DNA from: a virus
Virus record (IMG/VR): IMGVR_UViG_3300044737_000031
Coordinates: 5,060 to 69,059 of that record
Direction: 5' to 3' (one strand)
Length of the DNA stretch: 64,000 nt
The translations under genes were made by a program, and so were the position numbers. A model generated the notes under the pieces. That model ran no database searches and had not been told where the DNA came from. It saw only the letters and a list, made by a program, of their open reading frames with translations. Positions 1 to 64,000 of the stretch are shown here, one piece after another; the first letter of the stretch is position 1, and each line of letters begins with the position of its first letter.

Positions 1-426
1 CACGGCCGATGGCTTTTGCTGTTTGCGAAAGAAAAACCGTGCGCCGAAATCGGAAAGCCACTTGGCCCTATCGGTGTCGAATTCGATTTGGGATAAATCG
101 ATTACCGCGGATATGCGCCGATCCACGATCAGATCGGCAATGCGCCGGCCGCTTCCCGGCTCAAGCGGCACATCCCCATGCAACCCGCCAAACACGGGAA
201 TGGAAAACCCCGGCTCGCCTTTCTTGGCCCCGGCGCGCAATCCCCACCACACGCCAACGGGATCGATGGCCACAATTTGTGCGCCGGCGTCCAGCATGCA
301 TTCGGCCAGCTTGGTGGCCCCGTAGGTTTTGCCGCTGCCGATCGTACCGAGGAAACCAAAGCGTTGCGTGATGGCGGCAAGCGGCAACTTGAGGCCGTCG
401 CCTAACGATAGCTCCCGCTTGCTCAC
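1..426 (-). CDS. HerA/DUF87-like P-loop ATPase, N-terminal part (runs off left edge)
   Basis: Not in the ORF track. Manual translation from GTG at 426 (GTGA overlap with the upstream stop) gives ...TQRFGFLGTIGSGKTYGATKLAECMLDAGAQIVAIDPVGVWWGLR...PVFGGLHGDVPLEP: Walker A (GxxGSGKT) plus the hhDPxG motif of HerA/FtsK-family ATPases. Confidence 0.8.
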   Translation of the reverse strand, partial: MSKRELSLGDGLKLPLAAITQRFGFLGTIGSGKTYGATKLAECMLDAGAQIVAIDPVGVWWGLRAGAKKGEPGFSIPVFGGLHGDVPLEPGSGRRIADLIVDRRISAVIDLSQIEFDTDRAKWLSDFGARFFFRKQQKPSAV

Positions 427-1148
427 AATGCGGATTCGATCTTTTCCCCGTGGCCGTCTTTACTGGTATCCACGTCTTGAATTTTCTTGCGCGGCACCTT
501 GCTTATATCGGCCGCGGTGAGCGGAAAGATTGCCTTGCCACTCGCCTGATCCCAACCGGTTGCACCCGGCGGCAACGGGCCGTAATGCGCAATCAATTCC
601 TCGTGCGAATACTCGCGCGGTGTTTCGCCAATCGGTTTTCCATGTTCAACGCCGGTGGTATCGGGCACCACTGGCACCAATCCCGGTTCCGGTGGTTGCG
701 GTGGTGGCTCGGCATTGGCCGTGGCCGCTGGCGTCTGATCGGACGGCGGTATGAGTGGCGGGGTAAGATCAAGCATGCGCCGCACGAGCGGCCCGGCCGG
801 CGGCTCGGCCGTGCCGAATGCCTCGCCTTCCACGTGCTCTAATAGATCAACCGCATTGGCACGATCCAACACGCGCAATCCGCTTTCGATGGCCTTGGCC
901 AAATCAGGATCGGCCACCCCACCGCGCGTGTTAAGCTCGCGCACGATATCCGCCACCCCACCTTGACCAATGGAACGCATCACCGCATCCGCATCCCAAT
1001 CGGCTTTGGCCGGGCCGGCGTTACCCGCCAATGCCGCCGCAAGCTGTTTCTGCAATACTGATTTCTCGGCCGTCAACGTTTCGATGCGGCCCCGGTCGGC
1101 CGATACCCGGCCGATCAATGCGCGGATCAATTGGCTTATCGTGATCAT
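423..1148 (-). CDS. hypothetical protein, N-terminal coiled coil and Pro-rich C-terminal half
   Basis: ORF 423..1466 trimmed to ATG 1148 (MITISQLIRALIG), which has an A/C-rich leader ending CCGCACA; stop coupled to the next GTG. Confidence 0.6.
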   Translation of the reverse strand: MITISQLIRALIGRVSADRGRIETLTAEKSVLQKQLAAALAGNAGPAKADWDADAVMRSIGQGGVADIVRELNTRGGVADPDLAKAIESGLRVLDRANAVDLLEHVEGEAFGTAEPPAGPLVRRMLDLTPPLIPPSDQTPAATANAEPPPQPPEPGLVPVVPDTTGVEHGKPIGETPREYSHEELIAHYGPLPPGATGWDQASGKAIFPLTAADISKVPRKKIQDVDTSKDGHGEKIESAL

Positions 1149-1614
1149 TGTGCGGTGTCCTTTGGTTTGAGTTTGAATCCAACGCATCGCATAATGTTTT
1201 ATGCTCGGCAAGACAATTCCGCCGCCGCCATGCGCGCAACATTCTGATCCCGTAGGCGCACGCGTCCCGCTCACTGTACTTGCCGCGCGCGCCCCACACC
1301 CGATACCCGCGTGGGTGCTTGGATTGCCAGCAATGGCGCGCCTCGTGCGCGGTGATGTACACAATTGATTCCTCTTGGTTGTATAACCACACCGGCAAGT
1401 AATGGCCGCACTTGCGGTGCGCGTGCCGATGCATCGGATACTTATCCTTGTCATCCACTCGCACAAGGATGTGCCCGCTTCCGCCGCGGCCGCGTGATCC
1501 GTATTTGGCCTTGGTGAATTGCACCAACCGAATTCGTATGCCGGCCGGGCGCACGAATCGTACTATTTCCCTGAGTGTTTCGTTAGGTATTGAAGTTGAG
1601 TTTTTGAATTGCAT
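1021..1614 (-). CDS. putative zincin-like metallopeptidase (HExxH)
   Basis: YITAHEARHCWQ followed by SERDACAYG (downstream Glu), the ImmA/IrrE/SprT-type arrangement; 3' end overlaps the next gene by about 130 bp. Confidence 0.6.
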   Translation of the reverse strand: MQFKNSTSIPNETLREIVRFVRPAGIRIRLVQFTKAKYGSRGRGGSGHILVRVDDKDKYPMHRHAHRKCGHYLPVWLYNQEESIVYITAHEARHCWQSKHPRGYRVWGARGKYSERDACAYGIRMLRAWRRRNCLAEHKTLCDALDSNSNQRTPHNDHDKPIDPRIDRPGIGRPGPHRNVDGREISIAETACGGIGG

Positions 1615-1717
1615 TCCACTAATTTACCAAATCGCGTTTTGCGGAATGCGCGAAAACGGCCCTTTTCGGCCGTTCGCTCTATCGTGGGAAAATATTTCTT
1701 GACGCGATTTCTCGAAA

Positions 1718-2335
1718 CTACGGGTTGCGGTTCACACTCAAGATTCCACGCGTCAAAAACCCGTGCCACGTTGGCGTTTGAATTGAGCCGGCCCCGGCCG
1801 CACACGTGTATCCATTCTTGCCCACGGTGAGGTTGGGCGGCTCGCCTTCACGCACCCAACACTTGTGCACGTGATCGTGTTTCATCGTGCAATTGTTTGC
1901 CACGCCATCAATGTGCCAGTGCGTGCCGCATGGACATATTACCATCAACGATTTTCCGTCCGGCCCTTCCCACATGGGATGGCCATGCAACCATTCCGCA
2001 TCCCACATCGCGCCCGGCGGTGCATCGCTTAACGCCAATTCCTCGCCGGTGTCCTGTCGAACATAAATCGAATCAGTGAAAATTTGCCAAGTATCCGAGG
2101 CCGAAAATTCATACCCGCATTGGCAGTGAGTTGGCCAACGATCATCGCCGGCAAACGCGGCCTCGTTCTGCGCCCTGATGATCGGCTCGTGGTACGGGAT
2201 CACATCCAACGGCGCATGCGCGTTGTGATACCCGTGATTAAACTGGCACGTCGAACCGGATGCGTACCGGCGAAAGGTACGTTTAAGCTTGCGCGCCGGC
2301 GTTAAGAGAAAGCACCGGATATCGCCGGGGATCAC
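1718..2335 (-). CDS. phage hypothetical protein, Cys/His-rich (possible metal-binding)
   Basis: GTG start coupled to the upstream stop; motifs PPGAMWDAEW, CPCGTHWHIDG, HKCWVREGEPPNLTV, GSIQTPTWHGFL. Confidence 0.65.
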   Translation of the reverse strand: MIPGDIRCFLLTPARKLKRTFRRYASGSTCQFNHGYHNAHAPLDVIPYHEPIIRAQNEAAFAGDDRWPTHCQCGYEFSASDTWQIFTDSIYVRQDTGEELALSDAPPGAMWDAEWLHGHPMWEGPDGKSLMVICPCGTHWHIDGVANNCTMKHDHVHKCWVREGEPPNLTVGKNGYTCAAGAGSIQTPTWHGFLTRGILSVNRNP

Positions 2336-2943
2336 GCCGGGATAAGATGTGCGAGCGCTTCCAAGCGTTGCACACTCGGCCCAATCAGATCGGGCGCGAT
2401 GGCATGGCCCGGCCCGCTCCCCGGAAAGACGACATACACGCAATCAGTCACGCTATTGCCAATCGTGGCCGCGTGCTTATCGGTGACATTCGGCCCCACA
2501 ATCCCGCTGGCCCGGCCGGCGTAAATGCTGATTTCGCCAATCTTTTTCATTGGGCCAGTGTCGTACACTTGGCACGCCACAAGCGCCCCGTGCCACACGA
2601 TCAGCGAGAAATCGCCAACCTTGCATCCAAACTGATGTTGCAGCACCGGCGGTATTACAATGCCGGGGAAGTGTCGGGAATCGCACGAAGTGCCGCCGCT
2701 GTAGCGCAATGACGTATCGGGCAAGCACCAAGGATCAACCGCTTTCGAACAACCCGGCCCATCGGTGTCAATGTCCGCATCGGCCGTTAAGATCACCACT
2801 TTGGGCGTGTCGAACGAAATCACCCCACCGAAAATTAAACCCTCAAGCTTGAGCGGATTGAGCTTGGCGTTTTGCCACGGCAATTTGCCATCACCGAGAA
2901 ATGCCTTGGCGTGATCGGGAAGATAGATTTTCGTTTCGCTCAT
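2332..2943 (-). CDS. GH75 chitosanase-like glycoside hydrolase, probable endolysin
   Basis: ADIDTDG, DTSLRY, IVIPP and VYDTGP..KIGEIS motifs match the GH75 pattern with Asp and Glu retained; lies downstream of holin- and spanin-like genes. Confidence 0.75.
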   Translation of the reverse strand: MSETKIYLPDHAKAFLGDGKLPWQNAKLNPLKLEGLIFGGVISFDTPKVVILTADADIDTDGPGCSKAVDPWCLPDTSLRYSGGTSCDSRHFPGIVIPPVLQHQFGCKVGDFSLIVWHGALVACQVYDTGPMKKIGEISIYAGRASGIVGPNVTDKHAATIGNSVTDCVYVVFPGSGPGHAIAPDLIGPSVQRLEALAHLIPA

Positions 2944-2947
2944 AAAT

Positions 2948-3151
2948 TTAATTCCAACGGCCGTGTTGCGCTTCTTCCCACATCCAGATCACCACGATGG
3001 CGATAAAAGTAAATAGCAACAGGATCGGCAATAGGCAATAAAACCAATTCCAGCCGATCACATGAAAGATGCGCAAGATCGGTAAGGCGATGCACGAAAC
3101 GGCCCACGCGATTTCAAACGCGATGACTAAATATTGCCAAGCGCTTTTCAT
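2948..3151 (-). CDS. small two-TM membrane protein
   Basis: 67 aa with two hydrophobic stretches, in the lysis region. Confidence 0.6.
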   Translation of the reverse strand: MKSAWQYLVIAFEIAWAVSCIALPILRIFHVIGWNWFYCLLPILLLFTFIAIVVIWMWEEAQHGRWN

Positions 3152-3552
3152 AGCTTCAAATGATCCAGCCGCATTTGATTCATAATGGTGAATCGCACCG
3201 CAACCTCGTACGTGACTCGCCAGTAATCGCCCTCTTTGGTTATCCCAATACGATCACCCGGCTTGATCCCACCGGCGATTTTATCGCCATACGCGGCCAA
3301 GAGGCCATCGTATCGCGCGAGCTTGTGCGAATCCCACAACCGGCCATGGGCATTGTACGCGCCGGCCACATCGCCACTGGTTTGCGTGTTACCCGAAAAG
3401 GATGGTACGCGCGATTCGACTTGGCCCGGCACCACCGTTTGATGGTAGGCGGCCATATCGTGCCGCTCTGGCCCGCGATGGCATGCCGGCAATGGCAACA
3501 CGGCCACGAATGCCGCGGTTAAAACGAGAAAGTGTAAAGTGCGCTTGATCAT
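3148..3552 (-). CDS. lipoprotein, candidate o-spanin
   Basis: MIKRTLHFLVLTAAFVAVLPLPAC: basic n-region, hydrophobic h-region, lipobox-like Cys; ATGA-coupled to the upstream gene. Confidence 0.55.
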   Translation of the reverse strand: MIKRTLHFLVLTAAFVAVLPLPACHRGPERHDMAAYHQTVVPGQVESRVPSFSGNTQTSGDVAGAYNAHGRLWDSHKLARYDGLLAAYGDKIAGGIKPGDRIGITKEGDYWRVTYEVAVRFTIMNQMRLDHLKL

Positions 3553-3788
3553 TCGGCGTCCATTTCTTCCAACCGCTTTTCGGCCGCATCTTTTTCGGCC
3601 TTGGTTGCCGTGGTGGATGCGAGCACACCATTGAGCCGGTTGATTTCGTTGGTGCGATTAACCGCCAATTGCGCGGTTGCGCCCTCTTTCATTTCCGGCG
3701 TGTTGGCCAAATCGCGCTTGGCATTCCAAGCTTTCAGCGCACCCGAAATAATATCGAGTGCGGGAGTGAGCCAACCAAATCCAATCAT
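3549..3788 (-). CDS. small protein, candidate i-spanin-like partner
   Basis: Amphipathic N-terminus and helical/coiled-coil C-terminus, directly upstream of the lipoprotein. Confidence 0.45.
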   Translation of the reverse strand: MIGFGWLTPALDIISGALKAWNAKRDLANTPEMKEGATAQLAVNRTNEINRLNGVLASTTATKAEKDAAEKRLEEMDAE

Positions 3789-3808
3789 AGTGCGGGGAGA
3801 TTAAAGGT

Positions 3809-4837
3809 TTACCGTCGCGCGTAGTATCGGCCGTTGCGAATGTACCCGAGTACCGCCGGCCGGTTTAATCGAAACTCGCCAGTTTTGATCGTAGCCGCGG
3901 CCGGGCTGGTAATCCGTTTCCACGCGTTGATGGAATCGTTGATGCCGGCCGCGATATCCACCGCCGCTTTCAATAAAAGCTTTGGATCACCGCTCAGTAA
4001 GTTGATACCTAACGAGTAAATGTGCGTCAGACTTGCGGACATTTCCTGATATTGCGGATCGGGCGGAAGCGCCGCCAGTAAGGCCGCTTGGAATTGGTCC
4101 GGCGTCATGCCTGATGCCGCGCTAACGATACCAACAATCTTGGACGTGGCCGCAATCGTGGCATCCCGTTGCGCCGGGGTGAGCGCGAAAGCAAACACAC
4201 CATCGGTGGCCAGTGCGGCGAGCGGCCGTATTTCCGGCTCACTCAACGTCACAACCTCGCGCACCTTGGCGGCCGCGGTGCCCTTGATTTGCTGGCTGCC
4301 GGTGGTTTCGCATGCCACACCGAGAAACGAAAAGCTCAACAGAAGCGCCGCCATCAGTGCGGTGACAACTGGCGCGCTGCCACTTCCACCGGCCGGTTTG
4401 GCCGGGCCAGTCACGGGCGGTTTGTTTTGCTGCACCGGTTCCGCGTTCACCAAAGATGCGGCGATATCCTCGGCCACGGTCGGATCAAAGATTTCGCCTT
4501 TCGGAAAATCCTTCATTTCGCCGTTGCCATAACGGATGGTGGCGGTATCGCCCATCAGCTTAACGAGCCGGCCGTTTTCGCCGATGCTCGGATGCGCAAT
4601 GGGTTGATCGAAAAGAAACTGGCCACTCGCCGCGGCCGCCTTGGCTTGATTGATCACATCGGACACTTGCGCCGTTGTCACGGCCGCTTGTGGTTGCCAC
4701 GGTTTCGAATTCAATGGCTTAACCGCTTTGACGGCCGCCGTTTTATCCTTGGGCGCTTCCGCGCCGGCAAATTCGGGATGATCGTTGATCGGCTCGGTAA
4801 CAATACCGGCCGCGTTTGGGGTTGGAGTATCAGCCAT
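3809..4837 (-). CDS. membrane-associated protein with internal lipobox-like segment
   Basis: About 160-aa soluble N-domain, then VVTALMAALLLSFSFLGVAC and a helical C-domain. Confidence 0.6.
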   Translation of the reverse strand: MADTPTPNAAGIVTEPINDHPEFAGAEAPKDKTAAVKAVKPLNSKPWQPQAAVTTAQVSDVINQAKAAAASGQFLFDQPIAHPSIGENGRLVKLMGDTATIRYGNGEMKDFPKGEIFDPTVAEDIAASLVNAEPVQQNKPPVTGPAKPAGGSGSAPVVTALMAALLLSFSFLGVACETTGSQQIKGTAAAKVREVVTLSEPEIRPLAALATDGVFAFALTPAQRDATIAATSKIVGIVSAASGMTPDQFQAALLAALPPDPQYQEMSASLTHIYSLGINLLSGDPKLLLKAAVDIAAGINDSINAWKRITSPAAATIKTGEFRLNRPAVLGYIRNGRYYARR

Positions 4838-4849
4838 AATTTTTTCTCG

Positions 4850-5293
4850 TTAGGTTTTGCCGCCGGTGCCCGGTGGGATTGGTCGCAAAGGTAAGGCCGC
4901 GTGTGGTTCGGGCGCAACTGCAATCTGTGGCACTGCTATGTTGCCGCCGGCGTCTTGTTCGATCGTACCGCCCATCACATTCTTGGATTTGGAGTGATGC
5001 GCGAAACGTTGCCCGGCGATACCGGCGATAATTGCCGCGGAAAAGGTAAGCCAAAAGCGCCATTTTGCCGGCACCGCGTACAGAATAAATTGCACGGTCG
5101 GATCAATGTCATTGGTGCCCGTGGCCGTGGCCGCCTGATTGATCGAAACGCAAAGGCCAACCACGCCAGTACCAACGGCCGCGATGGTGCCCCAAAAAGT
5201 TGTGCGCCAGTTGGCACCGAGAGCGCTGGCCATCATGCCGGGTTGCGGAATCTTCACCAATTCGCCCGGCGGGACTTGGATGGGATCGGCCAT
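4850..5293 (-). CDS. holin-like membrane protein
   Basis: Start at ATG 5293 (MADPIQV); NWRTTFWGTIAAVGTGVVGLC and WLTFSAAIIAGIAG TM segments, basic tail; first gene of the lysis block. Confidence 0.6.
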   Translation of the reverse strand: MADPIQVPPGELVKIPQPGMMASALGANWRTTFWGTIAAVGTGVVGLCVSINQAATATGTNDIDPTVQFILYAVPAKWRFWLTFSAAIIAGIAGQRFAHHSKSKNVMGGTIEQDAGGNIAVPQIAVAPEPHAALPLRPIPPGTGGKT

Positions 5294-5305
5294 GTGCGAG
5301 CAATT

Positions 5306-5321
5306 AGCCCCAATTGAGGCT
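5306..5321. promoter_or_regulatory. palindrome A (variant AGCCCCAATTGAGGCT) in the spacer of a predicted holin promoter
   Basis: Minus strand reads TTGCAA-17 nt containing the palindrome-TAATTG-ctcgcac-ATG. Confidence 0.65.
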
Positions 5322-5331
5322 CGTTGCAACA

Positions 5332-6141
5332 CTAAAAACTTGACGCCAGCCGTTGCCAGTTTTCTGGCGCGATTTCACGGGCGCGTTTTTCCATCCGTTC
5401 TTTCATGCCCGCCTCGTGTTTTGAGTAGCCGAGTAAGTGTGTGTACCCGGCGCGGATGGCCTCGTGATCGTGTAACCCGGTGAGGATCGTGGCCGGACGG
5501 ATACCGTAAAAGCTCGTGAATGCCCACAAGCCGAATTGCTCAAGCATGATGGATGCGCGCGTGCCGCCCATTGATTGCCAGAGCGCAAGGTTGCGCTCGG
5601 CTATGTCCAAAGATTCTTGCGCATACTCAACGAGAAAGCGCCAATCCCAACCGCCAATAATTCCGGTGTTGTAAGCAACGGCCGCATGCCGGGCCAGTGC
5701 GGCCGCCCATTCAATGTTGGCGTAACGGATACCGGCGCGGGTTTCGTGGAATGGATAGGCCCACATATTTTCTTGTTCGCTGAAACTTTCCGGCGATTGG
5801 GCGAATACTTGCGCACGATCCACGCTTGGCCGTTCCCACAAAAACACATCACCATCCAGATGAATGAACGGGCCGCGCTGCATGGCGAATGTCGCGATTT
5901 TTCCGAGCGCCCACACGCCATTCAATCCGGCCGGGTTGAAATCTTCCAATCCGATTCCAACGCTCGTAAACGGCAACGCCAACCGATCAATCAAGTGGTA
6001 GCGGCCGGCCTCATCCGTTTCTAAGTGTAATGAATCGTAATGCCGGCGCGCCAGTCGCACCGAAAGAATCAGGCAAAGGGCGGTGAGATATCCGACATGG
6101 CCGCCGCTTGGCCGAGTCCAAAGCGACATTACAGCCCTCAC
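5332..6141 (-). CDS. DUF6734-like putative GT-A glycosyltransferase
   Basis: SLWTRP, LSVRLARRHY, WALGKI, PFIHLDGDVFLW (DxD), YNTGIIGG, LEQ and GYTHLLG motifs. Confidence 0.65.
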   Translation of the reverse strand: MRAVMSLWTRPSGGHVGYLTALCLILSVRLARRHYDSLHLETDEAGRYHLIDRLALPFTSVGIGLEDFNPAGLNGVWALGKIATFAMQRGPFIHLDGDVFLWERPSVDRAQVFAQSPESFSEQENMWAYPFHETRAGIRYANIEWAAALARHAAVAYNTGIIGGWDWRFLVEYAQESLDIAERNLALWQSMGGTRASIMLEQFGLWAFTSFYGIRPATILTGLHDHEAIRAGYTHLLGYSKHEAGMKERMEKRAREIAPENWQRLASSF

Positions 6142-6144
6142 GGT

Positions 6145-6870
6145 CTAACTAACCGTAATTTGAAAAATGTAATGCTTAAGCAAGACAAAGGAGCTATCAC
6201 GCACATCCACCGTAACTATGTAATTGCCGGCCAACGGTGTGCCGCCGATATGCATTCCACTGCCACCGCCCGGCATCGCACCGGTATTCACAACAACGCT
6301 TGGATCGGATGGTGTGAAGGTGGCTTGAAAAACTGCCGCGTTGTACGGGAAATCGAAATTCAATGCCTGTCCAACGGTACTTGTCAGATGCACCGCGCCA
6401 TCAATCCCGGTTGTAGGTGGCGGGGTGAAATCAGGATTCAACACCGGATATATAATCAGACCGGCGCTAAAGCCGGATGTTTGCCCGGCCGGGCCAAATA
6501 CAGCGTTCACATTTAGCACCACGCTTGAGCCAATGGCGCTTGCCGGTGGAATGCCGCTCAAGGTGAATCCTTGGCCGTTGCCGGCAATCGTGATTGTCAG
6601 CCATGGCGCGGTGTAACCGCTGGCCAACGCCACCGTTAAATTACTGACTGGCGCGCCAGAAAACCCAAATCCTAACGAGTTGGGATTTTCGGCACCCATC
6701 CGGCCGCTCGGCCCGTTGAATGAAACGAGTACGGGGAAGCTGGCCACCAACGAAGCGCCCACGCCTGATCCCGAATAATACGAGCCGCCGGTACCAATCG
6801 GCCGGGATAACGCGCGGCGAATGCCCTTGCCGCGACCCATCCAACCCAACCCGGCCGGCGAAAACGCCAT
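6145..6870 (-). CDS. virion-type protein with two putative Ig-like (He_PIG-type) domains
   Basis: APWLTI...TLSGIPP and MHIGGTP.AGNYIVTVDVRDS repeats; Gly-rich N-terminus. Confidence 0.55.
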   Translation of the reverse strand: MAFSPAGLGWMGRGKGIRRALSRPIGTGGSYYSGSGVGASLVASFPVLVSFNGPSGRMGAENPNSLGFGFSGAPVSNLTVALASGYTAPWLTITIAGNGQGFTLSGIPPASAIGSSVVLNVNAVFGPAGQTSGFSAGLIIYPVLNPDFTPPPTTGIDGAVHLTSTVGQALNFDFPYNAAVFQATFTPSDPSVVVNTGAMPGGGSGMHIGGTPLAGNYIVTVDVRDSSFVLLKHYIFQITVS

Positions 6871-7286
6871 CAGTTATCCTTGATCGTAAACGTTTGGCCG
6901 GTAGTCGCGCCGATGATCGAAATACTTTGCGTGGGAATAAACGAATCCCACGTGGCCGTGTCGCCAGCCACGATTCGCACCGATGGTTGCCCAACCACCG
7001 CGCTAATTCCGAAATTCACCCATTCATCGCCCGCGGAATTATTTTGCACCATCAGATAGTGCCGATCCACATTTGCGCTTGTTACAACCTGCGCAGTTCC
7101 GCCGGCCGTGATCGATCCCGAATGATCTACCAACGCGCCGCGGTTGTTGGCCAGCGAAAGCAATTTCTGCAACGTGTCTAATTGCGAATCGCCGTTGACC
7201 GGCTGCGTGGTGTCCCACTGCATCACGCCGGCAATGGCGGCCACCGCAATAAACAATCCAAGGAAATGTATGTGGCGTGCTTTCAT
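6870..7286 (-). CDS. beta-rich virion-type protein with N-terminal signal peptide
   Basis: MKARHIHFLGLFIAVAAIA|G; C-domain DHSGSITAGGTAQ...RHYLMVQNNSAGDEWVNFG resembles small phage jelly-roll proteins; TTGACG-17-GATTCT just upstream. Confidence 0.6.
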   Translation of the reverse strand: MKARHIHFLGLFIAVAAIAGVMQWDTTQPVNGDSQLDTLQKLLSLANNRGALVDHSGSITAGGTAQVVTSANVDRHYLMVQNNSAGDEWVNFGISAVVGQPSVRIVAGDTATWDSFIPTQSISIIGATTGQTFTIKDN

Positions 7287-7332
7287 CTTGGCCGAAAGAA
7301 TCCGGCCGCCGGGCCGGTGCGTCAATCCAATT

Positions 7333-7830
7333 CTAAGGGCGCTTGTCGGCCGGCCCCTTATAGCTCGGTGCCGGTAAATTGCGCTCTTTGATATCGTGAT
7401 TGGTTAAACCCAAATCCTGTTGCCACTCCATTTGGCGCAACCGGGCCAGATCACACGATGGCCCCAACGTGAATACGCCCCATTCCTTCACCATGGCGTT
7501 GTATGCCGCCTCGTTAGACGAAAGGCGCGTGTATGCGCTAAACGCCTGATCATACCCGGCCTCTTTGGCCACGAATCGTTTGGCAACCTCGGTGTTGTTA
7601 TCCACATGATTGAGTACGCCGAAAATATACCAAAGCGCCCCGATAATGAGCATCCCGCCGCCGATCACGCCGGCCACGAGCTTTTTAAAATTGTCCGCAA
7701 CGTTGGATGCCCGTTGCAACTGCATCGCAATCGTATGCGTAGGGCTTGGCGGCCCGGCCAGCATGTTGAGCACTTCCGAAAGTGTTTCGGGGTTTACGTG
7801 TGCGGGCAATTGAACATTGTGATGCGCCAT
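7333..7830 (-). CDS. single-pass membrane protein
   Basis: TM segment LVAGVIGGGMLIIGALWYIFGVL; immediately downstream of the receiver-domain gene. Confidence 0.65.
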   Translation of the reverse strand: MAHHNVQLPAHVNPETLSEVLNMLAGPPSPTHTIAMQLQRASNVADNFKKLVAGVIGGGMLIIGALWYIFGVLNHVDNNTEVAKRFVAKEAGYDQAFSAYTRLSSNEAAYNAMVKEWGVFTLGPSCDLARLRQMEWQQDLGLTNHDIKERNLPAPSYKGPADKRP

Positions 7831-7844
7831 TTCAAAATTCCCTC

Positions 7845-8303
7845 TTATCCCTTTTTATATCCATTCGCTAGTTGTGGCGCGAGCACTCGTTGCGCATGCA
7901 CGAAAATAATTTCATCCAACATGTACCGCACTGATATTTCGTCTTTGGCGTACATGTTGCGCGCGCCGCGTGCGCCGCAATTCGCCTTCAACCATGCGCC
8001 TTCGCTTGATCGATCCCCGGCCATGGCGGTGAGAATGAAAACCACCCGGCGAGTATTAAAGAATGGGATTTGCTCTATTGTTTCTTCCCACTTGGAATCT
8101 GGAAAATCCAAATCCAGTAAAACAATGTCCGGCTCATCCTCCAACACGGCCTTTTTGCCGAGCGCCAACGTTGCTTCCCACCGCACTTCACGCGTTGAGT
8201 TTGGCAAGTTTTGTTCAATCAATCGTATGACGCTTTGCACCCACGCGGCATTGTCATCAACGATTAAGATACGGAGAAATTTCCGGTGATCAGGCACGGC
8301 CAA
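7845..8303 (-). CDS. stand-alone response-regulator receiver (CheY-like) protein
   Basis: ILIVDD acidic pocket, PDIVLLDLD phospho-acceptor Asp, FILTA Thr and YAKD Lys all present; no output domain. Confidence 0.85.
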   Translation of the reverse strand: MAVPDHRKFLRILIVDDNAAWVQSVIRLIEQNLPNSTREVRWEATLALGKKAVLEDEPDIVLLDLDFPDSKWEETIEQIPFFNTRRVVFILTAMAGDRSSEGAWLKANCGARGARNMYAKDEISVRYMLDEIIFVHAQRVLAPQLANGYKKG

Positions 8304-8393
8304 GGGAAGTTTGGGGTTGGCAATCTAGGCGCGTGCGGCAACTAAGATGCTGGCGCAGTTATCGCCCGGCCGTGATCGACTGGCAAGCGCTGA

Positions 8394-9050
8394 TTAGGTC
8401 CAAGTGAATTTTACTTGGCCTTGCCCGCCGCCGCCGCTCTGGCCGCAACTGTCAGTGTTTCCACCGGCACCGCCGCCGCCCAAACTCGTACCATCACCGC
8501 AAGCCGTCCCGCCGGCACCACCGCCCGGCCCGGCACCCGCGCCACCGGAAACCGTGCTGTTGTTTGAACCATTGGTATTGGTATTATTGCCGCCGGTGGC
8601 CACGCCGCCCGTGCTCGGGCCTGATGTGGCCGCCGCCCCGCCGTTACCACCGCCCGCTGATAGATTGCTTGGCGCGGCAATCAGGCCGCTCAATGTAACC
8701 GTGGAAGTGGTGCCATTGGTGCCCGCGGCCGAGACTGTTCTAGTGGATAGGGCCGCCGCCGATACATAGGCCAAGCTTGCGCCATAATCGCCGGCCGAAA
8801 TAGTCACGATGGTTTTACAGTAACCGCCGCCGGCACCACCGCGGCCAGTACTTGCGCCCGTGATCAAGCCGCCTTGCCCGCCGCCGCCCCATGCTTCAAT
8901 TGTCAACGAGCTTGCGCCGGTCGGCACGGTTTCATTTCCCGATGTGCCGTTGTAAGTGTGCGTGACTGGCGAGAAAGCGCCGCCCGTGCCCATGTTGTTG
9001 CTAACGAGCACTTGGATTACGCCAGCCGCGAGAATTGAAAATAATTTCAC
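8394..9050 (-). CDS. glycine-rich adhesin/fibre-tip protein
   Basis: GTG start coupled to the fibre stop; TVPTGASSLTIEAWGGGGQGG...GGAGGGY...GGQGQVKFTW glycine-rich domain pattern. Confidence 0.75.
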   Translation of the reverse strand: MKLFSILAAGVIQVLVSNNMGTGGAFSPVTHTYNGTSGNETVPTGASSLTIEAWGGGGQGGLITGASTGRGGAGGGYCKTIVTISAGDYGASLAYVSAAALSTRTVSAAGTNGTTSTVTLSGLIAAPSNLSAGGGNGGAAATSGPSTGGVATGGNNTNTNGSNNSTVSGGAGAGPGGGAGGTACGDGTSLGGGGAGGNTDSCGQSGGGGQGQVKFTWT

Positions 9051-10795
9051 GAGAATTTTCCTGTAATCAGCCACTCGGTTGATTTGGTTTTGATGATTGT
9101 CACCACACTATCGGCCGTGATTGTCCGGCTACCGGTGCCGGCGGTTCCGTCGCCCCGGCGCAACGTATCGCTCGTGATTGCCAGAGTGATCACGCCGGCG
9201 CTGTTGTTGTTGATGATCGTGATCGTGGTGCCTATCGGAAACGCCACCGATGCATTGGCCGGTATCGTGTACGTGCGGGCCGTTACTTCATCGTGAAACA
9301 GGCTCTTGCCGGCATCGGTCAACACGAATGTGTATGCCGTATTTTGTGCGTTTTGTGGCGCGCCGCGGAAACCGATTGAGGCCACGTCTGTTGGGCCGGT
9401 GGCCGCGGAAACGATTACCTCGCCAGTGAGTGTGCCGCCGCCCAATGTCATCAATGTGCCGGACGTGGGCAATGTCACGCTCGTTGTACCGCTCAGGGTG
9501 AATGTGACGGCAAATGATCCGCTCGTGGTGAGGTTGCCGCCAAGCGTGATGGTTTTACCGCTGTTACTCACCCCGGTGCCGCCGCTCGCGCCGGCCAATG
9601 GTGTGGTGCTCAGGGTGAGGCCGTTAAAACTCGGTGAGCTTCCCGTTGTTAGGCCGGAAACATCCGCTTGCGCAATCGCAAGCAACGTTTTGACTTGTGC
9701 GCCAGTCAGATCAAGCGCATTGGCCGTGCCGCCGGTGTTGTTGCCCTTGATTGTGAGCGTGGCCATTTGCGCCAGCGCGGAATTGGATACCGAGTTGGTG
9801 GCCAGATTCGCGCCCAACAGATTTCCGGTTGAGTTGGTGAGCGCAATTACACCGCTCCCGGCCGTGATCGTGCCTAACGTGATGAAATTCCCGCCCGTAT
9901 CCCATGACGCGATTTGCAGGCCGGTTGATTCGTCCGCGTTTTTGATGATGCGCACCACTCCGCTGAATGCATCAATGGCAAAATTGAGGTTGGTTCCGTA
10001 GGCGAATTTTACGCCCGGTGAATCACTACTGCCGTTGTTGAAAATAATACCCGCCTTGCCGCTGGCGGCCGTGGCGTACGCCCACCCGCCGGCACCAAAC
10101 AACACTTGCCCGTTGCCTTTCGGGTTAATCGAAAAATCAATATCGGAACCCGAACCGTTCACCGTGAGTTGCGGAATGGTGCTTGATCCCGCCAACGTAA
10201 AATAGTTGGTTTGATCCCGGCCGATGATGGCCGATCCCAACACATCAAGCGGCACGGTAGGCGATGCGGTGCCAATGCCGAGCCGGTTATTGGCCTCATC
10301 GTACGCGCTCGTGCCGAAAAGTATCTTGCCCTTGGTTGCGTGCGCGGTGCTCATCAGTGTGAGATTGCCGCCCGTTAAGGTGTCACCCTTGAGTGTTTGC
10401 CCGCCGCTCGCGCCGGCCGCCACGATCCCGCCGGCCGCAACAAGTTGTGCGCTTGTGAGTGAGCCGCTTAATTCGGAAAAGTTGACGGTACCCGATCCCA
10501 CCAAACCGAGGTTGCCCAATGCCGTGATTAAACTGCCGGTTGGCTTAACGATTGGCGTGGAATTATAGAAACCGAGTTTTTCAGTTGTTGAGCCGCCAAC
10601 CTTCGTGCCGTTGGTGGTGCCAAGGTGCCAGATCACCGCGGCCGAGGAATCCGCGGCCGAGGTTAAGCCGCCAAAGTTCGCAATGGCTTTGCTGTTGGCG
10701 TCAACATTGGTATCCCATCGCTCGTTTGAGCTTGGCACCGCGGCCAGCGCTAAGATGGGCGCGAGGATTAACGAGAAAATCAAAGATCGTTTCAT
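9047..10795 (-). CDS. tail-fibre-like protein with N-terminal Sec signal peptide
   Basis: Fibre motifs GTKVGGSTTEKLGFY, LGIGTASPTVPLDV, GGTGVSNSGKTITLGGNLTTSG and C-terminal YTFVLTDAGK...FPIGTTITI; starts MKRSLIFSLILAPILALA|A. Confidence 0.8.
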   Translation of the reverse strand: MKRSLIFSLILAPILALAAVPSSNERWDTNVDANSKAIANFGGLTSAADSSAAVIWHLGTTNGTKVGGSTTEKLGFYNSTPIVKPTGSLITALGNLGLVGSGTVNFSELSGSLTSAQLVAAGGIVAAGASGGQTLKGDTLTGGNLTLMSTAHATKGKILFGTSAYDEANNRLGIGTASPTVPLDVLGSAIIGRDQTNYFTLAGSSTIPQLTVNGSGSDIDFSINPKGNGQVLFGAGGWAYATAASGKAGIIFNNGSSDSPGVKFAYGTNLNFAIDAFSGVVRIIKNADESTGLQIASWDTGGNFITLGTITAGSGVIALTNSTGNLLGANLATNSVSNSALAQMATLTIKGNNTGGTANALDLTGAQVKTLLAIAQADVSGLTTGSSPSFNGLTLSTTPLAGASGGTGVSNSGKTITLGGNLTTSGSFAVTFTLSGTTSVTLPTSGTLMTLGGGTLTGEVIVSAATGPTDVASIGFRGAPQNAQNTAYTFVLTDAGKSLFHDEVTARTYTIPANASVAFPIGTTITIINNNSAGVITLAITSDTLRRGDGTAGTGSRTITADSVVTIIKTKSTEWLITGKFS

Positions 10796-11424
10796 GTAAT
10801 GTTTGGCACGTACGAGTTTTGCAACGTTTGCCCGGCCACCGCGCCGGCACTTAAATTCACATAATACCCGGCGCTCGTGACGGTATCGATTGAAATTGGA
10901 TCAATATCATCCTCGCCGCTGGCCGTCTTTTTAAACACCGGCCGCCCAACGAATGTGGGCGCAACGGTCAAGCCGGTGATCGGCATGTAAATTCGAATCG
11001 CTCCGATATCCGCGCCGGCAATCACCTTGGAATGGGTTGTACCGACAAGCCGGCCAATGTATCCATCCATCACCGCAACCGCGCGCATCAAAAGCAGGAT
11101 CGTTTCCACGTCGCCATAATTGACTTTTGGCGCGCCGGTATTGGGAAAGAAATCCTTCGAAACCGCGTAATAAACCGTGCCGCTCGGTTTGGAAAACGGG
11201 ACGCTTAAAAATATTTCCCACTTGCCGCTACCGCTCACACCGGGCGCGGCCGTGTGATCTACGAAATACAACACGCCGTTGTTGTAGGCGGCAGAATTGA
11301 GCGCGGCCGGCACCGAAAAGATATCGTTAGGATTGACCGTACTCCAATCCACGATGGCATCACTGGCGATTACGCGTTGGCTCGCGTTAGCAACAATTGC
11401 TTGGGCGGTTCGGATTTGTGCCAT
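10792..11424 (-). CDS. tail fibre adaptor/anchor-like protein
   Basis: Position after J; N-terminus resembles fibre attachment domains; no signal peptide. Confidence 0.5.
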   Translation of the reverse strand: MAQIRTAQAIVANASQRVIASDAIVDWSTVNPNDIFSVPAALNSAAYNNGVLYFVDHTAAPGVSGSGKWEIFLSVPFSKPSGTVYYAVSKDFFPNTGAPKVNYGDVETILLLMRAVAVMDGYIGRLVGTTHSKVIAGADIGAIRIYMPITGLTVAPTFVGRPVFKKTASGEDDIDPISIDTVTSAGYYVNLSAGAVAGQTLQNSYVPNIT

Positions 11425-11463
11425 GGGTGGTGGTTTCTATTTAATCGATCCGCAAAAAGTATC

Positions 11464-11487
11464 GAGCCTCAATTGAGGCTTTTTCCT
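11464..11487. promoter_or_regulatory. palindrome A, GAGCCTCAATTGAGGCTTTTTCCT
   Basis: Perfect 16-bp palindrome at 11465-11480 between J and the adaptor gene; identical 24-mer at 26734 and, inverted, at 38638. Confidence 0.75.
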
Positions 11488-14400
11488 CACGGGTTGCCGC
11501 GGCCGCCCACTTCCACATCGTACGTTCCGACTGTTAGCCCCGAATCGGTCATGCCGGCCTTATAGCCAATCAGTTTGATCGTCTTATTGCCAAACACGCT
11601 GATGTTTGCGCCCGGAATGAATGTGGTGCCGGTTGGTGTCGCGCCCGTGTGGGTTGGCGTGGTGCCATCGGTTGTGGCGAAAATAGTTGAGCCGGATGTT
11701 GCGCAACTGACGGGCACATTCTTTGCGCCCGTGGTGGTGGTGTAGTAACCGGGCGCGAGGCCGAGCGCCGGGTTGGCCACCACCGTTCCGCCGGCCGTTG
11801 TAAACGCCACGCTCAACATGGTGCTCACCCAACCCAATTTCACCGCAAAAGCCTTGAGCGTGATGTTGCCCGAAATTGCCACCACTCCGGTAATGGCGTT
11901 GATCTTGACCGTGGTACCCGTCGGATTTAATCCGGTATCCCACGCCGGCGTTGTGCCATCCAGCGTGTAAAAAAGAATGCTGTACGGAGTGGGCGCGGTG
12001 AGATTGATGTTGCCTTGGTACGCGCCGGCTTGATCAGTCACCGGCGCGGCAATCGTTCCGTTGATAGCGCCCACATCAACCGTGTGGCCGGTTTGCGGCC
12101 CGGCCTTGGTCTTTTGGTTTCCCTGATTATCCACGCCCCATGGCGCGTTGGCGAATGTGGCCGCGCCAATCCAAATCGCTCCAAACGTGGTTGAGTCTAA
12201 CGGATCGGACAAACCAACATAAAACGATGCGCCGGCCGTGCCGCCAATCTGCATTGAGCCATCAGGATTCAACACCATGACATTTGGCGCGGTGCCAAGC
12301 GTTACTTTTCCGGTGGCATCATCCACCACGAATTTGCCGGCCACGTTAATTGCGCCGCCGAAAATTCCCGCGTACGCCTCAAGATGGCCGAGGCCGGCCG
12401 CATCCACGTAAATGCGCCAACCCGAAACGCCGGCCACATAATTGGCGCTCTTGATCACGCCGGGGATGCCGCCCAAATCCTGACCAATGATAATGGTTTG
12501 GCCAAGGATCGTGCCGCCCACGATCTTATCGGCCACCAACGTTTGAATCTTGGCGCTTGTCACGGCCAAGTTGGCGATGTAAGCCGAGCCGATCAGCGCG
12601 TTGGCCATCGCGTTCCACGCCAAATCGTGAATGCCGGCATCGTTGGCGTTGGTGGCGATGATAAATTGTCCATCGGTCAAGCTCGGCAACGCATCGCTCG
12701 CCGAATAAACCGCGCTCACCCCATCCCAATAAACGTATTGCAAGTTGGTGCTACCGGCCGCGATGGCGTACAGCGCGCCCTGATAAACGAGCGTGTGTGC
12801 ACTCCATGAGATATACCCGGCCGCACTAACGAGGCCGTTTTGATTGTCGAACCATGCCGCGCCTTGCAAGGCCACGGTGTTGGTAAACATCTTGGTGATA
12901 TCAACCGCGAAACTGGAAATATCAGTGTTGCCGATCGTACCGGTGGTGGCCGTGGCCATTGCGCTGAATGGGCTGAGATTGCCGAAACTATCCTCGGCCT
13001 TGAGCCAATAATATTTGGTGGCCGGCGGTGGATCAGTCACCACGCGGGTAAAGGTGGTGTTATTCTGGCCGAGCACCGCCACTTCCACGGCCGTGGATGA
13101 ATCGTTGGTGGCGCTTTCAAACACGTGAATGGCGGCCAGATCAACCACGGACGGATTGCGCCATGATCCAAACACTTGCTTGAATGATGCGGATACCGCG
13201 AAAGCATCCGGTGCCGGCGGTGCCGGGTTGGACACATCCAAAAACGAATCACTGTGATTGTTGAAGATATCCCACGCGGCCACTTGAAAGCGGAAGTTGG
13301 CTTGTGCCACGCCGTTGTTTGCTTCCGCGTTTTTTTCGTAAGTGAGCGTGAAACTTGGCGTTTTGGTTTTCTCAGTCCAGACCGTTAGGCCATTGACGAT
13401 CATGCGCACTTCAAAGTATGCAAAGTGCGGATCATCCACGCCGGCGGCCGCGCCCGTCAAATCGTCCTGTATCTCGGTTTGATTGGCCGGCGAATTGATG
13501 CGCCACGCAAACTTGGCATCGCGTTGCTCAAAGATCGTATCGTGCGCAAGGCCGATCAGCTCAAGGCCGTTGACGACAAAGAGCGGCAACGGGTTGGCCA
13601 GTGTCACGGTAAATTCCGCATCCACCGGCGCGGAAAATCCGCCTAACGTGTTGACGGCCAAAATCTGAAACTCGTAATGGCCCACGCCACCCACCGGAAT
13701 AACAATGCTCGGCTCGCGCGTCTTGCCGGCGTCAATCCAGTTGCCATCCTCAAAGCGCAATGAAACGTGATATTCCTTCACGAATGCGTACCGCGTGCCA
13801 TCCACCGGGTTGACCGGCGGCACCCACGTGATCACAAGATTATTGACCAGCCGGCCGGTGATATCGGTGGATGCGACTTGTTGCACCGTCACATCGCCGA
13901 TGGGCGGGCAGTTGCCGGGATCGGGCCGCGGATCGGTATCCGGCGGCTCAAGCGTTAAATTGGTTTCCACCGCATCGTATATCGCCGGGTTGTAAGTAAT
14001 CCCCGTGATTTCGGTTTTCATCAGGTCAACCATTTTCACGTTGTTGACTCTGAATAGTTCAGGCTTTAAATCGCTCGCGCTCAAAATCCACACCGATTGA
14101 TCAACCGGCGGGAAATCCAATTCAGTCACAAAGTTGATCGTGTCCGTGGTGGATGGCGTGTTGCCAACCGCAACCTCAACATTGCTTCCATCGGTGAGCG
14201 TCAAAAAGATTGTGTACGTTTTGCCGGCCTCAATCACCACCGGCGTATCCAATACCACGCCCGGCGTATCGCCCACTTTCACGCGGCCGCTGTACGGAGT
14301 GGTGCCAGTGCGAAACGGCACACTCACCGGGATCACATCGCCCGGCCGCAATGACGCGCCTTGCAAGCCGGTGCTGTATGTCAATGCCTCGGTGCGCAAT

Positions 14401-15893
14401 TGCTCTTGCATCAGCATCATGCGGCCGCGCCGGTGCGCTTGCCCGCGGCTCGTTATGCCAATGCCGGTAACGTGCAACTCGTTTTCGCCATGATCCAAGA
14501 GCGCTTGTTGATCTTCCACATACTCGGTTTTTGGCCGGCCGAAATCCGCGGGATCATTCCATTCAATCAACGCCACCGTGTGCCGCTCTTTGCGGCTCGT
14601 GGTGCTAAAATTAAAATCGCCGTTTTCAACATTGGCCGGGCCGTAGGCATCCCGATACTCGGACGGATCAACAAGCCTATCTTGCACCGGGCAAATCTGG
14701 CCGCCGATAAACGCCGGTACCGCGTTCATTGAGCCAAAGAAATCGTTTAATACCGCGATGGCATCGGCCCGGCCGGTGATCACCGTGTTGCACGTGTAGC
14801 GCGGTTCCATGCCGCCGAATCCATCCGGCACCATCGTATCGCATACTTGCGCGGCCCGGTAAAAATCCCACTTGCTCAACTTGGCGGGATCAACGTAAAG
14901 GCCGAGGCCGTTGGTTCGATCCGTCAACAAATCCCAACACACCCACGAGTTGTTTTGCGTCCATGCCTGTTTAAACGTGCCATCCCATACGCCGGCGGTA
15001 GTGCCCGGCCCGGTGGTGGCGTACGCGCGCGTATCAGGATCATAATTTGCGGGCACGCTGATGATGCGGCCGTAAACCTCAAAGGATCGGCTCGGCAACG
15101 ATGAAAATTGCGTGGAATCAAACCGCGTTGCGCAATACGAAACGAGCGGATGGGAAAGCTTCTTATCAATTACCTCGGTGTACGAATCAATGAAAGTATC
15201 GTTGCGCAATTTCAGCGTGGTTGAATCCTTCGTGACACGAGTAATGCGGATTTGCCACGGCCCCGGCTTGCTGCTATCGGCCAGATCGATGCGGTACGAT
15301 CGTGTGAAACCACCGGTGGTTTTCCCTTTGATGGTGTCATTCATCACTTCCACCCAACCGCCACCGTTAATGTTTAACTCAAATTTTACTTGAATCTTGC
15401 TGCCAGAAATGTTGCCGCTTTTCTTATCCGTCTTGAGTAACGCCGGCGTGCGAATATCGAAACGCAATGCATCCAGATTCGGGTTGGTGAATTCGCGCAC
15501 GTAGGGATTGGAAAAAGTGAGCTTCAATCCTTCCGCGGCCGTTGCTTCCTCGGATTCGAAACCAACAACCGGCAACTGATCTTGTGTGCCGGTTAAAAAG
15601 TGCACTTCCAAATCGGAAGGAATTACCGCACTCGGATTGCCCGGATGGGCCGGGTCTTGCATCGTCGCAAAGTTATTGCTCCCATCCAGATTTTGAATGC
15701 GCGTAAATTCCAGCGCAATGGATTGCATGTTGGGATGGACAAGGCCGCGGATCGGCCCGGCGCTGATAATATCTTTGATGTACGATATCTGCGTACTTTG
15801 CAGTGAATCCGGTGCCTCTTTCGGTGAGCTTCCGCTTCCGCTCTGGCCGCCTGATCCCGCCACGGCCGGCCGTGGTGCCATTAACGTTTTCAC
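11487..15893 (-). CDS. tail tip / host-specificity protein (lambda J-like)
   Basis: EAPDSLQS, ISAGPIRGL, IKGKTTGGF.RSYRI, PWQIRITRVT.DS, WDGTFKQAWTQN, PRYTCN, GITSRGQAHRRG; Fn3-like segments; two C-terminal (Y/A)TxDGTTP domains. Confidence 0.92.
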   Translation of the reverse strand: MKTLMAPRPAVAGSGGQSGSGSSPKEAPDSLQSTQISYIKDIISAGPIRGLVHPNMQSIALEFTRIQNLDGSNNFATMQDPAHPGNPSAVIPSDLEVHFLTGTQDQLPVVGFESEEATAAEGLKLTFSNPYVREFTNPNLDALRFDIRTPALLKTDKKSGNISGSKIQVKFELNINGGGWVEVMNDTIKGKTTGGFTRSYRIDLADSSKPGPWQIRITRVTKDSTTLKLRNDTFIDSYTEVIDKKLSHPLVSYCATRFDSTQFSSLPSRSFEVYGRIISVPANYDPDTRAYATTGPGTTAGVWDGTFKQAWTQNNSWVCWDLLTDRTNGLGLYVDPAKLSKWDFYRAAQVCDTMVPDGFGGMEPRYTCNTVITGRADAIAVLNDFFGSMNAVPAFIGGQICPVQDRLVDPSEYRDAYGPANVENGDFNFSTTSRKERHTVALIEWNDPADFGRPKTEYVEDQQALLDHGENELHVTGIGITSRGQAHRRGRMMLMQEQLRTEALTYSTGLQGASLRPGDVIPVSVPFRTGTTPYSGRVKVGDTPGVVLDTPVVIEAGKTYTIFLTLTDGSNVEVAVGNTPSTTDTINFVTELDFPPVDQSVWILSASDLKPELFRVNNVKMVDLMKTEITGITYNPAIYDAVETNLTLEPPDTDPRPDPGNCPPIGDVTVQQVASTDITGRLVNNLVITWVPPVNPVDGTRYAFVKEYHVSLRFEDGNWIDAGKTREPSIVIPVGGVGHYEFQILAVNTLGGFSAPVDAEFTVTLANPLPLFVVNGLELIGLAHDTIFEQRDAKFAWRINSPANQTEIQDDLTGAAAGVDDPHFAYFEVRMIVNGLTVWTEKTKTPSFTLTYEKNAEANNGVAQANFRFQVAAWDIFNNHSDSFLDVSNPAPPAPDAFAVSASFKQVFGSWRNPSVVDLAAIHVFESATNDSSTAVEVAVLGQNNTTFTRVVTDPPPATKYYWLKAEDSFGNLSPFSAMATATTGTIGNTDISSFAVDITKMFTNTVALQGAAWFDNQNGLVSAAGYISWSAHTLVYQGALYAIAAGSTNLQYVYWDGVSAVYSASDALPSLTDGQFIIATNANDAGIHDLAWNAMANALIGSAYIANLAVTSAKIQTLVADKIVGGTILGQTIIIGQDLGGIPGVIKSANYVAGVSGWRIYVDAAGLGHLEAYAGIFGGAINVAGKFVVDDATGKVTLGTAPNVMVLNPDGSMQIGGTAGASFYVGLSDPLDSTTFGAIWIGAATFANAPWGVDNQGNQKTKAGPQTGHTVDVGAINGTIAAPVTDQAGAYQGNINLTAPTPYSILFYTLDGTTPAWDTGLNPTGTTVKINAITGVVAISGNITLKAFAVKLGWVSTMLSVAFTTAGGTVVANPALGLAPGYYTTTTGAKNVPVSCATSGSTIFATTDGTTPTHTGATPTGTTFIPGANISVFGNKTIKLIGYKAGMTDSGLTVGTYDVEVGGRGNP

Positions 15894-16570
15894 AATTCGT
15901 CAATGTCCCGGCTCGTGTCGCCTAACGTGCCCGGCGAGCCGGCGTTGTTGCCATCGGACGGATCATCATCCGGTTCAATAAATCCGATTGGGTTGCTTCC
16001 CGATTTTCTTTCCTCGGATTTCACGCTTGATGATCCCACCACCGAGCCACACCACGTTTTGCCGTACACGAGCGGAATGGCCGTGCCTTGCAAAGCGATG
16101 TTGACCGGCCCGCCGAATTGGTACGATGGCTTGTTTTTAACGTTGGTTTGGTTATCCACCGAGGGCGATGGCGCAATGAGTTGAGAGATACCGCCAAGCG
16201 CCAAGCTCAACCCCAACGTGGTGAGCACACCGGTATGCAGAAAGATCACATCCGCGGCAATCAACACCACGCCAATGATCAACTCACCCCATCCCTTGCC
16301 GCTGCTTGAACCGCGCGCCACTGGCCGAAACTCAAGCGATTGGCCGTGGTGCGTCATGTCCAACTGCAATTGCCGGATGCATTCCTTGCGGCCGCCGGCA
16401 CCGATGTGAAACCGGTAATTGTTCGCGTGAAGATCAAGGATATCTCTTTTGATCCCCGGTTTCATTCGATCAATTGCGTGGATCACTTCCCGCGGTGTGT
16501 TTACATCCAACCGCCATTTGCGGCCGTATTTCCGGCCGAGCGCACCGCGCAATGTGATATCGGTAAGCAT
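15890..16570 (-). CDS. tail assembly protein (lambda I-like)
   Basis: ITLRGALGRKYG, TPREVIHAI, SYQFGGPVN...QGTAIPLVYG; position in the L-K-I-J order. Confidence 0.88.
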   Translation of the reverse strand: MLTDITLRGALGRKYGRKWRLDVNTPREVIHAIDRMKPGIKRDILDLHANNYRFHIGAGGRKECIRQLQLDMTHHGQSLEFRPVARGSSSGKGWGELIIGVVLIAADVIFLHTGVLTTLGLSLALGGISQLIAPSPSVDNQTNVKNKPSYQFGGPVNIALQGTAIPLVYGKTWCGSVVGSSSVKSEERKSGSNPIGFIEPDDDPSDGNNAGSPGTLGDTSRDIDEL

Positions 16571-17316
16571 TAAAGTGAATTGTGCCGGCAAAAGTATTCG
16601 GTGGCCTTGCCGTAGAAACCCACGCCCGGTTGGTATGCGATTATCTCACTCTTTAATCCTTCGAAGTGATGCATCAAATGGCCATCGCCTAACCATATCC
16701 CGCAATGACAGGCCGCGCCGTGGATCGGCCGCATCAACACCACGTCATTTACTTGCAACTCGTTCACCACATGAAAGCCGGCCGCATCGATATTGCCAAT
16801 CGCGATTTCCGGCGCTTTCAAAATCGTTTCGCCGCTGGCATCGCGCTGATGATGCCACCACCCGTATTCGGTTTGGAAGTACGGCAGCTTGATGCCGAGC
16901 TTTTGGCGGTAGTGATCAACGCATAGCGTCCAGCAATCAAAGACGCCAAACACAAATGGCCGGCCTAACAATGGCGCTTCCCATCCGTTCGGTTGGTAGT
17001 AATCCCATGAATCCGCCGGCGTGGCATAGATTAGCGCCGGGATTTCCCATGCTTCCGCCGTCGCCTTGTCATCCCATGACGCTTCCGGGCGCGCGTTGGG
17101 GTGAGTGTGCCAAATGCAAATGATAGCGCCGCGTTGCTCGGCCAAATCCCATTCAACTTCCGATATCTTGAAATGTTGCAACGGCTTTGGGTGCGTGTTT
17201 TCGCACTCAATAAAAAATTGCCCATCGGCCGTTTGGATCACCACCCCGCACGCCTCGCGCGGGAAACGCTCGGCCGCGGCCGCCTTGATTTGTTCCTTGA
17301 TCGGATCGGTGATCAT
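16570..17316 (-). CDS. tail assembly protein (lambda K-like, JAB + NlpC/P60)
   Basis: PREACG, WHTHP..PEASWDD (JAB); GRPFVFGVFDCWTL and HCGIWLG..LMHH (NlpC/P60). Confidence 0.92.
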   Translation of the reverse strand: MITDPIKEQIKAAAAERFPREACGVVIQTADGQFFIECENTHPKPLQHFKISEVEWDLAEQRGAIICIWHTHPNARPEASWDDKATAEAWEIPALIYATPADSWDYYQPNGWEAPLLGRPFVFGVFDCWTLCVDHYRQKLGIKLPYFQTEYGWWHHQRDASGETILKAPEIAIGNIDAAGFHVVNELQVNDVVLMRPIHGAACHCGIWLGDGHLMHHFEGLKSEIIAYQPGVGFYGKATEYFCRHNSL

Positions 17317-17317
17317 A

Positions 17318-18211
17318 TCAACCGCCTACGGGCGCACGTGAAACCGCCGGCCAAGCGGCCGTGTGAAGTGGTGCCGGCGCGAATCGCAACCCGCATGCCG
17401 GCACTGTCTTTATGCATACATCCTTTGTCCATGTGGCGGGAAAGTATCGCGGATGTTGCCCGGCCGGCGCGCCGGTTTTGGCAACGTACACCTCACGCAC
17501 TCCATTCACGAGCGTGTACACATAATCCTTGGCCGCATAAACGGTGGCACCGTTCCACGCGCCACGATCCACGAGCGGCCCCACAAAGGCCACGCCGTAT
17601 TGATCGGTTTTCGGCACGCCGGCATAGATGCAACCAATCGGCCCGCGGTAAATCCAACGGCACGCATTGGCCAAAACTTGTTGCCGCGGAATTTTCGCGC
17701 CTTCCACATCGAATGGCGCGGACAAATTAAAGCTCACCGTGTCGCGTGTTTCCGCCACCTTGGAATCAATGGCCCATGCTTCCACCGGCATTTCGGCGAG
17801 CGGATCGGCACCGGGCTGGCCGTCTAGAAATTCAAACAGCGTAAACTTTCGATAAATGATGGCATCGGCCAAATCATCGTATAACCGGCAAAGCTCGGAT
17901 ACGCGCCGGCCGGTGTAACCAACCGTGGCCAGATTGCCGATAGTGAGTGACGGCCGCGGCAGTTTGCCGCCGCTCGTGAATTCAAATCCTTCCATCATTA
18001 TCGGCACCGGCATGTAATCATCGCCTTGGAAAGTGAGCGGTGCCAAACCTTGCGCGCTGGAATTGTGAAAGTTGTAAATCGGCCCGGCCAAACCGGTGCT
18101 CGGTGAAATCATTGCGGAGATATCAACAACGAAAAGCTCAATCAGTGTGCCCGGCACCAACTGTTTGACTTTGACGGCCAGCTTTGCCGGCACTTGTGGC
18201 CCAACGCTCAT
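17318..18211 (-). CDS. minor tail protein (lambda L-like)
   Basis: IELFVVD, GFEFTSGGKLPRPSLTIGN, IPRQQVLANACRWIYRG..C.Y, DVCIKTVPACGLRF. Confidence 0.92.
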   Translation of the reverse strand: MSVGPQVPAKLAVKVKQLVPGTLIELFVVDISAMISPSTGLAGPIYNFHNSSAQGLAPLTFQGDDYMPVPIMMEGFEFTSGGKLPRPSLTIGNLATVGYTGRRVSELCRLYDDLADAIIYRKFTLFEFLDGQPGADPLAEMPVEAWAIDSKVAETRDTVSFNLSAPFDVEGAKIPRQQVLANACRWIYRGPIGCIYAGVPKTDQYGVAFVGPLVDRGAWNGATVYAAKDYVYTLVNGVREVYVAKTGAPAGQHPRYFPATWTKDVCIKTVPACGLRFAPAPLHTAAWPAVSRAPVGG

Positions 18212-18258
18212 GCCGCCGACTTTAGCGCGAGCGGCCGCGGTTGCCAGCCGCTTTTACA

Positions 18259-18606
18259 CTATGACGTGTTGAAGATTTCGAATTTAGCGTTTAACCCGGC
18301 AATCAATCCGCCCTCGTACATCCAATCGTATTCCTCACACGTCCATTGCTGTTGCGTGGTGATCGGCGGTACCGGCGGTGTCCAAAGGAATGGCATCCCA
18401 TCGCGCGCATCGAGAAAATTGTACGCAGCTTGCAACTCGGTAAACTCAATCCCGCGAATTTGCACACCGTAAGTGACGGGCGCTCGGTTGCGGCCTTCTG
18501 GCGCAATCTGTTTGTATCCGTACCCGAATTGCACGGTACGGTTTTGTTTCTTAACGCTTCCGGCCGTTGGCGAGCTAACCGGCCATGTCCAATCATCGGC
18601 GGGCAT
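18259..18606 (-). CDS. minor tail protein (lambda M-like, distal tail)
   Basis: VQFGYGYKQ...G.N, FLDARDG.PFLWTPP. Confidence 0.9.
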   Translation of the reverse strand: MPADDWTWPVSSPTAGSVKKQNRTVQFGYGYKQIAPEGRNRAPVTYGVQIRGIEFTELQAAYNFLDARDGMPFLWTPPVPPITTQQQWTCEEYDWMYEGGLIAGLNAKFEIFNTS

Positions 18607-18609
18607 ATT

Positions 18610-21600
18610 CTATCCCTGTGATCGCACGAAGTTGTGAATGATGCCACCGCTTCGTGTTTCCTCGGCAATGGCCACACGCAATTTTCGGTTGAGCGCCGCG
18701 GCCGCATCGCGTGACTGTTGATCACCCGAATCCTGTTTGGTGCTGCTTGAGCTTGAGCCATCCGAGTGCACGTGCGTTTCAATCACGAAAGTGTTTTGTT
18801 GATTGAGATTGGTTTGGCCATGCCCCACGGGCGCGAGGTTGGCCATTTGCTGTGGTGTAAATACTCCCTCATCATCGGTTTTGATAATCGCTTGCTCGCC
18901 GGGCTGTATGCCGCCCTCGTGCATGCGCGGCATGGTATCCACGTTGATCCACTGGCCATCGTCGCTTCCGATAATGCCGCCCTCATGGAATCGCCTAACC
19001 GAATGCATTTTAATCGCGGGATCAGGGCCGCCCGTGACTTGCCGCCTGTTATCGCCGGCACCATCGCCGCTGCCGCCCGTTGGCAATCCAAGGCTTGTGT
19101 GAATGTATTGATATTTGATCGGCCGATAATACGTACTCGGATCACCGGTGGCTGACCACTGGCTTGACCAAAAGTTCTGTTGCATGCCCGGCCCAATGCC
19201 ATCGCGCCCCATGCGCTTGGCCACCCAACCCGGCATCGGTGTGCCATCGTTAGGCGACCACGACATATTGCCAAGAAACGGCTGCCATTCCGAATCGCCT
19301 AAACCTTGCTCGTTGCCGTGCGAGTATTGGATACCAAAGACGCTTGGCCCGCCCAACCCCAACGCCATGCCGAGTGAGCCGAGGCCGCCGGCGTTGCCTG
19401 AGCTTCCGCCGAAAACATCCATCACCGTGGTGGCACCGTTTGCGCCGGTGCTAAACTGCATCAGGCCATTCACGATGTTGCCCGTGAAACCCATGTTGAA
19501 TCCTCGGCCGGAATTGTAGTTGGCCGGATTGTTCGACGGCGGCCGGGCGCTCAATTGGCCTACTGGCAAATTACCGAGATTGACCGGATGCGATGTGGTG
19601 CCCGTCGCACCGCCGGCCGTGTTGCCGCCCGAAATCTCGCCGCCCGGCGTCATTTGCGTGCCAATGTAATTCCAGTTGGAATCGTACACCCACGTGACAC
19701 CGCCGCCGGCATCGTAGGAATTAAATCCCGCGGGCACCGTGTATCCGCCGCCGTCATACTGGCCACCGCCTTCGATCGTACCGCCGCCGGCCATCGCGCC
19801 CTTAAACGGGTTACTATAGTTTTGAACCTCGCCAAGATTGTAACCGGGATCACCGGGTTGCGCGGTGCCAATGTAATTCCAATCACCATCGTACACGTAT
19901 TGGCTGCCATCGGGATTGGTGTACCAGTTATCGGGCGGGCCGTAGCCTAACGGGTTAGTGCCGCCACCTTGCCCGCCGGGCGGTTGGCCGCTGATCGTGT
20001 TTTTATACGTCCAGTTTTCATCGTAAACGTACGTGTCACCACTGGCCGGATCGTAGTAGAAATTTTCACCGCCAATACCGAGGTTGCCGCCAAACCCCGC
20101 AATGTCACTACCGCCAACGTTGGGGTTGAAATTCGGATTGTACGGATCGGTGTTGAATCCGGGCAACCCGGTGGTGGGGTCAACAAAGCCGGGATCAACC
20201 CGCGCCATCTCGCCTAGATTCGGATCGTACGACCACTGGCCGCCGCTCGGATCGATGTAAACCGGATTTTCCATCGGCCCCGGCGGTTCCATTGACCAGC
20301 CGTTGCCAATCGGGAATGGCACGCCGGGAATGGAATTGGGATCAAGACTGATCGAACCGGGATCAAAACCGGTGCCGCTTGAGGTACCGCTTGGATTGAC
20401 GCCGGGGAAAAATTGCCCGCTTGGACTCACCCAACCTTTCACCTCGCCATTGACTAACGACCACATGCCGCCGCCGCCATCGGGCACGAATTCGGTTGGC
20501 GATGTTCCGTATCCACCCCCGCCCCCACCTGTGGCCGGCGGTGGTAATGATCCACTACCGTCAAACTGGCCGGATGGCGACCACTGGCCGTACCATTCGG
20601 GCGGCAACGCCGATGGATTCAAATGGCTGTTTATCGCCTCGTTATACCCGGCTTGATACTGGCGCGCCGTGATGCCGGCGGCCGCAAGATTGGCCGGGAT
20701 ACCGGAATGCCCGGCGGCCGATGTGCGCGTTGAGGATGCGCGATTGGCCACACCCGTTGGCCCCGTGCCGCCCAATCGGCTGGCCGCCGAGTGAAAGGTT
20801 ATATCCGGCGCATTGGCACCACCACCATGCCGGCGCTGATGGCCAGCCGCGCCGCCGCCCGGTAAATCGCCACCGGCGTGAATGGGTGGGCCAAGGAAAG
20901 CCGGGCCAGTGCCGCCCGCGTGGATCGGTGGCCCCAAAAATGCCGGGCCGCCGCCCTTGGTGCCAGTTTGATCACCTTGATTACCGGTGCCGCCACCAAA
21001 CACAATCGGCACGGGCGATGGCGGCACTTTGATGGGCGGTTTCCTAACGATAGTTCCACCCGGATTGTTTCCGCCCAAATCATCCACCAAACCGGGCGGC
21101 ACAAATGTGATTGGCGGCAATGGCGTGGGTGGTACTCGGGTACCTTCACCGCCGCCGGCCATGGGCGGTGCATCATGGCCTAACTCGCCACCCGGAAAAA
21201 TCGGCGGCAACGGTACCGGTGGTTGACGCACGCCAGTTGGCCCACCACCGAATAAATTGGCGTCATGCCCCAACTCGCCGCCGGGGAAAATTGGTGGCAA
21301 TGGCGTGGGCGGCAATCGCACCCCGGTTGGCCCGGTGGCAGGATCGATAATACCCGGCTCGCCATAGATGATAGGTGAAGGCGTTGGCGGCTGGCGCACG
21401 GGCGCAACGCCGGCGTTGTCACTCACGGGCGGTGCATCGAATCCGAGGCCGCCGTACGTGGGCGGAAGCGAAGTGGGCGGCACCCATGTGCGCCCGGTGC
21501 CGATAATGGTTTGATGCGGTGGCGGCACGCTAACGATTCGGCTGCTTCCACCAAGCGCATTCATTTGCGATGGCGTGAATACATCCGGGCGCGTAGGCGC

Positions 21601-24600
21601 AAGGTGCTGCATCTGATTGGCCGTAAACACGCCCTCGCCGTGTTGCAGCACCGTCAATTCCTCGTTGTGCGCAATGGGTGATCGATCCATTTGCCGTTTT
21701 GGCAATGGGTCTGAGCCGATCAGCGCGCCGGTGTGCGCCACAACCGCCCCGGAAAAATTCGCACTACTACTCGCACCGCCAAAGAGTGCGCCAAAGCTTG
21801 AGGTTGAACCGCCGCCGCTAAACCCGCCCACCAAACTACTGATAGCGCGAAAGATCAGCATCTTGATGATCATTTGCGAAATCTCTTGGAGAATCGAAAC
21901 GGCCATGTCACGAAACGCCGTCTTTGCATCCTTCGTGCCGTTGATCACCGAGCCGATGGCGCTGGAAAAATTGTTGGCAATCGAGTTGGTGATATCGGTG
22001 CCCAATTGCTGCATTTGTTGGGCCGCGTTGCCCCATGCTTCCACCGCCTTGTGGATGCCGAAAATAAACGCATCGCTTTCGCTCGTTATGCCGGCCTTGA
22101 TCTTTTCCTCTGTCTCGGTTTCCAGCCGCAAGCGTTCGGATTCGTACACACGCCATGCGGCGAGCCGGCGTTGGGTTTCATCTTCCAACCCGGCCGTAAG
22201 CTGATCCTTGAATTGATTTGGATCGGCCAGTTGCTTCACCGTTGCCGCTTGCAAGTCCATCATCCGGCGCGTGCGCTCGGTTTCGGTTTGGGCCGTCTCT
22301 TGGATGAGGTTGTACTGTTGCCAATAATCGTTGATGATTTTTAAATCAGACTGGTACTTGGCGAAATCGCTTTCACCGCCTTTGCCGGTGGGATTCAACA
22401 CGCCGGTTGGTGCCGGCGGTTTTGGCAAATTACTTTCGGCCGTAGCGCGCGCATCAACCACCGCTTTCCATGCGGCCGCAATCTTGGCGTTGATATCGGA
22501 TTGATCCTTGTTAATCGCCACTTGCGTTTGATTGGTAGCGCCCATTTCTTCCAAGGTTGGGCCGAGGATCGGCGATGCCTTGACGTAGGGCGCGCCGGTT
22601 GACGGATCACCACTGGCCATCAGATCGGCCATATACGCTTTTGCCTCTGGCGAATTGCCGGCGTTTTTAAGGCCGTCAATAACCGCGCCGGAAACTTTCT
22701 TGGCCAGATCGTAAACGAGCAACGGCGGAAAGATTAGATCAAGCACCACGCGCCCCACCGCGCGAAAGCCGTCTTGTAACTGATCCTCAAAATACTTTCG
22801 CATCTTGAGCGTGGCCAAATCCCATTCCAACGAAATCACATTGAATATTTCGCCTTGCTTGCCCAACGCCGTGATCATTCTTATCCAGTCGCCCACTTGC
22901 GCGCCGGCCTCGGCAAATTTGGGGATCAATTCCACAATCTTTTGATCCACCAAATCGATCAACGGCCCCAATGCCGAATCGATTGGCGCGCCGAATTGGC
23001 CAAGCGCCTGTTTCCAATCGGTGCTCAAGCGTTTGAAGGATTGCGATGTACCGGTACTCATCAGTTGCATGACGGATGAGAAATACCCGCCCTCTTGCGC
23101 CGCCTGATGCATGGATGCGCGCAACTGATCGGTGGTGATCGTGCCTTTCTTGAAATCCTCCATCACCTGTTGCGCGCTGATGTGCATGGACGTTGACAGC
23201 AACGAAACAAGATCGATGCCGGCCGTTCGAAACGCGCGGATGGATAGCGCGGTAACGTTGCCGGTTTCTTCCACTTGCTCTAAGGCGCGCGCCAATGATT
23301 CCAGATTGCCAGCCGGCCCGGCCGTCAATGTCACCATGTCTTTGAGCGTTTGGTTTACATCATCGCCGGCGCGGCGAAATAGAAAGAGTGAGTTGTACAC
23401 CTTTTCCAACTCTGGAATCTCAAACTTGGTGTTGCGCGAAAGGTTGACGAAATTTTGATAAGCTGTCGTGGCCGCCTCAGTGCTGCCAGTGAGCGCCTTT
23501 AAATTCAGTTGGGCCGCTTCCACTTTCGTGCCCTCACTCAATGCCTCGTGGAAAAGGTGAATGGCGATTGCACCGGCCGATACCACCGCAATCAACGCGG
23601 CGATTGTGGCCGCCACGGGCGCGATGCGCAGTGCCATTGCGCCCAATCCGCCCTCGGCCAGTTTGCCCGATGCGGCTAACCGCTCGGTGGCCATGGATGC
23701 CGCGCCAAGGCCGTTGGCCAAACCGATCACGCGGGTTTGCAGTGGGCCAAACAACGCGGCGAATTGATAGAGCAACGTGGAATTGCCGCGCATGCGCTCG
23801 GCAAATGTGAGCATGCCGGTTTCCGATTCCTTGGATGCCACACTATTTTTGATTGATGCGCCGAGTTTTTCGTACGCGGCTTGCGCTTCCCCGGCGCTTT
23901 TGACGGCCGCTTGTGCCGATGCATTGGCCGATTGTTTGTTGGCATCCTCAACTTGCTTTGAAACCAACATGGATTCGCTCGCCGCGCGCACGGCCGCTTC
24001 CAACGAGGTTGAGGCAGCTTGTTGCGCCGCTCGCGCCTCATCCATCCGGCCTTTCTTCACCGCCTCAATCCCGGCCAGCGCGCTTTCAGTTGTGGCCGTG
24101 GATGCCGCAATTGATTCGCTCACATTCTTTGACAGCAACTCGGTTTGTTGCGCGGAAAGGCTGGCTTGTGCGTCTTGCACTTGCCGCAATTTGGCAAGCA
24201 ACGCGTCTTGTTCGGAAATTTGGGCGCGGGCCACCGCGGCCGTTGCCGGGTTGCTCGCTTGCGTGGTGAATCCCCGCGGGCCGGGCATCGCAACGTTTTG
24301 CACCGATGCGGCTTTGGCCCGCAACTGATCCAAACTCAACGCGGTGCTTTGGATCGATCGGTTAAGCTGATCAACCGTACTCGTGATTCGCACCACGCCG
24401 CTTTCGGTTTGCTTTGTCCATTCGCCATCGCCCACTTTCTGCCATGCGCTTTGCACTTGGCTGGCGATTTTTTCGAGGTTGGCCATTTCCTTGCCGATGG
24501 CTTGGCTTGAGCGCTCCAACCGGCTCAAGCTCGCCGCGCCGGCCGTGCCAAGGTTGCCAACGGCCGTGCTCGTACGATTGGCTTGCGCATCAATCGTGGC

Positions 24601-24891
24601 CAGTGTGCCCGTGACTTTCCCGCCGGCATCGGCGGTACGCGTCAAATTGGTTTGCGCGGCCGCGCCTAACTTGTCCATGGCGGCCACGTCGCGATTGATT
24701 ACCGGCTCAAGCTTGGCCAGTTCCCCGGCCGCGGTAGTTGCAGCCGCGCCGGTGCGTGCGCCCATTCGATCCGCGGCAAAGGCCATCTTGTCCGCGGCCT
24801 CAAGCAATTTGTTGAGCACCGCAATAAACCGATCACCGCCGGCCGCGGCCGTGGTGGGATCGATTTCTAAGCCTAGCGTTGCAACGTCCAT
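18610..24891 (-). CDS. tape measure protein with large Pro/Gly-rich insert
   Basis: 2093 aa; Ala-rich helical N-half with tape-measure-like core and AFRDMAVSILQEISQMIIK; located between the chaperones and M. Confidence 0.9.
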   Translation of the reverse strand: MDVATLGLEIDPTTAAAGGDRFIAVLNKLLEAADKMAFAADRMGARTGAAATTAAGELAKLEPVINRDVAAMDKLGAAAQTNLTRTADAGGKVTGTLATIDAQANRTSTAVGNLGTAGAASLSRLERSSQAIGKEMANLEKIASQVQSAWQKVGDGEWTKQTESGVVRITSTVDQLNRSIQSTALSLDQLRAKAASVQNVAMPGPRGFTTQASNPATAAVARAQISEQDALLAKLRQVQDAQASLSAQQTELLSKNVSESIAASTATTESALAGIEAVKKGRMDEARAAQQAASTSLEAAVRAASESMLVSKQVEDANKQSANASAQAAVKSAGEAQAAYEKLGASIKNSVASKESETGMLTFAERMRGNSTLLYQFAALFGPLQTRVIGLANGLGAASMATERLAASGKLAEGGLGAMALRIAPVAATIAALIAVVSAGAIAIHLFHEALSEGTKVEAAQLNLKALTGSTEAATTAYQNFVNLSRNTKFEIPELEKVYNSLFLFRRAGDDVNQTLKDMVTLTAGPAGNLESLARALEQVEETGNVTALSIRAFRTAGIDLVSLLSTSMHISAQQVMEDFKKGTITTDQLRASMHQAAQEGGYFSSVMQLMSTGTSQSFKRLSTDWKQALGQFGAPIDSALGPLIDLVDQKIVELIPKFAEAGAQVGDWIRMITALGKQGEIFNVISLEWDLATLKMRKYFEDQLQDGFRAVGRVVLDLIFPPLLVYDLAKKVSGAVIDGLKNAGNSPEAKAYMADLMASGDPSTGAPYVKASPILGPTLEEMGATNQTQVAINKDQSDINAKIAAAWKAVVDARATAESNLPKPPAPTGVLNPTGKGGESDFAKYQSDLKIINDYWQQYNLIQETAQTETERTRRMMDLQAATVKQLADPNQFKDQLTAGLEDETQRRLAAWRVYESERLRLETETEEKIKAGITSESDAFIFGIHKAVEAWGNAAQQMQQLGTDITNSIANNFSSAIGSVINGTKDAKTAFRDMAVSILQEISQMIIKMLIFRAISSLVGGFSGGGSTSSFGALFGGASSSANFSGAVVAHTGALIGSDPLPKRQMDRSPIAHNEELTVLQHGEGVFTANQMQHLAPTRPDVFTPSQMNALGGSSRIVSVPPPHQTIIGTGRTWVPPTSLPPTYGGLGFDAPPVSDNAGVAPVRQPPTPSPIIYGEPGIIDPATGPTGVRLPPTPLPPIFPGGELGHDANLFGGGPTGVRQPPVPLPPIFPGGELGHDAPPMAGGGEGTRVPPTPLPPITFVPPGLVDDLGGNNPGGTIVRKPPIKVPPSPVPIVFGGGTGNQGDQTGTKGGGPAFLGPPIHAGGTGPAFLGPPIHAGGDLPGGGAAGHQRRHGGGANAPDITFHSAASRLGGTGPTGVANRASSTRTSAAGHSGIPANLAAAGITARQYQAGYNEAINSHLNPSALPPEWYGQWSPSGQFDGSGSLPPPATGGGGGGYGTSPTEFVPDGGGGMWSLVNGEVKGWVSPSGQFFPGVNPSGTSSGTGFDPGSISLDPNSIPGVPFPIGNGWSMEPPGPMENPVYIDPSGGQWSYDPNLGEMARVDPGFVDPTTGLPGFNTDPYNPNFNPNVGGSDIAGFGGNLGIGGENFYYDPASGDTYVYDENWTYKNTISGQPPGGQGGGTNPLGYGPPDNWYTNPDGSQYVYDGDWNYIGTAQPGDPGYNLGEVQNYSNPFKGAMAGGGTIEGGGQYDGGGYTVPAGFNSYDAGGGVTWVYDSNWNYIGTQMTPGGEISGGNTAGGATGTTSHPVNLGNLPVGQLSARPPSNNPANYNSGRGFNMGFTGNIVNGLMQFSTGANGATTVMDVFGGSSGNAGGLGSLGMALGLGGPSVFGIQYSHGNEQGLGDSEWQPFLGNMSWSPNDGTPMPGWVAKRMGRDGIGPGMQQNFWSSQWSATGDPSTYYRPIKYQYIHTSLGLPTGGSGDGAGDNRRQVTGGPDPAIKMHSVRRFHEGGIIGSDDGQWINVDTMPRMHEGGIQPGEQAIIKTDDEGVFTPQQMANLAPVGHGQTNLNQQNTFVIETHVHSDGSSSSSTKQDSGDQQSRDAAAALNRKLRVAIAEETRSGGIIHNFVRSQG

Positions 24892-25290
24892 TTATCGGTA
24901 AGCCGGGATGATTTTTTTGGGTGGCGGCCGCTGTTGCTGCTTTCTCTTTTCCTCGTTCAACTCATTCCAATACTCGCGTGCGATACCGTCAAGATATTGC
25001 ATCCAATCGATGAATTCCGCCAGTGTGCAAAACTCAACCATTTCAAACACGTGAAATCCCACCACGATTTCAGAAAGCGGAATGGCCGGTACCGCCGAAA
25101 ATCCACTCGGACGGCTACCGGCCAATTGATTCCAAGTCGAAAGCAGATACACCACATCCGCCCCAACTTCCGGCTTGTTTTCGATGGCTGGCGTTGATTC
25201 GCCGGAATCAAAACGCTCGCGCAACCATTCGTACTCCTTACCCCAACGAAGGTTCCAAAGCAGGGCGGCTTTTGCTTTCCGCCTTTGCGG
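24892..25290 (-). CDS. tail assembly chaperone, T-like part (start uncertain)
   Basis: ALLWNLRWG, WNQLAGSRPSGFS, AIPLSEI, FIDWMQYLD; overlaps the end of the G-like gene in a different frame. Confidence 0.7.
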   Translation of the reverse strand, partial: PQRRKAKAALLWNLRWGKEYEWLRERFDSGESTPAIENKPEVGADVVYLLSTWNQLAGSRPSGFSAVPAIPLSEIVVGFHVFEMVEFCTLAEFIDWMQYLDGIAREYWNELNEEKRKQQQRPPPKKIIPAYR

Positions 25291-25696
25291 CGGCCGTCCC
25301 TTCCTCTTGGAAAATCGAGAGGTCGGATGCTTCCTCTTGCACGAATTCGTACACAAGATCGTTGCTCAGTAGGCGCAACAAACTTGCTTCCAAATCCTTT
25401 AGCGTTTCACGCGGCAACGCTTTGCCGCCATCCACCGTGAATCCTTCGAAGTCCAGCAAGAGAGTGCCCACCATGGCCCGGCGATTGACGTTGCGCACCA
25501 CATCCGGTTCCAGCCGGCGGCCCTTGGTCTGTTTCATGGCCTCGTTGGTGAGCTTGGCCACTTTGCGTTGGAATTCCTTCCCGCGCGCATAGCCAATTTT
25601 AAGTTTCGCGTTTTCATCCGGGTTGCCGAATGGACGCCATACGCCTTTTTCCACCAAGTCTTTGCTTGGTTCGATACTGCCGAGTTCTAGTGCCAT
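25238..25696 (-). CDS. tail assembly chaperone (G-like)
   Basis: Position after the tail tube; EKGVWRPF, LLLDFEGFT. Confidence 0.75.
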   Translation of the reverse strand: MALELGSIEPSKDLVEKGVWRPFGNPDENAKLKIGYARGKEFQRKVAKLTNEAMKQTKGRRLEPDVVRNVNRRAMVGTLLLDFEGFTVDGGKALPRETLKDLEASLLRLLSNDLVYEFVQEEASDLSIFQEEGTAAAKAESKSRPALEPSLG

Positions 25697-25746
25697 AGGT
25701 GTGCGGTGCTTTCTCTTTGGGTTGTGCGGTTGTTAGGCAAGGCCGC

Positions 25747-26679
25747 TTACAGCGTGGCCTTGGTGACTTTCATTTGGCACGCCTCGGTGGGATCGAGCAA
25801 CGCGCGAAATTGGATATTCTCCATTCGATCCGCGTTCATGCCGGAAAGGTCGGGCATGTCATCGGGCAACTTAATGCGCGGCAACAGCACCGTGTACGAT
25901 TTGCCGCCGGTAACGCCATCCGTCAGAACGAAGGAAAGCGAGAGCGCGGTATTGGCCACAAAGAGTGACCAAATGGACGCATCAGCGAAGTACGCTTGAA
26001 TCGTCCCGGTAATATCCAGATCACCGCGGCCGTATTTCCGGCTAACGAGTGAGGCCACGTCATCGCGTGCCCGCAAGTTATTCTTGATCGAAAGTTTGAT
26101 ATCCTTCACCCCGATGCCGATGGCGGCACCGTTGACCAATACCGATGCGATGTTGATGCCGGCGGCCATCACTGGCGTGACCGTGGCGGCAACCGTCGTG
26201 GTGGCGGCCGTGGCGCTCGCGATGCGTCCAATCGTTCCCATGAACGAAACGTCACCCGTCACAATCTGCTTGGACGAAATGTTCAAATTCAGATCGTTGA
26301 CGGAACAACCGCGGAAGTACAGGAATTGCGCGATATCCAACGCCTGATCCTCAAATTGAAACGAGCGCAACCCGGCCACGCCGGATTTCAAAACACCAAC
26401 CGTGAAAGCGCCGCCCAGCGAGGATTCCAGAAACTTATCGAAAGTATCGCTTGAGAATTCGAACGAGAAACCGCCCGTAACCTCTTGCCCAACGAGTAAC
26501 AAATCAGAGCGTGCACGATCCGCACGAAGCTCGTTGGAAACGATGGTGTTGTTTTTGTGCGCAATAGAATGCTTCGTAATGCGCAGGATTTGCAGTGTTG
26601 GAGTTCCGGGGATTGCCTCGTTGAAAGCTGCTTCCTCGCGAAAAGCCAACTGACTCCTTGTTGTATCGGCATCAGCCAT
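25747..26679 (-). CDS. major tail tube protein
   Basis: SQLAFREEAAF, IVSNELRADR, GGFSFEFS, YFRGCSVN, ITGTIQAYF; strong SD (GAGGAG). Confidence 0.88.
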   Translation of the reverse strand: MADADTTRSQLAFREEAAFNEAIPGTPTLQILRITKHSIAHKNNTIVSNELRADRARSDLLLVGQEVTGGFSFEFSSDTFDKFLESSLGGAFTVGVLKSGVAGLRSFQFEDQALDIAQFLYFRGCSVNDLNLNISSKQIVTGDVSFMGTIGRIASATAATTTVAATVTPVMAAGINIASVLVNGAAIGIGVKDIKLSIKNNLRARDDVASLVSRKYGRGDLDITGTIQAYFADASIWSLFVANTALSLSFVLTDGVTGGKSYTVLLPRIKLPDDMPDLSGMNADRMENIQFRALLDPTEACQMKVTKATL

Positions 26680-26733
26680 ATTATTTGCTCCTCAAGTTTT
26701 GGTGTTTGTTGGTTGGCGTGCGGGAAACGGTTT

Positions 26734-26757
26734 GAGCCTCAATTGAGGCTTTTTCCT
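26734..26757. promoter_or_regulatory. palindrome A downstream of a predicted tail-tube promoter
   Basis: Identical 24-mer; minus-strand TTGCGT-17-TACTAT lies just upstream (about 26767-26795). Confidence 0.75.
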
Positions 26758-26806
26758 TTGGTGCGGCATAGTAATCAGTTCGCCCATATTACGCAAGCGC
26801 TCTCAT

Positions 26807-27268
26807 TTAGCCGATTTTCACGATGGTTGGCGCTGGCGTGAATTGGTCGCGCTGAAATTCAATCAAGGCGTTGTGCTTTGACCACCCATTTTCGTCACCC
26901 ACCTTGTTTAATTGGACTTGGCGAAACGTGATATCCCCATCATCGATCAGGAATCTTTTGTTTTCGAAAATCTCCATCAGTTTATCGGCACACGCGCGCG
27001 CCGGGCGGATGCCGGCATTCTCGCGAATAAAGATTTCAAGATAAACGATCCCATGGTTTCGCTTTTCCCGGCCGCCAATCGTCTTTGGTACTGATTGCCC
27101 GTTTTTGACGGTGAAGCGCGCCCACGTGGTGATCGGTGCACCGCTCTTGTCAACGTCCGGCCGCGGCTTGTTGTCGTACTGCACGGGCACGAATTCCGAA
27201 CCATCAACGTTTTTGAATCCGTCTTGAAACGCCCCAAAGATCACATCGCGCTCGGTTACAAAGCTCAT
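26807..27268 (-). CDS. tail terminator-like protein
   Basis: VQYDN, WARFTV, GIVYLEIF, ADKLMEIFE; position before the tube gene. Confidence 0.75.
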   Translation of the reverse strand: MSFVTERDVIFGAFQDGFKNVDGSEFVPVQYDNKPRPDVDKSGAPITTWARFTVKNGQSVPKTIGGREKRNHGIVYLEIFIRENAGIRPARACADKLMEIFENKRFLIDDGDITFRQVQLNKVGDENGWSKHNALIEFQRDQFTPAPTIVKIG

Positions 27269-27795
27269 ACAGGAAATGCGCCGGCGCGCCGGGCCGCTTC
27301 GATTGCGGCCATCACGGTTGTTTCCATGGCCGCCACGTTGATGGCCACCATCCCGTGCGGTGCCTGTCCGCTATGGCCATCCTCAAGCGGTTTGATGTAC
27401 GGCAAATTGGATGTGATAAAAATTTTCTGCGTCCCGTCAATTTCCTTGATCACATCCGGCTCGGACGGCGTTTGCGTGGCCGCCTGTTCAAACATCGGAT
27501 GCGGCCCCGGTGTCTCGCCATTGCGCCGGGCGCGTTCGCGCGCGCGTTTATCTTCCACGGGGATATCGGGCGGTACCTCAAGGTTTGGCTCGTTAAGCGC
27601 CACATTCCAACTGGCCCGTGCCCGGCCGGTATCCACCGGCGTTTCCATCGTGATCAACTGATGCAATTTAATGGTGAGCACTTTGGCCACCGTGGCCACG
27701 GCCGCATCCTTGATCAGCGCAAATTTCATTAGATCACCGCGAAACTTGATCACGCCGGCTTTACCCGATGTGGATTGGTTAAGTGTCGCGCTCAT
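27265..27795 (-). CDS. HK97 gp10-like neck/tail completion protein
   Basis: TPVDTGRARASW, SNLPYIKPLEDGHSGQAPHGMV. Confidence 0.88.
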   Translation of the reverse strand: MSATLNQSTSGKAGVIKFRGDLMKFALIKDAAVATVAKVLTIKLHQLITMETPVDTGRARASWNVALNEPNLEVPPDIPVEDKRARERARRNGETPGPHPMFEQAATQTPSEPDVIKEIDGTQKIFITSNLPYIKPLEDGHSGQAPHGMVAINVAAMETTVMAAIEAARRAGAFPV

Positions 27796-28175
27796 CTGCG
27801 TATCCGCACATCAAACACCCGCACGTTGTAGGCAACCGAAATAATATTCCACGTTTCGCCTTCCACCACGGCCTTGTGGCTGGCCGTGATTTCCAGACTC
27901 GGCACCCCGGCTTGTTTGGCGGCCGTCTCTAAATCGCTTTCATTCACAATCAAATGCTCATCCATCTTGGTGATATCGCTTTGCGCATCCACCGCTTTGA
28001 CCACTTGGAAAGCTTTGCACGTGAAAGTTGTGCCGCCGGTATCGGCTAGATCAGTATCCGCGCGCGCGTCATAGTTCTTTTTGTCACCAAGCGTAAACGT
28101 CACATCAACCTTGATGTTGCCGGCGATGTTAAAGGCCGTATCAACCAACGGCCTAACAATTCCAACGATATCCAT
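27792..28175 (-). CDS. head closure protein
   Basis: Position and size; C-terminal GETWNIISV. Confidence 0.6.
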   Translation of the reverse strand: MDIVGIVRPLVDTAFNIAGNIKVDVTFTLGDKKNYDARADTDLADTGGTTFTCKAFQVVKAVDAQSDITKMDEHLIVNESDLETAAKQAGVPSLEITASHKAVVEGETWNIISVAYNVRVFDVRIRR

Positions 28176-28176
28176 T

Positions 28177-28728
28177 TTACTGGCCGCGCACCACGCGGGC
28201 GCTTGTGCGCTTGAAACGGAACCGGCCGAGCGGTTGAAGCATGTACATCACCTGTTCCGGCATGGCCCGCTTGCGGTTGGAGTGATCGAACGTGATGGCA
28301 ATGGCCCCGGTGACAGTCAATTGCGAAATGCCGCTGGCCTCATCATCCTTGGTCCGATCAACGGTCAAGAGCGCCAGCGCTAATTCGCACGTGGCATCTT
28401 TCACCCGTTGCGGCACCGAGTTGCTGTCAAAAAACGGTGCCAACACAACCGGGCCGGCAAACGTGAAATTGTATCGCTCAATGTTGGGCACGCGGATACG
28501 CGGCCATTTGAGCGCTTGGATATCGTTCTTAACGAAACCGTGAAACTCAGTGTTGGTGTCAATCACCCGCGTGGCCATCATCAAGGCCGTTTCCTTTTTG
28601 GAATAGCTCGCGCCTACGTTCCACGCATCCCCGTACAAGTGCCGCTCAAAATAAAGCTCGGCATCCGCTCGCGTGATGTAGCTGTTGGCCGTCGCCAGCC
28701 CGGTGCCGTCCTCAACGATTAAAACCAT
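28177..28728 (-). CDS. head-tail adaptor (family often labelled DnaT-like)
   Basis: LIVEDGTGLATANSYIT, QALKWPR, VPQRVKDATCELAL. Confidence 0.85.
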   Translation of the reverse strand: MVLIVEDGTGLATANSYITRADAELYFERHLYGDAWNVGASYSKKETALMMATRVIDTNTEFHGFVKNDIQALKWPRIRVPNIERYNFTFAGPVVLAPFFDSNSVPQRVKDATCELALALLTVDRTKDDEASGISQLTVTGAIAITFDHSNRKRAMPEQVMYMLQPLGRFRFKRTSARVVRGQ

Positions 28729-28885
28729 GGTTGATTAGTAAACCGATCATCCCGCGGAATCCAGCATACAACCACCACCGCCCACCAACGCCCCTTGCTG
28801 GCCGGTACTACGCGGCATGGCCGCATGCTGGATACCGCGGCCGCCGGCGCTCTACACACCGGCGGCCACGTTCCTCAACCCTGAA

Positions 28886-29530
28886 TTACTGGCGTTGCTC
28901 GCGTTCGAGCTTTTCGCGTTCCGCTTTCTCGGCTTGCTCGCGCGCCTCGGCCCCTTCGTCACCACCCCGGCCAAGGCCGGTTGGGAGTGCATCAGGCTGC
29001 TTGGCGTTTTCGCCGGCGTGCGCATCCTTGCCCGCTTGCGCGTTAGGATCACCCACCACTTTCACCGATTGGCCATCCGTCGCCTCAGCCACGGCGGCAA
29101 TGGTGCCGGCGGCATCGGGCGCATGGGCCGGCACTTGCGGGCCGTCCTCGTGATGCATCGGGGATGATGGCGGATAACCACCGGGCAACACGATATCGGT
29201 GGTAACACCTTTCTTGGCGGGATCGATTCCCACGCCTTGATGTTCCTTCACCGGCACCGGCTTGCCAACTTTGATGGCCTCCATTTCGCGCGGCTTGTGC
29301 GGCTCATCCGGCCGTTTGCCCAAATGCGCATCGGTTGTGGCCTTCGAATTGAGACTGGCCGCGCGCTGGCGCTCGGCTCGCTCGTTAGCCCCGGCATCGA
29401 TTGATTTCCGCAAATCATCATTGGCTTTGCGGGTTTCCTCGGCCGTGGTGGCCGGTTCGGATTGGCGAGCTACCGGCGCGCCCTTTGGGCCGCCACTCGC
29501 GGATTTTTCGTTTGGATTTTCTTCTGCCAT
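28886..29530 (-). CDS. low-complexity charged protein after the capsid gene
   Basis: SD-like GAGGT upstream; hydrophilic 214 aa. Confidence 0.65.
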   Translation of the reverse strand: MAEENPNEKSASGGPKGAPVARQSEPATTAEETRKANDDLRKSIDAGANERAERQRAASLNSKATTDAHLGKRPDEPHKPREMEAIKVGKPVPVKEHQGVGIDPAKKGVTTDIVLPGGYPPSSPMHHEDGPQVPAHAPDAAGTIAAVAEATDGQSVKVVGDPNAQAGKDAHAGENAKQPDALPTGLGRGGDEGAEAREQAEKAEREKLEREQRQ

Positions 29531-29626
29531 AATCTTTACCTCGTTACGTTAATTTTTTGGTTTGTGGTTGGTGGCGTCACACGCACCGAGCGGCTTTCAC
29601 CGCCCGGCACGCTTCAGCCGTTATGG

Positions 29627-30640
29627 TTAAACGCTGACGTTGTGACGCACCCGCACGATGCGCACATTCTTGGCCTCGTACACGCGCTGCCAGTTGTTGC
29701 CATCCGTCATTTCGGTGTTGCTCGGCGAGCTTCCCGCCATGTTGGCACCAAGCCACTTGATTCCCCGCGGATGCAGGATCATGCGGCGGCGGTTGTACAT
29801 CAAATCCTGACCGGCACCGGCCGCGCGCGCATACTCAAGCCGCCACGTTCCGAAACCGCCCACGATTTTCTTATCGTTGGTGCTAACGCCGAAAGCGATT
29901 GCACCTTGGCCAAACAGATAAGTGGTGAAAACGAGCAACGCGTTGATCGTTTCGACCGGCAACGAGTCATCCACCACCACATTGAGTTGCTGAAATTGCT
30001 TGAGCGTCAGCTTGCCTTCCGAGTCCGGCCGAAACGTGATCAAATCCCGTTTCAACAGATCGGTTTCCGTAAGCGAGTGCATCGCAATGCCGGTGAGCTT
30101 TCCGCTCGCATCGCCCATCACTTGCTTGGCGTCCAAAAACGTTTTGCCGTTCAGCGTGTTTTTGTCCGTAACCGTTGCGCCAGTCGCTAAGTAAATATCC
30201 TTGGTGTTGCTGGCCGCCATCAACGCACTGGCGAAAACGCCGGCGAGCATGGCAATGACGCCGTGGTTGAGCCGGCGCGCCCAATAATCGCCGACAAGAT
30301 CACCGATTTTCCCCATCGGATCATCGCCGGAAATGTACTGCGCCAGATCGTTGGTGCTCCAACCTTTCCCTCGGTTGAGGATGATTGCCTTATCATCCTG
30401 AGCCACAATTTTATCGGTGCTCAGTGAACCAGTGTCACTGATAACCTCATCCTCGCCGGACAAGTCCTGCCAGAAAGGCATGTCAATCACCGTGCCCGGC
30501 CCGTTGGCCAAGGTGGTGTACGTCGGATCGGCATCCACAATTCCAGATTGGATAAATGCCGATGTTTCCGCGGTGCGCTCTACCACGTAGGGCAGAAACA
30601 CCGAGGGAATGATGATGTCACTAATGAGCGTTTCCGCCAT
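29627..30640 (-). CDS. major capsid protein (SPP1 gp13-like)
   Basis: ISDIIIPSVF, SAFIQSGIV, MPFWQDLSG, RGKGWS..DLA, DPMGKI, AMHS, VVVDDSLP, ILHPRGIKW, NWQRVYEAKNV. Confidence 0.92.
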   Translation of the reverse strand: MAETLISDIIIPSVFLPYVVERTAETSAFIQSGIVDADPTYTTLANGPGTVIDMPFWQDLSGEDEVISDTGSLSTDKIVAQDDKAIILNRGKGWSTNDLAQYISGDDPMGKIGDLVGDYWARRLNHGVIAMLAGVFASALMAASNTKDIYLATGATVTDKNTLNGKTFLDAKQVMGDASGKLTGIAMHSLTETDLLKRDLITFRPDSEGKLTLKQFQQLNVVVDDSLPVETINALLVFTTYLFGQGAIAFGVSTNDKKIVGGFGTWRLEYARAAGAGQDLMYNRRRMILHPRGIKWLGANMAGSSPSNTEMTDGNNWQRVYEAKNVRIVRVRHNVSV

Positions 30641-30832
30641 AAATTATTCCTCGTTAATTGGTTGGTTTATGGCTGGCCATTTAATTGAAACCAGCCGGTT
30701 TTATTCGGTCTGATTTCAAAGCCGCGCCGCGGCCGCCGCGGGAAACTCCGTTCCCCGTTTTCGCATCAACACCGCTGATGCGAGAAATCTGTCTAGATGC
30801 GCGAATACACCCGCGCGCAAATCACGTCAACA

Positions 30833-30886
30833 AAAAAAGCGGCGGCCGGGTCTGCGCCTCGCCGTGCGCGTTTAACCCGGCCGCCT
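30833..30886 (-). terminator. intrinsic terminator after the scaffold gene
   Basis: GGCGGCCGGGT/ACCCGGCCGCC stem followed by T7 on the minus strand. Confidence 0.7.
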
Positions 30887-30907
30887 TACGAATACCAACA
30901 AAGAGCT

Positions 30908-31792
30908 TTAAACTAACGCGGCCGGCAACGATTTGCCAACTGCCTTGGCCATAGCCTCGGCCAACGCTTTATCCTTTGTGATCACCTTGCCCTGATCACT
31001 CAAGTTTTTGGTTTTGGGATTGAACGGGTTGTATTGATTCTCACCCGTGCCGTACGTCCGGCCATCGATCACCGCGGTTTTACCGAGCACATCGGCCGAT
31101 CCACCACCGCCCCCGCCACCACCGCCCCCCGGCCCGGCACCGCCACCATTGGACGGCTTAAACAGATGCTTGGCCTCGGTTGTGGCTTGGCGCTCGGCCC
31201 ATTCCTCGGCCGTCATTGGCGTAACGCCATCCTTGCCGTACATGCGCGTGCCATCCGCGTTTTTGAAAACGAGCTTGCCGGTTTCGTCCAGATCGGCAAC
31301 GGCCCGCGCGCGATTGACCAAATCCAAATGGCCAGTGGGTTCAAGGCCGAGCTTCACCCCGGCATCAATAACCGTACGATCGATCACTTGCCGCTTGAGA
31401 TTGTCCTTTAATTGGCTGGCCTCTTTCTCGGCTTTCTCGGCTCGTTGTACCAAAGCGGCATTTTGATTGGTGTGCTCGCGCCGCATTTCCTCGGTGCGCG
31501 TATTCACAAGCTCATCAATCTTGTTTTTGGAAAAAAGCTTTTCGTCCCGCAGATCGTTTTCCTTGCCGAGCAATTCCCGGTACTTATCCACGTCAACGTT
31601 TTCAAACTTGACCAGATCGGCCTTGAGCTTGGTGTTTTCGGTGGTGAGCGTCACATTGTTATCGCGAAATTCCGTCACCTTTTCGCTTGGCACCATGCCT
31701 TCAACCGTTATGTGCCACTCGCCATCTTTCTCGGTGTAGTACGGGCGCAACGCCTCTGGAATGTCCTCTTGCTTTGGATATTTCTTTTTCAT
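30908..31792 (-). CDS. capsid scaffolding protein
   Basis: IPEALRPYYTEKDG, EFRDNN, coiled coil, HLFKPSNGGGA, YNPF...NLSDQ; upstream of the capsid gene. Confidence 0.82.
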   Translation of the reverse strand: MKKKYPKQEDIPEALRPYYTEKDGEWHITVEGMVPSEKVTEFRDNNVTLTTENTKLKADLVKFENVDVDKYRELLGKENDLRDEKLFSKNKIDELVNTRTEEMRREHTNQNAALVQRAEKAEKEASQLKDNLKRQVIDRTVIDAGVKLGLEPTGHLDLVNRARAVADLDETGKLVFKNADGTRMYGKDGVTPMTAEEWAERQATTEAKHLFKPSNGGGAGPGGGGGGGGGGSADVLGKTAVIDGRTYGTGENQYNPFNPKTKNLSDQGKVITKDKALAEAMAKAVGKSLPAALV

Positions 31793-31883
31793 TGATCTTT
31801 GATCGTGCGGTTTTGGTTGATGCCGGCGGCGAGTCCGGCGTTGTCAGATTAGTGCATTAAGCGCCGGCGGCCGTCAAACTTTT

Positions 31884-32108
31884 TTAAAGTGATTGATCCT
31901 TGGATTTCCATTCACCACACCAATCGTTGCCGGTGGTTTGCGGCCACTGCATGCCCGCGCCCTTGTCATCCGGGCGCGGTGCATTGCGATGACACCGGCC
32001 ATGCAACGGCCGATCAGCCAGCCGCGGTGCGGTCGCATCCTTGGATTTATTTGATCCGCTCGTGTTTTCCCAATACGTGCATGCATCGCAAGTTTGGTGC
32101 GAGTTCAT
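31884..32108 (-). CDS. small Cys-rich protein
   Basis: CDACTYW...GRCHRNAP...WPQTTGNDWCGEW; ATGA coupling. Confidence 0.7.
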   Translation of the reverse strand: MNSHQTCDACTYWENTSGSNKSKDATAPRLADRPLHGRCHRNAPRPDDKGAGMQWPQTTGNDWCGEWKSKDQSL

Positions 32109-32317
32109 TGGTTTTGTTTCCCTTGGATCATTTGCGCTTTGTTCTGCGTGGTGCCTAACAGCTTTTTGGCGTCCTGTAGAATCGAAAGGAAATCGGCGAG
32201 GCTTTGCGCGCTATTGGCCCGGCCCACAATCTCACGATAGCGCATGGCGATTTCCGGCCCGGCCTTTTCTTCAACGCCTTTGGCCAGCCTATCGATTTCG
32301 GCTTGTTCGATCCTCAC
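32105..32317 (-). CDS. hypothetical protein
   Basis: GTG start coupled to the exonuclease stop. Confidence 0.55.
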   Translation of the reverse strand: MRIEQAEIDRLAKGVEEKAGPEIAMRYREIVGRANSAQSLADFLSILQDAKKLLGTTQNKAQMIQGKQNQ

Positions 32318-32991
32318 GCGAATAATTCCGGCGAGTTGGCGGTATCGGCCAGTGGCACCGGCTTTGGTGCCGCCGGGATCGGCTCGGCCGCCCACGCGAA
32401 TCGTTCCATTAGTGTTTCGCGATGGTTCCGCATCATTTCAAAAAAACATGCGCTCGTGGCCAAACAATCATCAAGCGGATTGTGCGCGCCCTCAAACGGT
32501 TTTCCAAACAGGAATGTGTGAAGCTCGGTAAGCGTAGGCCATTTGAAATCCGCGCCGGGAAAGTTAGGCCGCAACCGGCAAACGGGCACACCCATTTCCT
32601 TGGTGCAACGAATCGGCTTTTCATCCAACCGATGTTTGACGCCTTCCCGGTGGCTGGCCGTTCGGATAATCATCTCATCAAAATCGGCGTTGTGGGCAAT
32701 CAGTTCATCCGCAAGCTTGCAGAAATTCGAAAACACGGCCAGCGCCACGCGCCGGCCCACTCCAAATTGCATCGCGATTTCTTGCGTGATCCCGTGCACC
32801 GCGGCCGCCGCCGGTTCGATCACCCATCCATCGGGTTTAATGATCAACTCAAATGAGCCGCGCCGCTTTTCGGTTTCATCCATCAACAGGCCGCACAACA
32901 TGACAAGATCGGGTTGGTGCTTGGCCGTATAATGCGCCTTGAAATCATTCTTGCCCGTGGTTTCCGAATCAAACACCAATCGTAATTTCAT
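32314..32991 (-). CDS. DEDDh 3'-5' exonuclease (DnaQ-like)
   Basis: VFDSETTG, VHGITQE, IAHNADFD, WPTLTEL, AHNPLDDCLAT. Confidence 0.9.
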   Translation of the reverse strand: MKLRLVFDSETTGKNDFKAHYTAKHQPDLVMLCGLLMDETEKRRGSFELIIKPDGWVIEPAAAAVHGITQEIAMQFGVGRRVALAVFSNFCKLADELIAHNADFDEMIIRTASHREGVKHRLDEKPIRCTKEMGVPVCRLRPNFPGADFKWPTLTELHTFLFGKPFEGAHNPLDDCLATSACFFEMMRNHRETLMERFAWAAEPIPAAPKPVPLADTANSPELFA

Positions 32992-33554
32992 ACCGTTGCC
33001 TTTCCCGCGCATGATTTAGCCGGTGATGACCAGTGCTCAAACCGGCCGCTGTATCCCGGTTTTCTCGCATCAACAAAACCGCGCACCGGTTGCGCCACGT
33101 TCATCATTAACCCATCGCCGCCATTCAACTTTGAATCAGGATGCGTGCACGTTAGGCCATCGCGAAATTTACAATCCAAACACAAGTGCATCATTGAGCC
33201 GGGCCATGGTTTGTTTCTGTCCATGCGCGAATACAACCGCGGATGCGGTTCGATAATCCGGCGCGAACAACTTGGACAAAGCACCACGATGATTAAAGCA
33301 AGATCGGCGCGGCCGGCCACACGATTGCCCGGCCCATCGTTGTCATTGTGCTCTATCCAGCGTTCAAGCCATAACCGGGCGCTTTCCTCGTTCATGCCGA
33401 GGCCATCCGGTTTACGGCCGCAACTCTGGCACGTGTCCGGTTGGCGCGGATGTTCAAGCGTAACGCTTAATCGCGGAAACTTTTCCTTTTCGGCCGGCTC
33501 TTGGCCCGGCTTTGGCAATTTTCCGGTACGCGTAAATGTCGGATCAAGCGGCAT
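32988..33554 (-). CDS. hypothetical protein with several CxxC motifs
   Basis: CQSC, CPSC, CLDC; coupled at both ends. Confidence 0.65.
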   Translation of the reverse strand: MPLDPTFTRTGKLPKPGQEPAEKEKFPRLSVTLEHPRQPDTCQSCGRKPDGLGMNEESARLWLERWIEHNDNDGPGNRVAGRADLALIIVVLCPSCSRRIIEPHPRLYSRMDRNKPWPGSMMHLCLDCKFRDGLTCTHPDSKLNGGDGLMMNVAQPVRGFVDARKPGYSGRFEHWSSPAKSCAGKATV

Positions 33555-33868
33555 CAGTCACAATCCACGGTGCGATGCGTGGCATACCCGCCAAGCTCCG
33601 CGCGTGCTTGCAATTCGTTCAACAGTTCCGCGGTAGTGGCCAATCCCAATTTGGCGGTTGGTTCCACCGGGCCTTTGTCCTCCACGTAACATTCAATCGT
33701 GGCGCGCTTGTCGCTCTTTGAATCGATGGGCGGGAATGTCACGCTAATGATCCCCTCTATCGGTTCACCGTCCGGCCCAAACACTATGGTATTGAACGGC
33801 GTGCCGTCTGTGATGATGCGGATAAAGGGCCGGCGCGTGGCCATCGGTGATGCTTGATTTTGTTCCAT
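33554..33868 (-). CDS. hypothetical protein
   Basis: First gene after a predicted promoter; LGLATTAELLNELQAR. Confidence 0.6.
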   Translation of the reverse strand: MEQNQASPMATRRPFIRIITDGTPFNTIVFGPDGEPIEGIISVTFPPIDSKSDKRATIECYVEDKGPVEPTAKLGLATTAELLNELQARAELGGYATHRTVDCD

Positions 33869-33889
33869 GATATTTAGTTTTGAGGTTAA

Positions 33890-33939
33890 AGCCCCAATTG
33901 AGGCTTATTGCACCATGCACAAAGTTTTGTGCGGTGTCA
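33890..33939 (-). promoter_or_regulatory. predicted promoter with palindrome A variant at the start site
   Basis: TTGACA-17-CATGGT, then AGCCTCAATTGGGGCT (33890-33905). Confidence 0.65.
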
Positions 33940-33990
33940 AAACAGAAAACGGCCCGCGGGATAGTTTACGATGACAACACCCGCGGGCCG
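33939..33990 (-). terminator. intrinsic terminator after the MuF operon
   Basis: GGCCCGCGGG/CCCGCGGGCC stem, 19-nt loop, then TTTTCTGTTTT on the minus strand. Confidence 0.7.
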
Positions 33991-34039
33991 CTTCTTTAGC
34001 GCGTCGGAAAGTGAACCTTGGCCCGGCCGGGCGCGGCCG

Positions 34040-34276
34040 TCAATGCACCAAATCAGCGCCACCCGTGGCCGCCGGCGCTTTGGTGATCACTAGGCCGCCC
34101 AATAGATCAGCCACCACCACGGCCCGGCGGTAATCGATATCAGGGATGGAAGGCGAATCATCCACGCCGGCCGAAACCTTTTTGATCATGGCCAGTAATT
34201 TGGGATCGGCGCATTCCCATTTTCCATCGTTGATCGTGGCCAGCGTATTCGGTGCAAATTCAATCGTGGTTTTCAT
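34040..34276 (-). CDS. small protein coupled to MuF, candidate immunity protein
   Basis: 78 aa, ATGA overlap with the MuF stop, followed by a terminator. Confidence 0.55.
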   Translation of the reverse strand: MKTTIEFAPNTLATINDGKWECADPKLLAMIKKVSAGVDDSPSIPDIDYRRAVVVADLLGGLVITKAPAATGGADLVH

Positions 34277-36993
34277 TTTCGTATCAGTGAATAGATAAAA
34301 TCGAAGTACTCAGGATCACGCGCGGCGAATTCGGCCGGGTTAAACCACATATGTTCCAAACCCATCGAAAGAATCTCGGTGGCGTACGTCTCGCCATTCT
34401 TGCGCAAATATATCTTGCCCATGTACGGATCAATGAATTTATCCGGCTTGGCCACTTCAATGTTTTTGTAACCGAATCCCGGTTGCAGCCGGTTTAATTT
34501 CTTGGCCGCCTCGCCGGCCGTGCGTGCGCTCAAAAATTCCCGGCACTTGGCGGCCACGTTGGGTTGGGTGGCCTCAATCCAGTGGCCAAGCTCGTGCAAG
34601 GCGGTGCGCGCCGTGCTCGCCGTCGAATGCAGCCGGGTCAATCCGTTCAACTCGCAATAAGCTCGTGTGACACGCGGCGGTGTATGCGCGAATTCGGCCA
34701 CGTCACTCAACAGGCCGTTGGATGCCAGCTTGTTCAAAATTGAAACTCCCTCGCGCGCAATGCCGGCCACTCGTTCGCCGCCCTCACGGAATTGGGCGCG
34801 GATTGTCGATCGTACATCCGCCTCTAATTCCAGACGGCCGCGCATCTTGGCGATAGTCGATGCGTTTTCAAAAAGGTAATCGGCATTGATCTTGGTGAGA
34901 GTGCCGCGCAACGCCACCAACTCGGCTTGCATTTGTTTCAACGCGGCATCCTCAACCGCGGATGGAATTTGCCCACCGAGGTACGCCATATTCCATCGCT
35001 TGTTGAATGCGTCACTAAATGCCTTCAATCCAGCTTGCGCGGTTTCGCGTTCCGTTTTGAGCGCCAACACACGTTCGCCGGCGGCCGTGAATTCGCCGCG
35101 GATCGTGGCCGATTCTTCCAAGATGGCAGTGCGCCGGGCGGCCGCGGCATCGGCTGCTTGTTGGGCGGCCACGCGCGCCGCTTCCGCCAAGCGCTCGGCC
35201 TCAAGCTGTTTGGCCTCGGCATCGATCACCGCCTTTTTGGATGCATCAGCTTCCGCGGTTTTCTTGGCGGCCACAAAATCAGGATCAAAGAAAGCTTGCG
35301 GGTTGGCCACGTCCGGCAATTTGCTGACGTAGGCTCTGGCCGATGGCACCACCGAGTTGACGGGCGCAACATCCACTTTCAGCGAACCCGTTAGGTTGGC
35401 CGCCTCTTTCATGGCCGCCAAATCGGTTTTGCCCGCGCCGGCGTTGGCTATGGCCAGATTGATTTCGCGCGCATCGGCCGCGGTGAAGCTTTCCCGGCTG
35501 GCGCGCAAGCTCACACTCACCACCTTGCCATCCGGGGTGACAATGCGCGCGCCATTGAAATTGGGGATATCGGCAAACAACCGAATTTCCTGTGGGGTGA
35601 ATACCTCGCCGGCGGCCGTGGCGTTTCGCAGATAGGTGACGCTGGCAAACTGTTTGAGCTTTTCCAGATCGGCAACGGTTGGCGATGTGCCGCGGATCGA
35701 AAGCCGCATGCCGTTGGTGGTGTCCAGAAAGTGCGACATGACGCCATCGGTATTCGATCCAAACACAATCGATTCCTCCAACAGCTTTCGCTCAAGCAGG
35801 CCAAGGCCGTTTTGGCCCTCTTTGTATTTCGGTTCCGGCAACGTCTCGTTTTTGGCCACGAGCGCGCGCAACTCATCAATGGAAAGCGGCCGGTGTGTCT
35901 GATCGATCAAATCGGTGAGCGTTATTTTTCCCTCGCGCCACAACTGCGCCTTTTGCACGCCAAGCAAATCGTTTTGGAATTGCGCGGTTTGCCGTTTCAA
36001 AAACTGATCCATCGATTGCCGCGGTGCCGGCTCGCCGTTCAACTGAAATTTCTTTTTGGCCACAATGGCATCAATGGCAGCCGCATCGAATCCCTTGGCC
36101 TCAAGATTCTGGCGAAAGATCGTTTCAATATCCGCCGGCGGTAAGTCCGGCGGGTTTACGGCCTTTGGCCCGCTCAGTTCCTTCCACGATTTCGTGACAG
36201 CAATTTGTGTGGATCGGCAATTCCAATGCGCAATCGGGCCGGGAAACGGCACGGTGTGATCAATCGGCTCGTACTCGGGCAAACTCCATTGCTTGCCATC
36301 CAAGGCAACGCATATCTCGGTGGTGCGACTGTCTAGCGTGCTCACCCATTGCACCGCGCTGATCACGTCCAGATTGTTTTCGAACGAATCCAGCTTGGTT
36401 TGATTGGCCGTGGCCATCACCGATGTGCGTACGATCGCCTCGGCTTGCGATTTCTTTAAGTTGAGGATCGGCGATACCCGGCGCACGAGCGCGGCCACTC
36501 CCTCGCCTTGGTAGATTCCCATGCGCATGGCCGCTTCGAATTGCTTTTTCAAATCGTACGCCTGTTGATCCCACCATTGCGATTGGAACCGGCCTTTTAT
36601 GAGCGTGTCACCGGCCAGCCGTTGTAATTGCTCTTTGGTTAGGCCAACCGATATCACATCCACGCCAATGGCCGCGTTGTACGCCTTGGCGGTTTTGCTT
36701 TCCTCTATCCCGGCCAGTTGCCCCAACTGCTTTCCCTGATTGGCGGCAATCGTGGCGTACGCCTCATCAATGATTGTTTTGGTTTGCGCCAAGAGCGCGC
36801 GCAACCGGGCGACTTTCACCGCGCCGGCATCTTCCGGCAACGCTTGAATCTCCGACACGATGCCTCTTTCCAGCGCAATCAACTGATCAAACACCGGGCC
36901 GCGCAACTCGGCCGCCACGCGCAAGAGGTTGACGTGATGCGTTACAATCGCATCCGCCACAATCTGAGAAATGTTTGGAGTGGCCGCGGCCAT
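34273..36993 (-). CDS. MuF (SPP1 gp7-like) minor head protein with C-terminal HExxH domain
   Basis: AEAIVRT, WVSTLDSRTTEICVALDG, HWNCRS; C-terminal ALHELGHWIE...ATEILSMGLE. Confidence 0.88.
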   Translation of the reverse strand: MAAATPNISQIVADAIVTHHVNLLRVAAELRGPVFDQLIALERGIVSEIQALPEDAGAVKVARLRALLAQTKTIIDEAYATIAANQGKQLGQLAGIEESKTAKAYNAAIGVDVISVGLTKEQLQRLAGDTLIKGRFQSQWWDQQAYDLKKQFEAAMRMGIYQGEGVAALVRRVSPILNLKKSQAEAIVRTSVMATANQTKLDSFENNLDVISAVQWVSTLDSRTTEICVALDGKQWSLPEYEPIDHTVPFPGPIAHWNCRSTQIAVTKSWKELSGPKAVNPPDLPPADIETIFRQNLEAKGFDAAAIDAIVAKKKFQLNGEPAPRQSMDQFLKRQTAQFQNDLLGVQKAQLWREGKITLTDLIDQTHRPLSIDELRALVAKNETLPEPKYKEGQNGLGLLERKLLEESIVFGSNTDGVMSHFLDTTNGMRLSIRGTSPTVADLEKLKQFASVTYLRNATAAGEVFTPQEIRLFADIPNFNGARIVTPDGKVVSVSLRASRESFTAADAREINLAIANAGAGKTDLAAMKEAANLTGSLKVDVAPVNSVVPSARAYVSKLPDVANPQAFFDPDFVAAKKTAEADASKKAVIDAEAKQLEAERLAEAARVAAQQAADAAAARRTAILEESATIRGEFTAAGERVLALKTERETAQAGLKAFSDAFNKRWNMAYLGGQIPSAVEDAALKQMQAELVALRGTLTKINADYLFENASTIAKMRGRLELEADVRSTIRAQFREGGERVAGIAREGVSILNKLASNGLLSDVAEFAHTPPRVTRAYCELNGLTRLHSTASTARTALHELGHWIEATQPNVAAKCREFLSARTAGEAAKKLNRLQPGFGYKNIEVAKPDKFIDPYMGKIYLRKNGETYATEILSMGLEHMWFNPAEFAARDPEYFDFIYSLIRK

Positions 36994-37010
36994 GCCTTAG
37001 CGGCCGCGTG

Positions 37011-38636
37011 TTAAGCGCCGGCCGGTGGTTTACCCGTTGGCGCGGTGCCGCCCGGTGGCTTGCCTGTTGGCGGTTTACCCGTGGGCGGTTTGCCCGTTGG
37101 CCCCGTGCCGCCGCCGCCCGGCCCGCCCGGTGTGCCGCCCGTGATATCGGGCAACATCGTTTTGGCGATGGCGTCTTGTTCCTGTTCAAACGTCCAATCG
37201 GGCGGGTACACCTCGCCATCGCGCAAGATATTAAAATACGCCTCGGCACTGATCAGATTGGTGCCGCGCGCGGCATTGGCGGCCGCCCAAAGATCAGCCG
37301 GCAACTTAGTAGCAACAAATTCGGTGTTGAGTTCCACAAAGGCAATCTTGGCCTCGGCCACCGCGTTCACATCATCCGCGGCCGTCACCCACCATGTTGC
37401 GATTTGTAGAATGCGCGAGCCGGCTTGCGTCCCGGCAATGGAGATATTGCCAAGCGTGACAGTCTCGCCGGTTTGCCGCATGCGGGCCGTCTCGTACGCT
37501 TCGATATCTTTCTTTTGGTAATCGAGTAGGCGCGCGCCTAACGATGCCATGTCCATTTTCTTTTCCTCTTGGCCCTTGGTCAACGCGGCGAAATCGCCTT
37601 TCACTTCCACGAATCCAATGGCCACGCCGGGTTTGGGATCACTACAAACCACCGCGTTGGTTGAGCCTAAAATGATTTCCTCATCATCAAACCCGATGGC
37701 ATAGAGCGTGGGCAACCCGGTGAAGTGCCGGCCGTTTTCCAGATCGGCGCTTGTCCGATAGAGCGCCAAGTTAAGCTTGGCGATGCCTTCCATTGGGATT
37801 TGGTCAATGTCCGGCATGAAATTATTGGGACCGTGAAACACGAAAGTGATTTCATTAAGCGGCACACCACGCCGGGTTGGTATCACGTCGCTTCCCACTT
37901 GAAAAAATTCATCAATCGTGGCCGAGGTTGGGCCGGTGCCGCGCTTGCCCTTGGATGATGTGCCCGCACTTGTTTTGGATGCTTGCGTGGCCGTTGAATT
38001 GCGCTTTTTGCGCCACACCTTCACCACCACGTACGGCACGCCATCCAGTGAGTCAGTCATTAAACGAAGCTCACGCCACTGTTGATATTTCTTCGTTTCG
38101 TAGGCGTCGGGTTGTGCTTCCCCGCTGCCATCATCAATCCACACATCGCTTTCCTCGGACAACATCAGGAGAGTGAGCGTTACCTTTTTGCCTACGCGCC
38201 CCACTTTCCAATTGATGATATCCTCACACTTGTACGGCTTAACGAACGGGCGGCCGGCAATGTCATCAAATTCAACGAGCGTGCCCGCGCGCCCCATGTC
38301 GATCACTTCATGCAAGCGCTGCTTGAGGTAATCGTACCATGACAAACCGGTAAGCGTGGCATCATCGATAAACTCTTGCAGTAAATCCGGGTAGGTTAAA
38401 TCCGGGTCTTTGCGATAGATGAAACCCAAAAAGCTTTCGGATGTGCGGCCGGTGATTTCCAGAAACACGGCGCGCGCCTTGTACGCCTCATACATTTGCC
38501 CCTCTTGCGCACTGAGCATGGGCAAGTAATCATCCGCCTTGGCCTTAACGGTGGTATCACCATCGATCACATCCCGCACGAGTTGCCAGCGCGGCAACAT
38601 TCGCAAGTACTCGGGATGGCCGGAATTAACGGGCAT
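37011..38636 (-). CDS. portal protein (DUF4055-type)
   Basis: HPEY...WQLVRD, YLPML, YEAYKARAVF, GRAGTLVE, EDIINW, LYRTSADLENGRHFTGLPT, MASLGARLL; C-terminal PPTGK repeats. Confidence 0.9.
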   Translation of the reverse strand: MPVNSGHPEYLRMLPRWQLVRDVIDGDTTVKAKADDYLPMLSAQEGQMYEAYKARAVFLEITGRTSESFLGFIYRKDPDLTYPDLLQEFIDDATLTGLSWYDYLKQRLHEVIDMGRAGTLVEFDDIAGRPFVKPYKCEDIINWKVGRVGKKVTLTLLMLSEESDVWIDDGSGEAQPDAYETKKYQQWRELRLMTDSLDGVPYVVVKVWRKKRNSTATQASKTSAGTSSKGKRGTGPTSATIDEFFQVGSDVIPTRRGVPLNEITFVFHGPNNFMPDIDQIPMEGIAKLNLALYRTSADLENGRHFTGLPTLYAIGFDDEEIILGSTNAVVCSDPKPGVAIGFVEVKGDFAALTKGQEEKKMDMASLGARLLDYQKKDIEAYETARMRQTGETVTLGNISIAGTQAGSRILQIATWWVTAADDVNAVAEAKIAFVELNTEFVATKLPADLWAAANAARGTNLISAEAYFNILRDGEVYPPDWTFEQEQDAIAKTMLPDITGGTPGGPGGGGTGPTGKPPTGKPPTGKPPGGTAPTGKPPAGA

Positions 38637-38637
38637 A

Positions 38638-38661
38638 AGGAAAAAGCCTCAATTGAGGCTC
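38638..38661. promoter_or_regulatory. palindrome A, inverted copy abutting the portal start codon
   Basis: AGGAAAAAGCCTCAATTGAGGCTC; ends 1 nt from the ATG. Confidence 0.75.
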
Positions 38662-38697
38662 ATTGATCGATTGTTGTGCCAAAGCCATTGGCGTGCG

Positions 38698-38934
38698 TCA
38701 AGCAACGGTGGGCACGTCCTCTTGGTGTCCCACGATCTTTTCGCATCCGGGCGTTGGACATTTCACGGCCGCTTCACGCTTGTGGCCCATTTGCAGGATG
38801 TTGGATTGCACGCGCGAAACATCGGCGCGCTCTAATCGGAATTGAACGCGACACGTTGGGCATTCCAATTGTTTTCCGATCCACCACAATTTCGGATCGG
38901 CCGATGGCAGTTCACCGGGCCGGATGATTTCCAT
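38698..38934 (-). CDS. zinc-ribbon hypothetical protein
   Basis: CPTC...CPTPGC; CATAAT 8 nt before the ATG. Confidence 0.6.
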   Translation of the reverse strand: MEIIRPGELPSADPKLWWIGKQLECPTCRVQFRLERADVSRVQSNILQMGHKREAAVKCPTPGCEKIVGHQEDVPTVA

Positions 38935-39027
38935 GTGCGGAGATTATGCGCGTTGCCTCTCGCTTGCAAAGAAAAAGGCCGCCGGGAATGGCGGCCCTTT
39001 CCGAGAATGAAAACAAACGAATCAGCG

Positions 39028-39540
39028 TTAGCGCAAAAATCCCGATAGATGAACGGTGAGCGCTTGGCTCGTGCCCGTCGCACCCGTGGCCACTGTGACG
39101 GTGACAACATCGCCCGATGCGAGTACCAGCGCCCCGGCTTTGGGTGAGAAGCTTTCACATCCGTTGACTACCGGCGTATTGGCCAAAGTGGTTGACGCGA
39201 GTAAAGAGTTGGCCGCGGTACCGGTACTGCCAACGGTAATCGCCGCGCCGGCCGTGATGGCCGTGGCCGCCGTGGTTTCCACTTTGATGCCGGTGCAATA
39301 AAATTTGAATGTGCCCGTTGATGGCGTCGGCACCGTGAAAACATTGGTGGCGGCCGTCGCCTTGGCGTCAATGCTGGCCTTGCTCGCCGCCACGATGTGA
39401 ATGCCATTGGCCGAAAGATACCGATCAGGCTTTTGGATCAGTGATGTGGTGGGGTGAAGCTCAAGTGAGCGTTGGGCGAATGCACACGGCGCGGCCGTGG
39501 CGACAATGGCGAGGATCAAACCGGCGATAATTCGTTTCAT
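39028..39540 (-). CDS. beta-rich decoration-like protein with Sec signal peptide
   Basis: MKRIIAGLILAIVATAAPCAFA|Q; Thr/Ala-rich body ending VTVTVATGATG...TVHLSGF; flanked by hairpin terminators. Confidence 0.65.
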   Translation of the reverse strand: MKRIIAGLILAIVATAAPCAFAQRSLELHPTTSLIQKPDRYLSANGIHIVAASKASIDAKATAATNVFTVPTPSTGTFKFYCTGIKVETTAATAITAGAAITVGSTGTAANSLLASTTLANTPVVNGCESFSPKAGALVLASGDVVTVTVATGATGTSQALTVHLSGFLR

Positions 39541-39643
39541 GGTTGCGATAAATAAGCCGCGCACGGGATTTCACAAGTACAAAAAAACGGCCGGCGCGTA
39601 CTTCCCACGGCCGGCCGCCTTGTTAATTGTTACGCCGGTTGGC

Positions 39644-40045
39644 TTACGTGCCCGTTCCGGTTCCACCGTCGCCAGTGATTGCGGGCGTGGTCACTTCACC
39701 ATCGGTCACACCGAGTGATCCGAGATCGGCCACCAATTCGGGATGATCTTCCAACTTTTCCTCGCCTTGGAAATCGGCCAAGTGCTGTTGGGCATCCGCA
39801 AGTTTGGCGTTGGCGTCCGCAAGCTGTTGGGTTGCATCATCCGCTTTCGCGGTCGCATCCTTCAACTGGCCTTGCAGTGCCGCCTTTTCCGTCTCGTCCG
39901 CGGCCAGCGCGTCATTTGCGCTTTTCAGCGCATCGGCGTTGGCTTGGCTGGCGCTCTCGGCGGCCGCCTTGAACGCTGTGAGGGCCGCAACAACGGCCGC
40001 AAACAACGTCATTCTCAAACTGATTCTCTTGTTTTCATCTGCCAC
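39644..40045 (-). CDS. coiled-coil protein
   Basis: Ala/Asp-rich heptads after a hydrophobic N-segment. Confidence 0.65.
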   Translation of the reverse strand: MADENKRISLRMTLFAAVVAALTAFKAAAESASQANADALKSANDALAADETEKAALQGQLKDATAKADDATQQLADANAKLADAQQHLADFQGEEKLEDHPELVADLGSLGVTDGEVTTPAITGDGGTGTGT

Positions 40046-40118
40046 AATAAATCACCACCTTTCCATTTCGGGTTGAAAAACTTTGATCATCTTGCCGGCC
40101 AATGATCGGCCGCGCAAT

Positions 40119-40736
40119 TTAATTCCGCTGTTTCCCTACTGTTTTCTTGCCGGGCGCGGCCTCACTCAATTTCTCAAAGACTGAAAAGCACCGGATGCGG
40201 TTATTAAATCCGCACATCACGCCAACGGCCGCCACAAATTTGGCGTTGGGCGGTTCACCCGGCAAGATGTAATGGATCATCCCTACCTTGCCGCCGATGG
40301 GCAACACGGCCAGTGCGTTTTTGATCAGCACATTGGGCCGCGGATAAACGAGTGATCCCGGCGCGTAGTGCTCGGCATCATCGGTTGAGTAGGGCGGATC
40401 GATCAGGATGCCGGCCCACAACGAGTTGCCGGTTTCGGTTGATAGATCAAGCGGGAATGGCTCGCGCGCATCTTGGCAATAATCCGGCTCGCAATTCGGA
40501 TCAAGGTCAAGCGTTCGATCGTACGGGCCGAATGCACGGCCGTGCTTGTAATGCCGGGCCATTCCGCCGCACACGTGCAACACGGGATCACTCATCTTGG
40601 CACCGATCAGGATGCGGGCGCGCTCTGGAAAGCCGCCAAGGTATGCACCGTAATACTTGCGTTTGGTGCCGTTGGCGTGGGGTTTCAAGGCCGCGCGCGC
40701 CAGAAACCAAACATCAGTGATGGGCCGGTAACTCAT
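40119..40736 (-). CDS. putative amino-methyltransferase (DPPY)
   Basis: VLHVCGG (SAM-binding-like), TLDLDP, ILIDPPY. Confidence 0.6.
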   Translation of the reverse strand: MSYRPITDVWFLARAALKPHANGTKRKYYGAYLGGFPERARILIGAKMSDPVLHVCGGMARHYKHGRAFGPYDRTLDLDPNCEPDYCQDAREPFPLDLSTETGNSLWAGILIDPPYSTDDAEHYAPGSLVYPRPNVLIKNALAVLPIGGKVGMIHYILPGEPPNAKFVAAVGVMCGFNNRIRCFSVFEKLSEAAPGKKTVGKQRN

Positions 40737-40964
40737 AGTGTTGCCAACCAACTTCGAAAATCGTTGGTGGTTTTGAAATCGTTGATCCTCACCATCGTTG
40801 AGGTTTCATCCAGACCTAACAAGGCCACCCATTTTAAGACACGCGGCAAGGCGGCCGGTTTGGCCGGGCGAAACCATTTTGCCGGTTTTGGGATCGTATG
40901 CGCCGCGGAATTCGCGCACCGAGTTGGATAGCTTTTTGATTTTCTCGTTACGCGTCAGGCTCAT
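40733..40964 (-). pseudogene. small gene interrupted by an apparent +1 frameshift
   Basis: MSLTRNEK...YDPKTGK continues as WFRPAK...SWLATL in the +1 frame after GGC AAA A, ending ATGA-coupled to the methyltransferase. Confidence 0.55.
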
Positions 40965-42000
40965 TCCCCATCCTCTCGCTTGTGCATTCTTTCCAGCCGA
41001 TCCCAAATATCCATTTTCACCACTTCAAGTACGCCGATCACTTGGTACACGGTGATTTCATTGTATCGATTGATCATGTTGTGGATTTCCCGGCGCAGAA
41101 ATTCGGATGCATCAACGCGCGGATCATCGGGTTGATCGGCCATCACTCAATAAATTCTGCAATGTTGATCCAACCGGCGCTCACCTTTTCGCCGGTGGCG
41201 CGTTCCATGGCCTCGCGACAATCCAAGGCATTGTGCACAAAAAGACGCGGTTGGGTTTCGGTCGGATGGCACCAACAGATTTCTTGTGCCGAGTGCATTT
41301 CTTTATCACCAACCGGGATGCAGTGAATCCGGCGCGTCATTGCGCGAGCTTCCACTTTTTCACGCGCCGCAAAATCGTGATGAATTCCGCCACCGTGTAT
41401 TCGGCCGATTGCTGGCCATGCGGCACGATGCACCGCACAAGGTTGAGCTTTGGCCACACGAGCACCACCAACCCGCTTGAGAATTCGAATTGAACAAATC
41501 TCATCCGAGTAAGCCGCCGATGGATCGGCCCGGTTCGATTGCCTCGCCGGCGTTTTGAAACCGGGCGCATTTCATCACAAGCCGCATTTGCAGATCATCC
41601 TTGCGCATATCGATGGCGTAATTCCACGCGAGGATTTCCATGATTGCGCCCATGATTCGGCTTTCGTTAGCCGGGCGACTCTCACCCATGAACAGCCGCG
41701 CGAAATCCACATACAACGTAAACTCGGCCGGCAACCGGTTGACGTTGGCGGCTACGAATTCAGCCGCGGCGGCCGGCTGCAACGTTTCGGTTGGCACGAT
41801 GGCCAGTTGATCAGGCATTACCACGGCCCTTTCCGTTGGCGTGGTTGCGGCAATCGCCACATGCGCCGATGCACGCGCGCAACCGCTTGGCCGATCTTGT
41901 ACAACCACATGAACATGACAAAGGCCGTGTACGCTCCGATGGCGAGCAATGCGCCAGTAAATACCGCGCTCAGAATGGCCAAGAGCAATTCAACGATCAT
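40961..42000 (-). CDS. five coupled small hypothetical ORFs (40961-41143, 41143-41340, 41337-41504, 41501-41818, 41818-42000)
   Basis: Consecutive start/stop overlaps; 41818-42000 is a TM protein; 41143-41340 has CWCHP and HNA motifs. Confidence 0.55.
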
Positions 42001-42509
42001 TCGCCGGCCCTCACCGCTTCCAGAATCGCCACCACTAAATCGTTTTCCACCGGGCCGTGTGTACGCCATTGATCGATCAGCGCGGCATAAAACGGCTCGC
42101 GAAACGCCGGCGTTAGCTCGTACCAACATTCTTCGCACAAGGCAAAGCATCCATTGGCCGGCGTGAATTGCGTGACATGGCGCGCCTTCCAATTCCATCG
42201 ATCCCCACACCGGTAACAACCGCCAAAGCGATGCCGGCCAATCAGATTCTTAAACCACCGCGGCAACCATGGCCATTTGTTGCGGCCGAATGGATGCAAC
42301 CCCGGCTGTTGCGGCTGCAACGGATGATTGAACGTCAAGACACTCCAAAAGATCACGCCGGTGAAAAGGATTTGCCACCGCTCTGGCCATGTAAGTGCCC
42401 AACAACTGATCACCGTACCATCCGCCTTGCGATGCGCCGGCAACTGTTGGTATTCCGGCTGGCCTTCCGCGTAGGTGCAATTTTGCTGCTTAAATTTTAT
42501 CGGTTTCAT
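41997..42509 (-). CDS. phage hypothetical protein
   Basis: MKPIKF...QPEYQQLPAH...ISCWALTWPER...LTFNHPLQP plus C-terminal CxxC pairs. Confidence 0.65.
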   Translation of the reverse strand: MKPIKFKQQNCTYAEGQPEYQQLPAHRKADGTVISCWALTWPERWQILFTGVIFWSVLTFNHPLQPQQPGLHPFGRNKWPWLPRWFKNLIGRHRFGGCYRCGDRWNWKARHVTQFTPANGCFALCEECWYELTPAFREPFYAALIDQWRTHGPVENDLVVAILEAVRAGE

Positions 42510-42804
42510 CTTTTACAATTACCTTGCATGGCCGGCGCTCAACCGTGCACACGAGAATCGTGTAGGCGCGCGCATCATCCAGTGTTGACCGATACCGGCC
42601 AATCAATTCCTCGGTTGTTAGTTTTCCCTTGTCCGCATCAATCAAAAGCATGTTGCCGTACTCGGCCTTGCTCACCCGGATGCTTTCCACGCATCCACAA
42701 AGCGTGCGCGCCAATGGATTCATCTTGCTGCCAATCTCATGCAACGCCTTTTCCACCGGGCCGCGCTCAAGATCATGGCTGGCCGCGCCGATCTTATTTT
42801 CCAT
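42490..42804 (-). CDS. hypothetical protein
   Basis: Tiles the minus-strand gene array. Confidence 0.5.
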   Translation of the reverse strand: MENKIGAASHDLERGPVEKALHEIGSKMNPLARTLCGCVESIRVSKAEYGNMLLIDADKGKLTTEELIGRYRSTLDDARAYTILVCTVERRPCKVIVKDETDKI

Positions 42805-43414
42805 ACGAGACTTTCACGCAATCGAAATTGACGCCATGCAGTTTGAAAAAGCATGCCGATGAATCGCCCGTGGCCGCGGCTTTGATATCGCGGATCGGCA
42901 CGTTGCGGTATCCATCTTTGTAGCCTTTGCGATTGTAGCCAGTCGCGCCCGGTGCATGCCTCGCATGCTCGGTTTTGATTTGTTGCAACGGCAATTGATC
43001 GGCCAGTGCGTGCACCACGGTGTGATCCACAACCACAATCTCAACGCCACCCTCGGCAAAGGCTTTGAACAGTTGCGCGCCATCGCGGCACCCGCGCACG
43101 TTGTGCACCAAGATGGCGTATCGAACCAACACGCCGGCGTTGGCCTCTTTCTTCCGCCGCCAATCGTACACCACCACCTTGCCGCCTTTCTTCACGCTCT
43201 TGATTTCGTAAAACTCTTTGGTGTGCCGGTTTTCTGCATCAAAGCAGATTGCGCAATTGCCGTTGATCGGGATCGGCTCAATGCAAAGCGCCTCGCACAC
43301 AATTTCCTGAGCGGCCGCGCCGTAGGCGTTGCGCGCTTGCGCGTTGCAATCGATCCGATACCGCGGCGGTACGTCCAGTAACTTCCCTTGGCCGGATGCG
43401 CGGGCGATTGTCAT
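42794..43414 (-). CDS. putative PD-(D/E)XK nuclease
   Basis: GAAAQEIV...CFDAEN...FYEIKS. Confidence 0.5.
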   Translation of the reverse strand: MTIARASGQGKLLDVPPRYRIDCNAQARNAYGAAAQEIVCEALCIEPIPINGNCAICFDAENRHTKEFYEIKSVKKGGKVVVYDWRRKKEANAGVLVRYAILVHNVRGCRDGAQLFKAFAEGGVEIVVVDHTVVHALADQLPLQQIKTEHARHAPGATGYNRKGYKDGYRNVPIRDIKAAATGDSSACFFKLHGVNFDCVKVSYGK

Positions 43415-43692
43415 TGCTCCATGCTCTCGGTGCCGGGCACACGATCATTTTTCAGCGTCAACACATTGACGTTGCCGCATCGGCTAGGGCCGTCGCCTCT
43501 TATTTCAAAGATCGTTGGGCACGGTGGCGTGGCGATTTTCAGTTGGCCGCCAACCACACGCTCGTTGCTGATTTCTTTGACGTGATCGTTTTCCTCCAAC
43601 TGAAAGGTGCCGCGGCACACGTCACAAATAAACTTCGCACCTTTCCATACCGGGATGCCCGTTGGTGGTTTGCCTTCTTTTAAGGTTTTCAT
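43411..43692 (-). CDS. zinc-ribbon hypothetical protein
   Basis: CDVC...CP...CG; conserved A/C leader; resembles 38698-38934. Confidence 0.6.
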   Translation of the reverse strand: MKTLKEGKPPTGIPVWKGAKFICDVCRGTFQLEENDHVKEISNERVVGGQLKIATPPCPTIFEIRGDGPSRCGNVNVLTLKNDRVPGTESMEQ

Positions 43693-43719
43693 TTTGAGTT
43701 TTGAATTTGAGATAAAACT

Positions 43720-44511
43720 TTATGCGTTGTCTTTGCGGCCGTCAAGCTTGGTTTGGAATTCGCGCAACCGTTCCATCAGATACGGCGGAAGCTCAACCCG
43801 GATGCCGGCCCACATCTTCGCATCCTCAATCGATTTGCCATTGGCGATTTCCAGCAAAAACGAAACGGCCTTGTTGAGCCGCGCGATTGTCTTGCCGTCA
43901 ATCTCATCCACGCGCAGTTGCCGGTTGAATTCGCGCAAGCGCTCGTGCCGCGTGTGATGATCCCGGCGCACGGCCACCGCCAATACCACGGCCAGTTGTT
44001 GCACGGCCGGCACACTATCCAATCGGCCCGGCGTGTATCTGAGCAACCGCGTACCGGTACGATCGTACACGAGCCGGCCCCAACCGCCCGGCCATTCATC
44101 ATCGCGCACGATCCCATCAGGCACGGCCAGTAAACAAAGGTTGGTGCGCCATTTGCGGTGCCACTTCAAATCGCGCATGAAATCCGCGCGTGATGTTTTC
44201 ACTTCAATGGCGGCCGTGATCGGCTGCGGGATCAACCGATAATCGGCCATCCATAATTCGTGCGCGCGTTTGTATGCGCCAACGGCAACCTCATCACGAC
44301 TTCCGTACGCCGGATACCGCGGTGGGCGCTTGATCAGCTTTAGGTTGATCAACTCGGTTTGGGTGGGTTGGATCACGCCGGCGATATCGGCCACCCAATT
44401 GCGCCCAATCGTTACCTCGGTTTCCACCGGCTTGAATCCATGGCCATCCATCCACACGGCCGCCAGCCGGGTAATGTTGTGCGTCAACGCGGTTTTGTTT
44501 CGATCAATCAC
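43720..44511 (-). CDS. MmcB-like PD-(D/E)XK nuclease
   Basis: ETEV, VADIAG, IEVKTSRADFMRDLKW, AVPDGIV...WG. Confidence 0.7.
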   Translation of the reverse strand: MIDRNKTALTHNITRLAAVWMDGHGFKPVETEVTIGRNWVADIAGVIQPTQTELINLKLIKRPPRYPAYGSRDEVAVGAYKRAHELWMADYRLIPQPITAAIEVKTSRADFMRDLKWHRKWRTNLCLLAVPDGIVRDDEWPGGWGRLVYDRTGTRLLRYTPGRLDSVPAVQQLAVVLAVAVRRDHHTRHERLREFNRQLRVDEIDGKTIARLNKAVSFLLEIANGKSIEDAKMWAGIRVELPPYLMERLREFQTKLDGRKDNA

Positions 44512-45050
44512 GCGAGGCCAAGATTTGCCGCGCGCCAAATGACGGTATCAACCACGCGCACCGCATCGCCGCTCTCTTTCGATAGGCGGGCGCACAACTC
44601 GTGCGTGCGTCCAGCGCCGGCGATTCTCTCAAGATGCCGATCAGGCTTGGCCACGTCCGCGCCGAAATTCTTGGCAAGATGCCAACACGTGATTGGGCCG
44701 ATCCACGGCAACCGGCGCAAGAATTCCATTTTATCGGCTGCCAGTTTGTAATGGTAAAACAGTGTGCGCCGCGATTTCCACACACGATCAATGGCGGCCG
44801 CCTTGCCGATGTGCTTAAAGACTTCGCTCGCCGATCCGCCGCGCTCAACCACGGGCCGCACACGATCCCAAATGCCGCGGGCCACTTGGTTTTTCATTCC
44901 GCTGTTGATCACCACCCACGCGTATTCCATCCAGAATTGTTGCGCGTCCAATTGCTCAATCGGTACGATCGTTTCGGCCCATTCAATATCATGCTTGTAA
45001 CCCGCGCCAATAATCGCATCGCGCAACAGCCTGTATTTTTCGAGTGTCAC
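44508..45050 (-). CDS. HhH-superfamily DNA glycosylase-like protein
   Basis: EYAWVVINSG, LRRLPWIGPITCWHLAKNFG (HhH), AKPDRHL, VVDTVIWR. Confidence 0.7.
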   Translation of the reverse strand: MTLEKYRLLRDAIIGAGYKHDIEWAETIVPIEQLDAQQFWMEYAWVVINSGMKNQVARGIWDRVRPVVERGGSASEVFKHIGKAAAIDRVWKSRRTLFYHYKLAADKMEFLRRLPWIGPITCWHLAKNFGADVAKPDRHLERIAGAGRTHELCARLSKESGDAVRVVDTVIWRAANLGLA

Positions 45051-45927
45051 AACCAATGCCAGTAGGCCAACAGTTTCATCACCACACCGGCAATCACGCC
45101 ACCGATCAGCGCGCCGCGGCCGTAGGTGCGTCGGCATACCGGGCAAAGCCGGATGCGCTTGGCGCCGTCCATCACATCATCGCAATTGATGCACGCCTTG
45201 GTGTAATTATTCATTCAATACGATTACATCTTGCGGGTTGCTCGCGTTATCTTTCCCATCTTTTCTAAGGTGAGTGATATAGCGTTGACCCAAATGGATT
45301 TCGTCAATCACCTTGCAGCATGTGGGGGCGGTTGTGCGCACTTGGTGCGAAACCGCATCATCAAGTGGAAAAATTATACTCGTTTTCATTCCTCGCACTT
45401 TGGGTGAATGTTCTGGCCCGGATCATCCGTTGCCTCGCCGCACACGTCGCATATCTCGCCGCTTCCATCGCAACGAAAACATTTGCCGCCATTGCCGTTG
45501 CAATCCGGGCACGTCATTGGATCGAACGGGCCAAGCGTTTGGCGTGCACGATAAATTCGGCATCCAAATGCTTATGCGGGTACGGATCGGCATCCATTAT
45601 TTCAATGCCGTACGGATCACCTAACCGCGTGATGTACGTGCGGCCCAATTCTTGAATCTCCCACGGGCCGCGGCTCGTTCCTTTTTCCGCTTCCGCCAAA
45701 TCTTGCAAGACAGTCAAACAATCGTGCACCACCGATCCCGCCGGCGATTGCTCGGCCTCGCGTTGTAATCGCGCCAAAAGCCTTTCGGGTTGCTGGCCGG
45801 CATCCGATTTGTTGCCAATGCATTCATCGCACAACCGCGTGCGGTGCATGAGTTGTGGGGTTGGGGTTTTGTCCGGCCATTTCTTGCCGCATGCCGGGCA
45901 CGTATTCCACGTTTCGTTTTCGTTCAT
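45047..45927 (-). CDS. four coupled small Cys-rich ORFs (45047-45214, 45207-45389, 45386-45517, 45514-45927)
   Basis: Manual translation: zinc ribbon + TM (MNNYTKACINC), and a DnaJ-type CxxCxGxG peptide (MTCPDCNGNGGKCFRCDGSG); overlapping starts and stops. Confidence 0.55.
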
Positions 45928-45933
45928 AGCTCG

Positions 45934-46254
45934 TTAGTCCGGCGGGTTATCGAATGCGGGCAAGACAAACAGCAATTTGCCGTGCTTGTCGCCAATCTGA
46001 TAAAGCATGCCCGGCCGGCTGGCGCTCGGTTTCTTAAACACCACCGGATCACCGCTCAAGCTCAATTCTAAATCATCGCTTGGCATTTCGGGCGGTGCCG
46101 GCAACTCGGTGGTGCCGATCACGTACAATGGTTGCCGGTTCGATTCCTCTTTGTGCAAATCGCCGTGGCCCAACACCGTGAAGATCAGCAACCCGGTGGC
46201 TATCGCGTTCCAAAATGCAAATATCGTCAACGTTTCGTTTTTGTACGCGTTCAT
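45934..46254 (-). CDS. membrane-anchored hypothetical protein
   Basis: N-terminal TM; ATGA-coupled. Confidence 0.55.
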   Translation of the reverse strand: MNAYKNETLTIFAFWNAIATGLLIFTVLGHGDLHKEESNRQPLYVIGTTELPAPPEMPSDDLELSLSGDPVVFKKPSASRPGMLYQIGDKHGKLLFVLPAFDNPPD

Positions 46255-46778
46255 CGCCACCATTTCGCTTTCTGTAATCGGCCATTCTTGGCCAGTTGAG
46301 TAAACAATCTGTGATTGCTGTAATCGAAGCATACCGCCCGGCCCTTGTACCATCCCCAATTCTCGGTTTTCAAATCCCACAGAAAGCCGGGCACCATCTT
46401 TGGCCGATCCGCCTTGGCCAGCTTTTCGCATCGCGCTTGCAACAGCCAAATGCCGCAAGCTGATATCGAGTGCACGGGCGCGAGGAATTTCTGAACATGC
46501 TTGGCCGCGTTTAACTCACACCAAATCTGATGCTCGGTGACATTGGCGAATTGTTGCGCTTGACGCTCAAACTTAATCACCATGCGCGGATCAAAGCCGC
46601 ACGCGTACACATCGCGGTATTGTCCCTCGCCGATCTTGTCACCGATCAGCCATTTGAGCGCATCGTTAATCGATAGCTCGCCGAAATCGATGCTTGGCAA
46701 CGTCAATTCGCGCAACGGCCGTTGCCCGGCTGCCATCCGGCCGATCCGCGCCCAACTGTCTTGCGAAGCGCTTCTCAC
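46251..46778 (-). CDS. minimal protein-kinase-like protein
   Basis: IGEGQYRDVY (Gly loop), VIK, N..E, DLKTENWG, FDYS. Confidence 0.7.
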   Translation of the reverse strand: MRSASQDSWARIGRMAAGQRPLRELTLPSIDFGELSINDALKWLIGDKIGEGQYRDVYACGFDPRMVIKFERQAQQFANVTEHQIWCELNAAKHVQKFLAPVHSISACGIWLLQARCEKLAKADRPKMVPGFLWDLKTENWGWYKGRAVCFDYSNHRLFTQLAKNGRLQKAKWWR

Positions 46779-47491
46779 TGGCGCACGGCCACGCTGTAAA
46801 TCCACGCCTCACCGTCCCAATGGTAATCAGTCACCACGAGAATGGGCGCGGCCGGGTTGCTCGTGATCCGCACAAGCTCGCCGCATCGGAACCGGCGCAC
46901 ATCGGCCGGGATCACCGGATACAGCGTGTTGCATTCCTTGCCCATGTATCCGGGTTGTTTGGGATCAAGGAAAAGGGAATTGCCGTACTCAACCTCGCTT
47001 GCCGGTACGATGATGTGACGGCCGGACGGTATATCGTTGGCAAACCCCAACTCTTTTTGCGCAATCTCAGCGCGCGGTTGTTGCGCCAGTGCCGGCAAGG
47101 CCAGCGCGGCAAACAGGATGATCAGTGCTTTGGTTTTCATAGTGGTAGTTCCGCGTTTGGATTTGAAAGTGTCTTTGAGCACACCGCCGGCAACATCGCC
47201 GGCCGTTTTAAATTCGGGCGCATCAACTTTCGTGGCCGCGGTGCCGTTGTCTTGCTGCAACGCTGTACAAAACTTCCGATGGGCCGCATCCAATTTCTCT
47301 TGCGCGGCATTGAGCGCTTTGGCCGCCTCTTTCAATTCATCGGTGGCAAACCCCCATGTGGCCATCGCCTTGCCGTGCCAGTGCCCAAACACCTTAATGC
47401 GCTTTGGCGCTATCTCGGCCGCGGTGATGGCGTATTTGCCGCTCATGTCCAAGCGGTAAACGATTTCTCGGATTGGGTTGGGTTTACTCAT
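46775..47491 (-). CDS. hypothetical ORF with an internal signal-peptide start at 47140
   Basis: In-frame MKTKALIILFAALALPALA|Q in the middle of the ORF. Confidence 0.55.
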   Translation of the reverse strand: MSKPNPIREIVYRLDMSGKYAITAAEIAPKRIKVFGHWHGKAMATWGFATDELKEAAKALNAAQEKLDAAHRKFCTALQQDNGTAATKVDAPEFKTAGDVAGGVLKDTFKSKRGTTTMKTKALIILFAALALPALAQQPRAEIAQKELGFANDIPSGRHIIVPASEVEYGNSLFLDPKQPGYMGKECNTLYPVIPADVRRFRCGELVRITSNPAAPILVVTDYHWDGEAWIYSVAVRQ

Positions 47492-47816
47492 GGGCCATCA
47501 AGGATTCGGGCATAACGAGTACGCGATACCGCAACACAATGTCATCATCATAGATCGGCCCCACGCCGTGTTTAGCGCCGGCGCTTTTATTAATGTGGCC
47601 GATCAGGAATTTTCCACGGCGCTCAATCTCAACCTCAACGCCGGGCTGGCAAAGATTCTCACCGCAAAATGTTATCTCATCCCATCCGCCATTCCACTTA
47701 TGGCCAAAATCGATCCATGGAATGCGCGCAATGAAATCCTCGTGATTAGTAATATCGCCCATTTGAGTGTTGAAATTGAACGCACAAAGTTTTATGCACG
47801 TTTGCCGGGCCGTCAA
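47484..47816 (-). CDS. hypothetical protein
   Basis: Tiles the array; FLIGHIN. Confidence 0.5.
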   Translation of the reverse strand: MTARQTCIKLCAFNFNTQMGDITNHEDFIARIPWIDFGHKWNGGWDEITFCGENLCQPGVEVEIERRGKFLIGHINKSAGAKHGVGPIYDDDIVLRYRVLVMPESLMAHE

Positions 47817-47820
47817 TCCT

Positions 47821-48108
47821 TTATTTTAGAAGCTCAACCAAGTATGTCATGCGCGGCATGGGCGGTGCCGTGCCCGCCTCAATCTCGGCCTTGTGCGCGT
47901 CCGCTATCTTGCACACGTATTCCGGTGCCATGTAGGCGGCCAACCGATCATCGCCCATATCCCGCGCGAGGCCGAGCGTTGGGAAGGCAAACAGTAAATC
48001 AAACACGGTGCGCTGTTTCAGTACACCCGATGGGATGATATCAAACGGCCGCTTGTCGCCAGCCTCAACGAAAAGGCCATCGGGGTTGTACAATCGGTGC
48101 AATGTCAT
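47821..48108 (-). CDS. hypothetical protein
   Basis: ATGA-coupled to the terminase. Confidence 0.55.
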   Translation of the reverse strand: MTLHRLYNPDGLFVEAGDKRPFDIIPSGVLKQRTVFDLLFAFPTLGLARDMGDDRLAAYMAPEYVCKIADAHKAEIEAGTAPPMPRMTYLVELLK

Positions 48109-49580
48109 GTGCCCAATATTTTCATCGGGCCGCGCCGGCCGATCTTGCGTTGCACTCCATAGGTGACGCCATCAAAGGCGTGATCTTCCGCGTTATCATC
48201 CACATCCTCTTGATTGTTTTTATCGCGCGGAAGCGATGGGATCAACTCAATCGCGTTGATGCATGTATTGAAAAACTGTATCCCCGGCCGCCGATCAGGA
48301 TCATACCGGCTTGGCTGCAACAGCCGATGCAAGTTTTGCACACGTTGCACGCGCGAGCCGGGCCACTTCTCAACCGGTTTCCATTTGCATCCAAGATCGT
48401 TCATTTGCTCGCCGCGGCTTTTGGTGGATGCGCCGGTTTTACTGAATGCGGCCGAGTCCAACAACCCATCAAGCGTGTGTGTGTTGATGATCGTTTGCCC
48501 GCGCCCCAACCCGGCATCCAGTTCAATCGATAGATCACGCTTGCGCACAAGCTCGGCCACGCCTTCCGGGGTCAACATCGTTTTGTATAACTCGGCAATC
48601 ACAAAAAACGTGCGCGTGTCGGGATTGCGTGTGAGCCAATAGCCGGCAAAGGGCGCGCCATAACCATCATCCGCGCCGCGCCAGATTTCCCACCCGGCCG
48701 GGATCGGAAACGGTTTAATCACATGCCAGCCTTGGCCACGATCATCCACATCGCGCCACACATCGCCAAACATTGAGCCGGCCACAATCTTCCAATCACC
48801 GGTAAGCATCGCGCGCACCAAGAGCGGATCACCCAACCCCTGTAGGCGCTGGATGTACGCGGGATCATCTTCCATCAGGCTCGGATTGTCTTTGACTTGC
48901 GCCGGGATGTACCGGCGGATCATGCCGCCTTCAATGGCCGGCGTTTGCCACGCTTGCAACCCGTGATCCACCCAACCTTTCTTCACCCACGCGTGGCCGA
49001 TGTTGCCGGGGTTGCTTCCGCAAATCACTTTGGGAAATTGCGCGGCCAAATGCGCCGGCATGCCTTCCAACCCAACCTTGCGCAACCGGCCGCGCAAAAA
49101 CAAATACATGGACCGTGGCCAGTGGGTTAATTCGTCAATCAACAGCAAGTGAATTTCCGCGCCCTGATATTTATAAATATCATTCTCGTACTGGCAGTGC
49201 GCCAACGTGATGCGCGAGCCATTCCAAAAAACGATTTTCTTGGCGCGTATCCAACACATGCCGGCCGCAATCATCGGTGCCAGCAACATGGGGAAGCTCT
49301 TTGGCCCTTCCATGTGGTTGTTGATCAATTCCGGTGATGTGCGCCGGAACAGATAGCAAGACAGGCCGGGGATTTGGCAGCAAAACAGAATGGCCGCCAC
49401 CCGCATCAAATGGCTTTTGCCGCCGCCGGCCGCGCCGCCGTACAGAATCTCGGTGGCCGCTGAAAGGAACGCTTTAAGTTGTTGGGGATGCAGGACGAAT
49501 TGAGATTCCACCCGAATCGCTTTGCGATTGGCGGCCTTCTTCGCTTTGCTTCCCCTTGCCGGGTTGAGTATGTCCAACAT
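48105..49580 (-). CDS. terL: terminase large subunit
   Basis: ILYGGAAGGGKS (Walker A), LLIDELTH (Walker B), GSNPGNIGHAWV, nuclease GADDGY and EDHAFDGVTYG. Confidence 0.95.
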   Translation of the reverse strand: MLDILNPARGSKAKKAANRKAIRVESQFVLHPQQLKAFLSAATEILYGGAAGGGKSHLMRVAAILFCCQIPGLSCYLFRRTSPELINNHMEGPKSFPMLLAPMIAAGMCWIRAKKIVFWNGSRITLAHCQYENDIYKYQGAEIHLLLIDELTHWPRSMYLFLRGRLRKVGLEGMPAHLAAQFPKVICGSNPGNIGHAWVKKGWVDHGLQAWQTPAIEGGMIRRYIPAQVKDNPSLMEDDPAYIQRLQGLGDPLLVRAMLTGDWKIVAGSMFGDVWRDVDDRGQGWHVIKPFPIPAGWEIWRGADDGYGAPFAGYWLTRNPDTRTFFVIAELYKTMLTPEGVAELVRKRDLSIELDAGLGRGQTIINTHTLDGLLDSAAFSKTGASTKSRGEQMNDLGCKWKPVEKWPGSRVQRVQNLHRLLQPSRYDPDRRPGIQFFNTCINAIELIPSLPRDKNNQEDVDDNAEDHAFDGVTYGVQRKIGRRGPMKILGT

Positions 49581-50202
49581 CTAGAATCCTCGGTATATCG
49601 TGCGGATCGGACGCCCGTAATTGTTTCTCGCTCTTGTCACCGCCGCTTATCATCACGCTGATAGCGAATTGATTGATTTGTGTGCCCGGCAACGGGATAT
49701 CATCCTTTGAGGGCTGGCTATAGAGGCCGAGTAATCGCGCATGCTCGGCAAGGGCGCTTGTCATTATCGCGAGGTACCGCGGATCACCCAACCGGTTGGT
49801 GGTTTCGGTGCGCGCCCGCTTTTTCTTAACCTCGCCATCATCGGTTTTATCCTTCAATTCCTCGGTAACGCGTTTTATCTGATCAAGCCGGCATGAGCGC
49901 TCGTATTCCACGCGGGCGGTGTTGGCGATTTCCAATTGCCGTTCGGCGGCCACAATGCGCGCGTGGATCGTGTTGTGCGAGTTGCGCGCCACAAGCTCGT
50001 TGATGGCCTCGGCTATATCCAAGCTCACCATTTGCCGCGTGAGTGAATACTTCCCCTTGTTGAGCTTATTGATGGCCTCGGTGATATCCTCGTGCGACTG
50101 GCACCGCTTCAATAAAAGAATGATGTACGCAATATCCACCTTGCGTTGCGTGGCCGTACGTTTGTGGGCGGTGCTGCCGCCCTTTCCTTTTGATCTTGCC
50201 AT
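49474..50202 (-). CDS. terS: terminase small subunit (probable)
   Basis: HTH-like SLTRQMVSLDI, GDPRYL...ARLLGL; directly upstream of terL. Confidence 0.7.
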   Translation of the reverse strand: MARSKGKGGSTAHKRTATQRKVDIAYIILLLKRCQSHEDITEAINKLNKGKYSLTRQMVSLDIAEAINELVARNSHNTIHARIVAAERQLEIANTARVEYERSCRLDQIKRVTEELKDKTDDGEVKKKRARTETTNRLGDPRYLAIMTSALAEHARLLGLYSQPSKDDIPLPGTQINQFAISVMISGGDKSEKQLRASDPHDIPRILDVGHTQPGKGKQSEEGRQSQSDSGGISIRPASPTT

Positions 50203-50253
50203 TGATGCCGCAAAGACTGACGCAAAGAGCGCCCATCGCGCGGCATTGAATGT

Positions 50254-50828
50254 TTAGCCGCCCGAAACGCCGGCGTCAACAATCCGAAATCCGGGCGGGC
50301 AAATATGCTCGGCTATCGCCTCTTGATCGGTGCCGCCGTGATATTCCCTCAACTCACATCCGCACACCGTGCAATGTCCATCCTCATCCATCACGGCATC
50401 CTCGCGCCGCGGCAGTAACTTAATCTCAAAGCATGATCCAAGATCACGCCGGTATGTGACGTGCATGCCCGGCGTGACTCCCATCGATTTCTTTTCGCAA
50501 ATCGTTCCATTGCCGGCGGGCAACGTTTTGAAGTGCTTACATTGTTTGCACGGCCGATGTTCCACGTCCCAAATTTCAACCGCGGCATTCATCCCGTGAA
50601 ATGCCAGATCGTGCGCCAGATCGTTTCCACGAGCGCCACCCAAACGATTGGCTCAATCCACCACCATAACCCGCGGCGAATGCGTGTGCGGTTGTGCTCA
50701 ACACATAATCGCGCCGCGCTCTCGTGGCCTTGCACCACTGTCCATTCGCCGTTGCCGAAATCGATCAGGAACGTGTTACAGCCTTCCAAGTGCTCGTATT
50801 TCCAATCGTGTGAAGCTTTCAAACCCAC
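50254..50828 (-). CDS. two small hypothetical ORFs (50254-50592, 50589-50828)
   Basis: ATGA coupling; the first is Cys-rich. Confidence 0.5.
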
Positions 50829-51355
50829 GTGCCTTCCAATCTTTTATCGCCGGCATCAACGGCCATTTCCCGTGTGACCTGTTGCGGCATGTGGATTTCT
50901 TTGGCTTGCTCTTTGCACGCGTTATCGCACCAAACGTTGTGCTCGCTTACCGGCAAACCTTTGCGGCCGATCCCGTTTGCCAATTCGGATTTGTTGGGAT
51001 GCCCGGCTATCAATACCGGTTTCACTTTGCCCAACCGTTTTACGGCCGCTTGCGTGCGCTCAATGATGTTGATCGGTAGATTGCGCGTTTTGCCGTTGAA
51101 AAATACTCGCACCATGGCCACGAATGAATCGGTATAAAGCTTTCCCGTCCATCCTTCCGGCATCGCTTCCAACGCTTTCACAATCGCGATTTGTTCGGTG
51201 TGATTGTTGGTGATCGGCCGGAACGCTTGCACCCGGCCACTTTCCTCAAGTACTCGGGTACCGGTTTCATCTACGCCACACCATGCCCACGTGCCGCCTA
51301 TGTCTGATGGGTTGCGGCCGATCACGCCACCATCGGTGTAAAGCGAAATGATCAT
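50819..51355 (-). CDS. RNase H-like protein
   Basis: LYTDGG..GRNP, TNNHTEQIAI..ALE, LYTDS, AGH, HNVWCD. Confidence 0.85.
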   Translation of the reverse strand: MIISLYTDGGVIGRNPSDIGGTWAWCGVDETGTRVLEESGRVQAFRPITNNHTEQIAIVKALEAMPEGWTGKLYTDSFVAMVRVFFNGKTRNLPINIIERTQAAVKRLGKVKPVLIAGHPNKSELANGIGRKGLPVSEHNVWCDNACKEQAKEIHMPQQVTREMAVDAGDKRLEGTWV

Positions 51356-52436
51356 ACCTCAACCGCTTTGGCTAACGGATCATTGTTGACCACGAAAGCC
51401 ATGCACTCGCAATTGGGCACAACGCATTGGCTTTCCATTTCCTCGTGTTGCAACTGGCGATGGCCGCACGCGCATACCGGTGATCGTTCGATTAACACCG
51501 CCAACAGCGCGCTCATGTATTCGGATGCGAACAATTCAAACCATGAATCGCAATCTTTCGGCAATTCGTTTTGCACGGCCTTGGTGAAAGCGGCCGCGGC
51601 TGTTGCTTTAATCTGCGCCCGATCCTCTGGCGTGAGTTGTGCCACCAATTCTTTGACCCATTTTGCGCCGTTCATATTTCCACCCCTAATATTTGGCAAA
51701 GGATATCGCGTTGGTACGGATTGAGCATGGCTCTGATCACCCGGCGCACAATCTTGCGCGTGTACTTCCGTTTTCTGATTCGTTGCCGGCGCGTGATCAT
51801 ATCAGTGCGCCCATGGCATTTGATAGGCAATCAGGATTCGGACATTTCAACGGGATGCCGGTTGCGCCGTAATAGCGGCCGGGATTCTTGCACACCGCGC
51901 AATTGCCGCCATCCACTTGTGGCGTTTCGGTGAACCATCGCTCCACGAGCTTTCGTACTTTGGTGCGGTAATCGCGGTATTCCTGTTGTTGGCTCATTTC
52001 TTCCGCTTGCCTTTCGCCCGGCTCATCCTGCCTTGCTCGCTTCGTGCGTAGAGTATCGCCCGGTAAAGATTGTTTTTAAAATGGGCCGCGCGTTCGATTT
52101 TCACCGCGCCCACGCAACTCCAATTGATATCAACCGAATTCTTGGTGGTGATCCCGTCGCCACGCTCGCGCACTTGCACCGATACCGCCGGGAAGCTGCC
52201 AAAGATTTTTATGTGACTGGCCATCAGAATATTTCCAGCGTTACCGGCGGTTTGTTATCCATCGCGCGAATCGTGTTGATGGCCGCTTGTAAGCGCAAGT
52301 GACGCACCGCGCGCGATCGTACCGTGCCGCCCCAACGGTATGTTTGTTTCATCATGGCATACACGTTGGCCGGCGAGCTTAAAAACGAATCCACGGCCGC
52401 AAGCGCTTGATCAAATGGTGTTGGGGATTTCCACAT
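51352..52436 (-). CDS. five coupled small hypothetical ORFs (51352-51675, 51672-51800, 51797-51997, 51994-52224, 52224-52436)
   Basis: Consecutive start/stop overlaps. Confidence 0.55.
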
Positions 52437-52972
52437 CAGAGGTTGAACGGTTCCAATAGTGCATCGGCCGGTTGGTACAACGGATGCACCGGAGTGCCAT
52501 CATTGTTGCGGCCGAGGCAAAGCATTTCGCGCCCGGCCGATTTGATCAATTCCACCAATCGCGCCTCTCGGCCATTGTGGCGGCCGTCTTTACCCCATGC
52601 GGCCACGATCTTGTGCGCGTGCGTGGCCAGCAAAAGTATTGCTTCGTCATTCTCCGGGCCAACGGGATCATCTTCCGCTTTCATGTCGCTTACCTTGGTG
52701 GCCCGATATGCAAACGCGTTGGCCGTAGCCACCCACGGGTATTCCCATCGCCGGCCAAACTGAATGATGCGCCGCAAGGTGGGATCGTTCACCCGCTCAT
52801 CCGCGGTGCTCGGATTGAGGCCGATAAATAACACGAAACGATTTTGGATCATTTCCGGTGTGTCGCCCCGCTCGCTGATCATGGCGAGCGTACCGGTACT
52901 GCGCCAAAGAATGTACCGGTACAATCGATCCTTGGAAAACTTGTTAAACCGCAACAATTGACGCTCCCTCAT
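52436..52972 (-). CDS. DUF1643 family protein
   Basis: YRYILWR, FIGLNPSTAD...DPTLRR, NAFAYRAT, VGPEND, AAWG, HPLY. Confidence 0.9.
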   Translation of the reverse strand: MRERQLLRFNKFSKDRLYRYILWRSTGTLAMISERGDTPEMIQNRFVLFIGLNPSTADERVNDPTLRRIIQFGRRWEYPWVATANAFAYRATKVSDMKAEDDPVGPENDEAILLLATHAHKIVAAWGKDGRHNGREARLVELIKSAGREMLCLGRNNDGTPVHPLYQPADALLEPFNL

Positions 52973-53409
52973 ATCGCGGTGCCCATGAATAACCGGCAAT
53001 CGGCCGGCGGTTCCCAATCCCAAAGCGATTGATACCCGCGCGTGTACACTGGCTCGCGCAATCGCCGCGGGTTTTCTGTCATCCAAATGAATCGGCCGGG
53101 CGCGTAATTGCCAAACTGATACTCGTTAGTGGCCTTGAATTCGTTTGATTGATTGCGTGGTGCCTCAACGCAATCCACGAGCGTCACAATTGCTATGACG
53201 GCACCGAATGCCAGTTGGTTCCATTCCCGGCCGGCCAAACAATCCGCGAATTGCTTAAACCGGTAAAAGTGCGCTTCCCATTCCCGGCTTTTACTGGCAT
53301 GGATGGCCAGCTTGCCGCGGTGACTCGTGTACCAAGATCGGGTTTCGTTGGCCTTGGCACCGAGCGCCATCAAGAGCGCATGCGGGTTGTGAAGTGTGAT
53401 GGCTTTCAT
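52969..53409 (-). CDS. ASCH domain protein
   Basis: KAITLHNPHA...GAK.NETRSW.T.HRG.LAIHA, RGYQSLW. Confidence 0.88.
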   Translation of the reverse strand: MKAITLHNPHALLMALGAKANETRSWYTSHRGKLAIHASKSREWEAHFYRFKQFADCLAGREWNQLAFGAVIAIVTLVDCVEAPRNQSNEFKATNEYQFGNYAPGRFIWMTENPRRLREPVYTRGYQSLWDWEPPADCRLFMGTAI

Positions 53410-53423
53410 CGTGCGGGATGATT

Positions 53424-53447
53424 GAGCCTAAATTGGGGCTTTTTCCT
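53424..53447. promoter_or_regulatory. palindrome A degenerate copy GAGCCTAAATTGGGGCTTTTTCCT
   Basis: 22/24 identity to the 24-mer; about 15 nt upstream of the ASCH start. Confidence 0.6.
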
Positions 53448-55896
53448 CTGGCGGTGCCGCGCGCGGCACGATCCCCACTTGTAAAATATAGCCGGGCACA
53501 CCATCCAGATTGTGCGGCATGGCCGTGACACCGGAAATATTCTCAAGCTCGCGCATGCTCAAAAAGATTTGATTGGCCGGGCACTTGATCAACAACAGCC
53601 GGTTGGCTAACGCGCCAATCACCTTGTGCTCTAAAAGCAGTGGTGTGGCCATCGGGTACGATGGTTGCGGCTGTTGCGGGTTGGCGGCCATGCGTTTCAT
53701 TTTAACTTGCCGCGGCCGCGGTGCCAATACTGTGCAAGGCCGCAATTTGCGGATCGGCCAAGCCTTTACTGCGCGCCGCATCCAACGCGTTGATCACGGT
53801 GGCGATGCCGTGGTGGAATTTTTCGCGCTCGCTGGCGTCTTTGTATCCGCCGCCATAATCCAAGCAACCGCGGGCAATCTTCACCGCATCATCAAACGCG
53901 CCGGCGCATTCGCGCATTTCCGGCGGCGGTTGCGCCAGTTGCCGCACGAGCGCCGTAATGCGCCCGGTCAAGTCAAGTTTCACATCCCCAATGGTGTTGG
54001 GCACAACCAATTCATCAAGCGCCCGATGCGCTTTGCTCACATCGTTCAAATGATAGCAATCAGGGTGCGCAAACTTATTCCCGCTGCCGTCACCCATGCC
54101 GATCATCGATCCGAAAATTTCCAACTCGCAAAACTCGCAAATGTAATGCGTGCTCCTTGTCGCGGCCGCCGGCGGTTTACCATATCGATCACTCACGAGG
54201 CTACGCACCGCGCCCACAATATCGTGATCCCACGGCAAGCCTAACAGCCGGTGGATTTCGTCAAGCTGGCCCACCACTTCTAATCCTTGGCCGTTTTTAA
54301 GCGCTTCAATGTGCGCGTTGGCCGCGGCCAAGTGATCCCGCAACTCGTTCACTTTCTCATCCAGTGATGTTTTATCGGCCTCTTTGATCCACGTGGCCCG
54401 GCCTTGTGACATGGGTTGCAGTATCCAGACCGTGCCGCACGTCTTGCACTCTACCCGGTCAAGGTTGCCGGCCTCGCTTCTGAAATTGAATCTTGCGCCG
54501 GCGAAATCCCGCCAACAATCGTGTGTTTCTTTCATAATGTTTTCTCTGTCAGTTTAGCTAATTCTAAAATTGTTTTCTCGTGCGCATCGCATTGTTGCCG
54601 CAACCGGTAAATTTCATCGAACAACACGAGGTATGGATTGATCTTGTTTTGGATGCGCGGATAACACTTGAGCAAATCGCGTATGTCATAGCGTGTGGCA
54701 TTGTCGCGCGCGGCAATCACCACCGCATGCAGTAGCGTTTCAGCGTCCGCGCTCTTGCCGCGTTTTCTTGGTACGAATTTCTCAAATTGGAATTGTTTAA
54801 CCATGCCGCGCCTTGGCCGTAAATTGGATCAGCACCGCGCCGGCATGCACGCGCTGGAAAGTGGTTTGCATCACGCAACCGTTAAACCGCGGGATCGATT
54901 GTAATTCCTCAATCACCGCGCAATGCACGCAATCCTTGGCGATAACGGCCATTTGTTCAACGATTGGGCCGGCACCCGGTTCCTTGGCAAACGTAAGCTC
55001 TCCGCTTACTTGTGTGGCCTCGGTATCGTGACTGATGATGCGCCTAACGATCACCCGCGCCGATTCGCGCAAGAATTGATCCTGCTTTGTCGTCAACTTC
55101 AAATGCCTACGGCCCGCCATGTTTCCGCCTTTCCATTTCGCTTTTAAACCATTCGAACATCACCACTTGGTTGTGTGTGATCGTGTGCAATAGCCGCGCG
55201 CATTGGATCAGTAACCCAACGATTAACCCGGCCGTGATGTATGCGCCCCAACTCACCGCTTGTACCTCCCCACGGCTTTGATAATGAACAAATCCGAAAG
55301 CGTGTATTGGCTGGCCAGCGTATCAACAAGCTCGCCAATCGTGGTGGATCGATCCACCGCCAAGCAATCCGTTACCTTGATCAATCCCTTATCGCCTTGG
55401 ACGTGTCGCACCAACTGCAATGCCGGGATCACCGCGCCTTTTTCTTTCTCGGCCATCAATAAACCCTCTGTAATTCCTCGGCCGGCTCTTTGCCCTTGGC
55501 AGTGCGCCGGGCGTTTTCCTCGCGCTTGGCGGCCTTGCGCTCGCGCCGGGCGGCCGCTTCCCTGATCCGCTCTTGATCGGCCGGCGTGCTACCGAATGCC
55601 ACGCGCACTTGTTCCAACGTCATTTTGCCGTGCGGATACATCGAAATGATGCGCCAGTAACCGCCCATTGGGCCGCCGGCCGTAAACTCAATCACCGCGC
55701 CCATGCCGAGGATCGGTTTAACTTTGTGATCCGCGCCGATCATAATGTACCCGCCGCCATCGATCCCCAATAACACCACCGTGGTTGATTTTGTTTCAAC
55801 CCGGCCGTGTGCGTGGCCGATCCGATCAATCAGGCCGGCGCGTTGCTCGCCAAATGCGTGAGTTACTTTTTTGATTGTGCCGGTTCCTGTTTCCAT
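53428..55896 (-). CDS. run of hypothetical ORFs (53428-53700, 53702-54535, 54532-54804, 54797-55120, 55107-55256, 55253-55456, 55456-55896)
   Basis: Tightly tiled minus-strand ORFs with no family recognised. Confidence 0.55.
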
Positions 55897-56537
55897 AATT
55901 CAAGCGGTGTTGCGAACGGGCAAGCCTCTGGCGATGGCCAAGGCTGGCCGTAGTATTCCCCGTACGGTGGTGCGATTTCGAACCATCCAAAGTTTTGGCC
56001 GCTCATTTGATCAAGCAGCATCATGCATGCATCCGGCCGGCGGATGCCGCGGCTTTGCAGATAAAACAATTGCTCGGCCGGAAAAATAGCCTCGCCATCA
56101 AGCTTGCGGAAAATCACGCCATCCTTTTCCCGGCCCACGTACGACTTGATATCTTGCGCCAACGCGTACTCGTACGGAAAAATTCCAAGCGTGCCCTTTG
56201 GCGTGAGAATCTGTACACGCTTCACCTTAACGCCGGCAACCTCGCCAACATCCATTTGCCATGGCAATGCGTACCAAATGCTAAACGGCGGCACCGTGTA
56301 TTCAGTTTGGGGCGACTTGTGCACGATGATCCACGCGCCTTCCTCTGGCACGAGCTTGCCGAAATCTTGCGGAAAGTAGTTTTGAAATTCATCGTGTGCA
56401 CCGCCCATCCTTACCGATGCGGCAACGCAAAAATTCATCACGGCATCGCGGGTTTCCTCGCTTTCGTCGTAATCGGGGTTGAGGATGTATTTACCCTTTT
56501 GGATATCCTCTTTTAAACTTCGCCGGCGGCTGTGCAT
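55863..56537 (-). CDS. hypothetical protein with SufB/SufD-like C-terminal motif
   Basis: AEQLFYLQSRGIRRPDACMMLL. Confidence 0.65.
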   Translation of the reverse strand: MHSRRRSLKEDIQKGKYILNPDYDESEETRDAVMNFCVAASVRMGGAHDEFQNYFPQDFGKLVPEEGAWIIVHKSPQTEYTVPPFSIWYALPWQMDVGEVAGVKVKRVQILTPKGTLGIFPYEYALAQDIKSYVGREKDGVIFRKLDGEAIFPAEQLFYLQSRGIRRPDACMMLLDQMSGQNFGWFEIAPPYGEYYGQPWPSPEACPFATPLELWKQEPAQSKK

Positions 56538-56564
56538 CTTGATTTTTTCTTTTGAGATTGATGT

Positions 56565-57694
56565 TTAAAGTTTTATGCGTTGTTTGGATCGGCGCAAGCT
56601 TTTTCTGTTACCTCGGCAACCATCCATGTCCAGCCATCCAAGCAACGGTACATATTGACGCCACAAAATCGGCCCGGCCAACCGCGGGTTGCGCGCACCG
56701 GTTGATTGCAATGCGGCTTTGATCGATTGGCATTTAAGCCGGATATCAGTTGTCACGCATACGTGGCCCTCCACGATAGCTTGTTGCAACACGCGAAATT
56801 CCTTGCGGCGACGGGTTGCGGTGATCACTCGGCCACCAACCTTTCCACGGTTGCATCAAACTCGGCCGCGTTGCGTTTCACGCGCCGGCCAAATATCGCC
56901 TTGGCCGCACACTCGGCTTGCCGTTCCGAAAGTGCACTCAATACCAATTGCTCGGCCAATGAACGGTGAAATGATGTGCCCTGAGTATTCAGCGCTGCCA
57001 ACACATCGGCAAAATCCTCGCCACGCTTGGATTTACGCGCGTCAATTTCGGCTTGCTCGGCTTGCCACTTTGCGTGGCGGGCATCGCGTGCCGCATCGGC
57101 CAATGATTTTTGCTCGGCCGTTTGGCGGTTGCGCACACACGTTGCGATTTCGCCGCCGATCTTTTCCGCGCACGTGGTACCGATAAACGCACTTCCGCCG
57201 GCGTAATTGATTACCACGTGGTGAATTATTCCGGTGCCGCAATGCGCGCATGTGCCAGCGCCAGCCGGCGCGGCCGCCATCGCGTTGTTGTATGCGGCCG
57301 GGTTGTGCTCGGCTAGTGAGGCCGAGGGCAAAGAAAAGAAACCAACCACGCGGGCGGTTTTCCAATCGTTCGAATTCATTTGAGTTTTGAAATTGAAACC
57401 GGCACCGAGTTAGGCGGCCAGCAACGCGGCCGCTTTGGCGCGAGTGGCAAGCTCGCGCGCCTCGCGAGCAATGATGCAATCCATCCCACTGCTTGCCAGC
57501 GTGGCCGATCCGTCCAACCAAATGTAAGCTTGCACGTGCGATTTCTTGGCGCGCGGTGGCAAGACGTTCACCCGATCTTTAATCCCGCGGCTGGCGTACG
57601 CCTTGCGGATAGAATCGAATTTTTCCCCGGCGGGAATGGTGGAATCAGTTACCCGGTAAAGCCGGCCGTCAATCTTGATCGTTTGCGTTGTCAT
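56565..57694 (-). CDS. three hypothetical ORFs (56565-56828, 56825-57379, 57410-57694)
   Basis: 56825-57379 has CAHCG...IGTTCAEK and LSERQ motifs; 57410-57694 starts inside the duplicated promoter. Confidence 0.6.
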
Positions 57695-57752
57695 CGTGCC
57701 AGCATCATAAGCCGCTTATGATACCGCGCAACGCTTTTTTTCAACTATTTTT
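57687..57752 (-). repeat. 66-bp direct repeat copy 1: promoter plus palindrome B
   Basis: Identical to 61868-61933; TTGCGC-16-TATGAT-9 nt-ATG; ATCATAAGC-C-GCTTATGAT. Confidence 0.9.
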
Positions 57753-57915
57753 AGGGCGCTCAGGATGCCTCTAGCCGGCACCGGGCACGCCGGCGGCCGC
57801 CCAACCCTGATTACTCGCACCACTGTCAATTTGCCGATCATACCGGGTTATCTAGCAGCCGGGATGCCATCCGCCCGGCGTAAGTAGTTACGCGTTTTAC
57901 TTACGCGCCGCGTAA

Positions 57916-58536
57916 CTATCTGACTTGATCAAATGGCGTGATGATTGGCGGCAATTTGAGGCCGGTATTGGTTTTGCGCTCGCGCACGAGGTAGCCAATC
58001 GCCTCGGCCTCTTTCTCGTTGTCATGTATCCACGCGTGGTGGCTGCCAGCGCCCTCACAAATGCCCATCCACGTGGTTGTGTCACAAAGGTAGCGGCCGC
58101 GCCGTTTGATGTGGTGTGGCCGCGGTGAGGATTTGCGCCGGCATTGTTTGCCCGTTTTCGGATCAACGAATTCACACCGCGGATGCAATGGCCACCAAAT
58201 CTTTTTGAGCTTTTCGTATATCGCGTTGATGCCGGCGCGCGCTTTGGATATCGGCGCAAGCCTCTTTGGCCGGCAATGCAATGTGGAAGCTGCCTTGAAC
58301 AGCGTGCGCCGGTTTCTCAACAGTCGCACAACATTTCCCATCTTGGCTTTTGGCGGTTTGGCCGTCTTGATTACTTCCCCGGTTCGATCACTGATGTGCA
58401 CCAATCGATCCGCGTACTTACGCACGAATCTTTCCGCATACGGAAACCCGGCGCGATGCGCGATTTCATCCGCGGCCGGCGCGCTGATCGGCCCGCCTGT
58501 ATTCCACATCAATCCTTTGCGTACTGTGATTATCAT
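57916..58536 (-). CDS. HNH-like nuclease domain protein
   Basis: CE...C...PHHIKRRG...WMGIC...HHAWIH...AEAIGYL; conserved A/C leader at 58536. Confidence 0.65.
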   Translation of the reverse strand: MIITVRKGLMWNTGGPISAPAADEIAHRAGFPYAERFVRKYADRLVHISDRTGEVIKTAKPPKAKMGNVVRLLRNRRTLFKAASTLHCRPKRLAPISKARAGINAIYEKLKKIWWPLHPRCEFVDPKTGKQCRRKSSPRPHHIKRRGRYLCDTTTWMGICEGAGSHHAWIHDNEKEAEAIGYLVRERKTNTGLKLPPIITPFDQVR

Positions 58537-58603
58537 TTTGAGTTTTGAATTTGAGATACCGCCGCGGGTTTTATTTCCGCGGCGGCACTTTGGTTTGAAG
58601 TTG

Positions 58604-59014
58604 TTACTTGCCCGGCCCGGAACCGCCGGCGGGCACCGGCCCAACCTTGCCGCCCCGTTTTGCCGAGGCCGGCCCGATGTGCGGATGTTTCGGTGCGCGC
58701 TGGCTTTTCGGCCGCGGCGTAAAATTTCCATCGCCGCCCTTGATTCTTAATCCTTTTCCTTTCATGCAATCACCACCTTTCTGTTGCCGGGAAGCTATCG
58801 GCAATTATTGATCGTGGCAATTCTGCCGTTGCAGCCACATGGCCATCCACTTTTGTATGCACCCAATGGAATTGAGCGTGGCAATGGCCGTTTCGATATT
58901 GGGCGGCTCGGAATGTTCGCATCCTTTTTCCAAGCGCAAGCCGCCGCGGGATTCAAACACGGCAAGGTACGCTTGATCGTGCGCCAACGTTTCACCGCAT
59001 TGTGTGCAATTCAC
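58604..59014 (-). CDS. two small ORFs (58604-58765 basic Gly-rich; 58805-59014 CxxC)
   Basis: Tile the array. Confidence 0.45.
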
Positions 59015-59868
59015 TTGGATTGATCCGATGGCGATTCGTTGGCCCCCTCAAGATCACGCCGGCGCTTTTCGGGATGCTTGGTGATATTGACTAACGAGCC
59101 ATCCGGCATGCGCTGGAAAATCTCGTTGCGCGCTTGGCTGCCGATCAGTACGCCGGGCATCATTGAGGATGGCACGGCCGCGGTATCCAATTGATCGGTT
59201 TCACACCACCGTATTTCAGTGAACGGCAAGCGCCCTTCGCAAATCTCGCGCTCGTAATCAACCAAATCCACATCACCATCCGGGCGCGTCATTAGTACGA
59301 TCGGCTGTTGCGGCCCGAATGCGTCAAGCTTTGCCACGTAATCAGGATCACTTTCCAGTAAGTCTGTATTTGGTTCCGGCAAACGCACCACCTTGAGCCG
59401 TAGCGCCTCACTAAACAGGCCGGCCACACGCAGCCGGATTTCCGGCAATTGCAATTCCTCAAGGTGATACGGCAACAGTGGCGGCCGAATGTGCCCAAAC
59501 CTTTCTGGCTGATCATCGGCAAGCTCGCGCCAGATATACACCATGGCGTGCCCGGCAATCGAAAGATCACTCAAGCCGGCGCACGGCGGATGCTTGCGCA
59601 ACGCGTCTTGAATCAACCCGGATTTGTAGGCGATGCGCCAAAGCAATTCGTACCGATCTTGCGCCTCTGGCAACATATTTTTGTGCATTTGCTGCCATGC
59701 ATCGGTCTGGATGAATGTGAGCCACGAAGGATTGATGGCGCGTTGGGCCAATGCGCTCATCTGTTTATGGATGATTTGCTTGGCCAATGGCGTTTCCAAA
59801 ACCACTTGGTTTAAATCCACTTTCTCGCGTGGATCAAGGTGGCGTGAATTGCGTGCGGGTTTCTTCAT
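59011..59868 (-). CDS. hypothetical protein
   Basis: 285-aa ORF with CCGCAC leader. Confidence 0.65.
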   Translation of the reverse strand: MKKPARNSRHLDPREKVDLNQVVLETPLAKQIIHKQMSALAQRAINPSWLTFIQTDAWQQMHKNMLPEAQDRYELLWRIAYKSGLIQDALRKHPPCAGLSDLSIAGHAMVYIWRELADDQPERFGHIRPPLLPYHLEELQLPEIRLRVAGLFSEALRLKVVRLPEPNTDLLESDPDYVAKLDAFGPQQPIVLMTRPDGDVDLVDYEREICEGRLPFTEIRWCETDQLDTAAVPSSMMPGVLIGSQARNEIFQRMPDGSLVNITKHPEKRRRDLEGANESPSDQSK

Positions 59869-59962
59869 TTGTTGTGCGGTGGGTTGAGTTTAAAAACATC
59901 GATAGCAAAAAGAGCGCCCACGATCAACGGCAACGCGGCCAGCGCCCATGTGCCGGCATCGA

Positions 59963-60433
59963 TCAGCGTTTGCACGATTGCTTGAGCTTGAGGTTATGCA
60001 ACATGGCCAGCGCTTTCACCGCGCTGCCGAATTCGGCCACGAGTTGCCGCGCCAACGGCCGATTGATTGCGCGTTGGCGGGCCAGCTTGACGCGCCGGAC
60101 AATGGCGGCCGCGCGCACGCCATGGTTGAGGTATTCGGCCACGGCAATGGCAAACTCGCGCACCGATCTTTGCCCGCGGCTACTGTTGCACCGGCTGCAT
60201 GCGGTGATCAGGTTGGTGGTTTTATTACTTCCGCCTTGGCCCACTGTCTTGATGTGATCAAGCGTTAGGCGCGCGCCATCCAGTAGCGATGCCGTGCAAT
60301 AAATGCACTGCATGTGATCACGAAGATAAATGGCAAGCCTTCTGTCTTGCCGTATCCAGTTGGCCCCGTGCCAGCCGTTTGCCCGCGCGCATCCGCGGTT
60401 GTGTGGCAGTTTTCTTAATTTTCCGCGCCACAT
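59963..60433 (-). CDS. HNH endonuclease
   Basis: IYLRD..CIYC...TLDHI...GG.N...NLITACSRCNSSRG. Confidence 0.88.
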   Translation of the reverse strand: MWRGKLRKLPHNRGCARANGWHGANWIRQDRRLAIYLRDHMQCIYCTASLLDGARLTLDHIKTVGQGGSNKTTNLITACSRCNSSRGQRSVREFAIAVAEYLNHGVRAAAIVRRVKLARQRAINRPLARQLVAEFGSAVKALAMLHNLKLKQSCKR

Positions 60434-60503
60434 GATTCATTGGCCGGCAACCCGATGATTGCGCCGGCGTCCTGTATTTCTTCCAACGTTGCCTCGGTGT
60501 CCA

Positions 60504-61154
60504 TCATTTTCGCCGGCGTTTCACCGGCCCGTTGGTTTCCCGGTCAATCCGTTTCCTGATTTTGTCGGATCGTTCCTTGGCCCGCTCGCGCTTGCGCCTG
60601 TTGCGCTCGTTGATGGCCGCTTGCGCTTCCATGCGTGCCCGCCATGCGTAAACATCATGCCACGCCACTTGATAGCCTTTGCGCCGGCCCTTGAGCTTTA
60701 AAACCATTTGCTCGCCGGGCATCAACACGATCACGATTGGCCGGCAATTTTTCCCGGTGCCGTACGGCTCGGTGCCGTCCCGGCGGATCGGATGCTTAAC
60801 CGTTCGATCCCGTTGCCGGCGCTCGCGCAAGATTTGAAACAACCCCGTGGCTTGATCTTGCACGCATTCGAAACCAACGTTTCCGCCCTTTACCCACTTG
60901 CCATATTTATGGGCGTGCAACTCATCAAACATGCGCGTGGCCTCGGATGGCGTACCACCGCATGCGTATTCTTTGCGCTCTTTCATTTAGGGTAAGCGTG
61001 GGGTGACGTACAGCCGCGCGTTGCCGTCTCGGAGTGAGGCCATGATTTGCCGCTGCCAGTACCAACGATCCAATTTTGAGCCGCGTTGCGTGGCCGCCCA
61101 ATTGACTAACGAAACGTGCGCATCAAAGCGTGTGTAAGTGCGATAGATTTTCAT
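60504..61154 (-). CDS. two hypothetical ORFs (60504-60986; 60987-61154, 55 aa, not in the track)
   Basis: TAAATG junction; conserved A/C leader at 61154. Confidence 0.6.
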
Positions 61155-61224
61155 TTTGATTTTTGAAGTTGAAGGCCGCCGAGGTTTGGGCCGGTGTTAC
61201 CCGGCCCGCCCCTCGATGACAAAT

Positions 61225-61875
61225 TTAGCCGAGTGACGTTGCAACCACTTCCTCTGTGGTCACTTCCTTGATGATTTCGAAATCCGAATTGGCGTAATGT
61301 TTCCGGCCCTCGTAAACCGATGCGCGCAATTCCTTGATGTGGTCGGCAGCTTGAGCCGCGCCGTAAACTTGGCCCGCGCCGAGCTTGCCCTTGTCCTGTA
61401 GTGACAGCCGATTGTGATACTTTGAATACCCGCTTGCACAAAAGGAACTGGATTCCCCCTTGATCCTGATAAAGAAACGCGTGCGCGTAACCGGCTCGGT
61501 TGCGGCCGGTAATTCATGGTGCGTGCATGAGCCATCGCAATAAACGGTTTGGCCGTTGGGATCGAACGGGCCGGCGGGGTGGCCCTCGCATTTCTTGGCC
61601 GCCGCTTCAACCTCGGTTAGTAATTCCATGCCGGCCTTGGTGATCCAACACACGTTGTCTTTGCCGGTGCCTTGGCTGCCAGCCAATCCCTTTTTGATCA
61701 ACGATCCCAATACCGCGTTATCGGCCACCGATGTGCACACACTCCAAACCGGATTGTTAATCGGATCACGGCCATCGTGGTAATCACTGCTACGAATCAA
61801 CGTGAGTATCAGGTACTCCCTATCGGTGATTGGTTGCGTCCGCGCGCCCGCTGTTGTTTTGATTACTGTTGTCAT
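61225..61875 (-). CDS. hypothetical protein with winged-helix-like N-terminus
   Basis: TDREYLIL...VLGSLIKKGLAG...CWITKAG; starts inside repeat copy 2. Confidence 0.6.
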   Translation of the reverse strand: MTTVIKTTAGARTQPITDREYLILTLIRSSDYHDGRDPINNPVWSVCTSVADNAVLGSLIKKGLAGSQGTGKDNVCWITKAGMELLTEVEAAAKKCEGHPAGPFDPNGQTVYCDGSCTHHELPAATEPVTRTRFFIRIKGESSSFCASGYSKYHNRLSLQDKGKLGAGQVYGAAQAADHIKELRASVYEGRKHYANSDFEIIKEVTTEEVVATSLG

Positions 61876-61933
61876 CGTGCCAGCATCATAAGCCGCTTAT
61901 GATACCGCGCAACGCTTTTTTTCAACTATTTTT
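61868..61933 (-). repeat. 66-bp direct repeat copy 2: promoter plus palindrome B
   Basis: Identical to 57687-57752; overlaps the helicase stop codon. Confidence 0.9.
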
Positions 61934-63593
61934 GCGCCGGGAAAAGCATCCCCTGAGCGGCCTTTTTCACTTGGTCAAACCCGCGGGCCGCTACCTCTGG
62001 CGATATCTTTTTGCGGTTGGGCCGGTATCCCTTGGCCATGACAAGAAATGTCATCTTGCTGGCCTCTTTCTTTGTCATCCGGGCCAAGTGCTCAAAGCCA
62101 AACTTGCGCAGATATCGCATTTGTTTAAACGAGCACAACCCGGCGGCCGCGCGTGCCTCGGCACATCGCAAGATTGCTTCCGCGTGCCCGGTGTTTGTCA
62201 CCGATCGTACGTCAACGCCGATCCGCGCCAGCGCTTCCGCTTGTGCCGCGGTATATGGCCGGTACTCCCATTCATCGGCCGGGCGATAATTGGCCAAATC
62301 GATTTCCTCGGCCGTCTCGGCCAATTGGATCACGTCAAAAAATCGGCCGGTGTCGCCCGCATGCCGGCGTATCTCATCAATAATCTCGGCCTCAACCTCG
62401 GCCGCCACCGATTCGTTAGTGGCTTGCAAGTCCAGCGCCAAGCCGGCTTGTTGGAATCGTTGCATCAACGCCTTGCTCACCCGCTCGTTGCTCGTGATCA
62501 GATTGGCCGGCGTTTGTAACCCGTGCTTTTCGTACTGCCACAAGAAATCCAACAACAGTAAATCCTTTTTCGCTTCCACGTGCTCGCACGCTTCCGGGCA
62601 ACCTTGCGGGCAAAACAATCGCGTACCGCGCCCAACCATTTGCCGGAAAAAGCTTGGCGATTTGGTGGGCCGCAAAATCGTGATGCAAGAAATGGACGGC
62701 TCATCAAACCCGCGCGCCCAAAGCATCGCGTTGCTGATCACTTGAATCTCGTGATCCTTGAACCGCTGGCGCAATTGCTTTCGATCCGATGAATCCCCAT
62801 CGATGTGCGCCGCGTTAATTCCGTTATCAAGCGCCACGCTCGTGAATTGTTTGGATGATTCGCGCAACGGATGAAATACGAGGTTTTGCCGATCCGGTGC
62901 GTACATTTGGATCGATTGGCAAACGGCCTCAAAAAATGGCGTGATGGCGGCCGCCAAATCCTTTTCCTTAAAATCGCCCTTGGTGGCCTTCACTCCATTC
63001 AAATCGATTTTAAGCGGCACCGTGCGCACCTTGACGCGCACCAAGTAACCCATGCGGATCAATTCGAACATCGGCACATCATCAAACACGTGCTCGTAAT
63101 AGTTCATCACGTTGAGTGAATCCGAGCGCTCTGGCGTGGCCGTCACACCGCACACGCGCGCGAATGGATCAAAGTATTTCAACACGCTTTGCCATTCGGG
63201 CGAAACGCTCCGGTCACATTCATCCACCACAACGAGTTGGAATTTGTCCGGCGGATATTCTTTCATCCGGCCGGCCATCGTTTGCATGGTGGCCACGATG
63301 ATTTCGGCCGAGCCAGTTGGCCGGCGTGATCCTTGCAACACTTCCGCGTACCGCCCGCATGACTCAAATATTTTCTCAACCGCCTGATCAACCAATTCCA
63401 GCATATCCACGAGGATCAACACCGGCTTGGTCTTTTCCCAATGCTTCAACGCGTGATCGGCCAGCATGGAAAAACAAATCGTTTTCCCGCCACCGGTGCC
63501 CATCGTGCCGAGTTGCCGGCGATATCCTTTATCAACAAACCCGGCAACAGCGCGCTCAACGAATACGCGTTGATACTCGCGCGGTGTGATCAT
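61926..63593 (-). CDS. SF2 DEAD/DEAH-box helicase
   Basis: PREYQ, GTGGGKT, VVDECD, GVTATPER, RGFDEP, QMVGRGTR. Confidence 0.93.
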   Translation of the reverse strand: MITPREYQRVFVERAVAGFVDKGYRRQLGTMGTGGGKTICFSMLADHALKHWEKTKPVLILVDMLELVDQAVEKIFESCGRYAEVLQGSRRPTGSAEIIVATMQTMAGRMKEYPPDKFQLVVVDECDRSVSPEWQSVLKYFDPFARVCGVTATPERSDSLNVMNYYEHVFDDVPMFELIRMGYLVRVKVRTVPLKIDLNGVKATKGDFKEKDLAAAITPFFEAVCQSIQMYAPDRQNLVFHPLRESSKQFTSVALDNGINAAHIDGDSSDRKQLRQRFKDHEIQVISNAMLWARGFDEPSISCITILRPTKSPSFFRQMVGRGTRLFCPQGCPEACEHVEAKKDLLLLDFLWQYEKHGLQTPANLITSNERVSKALMQRFQQAGLALDLQATNESVAAEVEAEIIDEIRRHAGDTGRFFDVIQLAETAEEIDLANYRPADEWEYRPYTAAQAEALARIGVDVRSVTNTGHAEAILRCAEARAAAGLCSFKQMRYLRKFGFEHLARMTKKEASKMTFLVMAKGYRPNRKKISPEVAARGFDQVKKAAQGMLFPAQK

Positions 63594-63776
63594 TTAACGA
63601 TGTTCATGGCCGCATCTTGTGCATGCCCACGCGATGTGGCCGGCGGCATCGGTGGCAAGCTCGCGCAATTGCTGGCATCCGCATTTGGCGCAATGCTTTG
63701 GCGCGGCCGGCCGCTGATGCACGATGCTAGGCAAGCCGATCACGCGCGAGCTTACAAACTCCCGCCGGTCATTCAT
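63594..63776 (-). CDS. small zinc-ribbon protein
   Basis: CAKCG...WACTRCG. Confidence 0.6.
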   Translation of the reverse strand: MNDRREFVSSRVIGLPSIVHQRPAAPKHCAKCGCQQLRELATDAAGHIAWACTRCGHEHR

Positions 63777-63946
63777 GGCGCGGCAACGGCCGTGCGTTTG
63801 GTTTTCGGTTTCTTGGCGCGCTTGGCCTCGCGTGCTTCCACCATGCGCCGGGCATCGGCCGCGGAAAGTTTGCGCCGGCTATTAGTGCCGCCTACTGATC
63901 CGATCTTGGCTAAGTGCTCGCGCACTGATTGCGGTAACGTGCTCAT
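63773..63946 (-). CDS. small basic protein with KGG-like motif (57 aa, not in the track)
   Basis: MSTLPQSVREHLAKIGSVGGTNSRRKLSAADARRMVEAREAKR...; ATGA-coupled downstream; conserved leader. Confidence 0.7.
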   Translation of the reverse strand: MSTLPQSVREHLAKIGSVGGTNSRRKLSAADARRMVEAREAKRAKKPKTKRTAVAAP

Positions 63947-63964
63947 TTGATATTTTGAAGTTGA

Positions 63965-63993
63965 ATCATAAGCCGCTTACGCTGGATGGGCAA
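63965..63993 (-). promoter_or_regulatory. promoter TTGCCC-17-TATGAT with partial palindrome B
   Basis: ATCATAAGCCGCTTA (15 of 19 nt) overlapping the -10 box. Confidence 0.7.
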
Positions 63994-64000
63994 GCGGTTT

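Follow-up and report, generated by a model that had tools for sequence, protein, structure and literature searches.

In an uncultured siphovirus, known from a contig of 69 kb of which 64 kb (the window) were analysed, a tail-fibre anchor and the remainder of the fibre appear to be split over two genes, a leaderless stub and a separate, leader-bearing fibre protein. Part of the host-recognition gear of this phage is probably made outside the cytoplasm, the compartment in which the particle itself is built. In the explanation that we favour, with a probability of about 0.45, the exported fibre docks onto the particle at lysis, the fibre being split over two compartments. Docking at lysis and a secreted role in receptor masking or adhesion are two readings of the same export.

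The favoured side fibre would consist of the products of two genes bound for different compartments. The leaderless 210-aa stub, with a domain that anchors whole fibres in other phages, would be incorporated into the tail tip within the cytoplasm. The coupled next gene would supply the remaining fibre, with its shaft modules and the knob that binds the receptor. This distal part starts with a Sec signal peptide and would be exported, cleaved and then folded in the periplasm, probably with the Gly-rich protein of the adjoining, coupled gene. The halves could meet solely once holin lesions and lysis join the compartments, so that attachment of the fibre to completed particles would end assembly. 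The 138-aa and 170-aa jelly-roll proteins would likewise be exported; whether they go to the fibre, the particle or the envelope is the point of the scheme on which we are least sure. The sequences show the leaders and their conservation, the fibre character of the 582-aa protein, the anchor character of the stub and the recurrence of the pair; export, although well supported, is inferred from them, as are cleavage of the leaders, docking and the timing of docking.

Signal peptides and their conservation

Classical leaders of the Sec/signal-peptidase-I type open three proteins, of 582, 138 and 170 aa. Their ORFs begin MKRSLIFSLILAPILALA-AVPSS, MKARHIHFLGLFIAVAAIA-GVMQW and MKRIIAGLILAIVATAAPCAFA-QRSLE, respectively (hyphens mark the end of the leader), and a lipobox is absent from all three. 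These N-termini, and that of the Gly-rich ORF, had been quoted in the original prediction and are all present in the sequence. Greedy calling gave 105 ORFs, of which the coding strand holds 63. A loose leader rule of our own (an n-region of net positive charge, a hydrophobic core free of charged residues, and small residues at -3/-1) picked out 12 of the 105, five with a strong AxA-type site: the three proteins above, a 133-aa protein and a doubtful 58-aa ORF. Portal was unflagged, as were capsid, tube, J and the 210-aa stub (the predicted adaptor), four proteins already expected to be leaderless. In a control, a stricter rule flagged one of 66 homologues of the stub, and that one looks false.

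Judged from the sequences of relatives, in which they are conserved, the leaders look selected, which argues for real export. Retention was complete for the 170-aa protein (9/9 homologues). For the 138-aa protein, a leader is present at 54 of 80 IMG/VR loci (41 different sequences; three of these 54 leaders look false), largely one close clade and hence not 54 independent events. Against the favoured explanation, 35 of 38 protein-database homologues of the 138-aa protein are leaderless. Likewise, only 8 of 119 fibre homologues bear leaders, and the other 111, matching fibre modules, do not. One of the eight sits on a 626-kb contig, cellular in size.

The phage has no cultured relative. A scan of 40 window proteins revealed no integrase, and almost all real genes share one strand, so that lytic-phase expression fits better than lysogenic conversion; no sign of lysogeny was found. 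To our knowledge, phage fibres normally have no signal peptides, and a literature search returned no description of leader-bearing ones. The same rule is echoed in one report, where absent signal peptides are used as support for phage origin (PMC6199706).

Table 1. Positions of the features discussed, in window coordinates.
Feature	Position	Strand	Remarks
582-aa fibre	9047..10795	(-)	leader, unique stretch to ~residue 60, tail-fibre module mosaic, C-terminal knob (homologue coverage map)
Fibre signal peptide, residues 1-18	10742..10795	(-)	MKRSLIFSLILAPILALA; predicted cut before AVPSS
Fibre C-terminal knob, residues 476-579	9059..9370	(-)	52% identical (E 3e-21) to the C-terminal end of the T7-type tail fibre in Limnohabitans phage YIMV22061
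210-aa leaderless stub	10792..11424	(-)	fibre-anchor domain ~1-125; small C-terminal domain ~130-207
218-aa Gly-rich protein	8394..9050	(-)	hydrophobic N-terminus, a weaker leader; GTGA-coupled to fibre
152-aa protein	7845..8303	(-)	receiver-like domain; Response_reg, E 7.1e-5, its 23.4 bits short of the 30.2 cut-off; phrog_731
165-aa protein	7333..7830	(-)	single central hydrophobic segment KLVAGVIGGGMLIIGALWYIFGVL, read from the translation
138-aa protein	6870..7286	(-)	leader 1-19, helix-containing linker, 88-aa jelly-roll domain 50-138
241-aa protein	6145..6870	(-)	start shares one base with the jelly-roll gene stop
269-aa DUF6734 protein	5332..6141	(-)	final gene of hairpin-bounded module; PF20508 E 1.5e-42
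Palindrome AGCCTCAATTGAGGCT	11465..11480	(.)	between J and stub
Second palindrome copy	5306..5321	(.)	1 mismatch; downstream of DUF6734 gene
170-aa protein	39028..39540	(-)	leader 1-22 and jelly-roll domain; mature part with two Cys
Terminator-like hairpin, then U7	39575..39630	(-)	just upstream of 170-aa gene; -26.6 kcal/mol, z -3.5
133-aa coiled-coil protein	39644-40045		hydrophobic segment at N-terminus; flagged with strong AxA-type site

The fibre and its anchor

By its sequence, the 582-aa protein is of a genuine fibre type. Its 438 homologues, none of them full-length, carry Peptidase_S74, Collar, Mtd_N, collagen and pectate-lyase domains; no solved structure of a relative was found. The coverage map assigns it no anchor domain of its own. 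The stub ORF ends, and the fibre ORF after it begins, in an ATGA overlap, and the GTG start of the Gly-rich ORF at 9050 (N-terminus MKLFSILAAGVIQVLV) overlaps the fibre stop as GTGA; this coupling places stub, fibre and Gly-rich protein in one late translation unit. The Gly-rich protein matches phrog_4205 (E 1e-7) and, weakly, phrog_863, 'tail fiber assembly' (E 2.4e-4), with no Pfam match, GP38 included; it is possibly a gp38-like adhesin or an assembly partner.

The stub belongs to no Pfam or PHROG family. A search of representatives gave 66 matches of 80-1170 aa, most of them headed by its N-terminal domain and one containing collagen repeats, and the C-terminal domain is also found alone or at the C-termini of other proteins. 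That the N-terminal domain heads many longer proteins agrees with the earlier view of this ORF as an adaptor, and such sequence relationships support its role as a fibre anchor.

Similar pairs occur in two other viral contigs. In one (L085), a stub that comes after a J-like gene (identified by reading its C-terminus) precedes, with an ATGA overlap, a leader-bearing protein of at least 876 aa; in the other (L084), the overlapping leader-bearing protein has 1571 aa and ends in Peptidase_S74, a hallmark of tail fibres. The C-terminus of the stub is common to the two pairs, as is the N-terminus of the fibre, and both ends differ in the window pair, as expected if they touch, a weak argument with two types only. 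Recurrence of a leaderless stub beside a leader-bearing giant fibre thus favours docking, in three phages only. Other loci speak against the split fibre: in L087 the 785-aa protein next to the stub is leaderless, and in L088 and L089 the stub is followed by short or lipoprotein-like genes. L083 and L086 are cut.

Three further features count against a fibre split in this way. The fibre and the 138-aa protein contain no Cys and show no excess of glycosylation sequons, so that periplasmic folding brings no obvious benefit. J has a long C-terminal part of its own with carbohydrate-binding-type domains, and side fibres may therefore be dispensable. A terminator-like hairpin precedes each of the genes for the 138-aa and 170-aa proteins, an arrangement to be expected of independent accessory genes.

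The small jelly-roll proteins

The model of the 138-aa protein reaches a pLDDT of 82 overall and above 90 within the jelly-roll domain. Residues 64-147 of a 151-aa form of the ORF (6870-7325) match phrog_22789 (E 1.7e-8); a G+C-rich hairpin (7302-7317) covers the alternative TTG start of this form at 7325. Relatives confirmed by tblastn number 159, all on viral contigs. Protein-database homologues are mostly ~90-100 aa long, and the domain also lies at the C-terminus of long repeat-rich proteins of viral contigs (639 aa in L011). In the IMG/VR clade, the domain comes directly after the leader, and the protein is paired, in the interval from terminase to portal, with a lectin-like protein that has an RR leader. 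Profile comparison related this family neither to the 170-aa protein nor to the C-terminal 137 residues of the fibre.

For the 170-aa protein, modelled at a pLDDT of 69 only, fold comparison suggests a weak resemblance to phage cement proteins. The jelly-roll of the two small proteins is shared with cement or decoration proteins (the Helicobacter pylori phage KHP40 cement protein, 7dou; Phage_cement_2) and with Bacillus Ena pilins. Matches were obtained to 7dou_4 (E 8.8e-4, TM 0.40/0.51), to an Atlas cluster with Phage_cement_2 (TM 0.57) and to Ena3A (E 8e-4 to 2e-3), the TM-scores being near the limit of meaning. Neither small protein has a Pfam match to cement families, and the cement proteins known to us have no leader. 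The original view of the exported proteins as virion parts thus gains from their appendage type (fibre modules, T7-type knob, jelly-rolls, weak cement likeness), but docking in the periplasm before lysis found no support.

Comparison with known systems

One close comparison is Limnohabitans phage YIMV22061 (PQ492660.1), a cultured member of the Autographiviridae whose knob is similar over 104 residues. In both phages a Gly-rich gene comes next after the fibre gene; that of YIMV22061 matches Pfam GP38 (E 1.8e-5), and BLAST found no similarity between the two Gly-rich proteins. However, the YIMV22061 fibre is a single protein that has no leader and includes a Phage_T7_tail anchor (N-domain E 1.8e-37), whereas in the window the anchor lies on a stub from a different family, encoded separately and without a leader, and the distal fibre opens with a signal peptide. 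In T2/T6-like phages, a Gly-rich gp38-type adhesin (Pfam GP38) is encoded after the fibre gene and binds the fibre tip. The window shows the same gene order, but its Gly-rich protein has a hydrophobic N-terminus, and we know of no case of gp37/gp38 export. In G7C (gp66/gp63.1) and the CBA120 tailspikes, a virion-bound adaptor holds a separately encoded distal fibre; as far as we know, all pieces of these branched receptor-binding complexes are cytoplasmic, while the distal piece in the window has a Sec leader.

Lambda Lom, T5 Llp and Cor of phi80/N15 are leader-bearing, exported to the envelope and encoded beside tail-tip or fibre genes. They are small outer-membrane proteins or lipoproteins without fibre modules, whereas the main protein here, of 582 aa, is a fibre whose gene is coupled to that of an anchor stub, and the leaders have no lipobox. 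Leader-like N-termini also occur in the cultured tailed Cellulophaga phages phi3:1 and phi38:2 (KC821630, KC821629), where gp8 is labelled 'structural protein', by similarity to phiSM gp8, and gp9 'pectate lyase'. In phi3:1 these begin MKNYLSILFLLSSFLVLS-Q and MMKTILLLAFSLCSFFAVA-Q, respectively; phi38:2 has the same gene labels (labels rather than translations were compared). The leader-like N-termini together with the structural label count for a split fibre, although both phages are Bacteroidota myoviruses unrelated in sequence to the window. Phages of Porphyromonas gingivalis encode proteins of unknown function with signal-peptidase-I leaders, interpreted as modifying the outer membrane of the host and not described there as fibres (PMC10367356).

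Alternative explanations

The exported proteins may never join the particle, acting instead by masking receptors on the cell or on debris, by excluding superinfecting phages or as adhesins, an alternative that we hold to be less likely than docking. The fibre, its Gly-rich partner and the small jelly-roll proteins would then work at the infected cell's envelope or be released at lysis. This would suit a fibre that has no anchor domain, and leader-bearing neighbours of receptor-binding genes are a known kind, as Lom, Llp and Cor illustrate, although the last two have a lipobox. The hairpins before both small genes, the lectin-like pair in the terminase-portal interval (no obvious fibre position), the small share of leader-bearing fibre homologues (8/119, one on the 626-kb contig) and the proposed outer-membrane modifiers of P. 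gingivalis phages (PMC10367356) point the same way. Yet it leaves unexplained why an anchor stub overlaps a leader-bearing fibre in the window, L084 and L085. A decoy would have no leaderless fibre copy to mimic in the 64-kb window, receptors on the outer surface are out of reach of a periplasmic protein until lysis, and lysogeny signs were not found.

Two other explanations appear improbable. The virion form could be cytoplasmic, made from in-frame starts, with the leader-bearing isoforms a minor second product or the leaders unrecognised in the true host. Exactly behind the predicted cleavage sites lie GTG at fibre codon 20, and GTG and ATG at codons 21 and 22 of the 138-aa ORF, so that leaderless isoforms are possible, and most database jelly-roll homologues, at ~90-100 aa, are leaderless. 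However, no ribosome-binding motif of the GGAG/GAGG type is visible by eye before these codons, coupling links the fibre ATG to the stop before it, the 170-aa family keeps its leader without such internal starts, and the IMG/VR clade has its domain straight after the leader. Sec, moreover, recognises canonical leaders of this kind across bacteria. It is similarly improbable that three unrelated accessory genes with separate extracytoplasmic roles are involved, their virion likeness reflecting reuse of fibre modules and jelly-rolls in secreted bacterial proteins. The lack of a profile relationship of the jelly-roll family to the 170-aa protein and to the fibre C-terminus would agree with this, as would the weak, generic fold matches (Ena pilins, PirA, cupins, plant-virus coats; E 1e-4 to 1e-2). 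It accords poorly with the strong homology of the knob to that of a genuine T7-type fibre, with the jelly-roll at the end of long repeat-rich proteins such as that of L011, and with the 159 relatives on viral contigs.

Surrounding module

The 165-aa protein has no family in Pfam and PHROG scans, and neither leader nor family was found for the 241-aa protein. The two palindrome copies enclose a module, at 5322-11464, that runs from the stub to the DUF6734 gene.

Predicted signal peptides of three virion-type proteins

Three proteins of the window, the 582-aa fibre, a 138-aa jelly-roll protein and a 170-aa decoration-like protein, begin with predicted Sec leaders of the signal-peptidase-I type, and the N-termini quoted for them in the original prediction are all present in the sequence. 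Their n-regions carry the positive charge expected of Sec leaders (MKR- in the fibre and the 170-aa protein, MKARH- in the 138-aa protein). Such leaders have a core of about 7-15 uncharged hydrophobic residues, and the cores seen by eye are uncharged and span ~14, ~12 and ~14 residues in the fibre, the 138-aa and the 170-aa protein, respectively; the segments picked by rule are longer (16, 17 and 17 residues, with mean Kyte-Doolittle values of 2.77, 2.36 and 2.38). Small residues occupy positions -3 and -1 of the predicted cuts (ALA|A, AIA|G and AFA|Q). None of the three has a lipobox Cys at +1, which distinguishes them from the T5 Llp and Cor lipoproteins; the Cys of APCAFA in the 170-aa leader was rejected as a lipobox residue, as a Pro stands at -1.

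Leaders were called with a simple home-made rule, not a trained predictor, applied to 105 greedily called ORFs. Twelve were flagged, and five of these have a strong AxA-type site: the three proteins named, a coiled-coil protein of 133 aa whose N-terminus is hydrophobic, and a 58-aa ORF of doubtful status. The capsid, tube and J proteins and the 210-aa adaptor upstream of the fibre had been described as leaderless, and the rule indeed flags none of them, nor the portal. A Tat leader was considered for a 241-aa protein and rejected; it has an RR pair, which no hydrophobic core adjoins, and the rule does not flag it. A periplasmic-folding rationale for export was likewise discarded, as neither the fibre nor the 138-aa protein contains Cys or is enriched in glycosylation sequons; in the fibre, three D-S/T-hydrophobic sequons compare with 2.4 expected.

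The fibre ATG overlaps the stop of the upstream gene as ATGA, and the GTG start of the downstream Gly-rich ORF overlaps the fibre stop as GTGA. The 138-aa ORF starts at 7286, directly behind a G+C-rich hairpin, and the 170-aa ORF at 39540, where it follows a strong hairpin that has a U7 tail.

Features of the window (strand given for the stub, the Gly-rich gene and the leader-bearing genes)
Feature	Coordinates	Strand	Remarks
Fibre, 582 aa	9047-10795	-	leader-bearing
In-frame GTG, fibre codon 20	10736-10738	-	candidate internal start
Anchor stub, 210 aa	10792-11424	-	leaderless
Gly-rich protein	8394-9050	-	coupled downstream of fibre
Jelly-roll protein, 138 aa	6870-7286	-	leader-bearing
In-frame GTG and ATG, codons 21-22 of 138-aa protein	7221-7226	-	candidate internal starts
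Decoration-like protein, 170 aa	39028-39540	-	leader-bearing
Large terminase	48105-49580		lambda-like siphovirus set
Portal (DUF4055)	37011-38636		lambda-like siphovirus set
Capsid (Gp13-like)	29627-30640		lambda-like siphovirus set
Tube	25747-26679		lambda-like siphovirus set
J protein, 1468 aa	11487-15893		FNIII-A_GpJ, Phage-tail_3, C-terminal chitobiase-type domains
Terminase-portal gap	38637-48104		
Palindrome AGCCTCAATTGAGGCT, six copies	5306-5321, 11465-11480, 26735-26750, 33890-33905, 38645-38660, 53425-53440		
Possible lysis cluster	2948-3788		
134-aa ORF	3148-3552		in possible lysis cluster
342-aa ORF	3809-4837		
DUF6734 protein	5332-6141		
Receiver-like domain	7845-8303		
133-aa coiled-coil protein	39644-40045		

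Conservation of the leaders

That homologues keep the leader, as the idea of exported proteins would have it, holds for the 170-aa protein and for most IMG/VR loci of the 138-aa protein, but not for the fibre or for the protein-database homologues of the 138-aa protein. All nine homologues of the 170-aa protein (46-65% identity) have it. What is conserved in the 138-aa protein is a C-terminal domain of 88 residues (SGSITAGGTAQ ... SIIGATTGQ), and only 3 of its 38 homologues in the protein database carry a leader, most being bare domains of 90-100 aa. Relatives of this protein are encoded by 159 IMG/VR stretches, from which 80 loci, read by tblastn, were kept for the leader count: in 54 the domain is immediately preceded by a leader, 25 lack one and one is cut. 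The 54 represent 41 distinct sequences, and three of the 54 loci (L007, L008 and L011) look like false calls. The leader-bearing loci belong largely to a single clade of contigs rich in G+C and thus do not count as independent events. The fibre has 438 homologues, none full-length, with a leader in 8 of the 119 matches listed. As a control, a stricter rule was run on the 66 homologues of the 210-aa protein, itself leaderless, and flagged only one, apparently falsely. By their form and their conservation, the leaders give good support to export of the three proteins, which is very probable as a prediction.

In the G+C-rich clade, the gene after the jelly-roll gene has an RR-type leader (MVI[GS]RRSLLLAGA...). 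The jelly-roll gene and its neighbour have the same leader status in 72 of 78 loci (both with a leader in 47, both without in 25), the discordant loci being 5 plus 1; two more loci have no next ORF. This predicted exported pair, a Sec-leader jelly-roll followed by an RR-leader protein, is conserved in L035, one of the jelly-roll loci (5929-8269), and about 47 related IMG/VR loci. The RR-leader protein of L035 has a Laminin_G_3 domain, and the pair sits there between terminase and portal, followed by a leaderless 412-aa protein that has no family match and is beta-helix-like by eye.

A fibre encoded apart from its predicted anchor

The 582-aa protein is a mosaic with modules common to established fibres, which recur in proteins with Peptidase_S74, tail-collar, Mtd_N, collagen or pectate-lyase domains. 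The cultured Limnohabitans phage YIMV22061 has a 748-aa protein whose C-terminus shares 52% identity (E 3e-21) with the C-terminal knob of the window fibre (residues 476-579). The two fibres differ at the other end: that of YIMV22061 opens with a Phage_T7_tail domain (E 1.8e-37) and is leaderless, whereas the window fibre has a leader and no N-terminal anchor domain. Its residues 1-60 consist of the leader and a stretch almost uncovered by the 119 matches listed (mean coverage 0, 0 and 1 per 20-residue bin), and the anchor-type domain lies on the separate 210-aa protein encoded upstream, hereafter the stub.

The stub belongs to no Pfam or PHROG family. An exhaustive search found 66 relatives of 80-1170 aa. 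Most of these match, at their own N-termini, the N-terminal ~125 residues of the stub (MAQIRTG..VTNGS...DWS....PG.S.SG.WE..L...Y....Y.I..DF.P), the best aligned stretch generally running from stub residues 1-3 to about 110-160. One relative, of 599 aa, carries collagen repeats. The C-terminal ~80 residues recur alone or at other C-termini. An N-terminal domain heading proteins of varied length, with a C-terminal part that recurs elsewhere, is the pattern of a tail-attachment domain with exchangeable distal parts, and the stub is accordingly a predicted fibre anchor of that kind.

Seven related loci allowed the neighbourhood of the stub to be read. In L085, a J-like gene (so called by eye from its C-terminus) and a small gene precede a 237-aa stub, which is overlapped as ATGA by a gene for a protein of at least 876 aa starting MKKITLIIALLLGAASA. 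In L084, the stub is overlapped by a 1571-aa protein with the start MATSSLIRITLIACLSVSSFFAEHSLA|QG and a C-terminal Peptidase_S74 domain. Elsewhere the stub is followed by a 785-aa protein without a leader (L087) or by short or lipoprotein-like genes (L088 and L089), and two loci are cut (L083 and L086). A leaderless anchor stub coupled to a leader-bearing giant fibre is thus found in the window and two other phages.

The Gly-rich protein has a positional counterpart in YIMV22061, where the gene after the fibre is also Gly-rich and matches Pfam GP38 (E 1.8e-5); BLAST finds no similarity between the two proteins. No Pfam family, GP38 included, matches the Gly-rich region 8394-9074 at E up to 0.1. 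The protein does match phrog_4205 and, weakly, phrog_863 'tail fiber assembly' (E 2.4e-4). Sequence searches gave no solved relative for either the fibre or the Gly-rich protein.

Folds of the small leader-bearing proteins

The model of the 138-aa protein (pLDDT 82, above 90 in the domain) is a small jelly-roll, whose best fold matches are uncharacterised phage proteins (E 1.5e-8). Its PDB matches are the lumenal domain of gamma-glutamyl carboxylase, Ena pilins, PirA and cupins (E 1e-4 to 1e-2). The domain also terminates long repeat-rich proteins on viral contigs, for instance one of 639 aa in L011. The 170-aa protein is likewise modelled as a jelly-roll (pLDDT 69). Among PDB entries it comes closest to Ena3A and to 7dou_4, the trimeric cement protein of phage KHP40, both at E about 8e-4 and TM 0.4-0.5 (Foldseek E 8.8e-4 and TM 0.40/0.51 for 7dou_4). 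An alignment with an Atlas cluster that has Phage_cement_2 reaches TM 0.57. It has no Pfam or PHROG match, hence no sequence match to Phage_cement_2. The names 'fibre' and 'jelly-roll-like' in the original prediction are therefore reasonable, given the knob and module homology and the 138-aa model, while 'decoration-like' is weakly reasonable by fold but finds no cement family by sequence. A common origin of the leader-bearing domains was considered and rejected: hhalign of the jelly-roll alignment against the 170-aa protein and against the C-terminal 137 residues of the fibre gave probabilities of 0.2 and 0.3.

Genome setting

The source IMG/VR record comprises 69,059 bases, of which the window covers 5060-69059, and is rated 72% complete. 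Nearly all real genes of the window lie on the minus strand, and by sequence the gene set is that of a lambda-like siphovirus, which also includes a Mu-F-like protein, a 2093-aa tape measure, and M-, L- and K-like tail proteins. G+C content is even (54-60%), no tRNA was found in the window, and GGAG/GAGG-type motifs precede 14 of 48 window genes. No close relative was found in the phage collection (megablast with window positions 6000-16000) or in viral contigs (single-protein scans with the stub, the jelly-roll protein and the stub orthologue P0170), nor in genome contigs with the terminase. One alignment-based scan of genome contigs (A5) gave a single partial locus, in a Rhodospirillales MAG; a further alignment scan for phage relatives (A7) gave no match.

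Destination of the exported proteins

Tailed phages are described in textbooks as assembling wholly in the cytoplasm, and where the three proteins would go after export is something we infer. The reading favoured here, with a probability of roughly 0.45, is that the exported fibre docks onto the stub at lysis. It is favoured because the stub would otherwise lack a distal part, because coupling unites stub, fibre and Gly-rich protein in one unit, because the pair of stub and leader-bearing fibre recurs, and because the knob is of the kind that a working virion fibre carries. A general scheme of two-compartment assembly can be put forward only tentatively. A particle bearing a fibre socket would be assembled in the cytoplasm, while the receptor-binding fibre, its adhesin and the small jelly-roll accessories would be exported through Sec and fold in the periplasm; lysis would merge the compartments, and the exported parts would click onto the socket then and not before.

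The original prediction had also allowed that such proteins act free of the particle, and an exported receptor-binding protein that masks receptors or serves as an adhesin is a rather unlikely alternative. It would match a habit of phages, as lambda Lom, T5 Llp and Cor are envelope proteins coded beside receptor-binding genes, but it leaves the stub unexplained. It is also in line with the view of leader-bearing P. gingivalis phage genes taken in a published account (PMC10367356). Both remaining explanations are improbable. Leaderless isoforms could arise from the in-frame starts that stand, in the fibre and the 138-aa gene, immediately after the predicted signal-peptidase site. The three genes might also be unrelated accessory genes. 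As for lysogenic-conversion envelope proteins (morons of the lambda Lom/Bor type), which belong to temperate phages and have a promoter and terminator of their own, hairpins lie upstream of both small genes, no convincing promoters were found, and no integrase was found among 40 window proteins scanned against Pfam, in a record that is 72% complete.

If docking of exported fibres on particles is correct, the final assembly step would depend on the host Sec pathway and on lysis, annotation pipelines should not discard leader-bearing genes as non-structural, and host-range engineering by fibre swap would have to respect the compartment. Were the exported fibre a free receptor mask instead, a receptor-binding protein would have given rise to a decoy of a new kind.

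Relation to described phages

A literature search found no description of signal peptides on tail fibres of tailed phages. According to one article, phage diversity-generating target proteins are without signal peptides, which is taken as support for phage origin (PMC6199706); in another, signal peptides appear solely in a reference title (PMC12923769). As deposited in GenBank, the cultured Cellulophaga phage phi3:1 has leader-like N-termini on gp8 and gp9 ('pectate lyase'); its record names gp8 a 'structural protein' because of similarity to phiSM gp8, and the phi38:2 record bears the same gp8/gp9 labels. The window adds the split architecture of leaderless stub and leader-bearing distal fibre. 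It also adds what is predicted to be a non-Bacteroidota setting, because the fibre and 138-aa leaders lack Q at +1 (the 170-aa leader has it), GGAG/GAGG-type motifs occur before genes, and the knob is common to a Betaproteobacteria phage. Two-compartment assembly, if true, would extend to lambda-like siphoviruses of a Shine-Dalgarno-using host with a fibre tip common to a Betaproteobacteria phage, and would have a recognisable gene signature in the anchor stub translationally coupled to its leader-bearing distal fibre, a simple pair by which such phages could be found.

Other features of the genome

The J protein ends in CHB_HEX_C_1 (E 4.5e-10) and Fn3_assoc (E 4.6e-8) domains, so the central tip itself may bind glycan. 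Within the fibre module lies a gene for a stand-alone receiver-like (CheY-type) domain protein (Response_reg E 7e-5, under the Pfam cut-off). The last gene of this hairpin-bounded module encodes a DUF6734 protein (E 1.5e-42); its HLDGDVF motif is, by eye, reminiscent of DxD glycosyltransferases.

Terminase and portal are ~9.5 kb apart, an unusual spacing for a packaging module, and the gap holds a DNA methyltransferase-like gene (phrog_3816), the 170-aa leader gene and many family-less ORFs. The 133-aa protein, which combines a hydrophobic segment at the N-terminus with a long coiled coil, is spanin-like in outline; its gene adjoins, upstream, the terminator preceding the 170-aa leader gene. 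A possible lysis cluster elsewhere consists of a 79-aa ORF, a 134-aa ORF with a lipoprotein-like leader (MIKRTLHFLVLTAAFVAVLPLPAC, ...LPLPAC) and a 67-aa ORF that has two hydrophobic segments; the ORFs scanned include no recognisable endolysin. The 342-aa ORF, which has no family match, contains an internal hydrophobic stretch ending in a lipobox-like FLGVAC and could hide an embedded lipoprotein gene.

The 16-base palindrome AGCCTCAATTGAGGCT occurs six times in the window with at most two mismatches, where chance would give 0.01 occurrences. At least three of the copies lie between genes, directly upstream of the stub, tube and portal genes, and the palindrome may act as a terminator specific to the phage, a processing site or a regulator site marking module borders.
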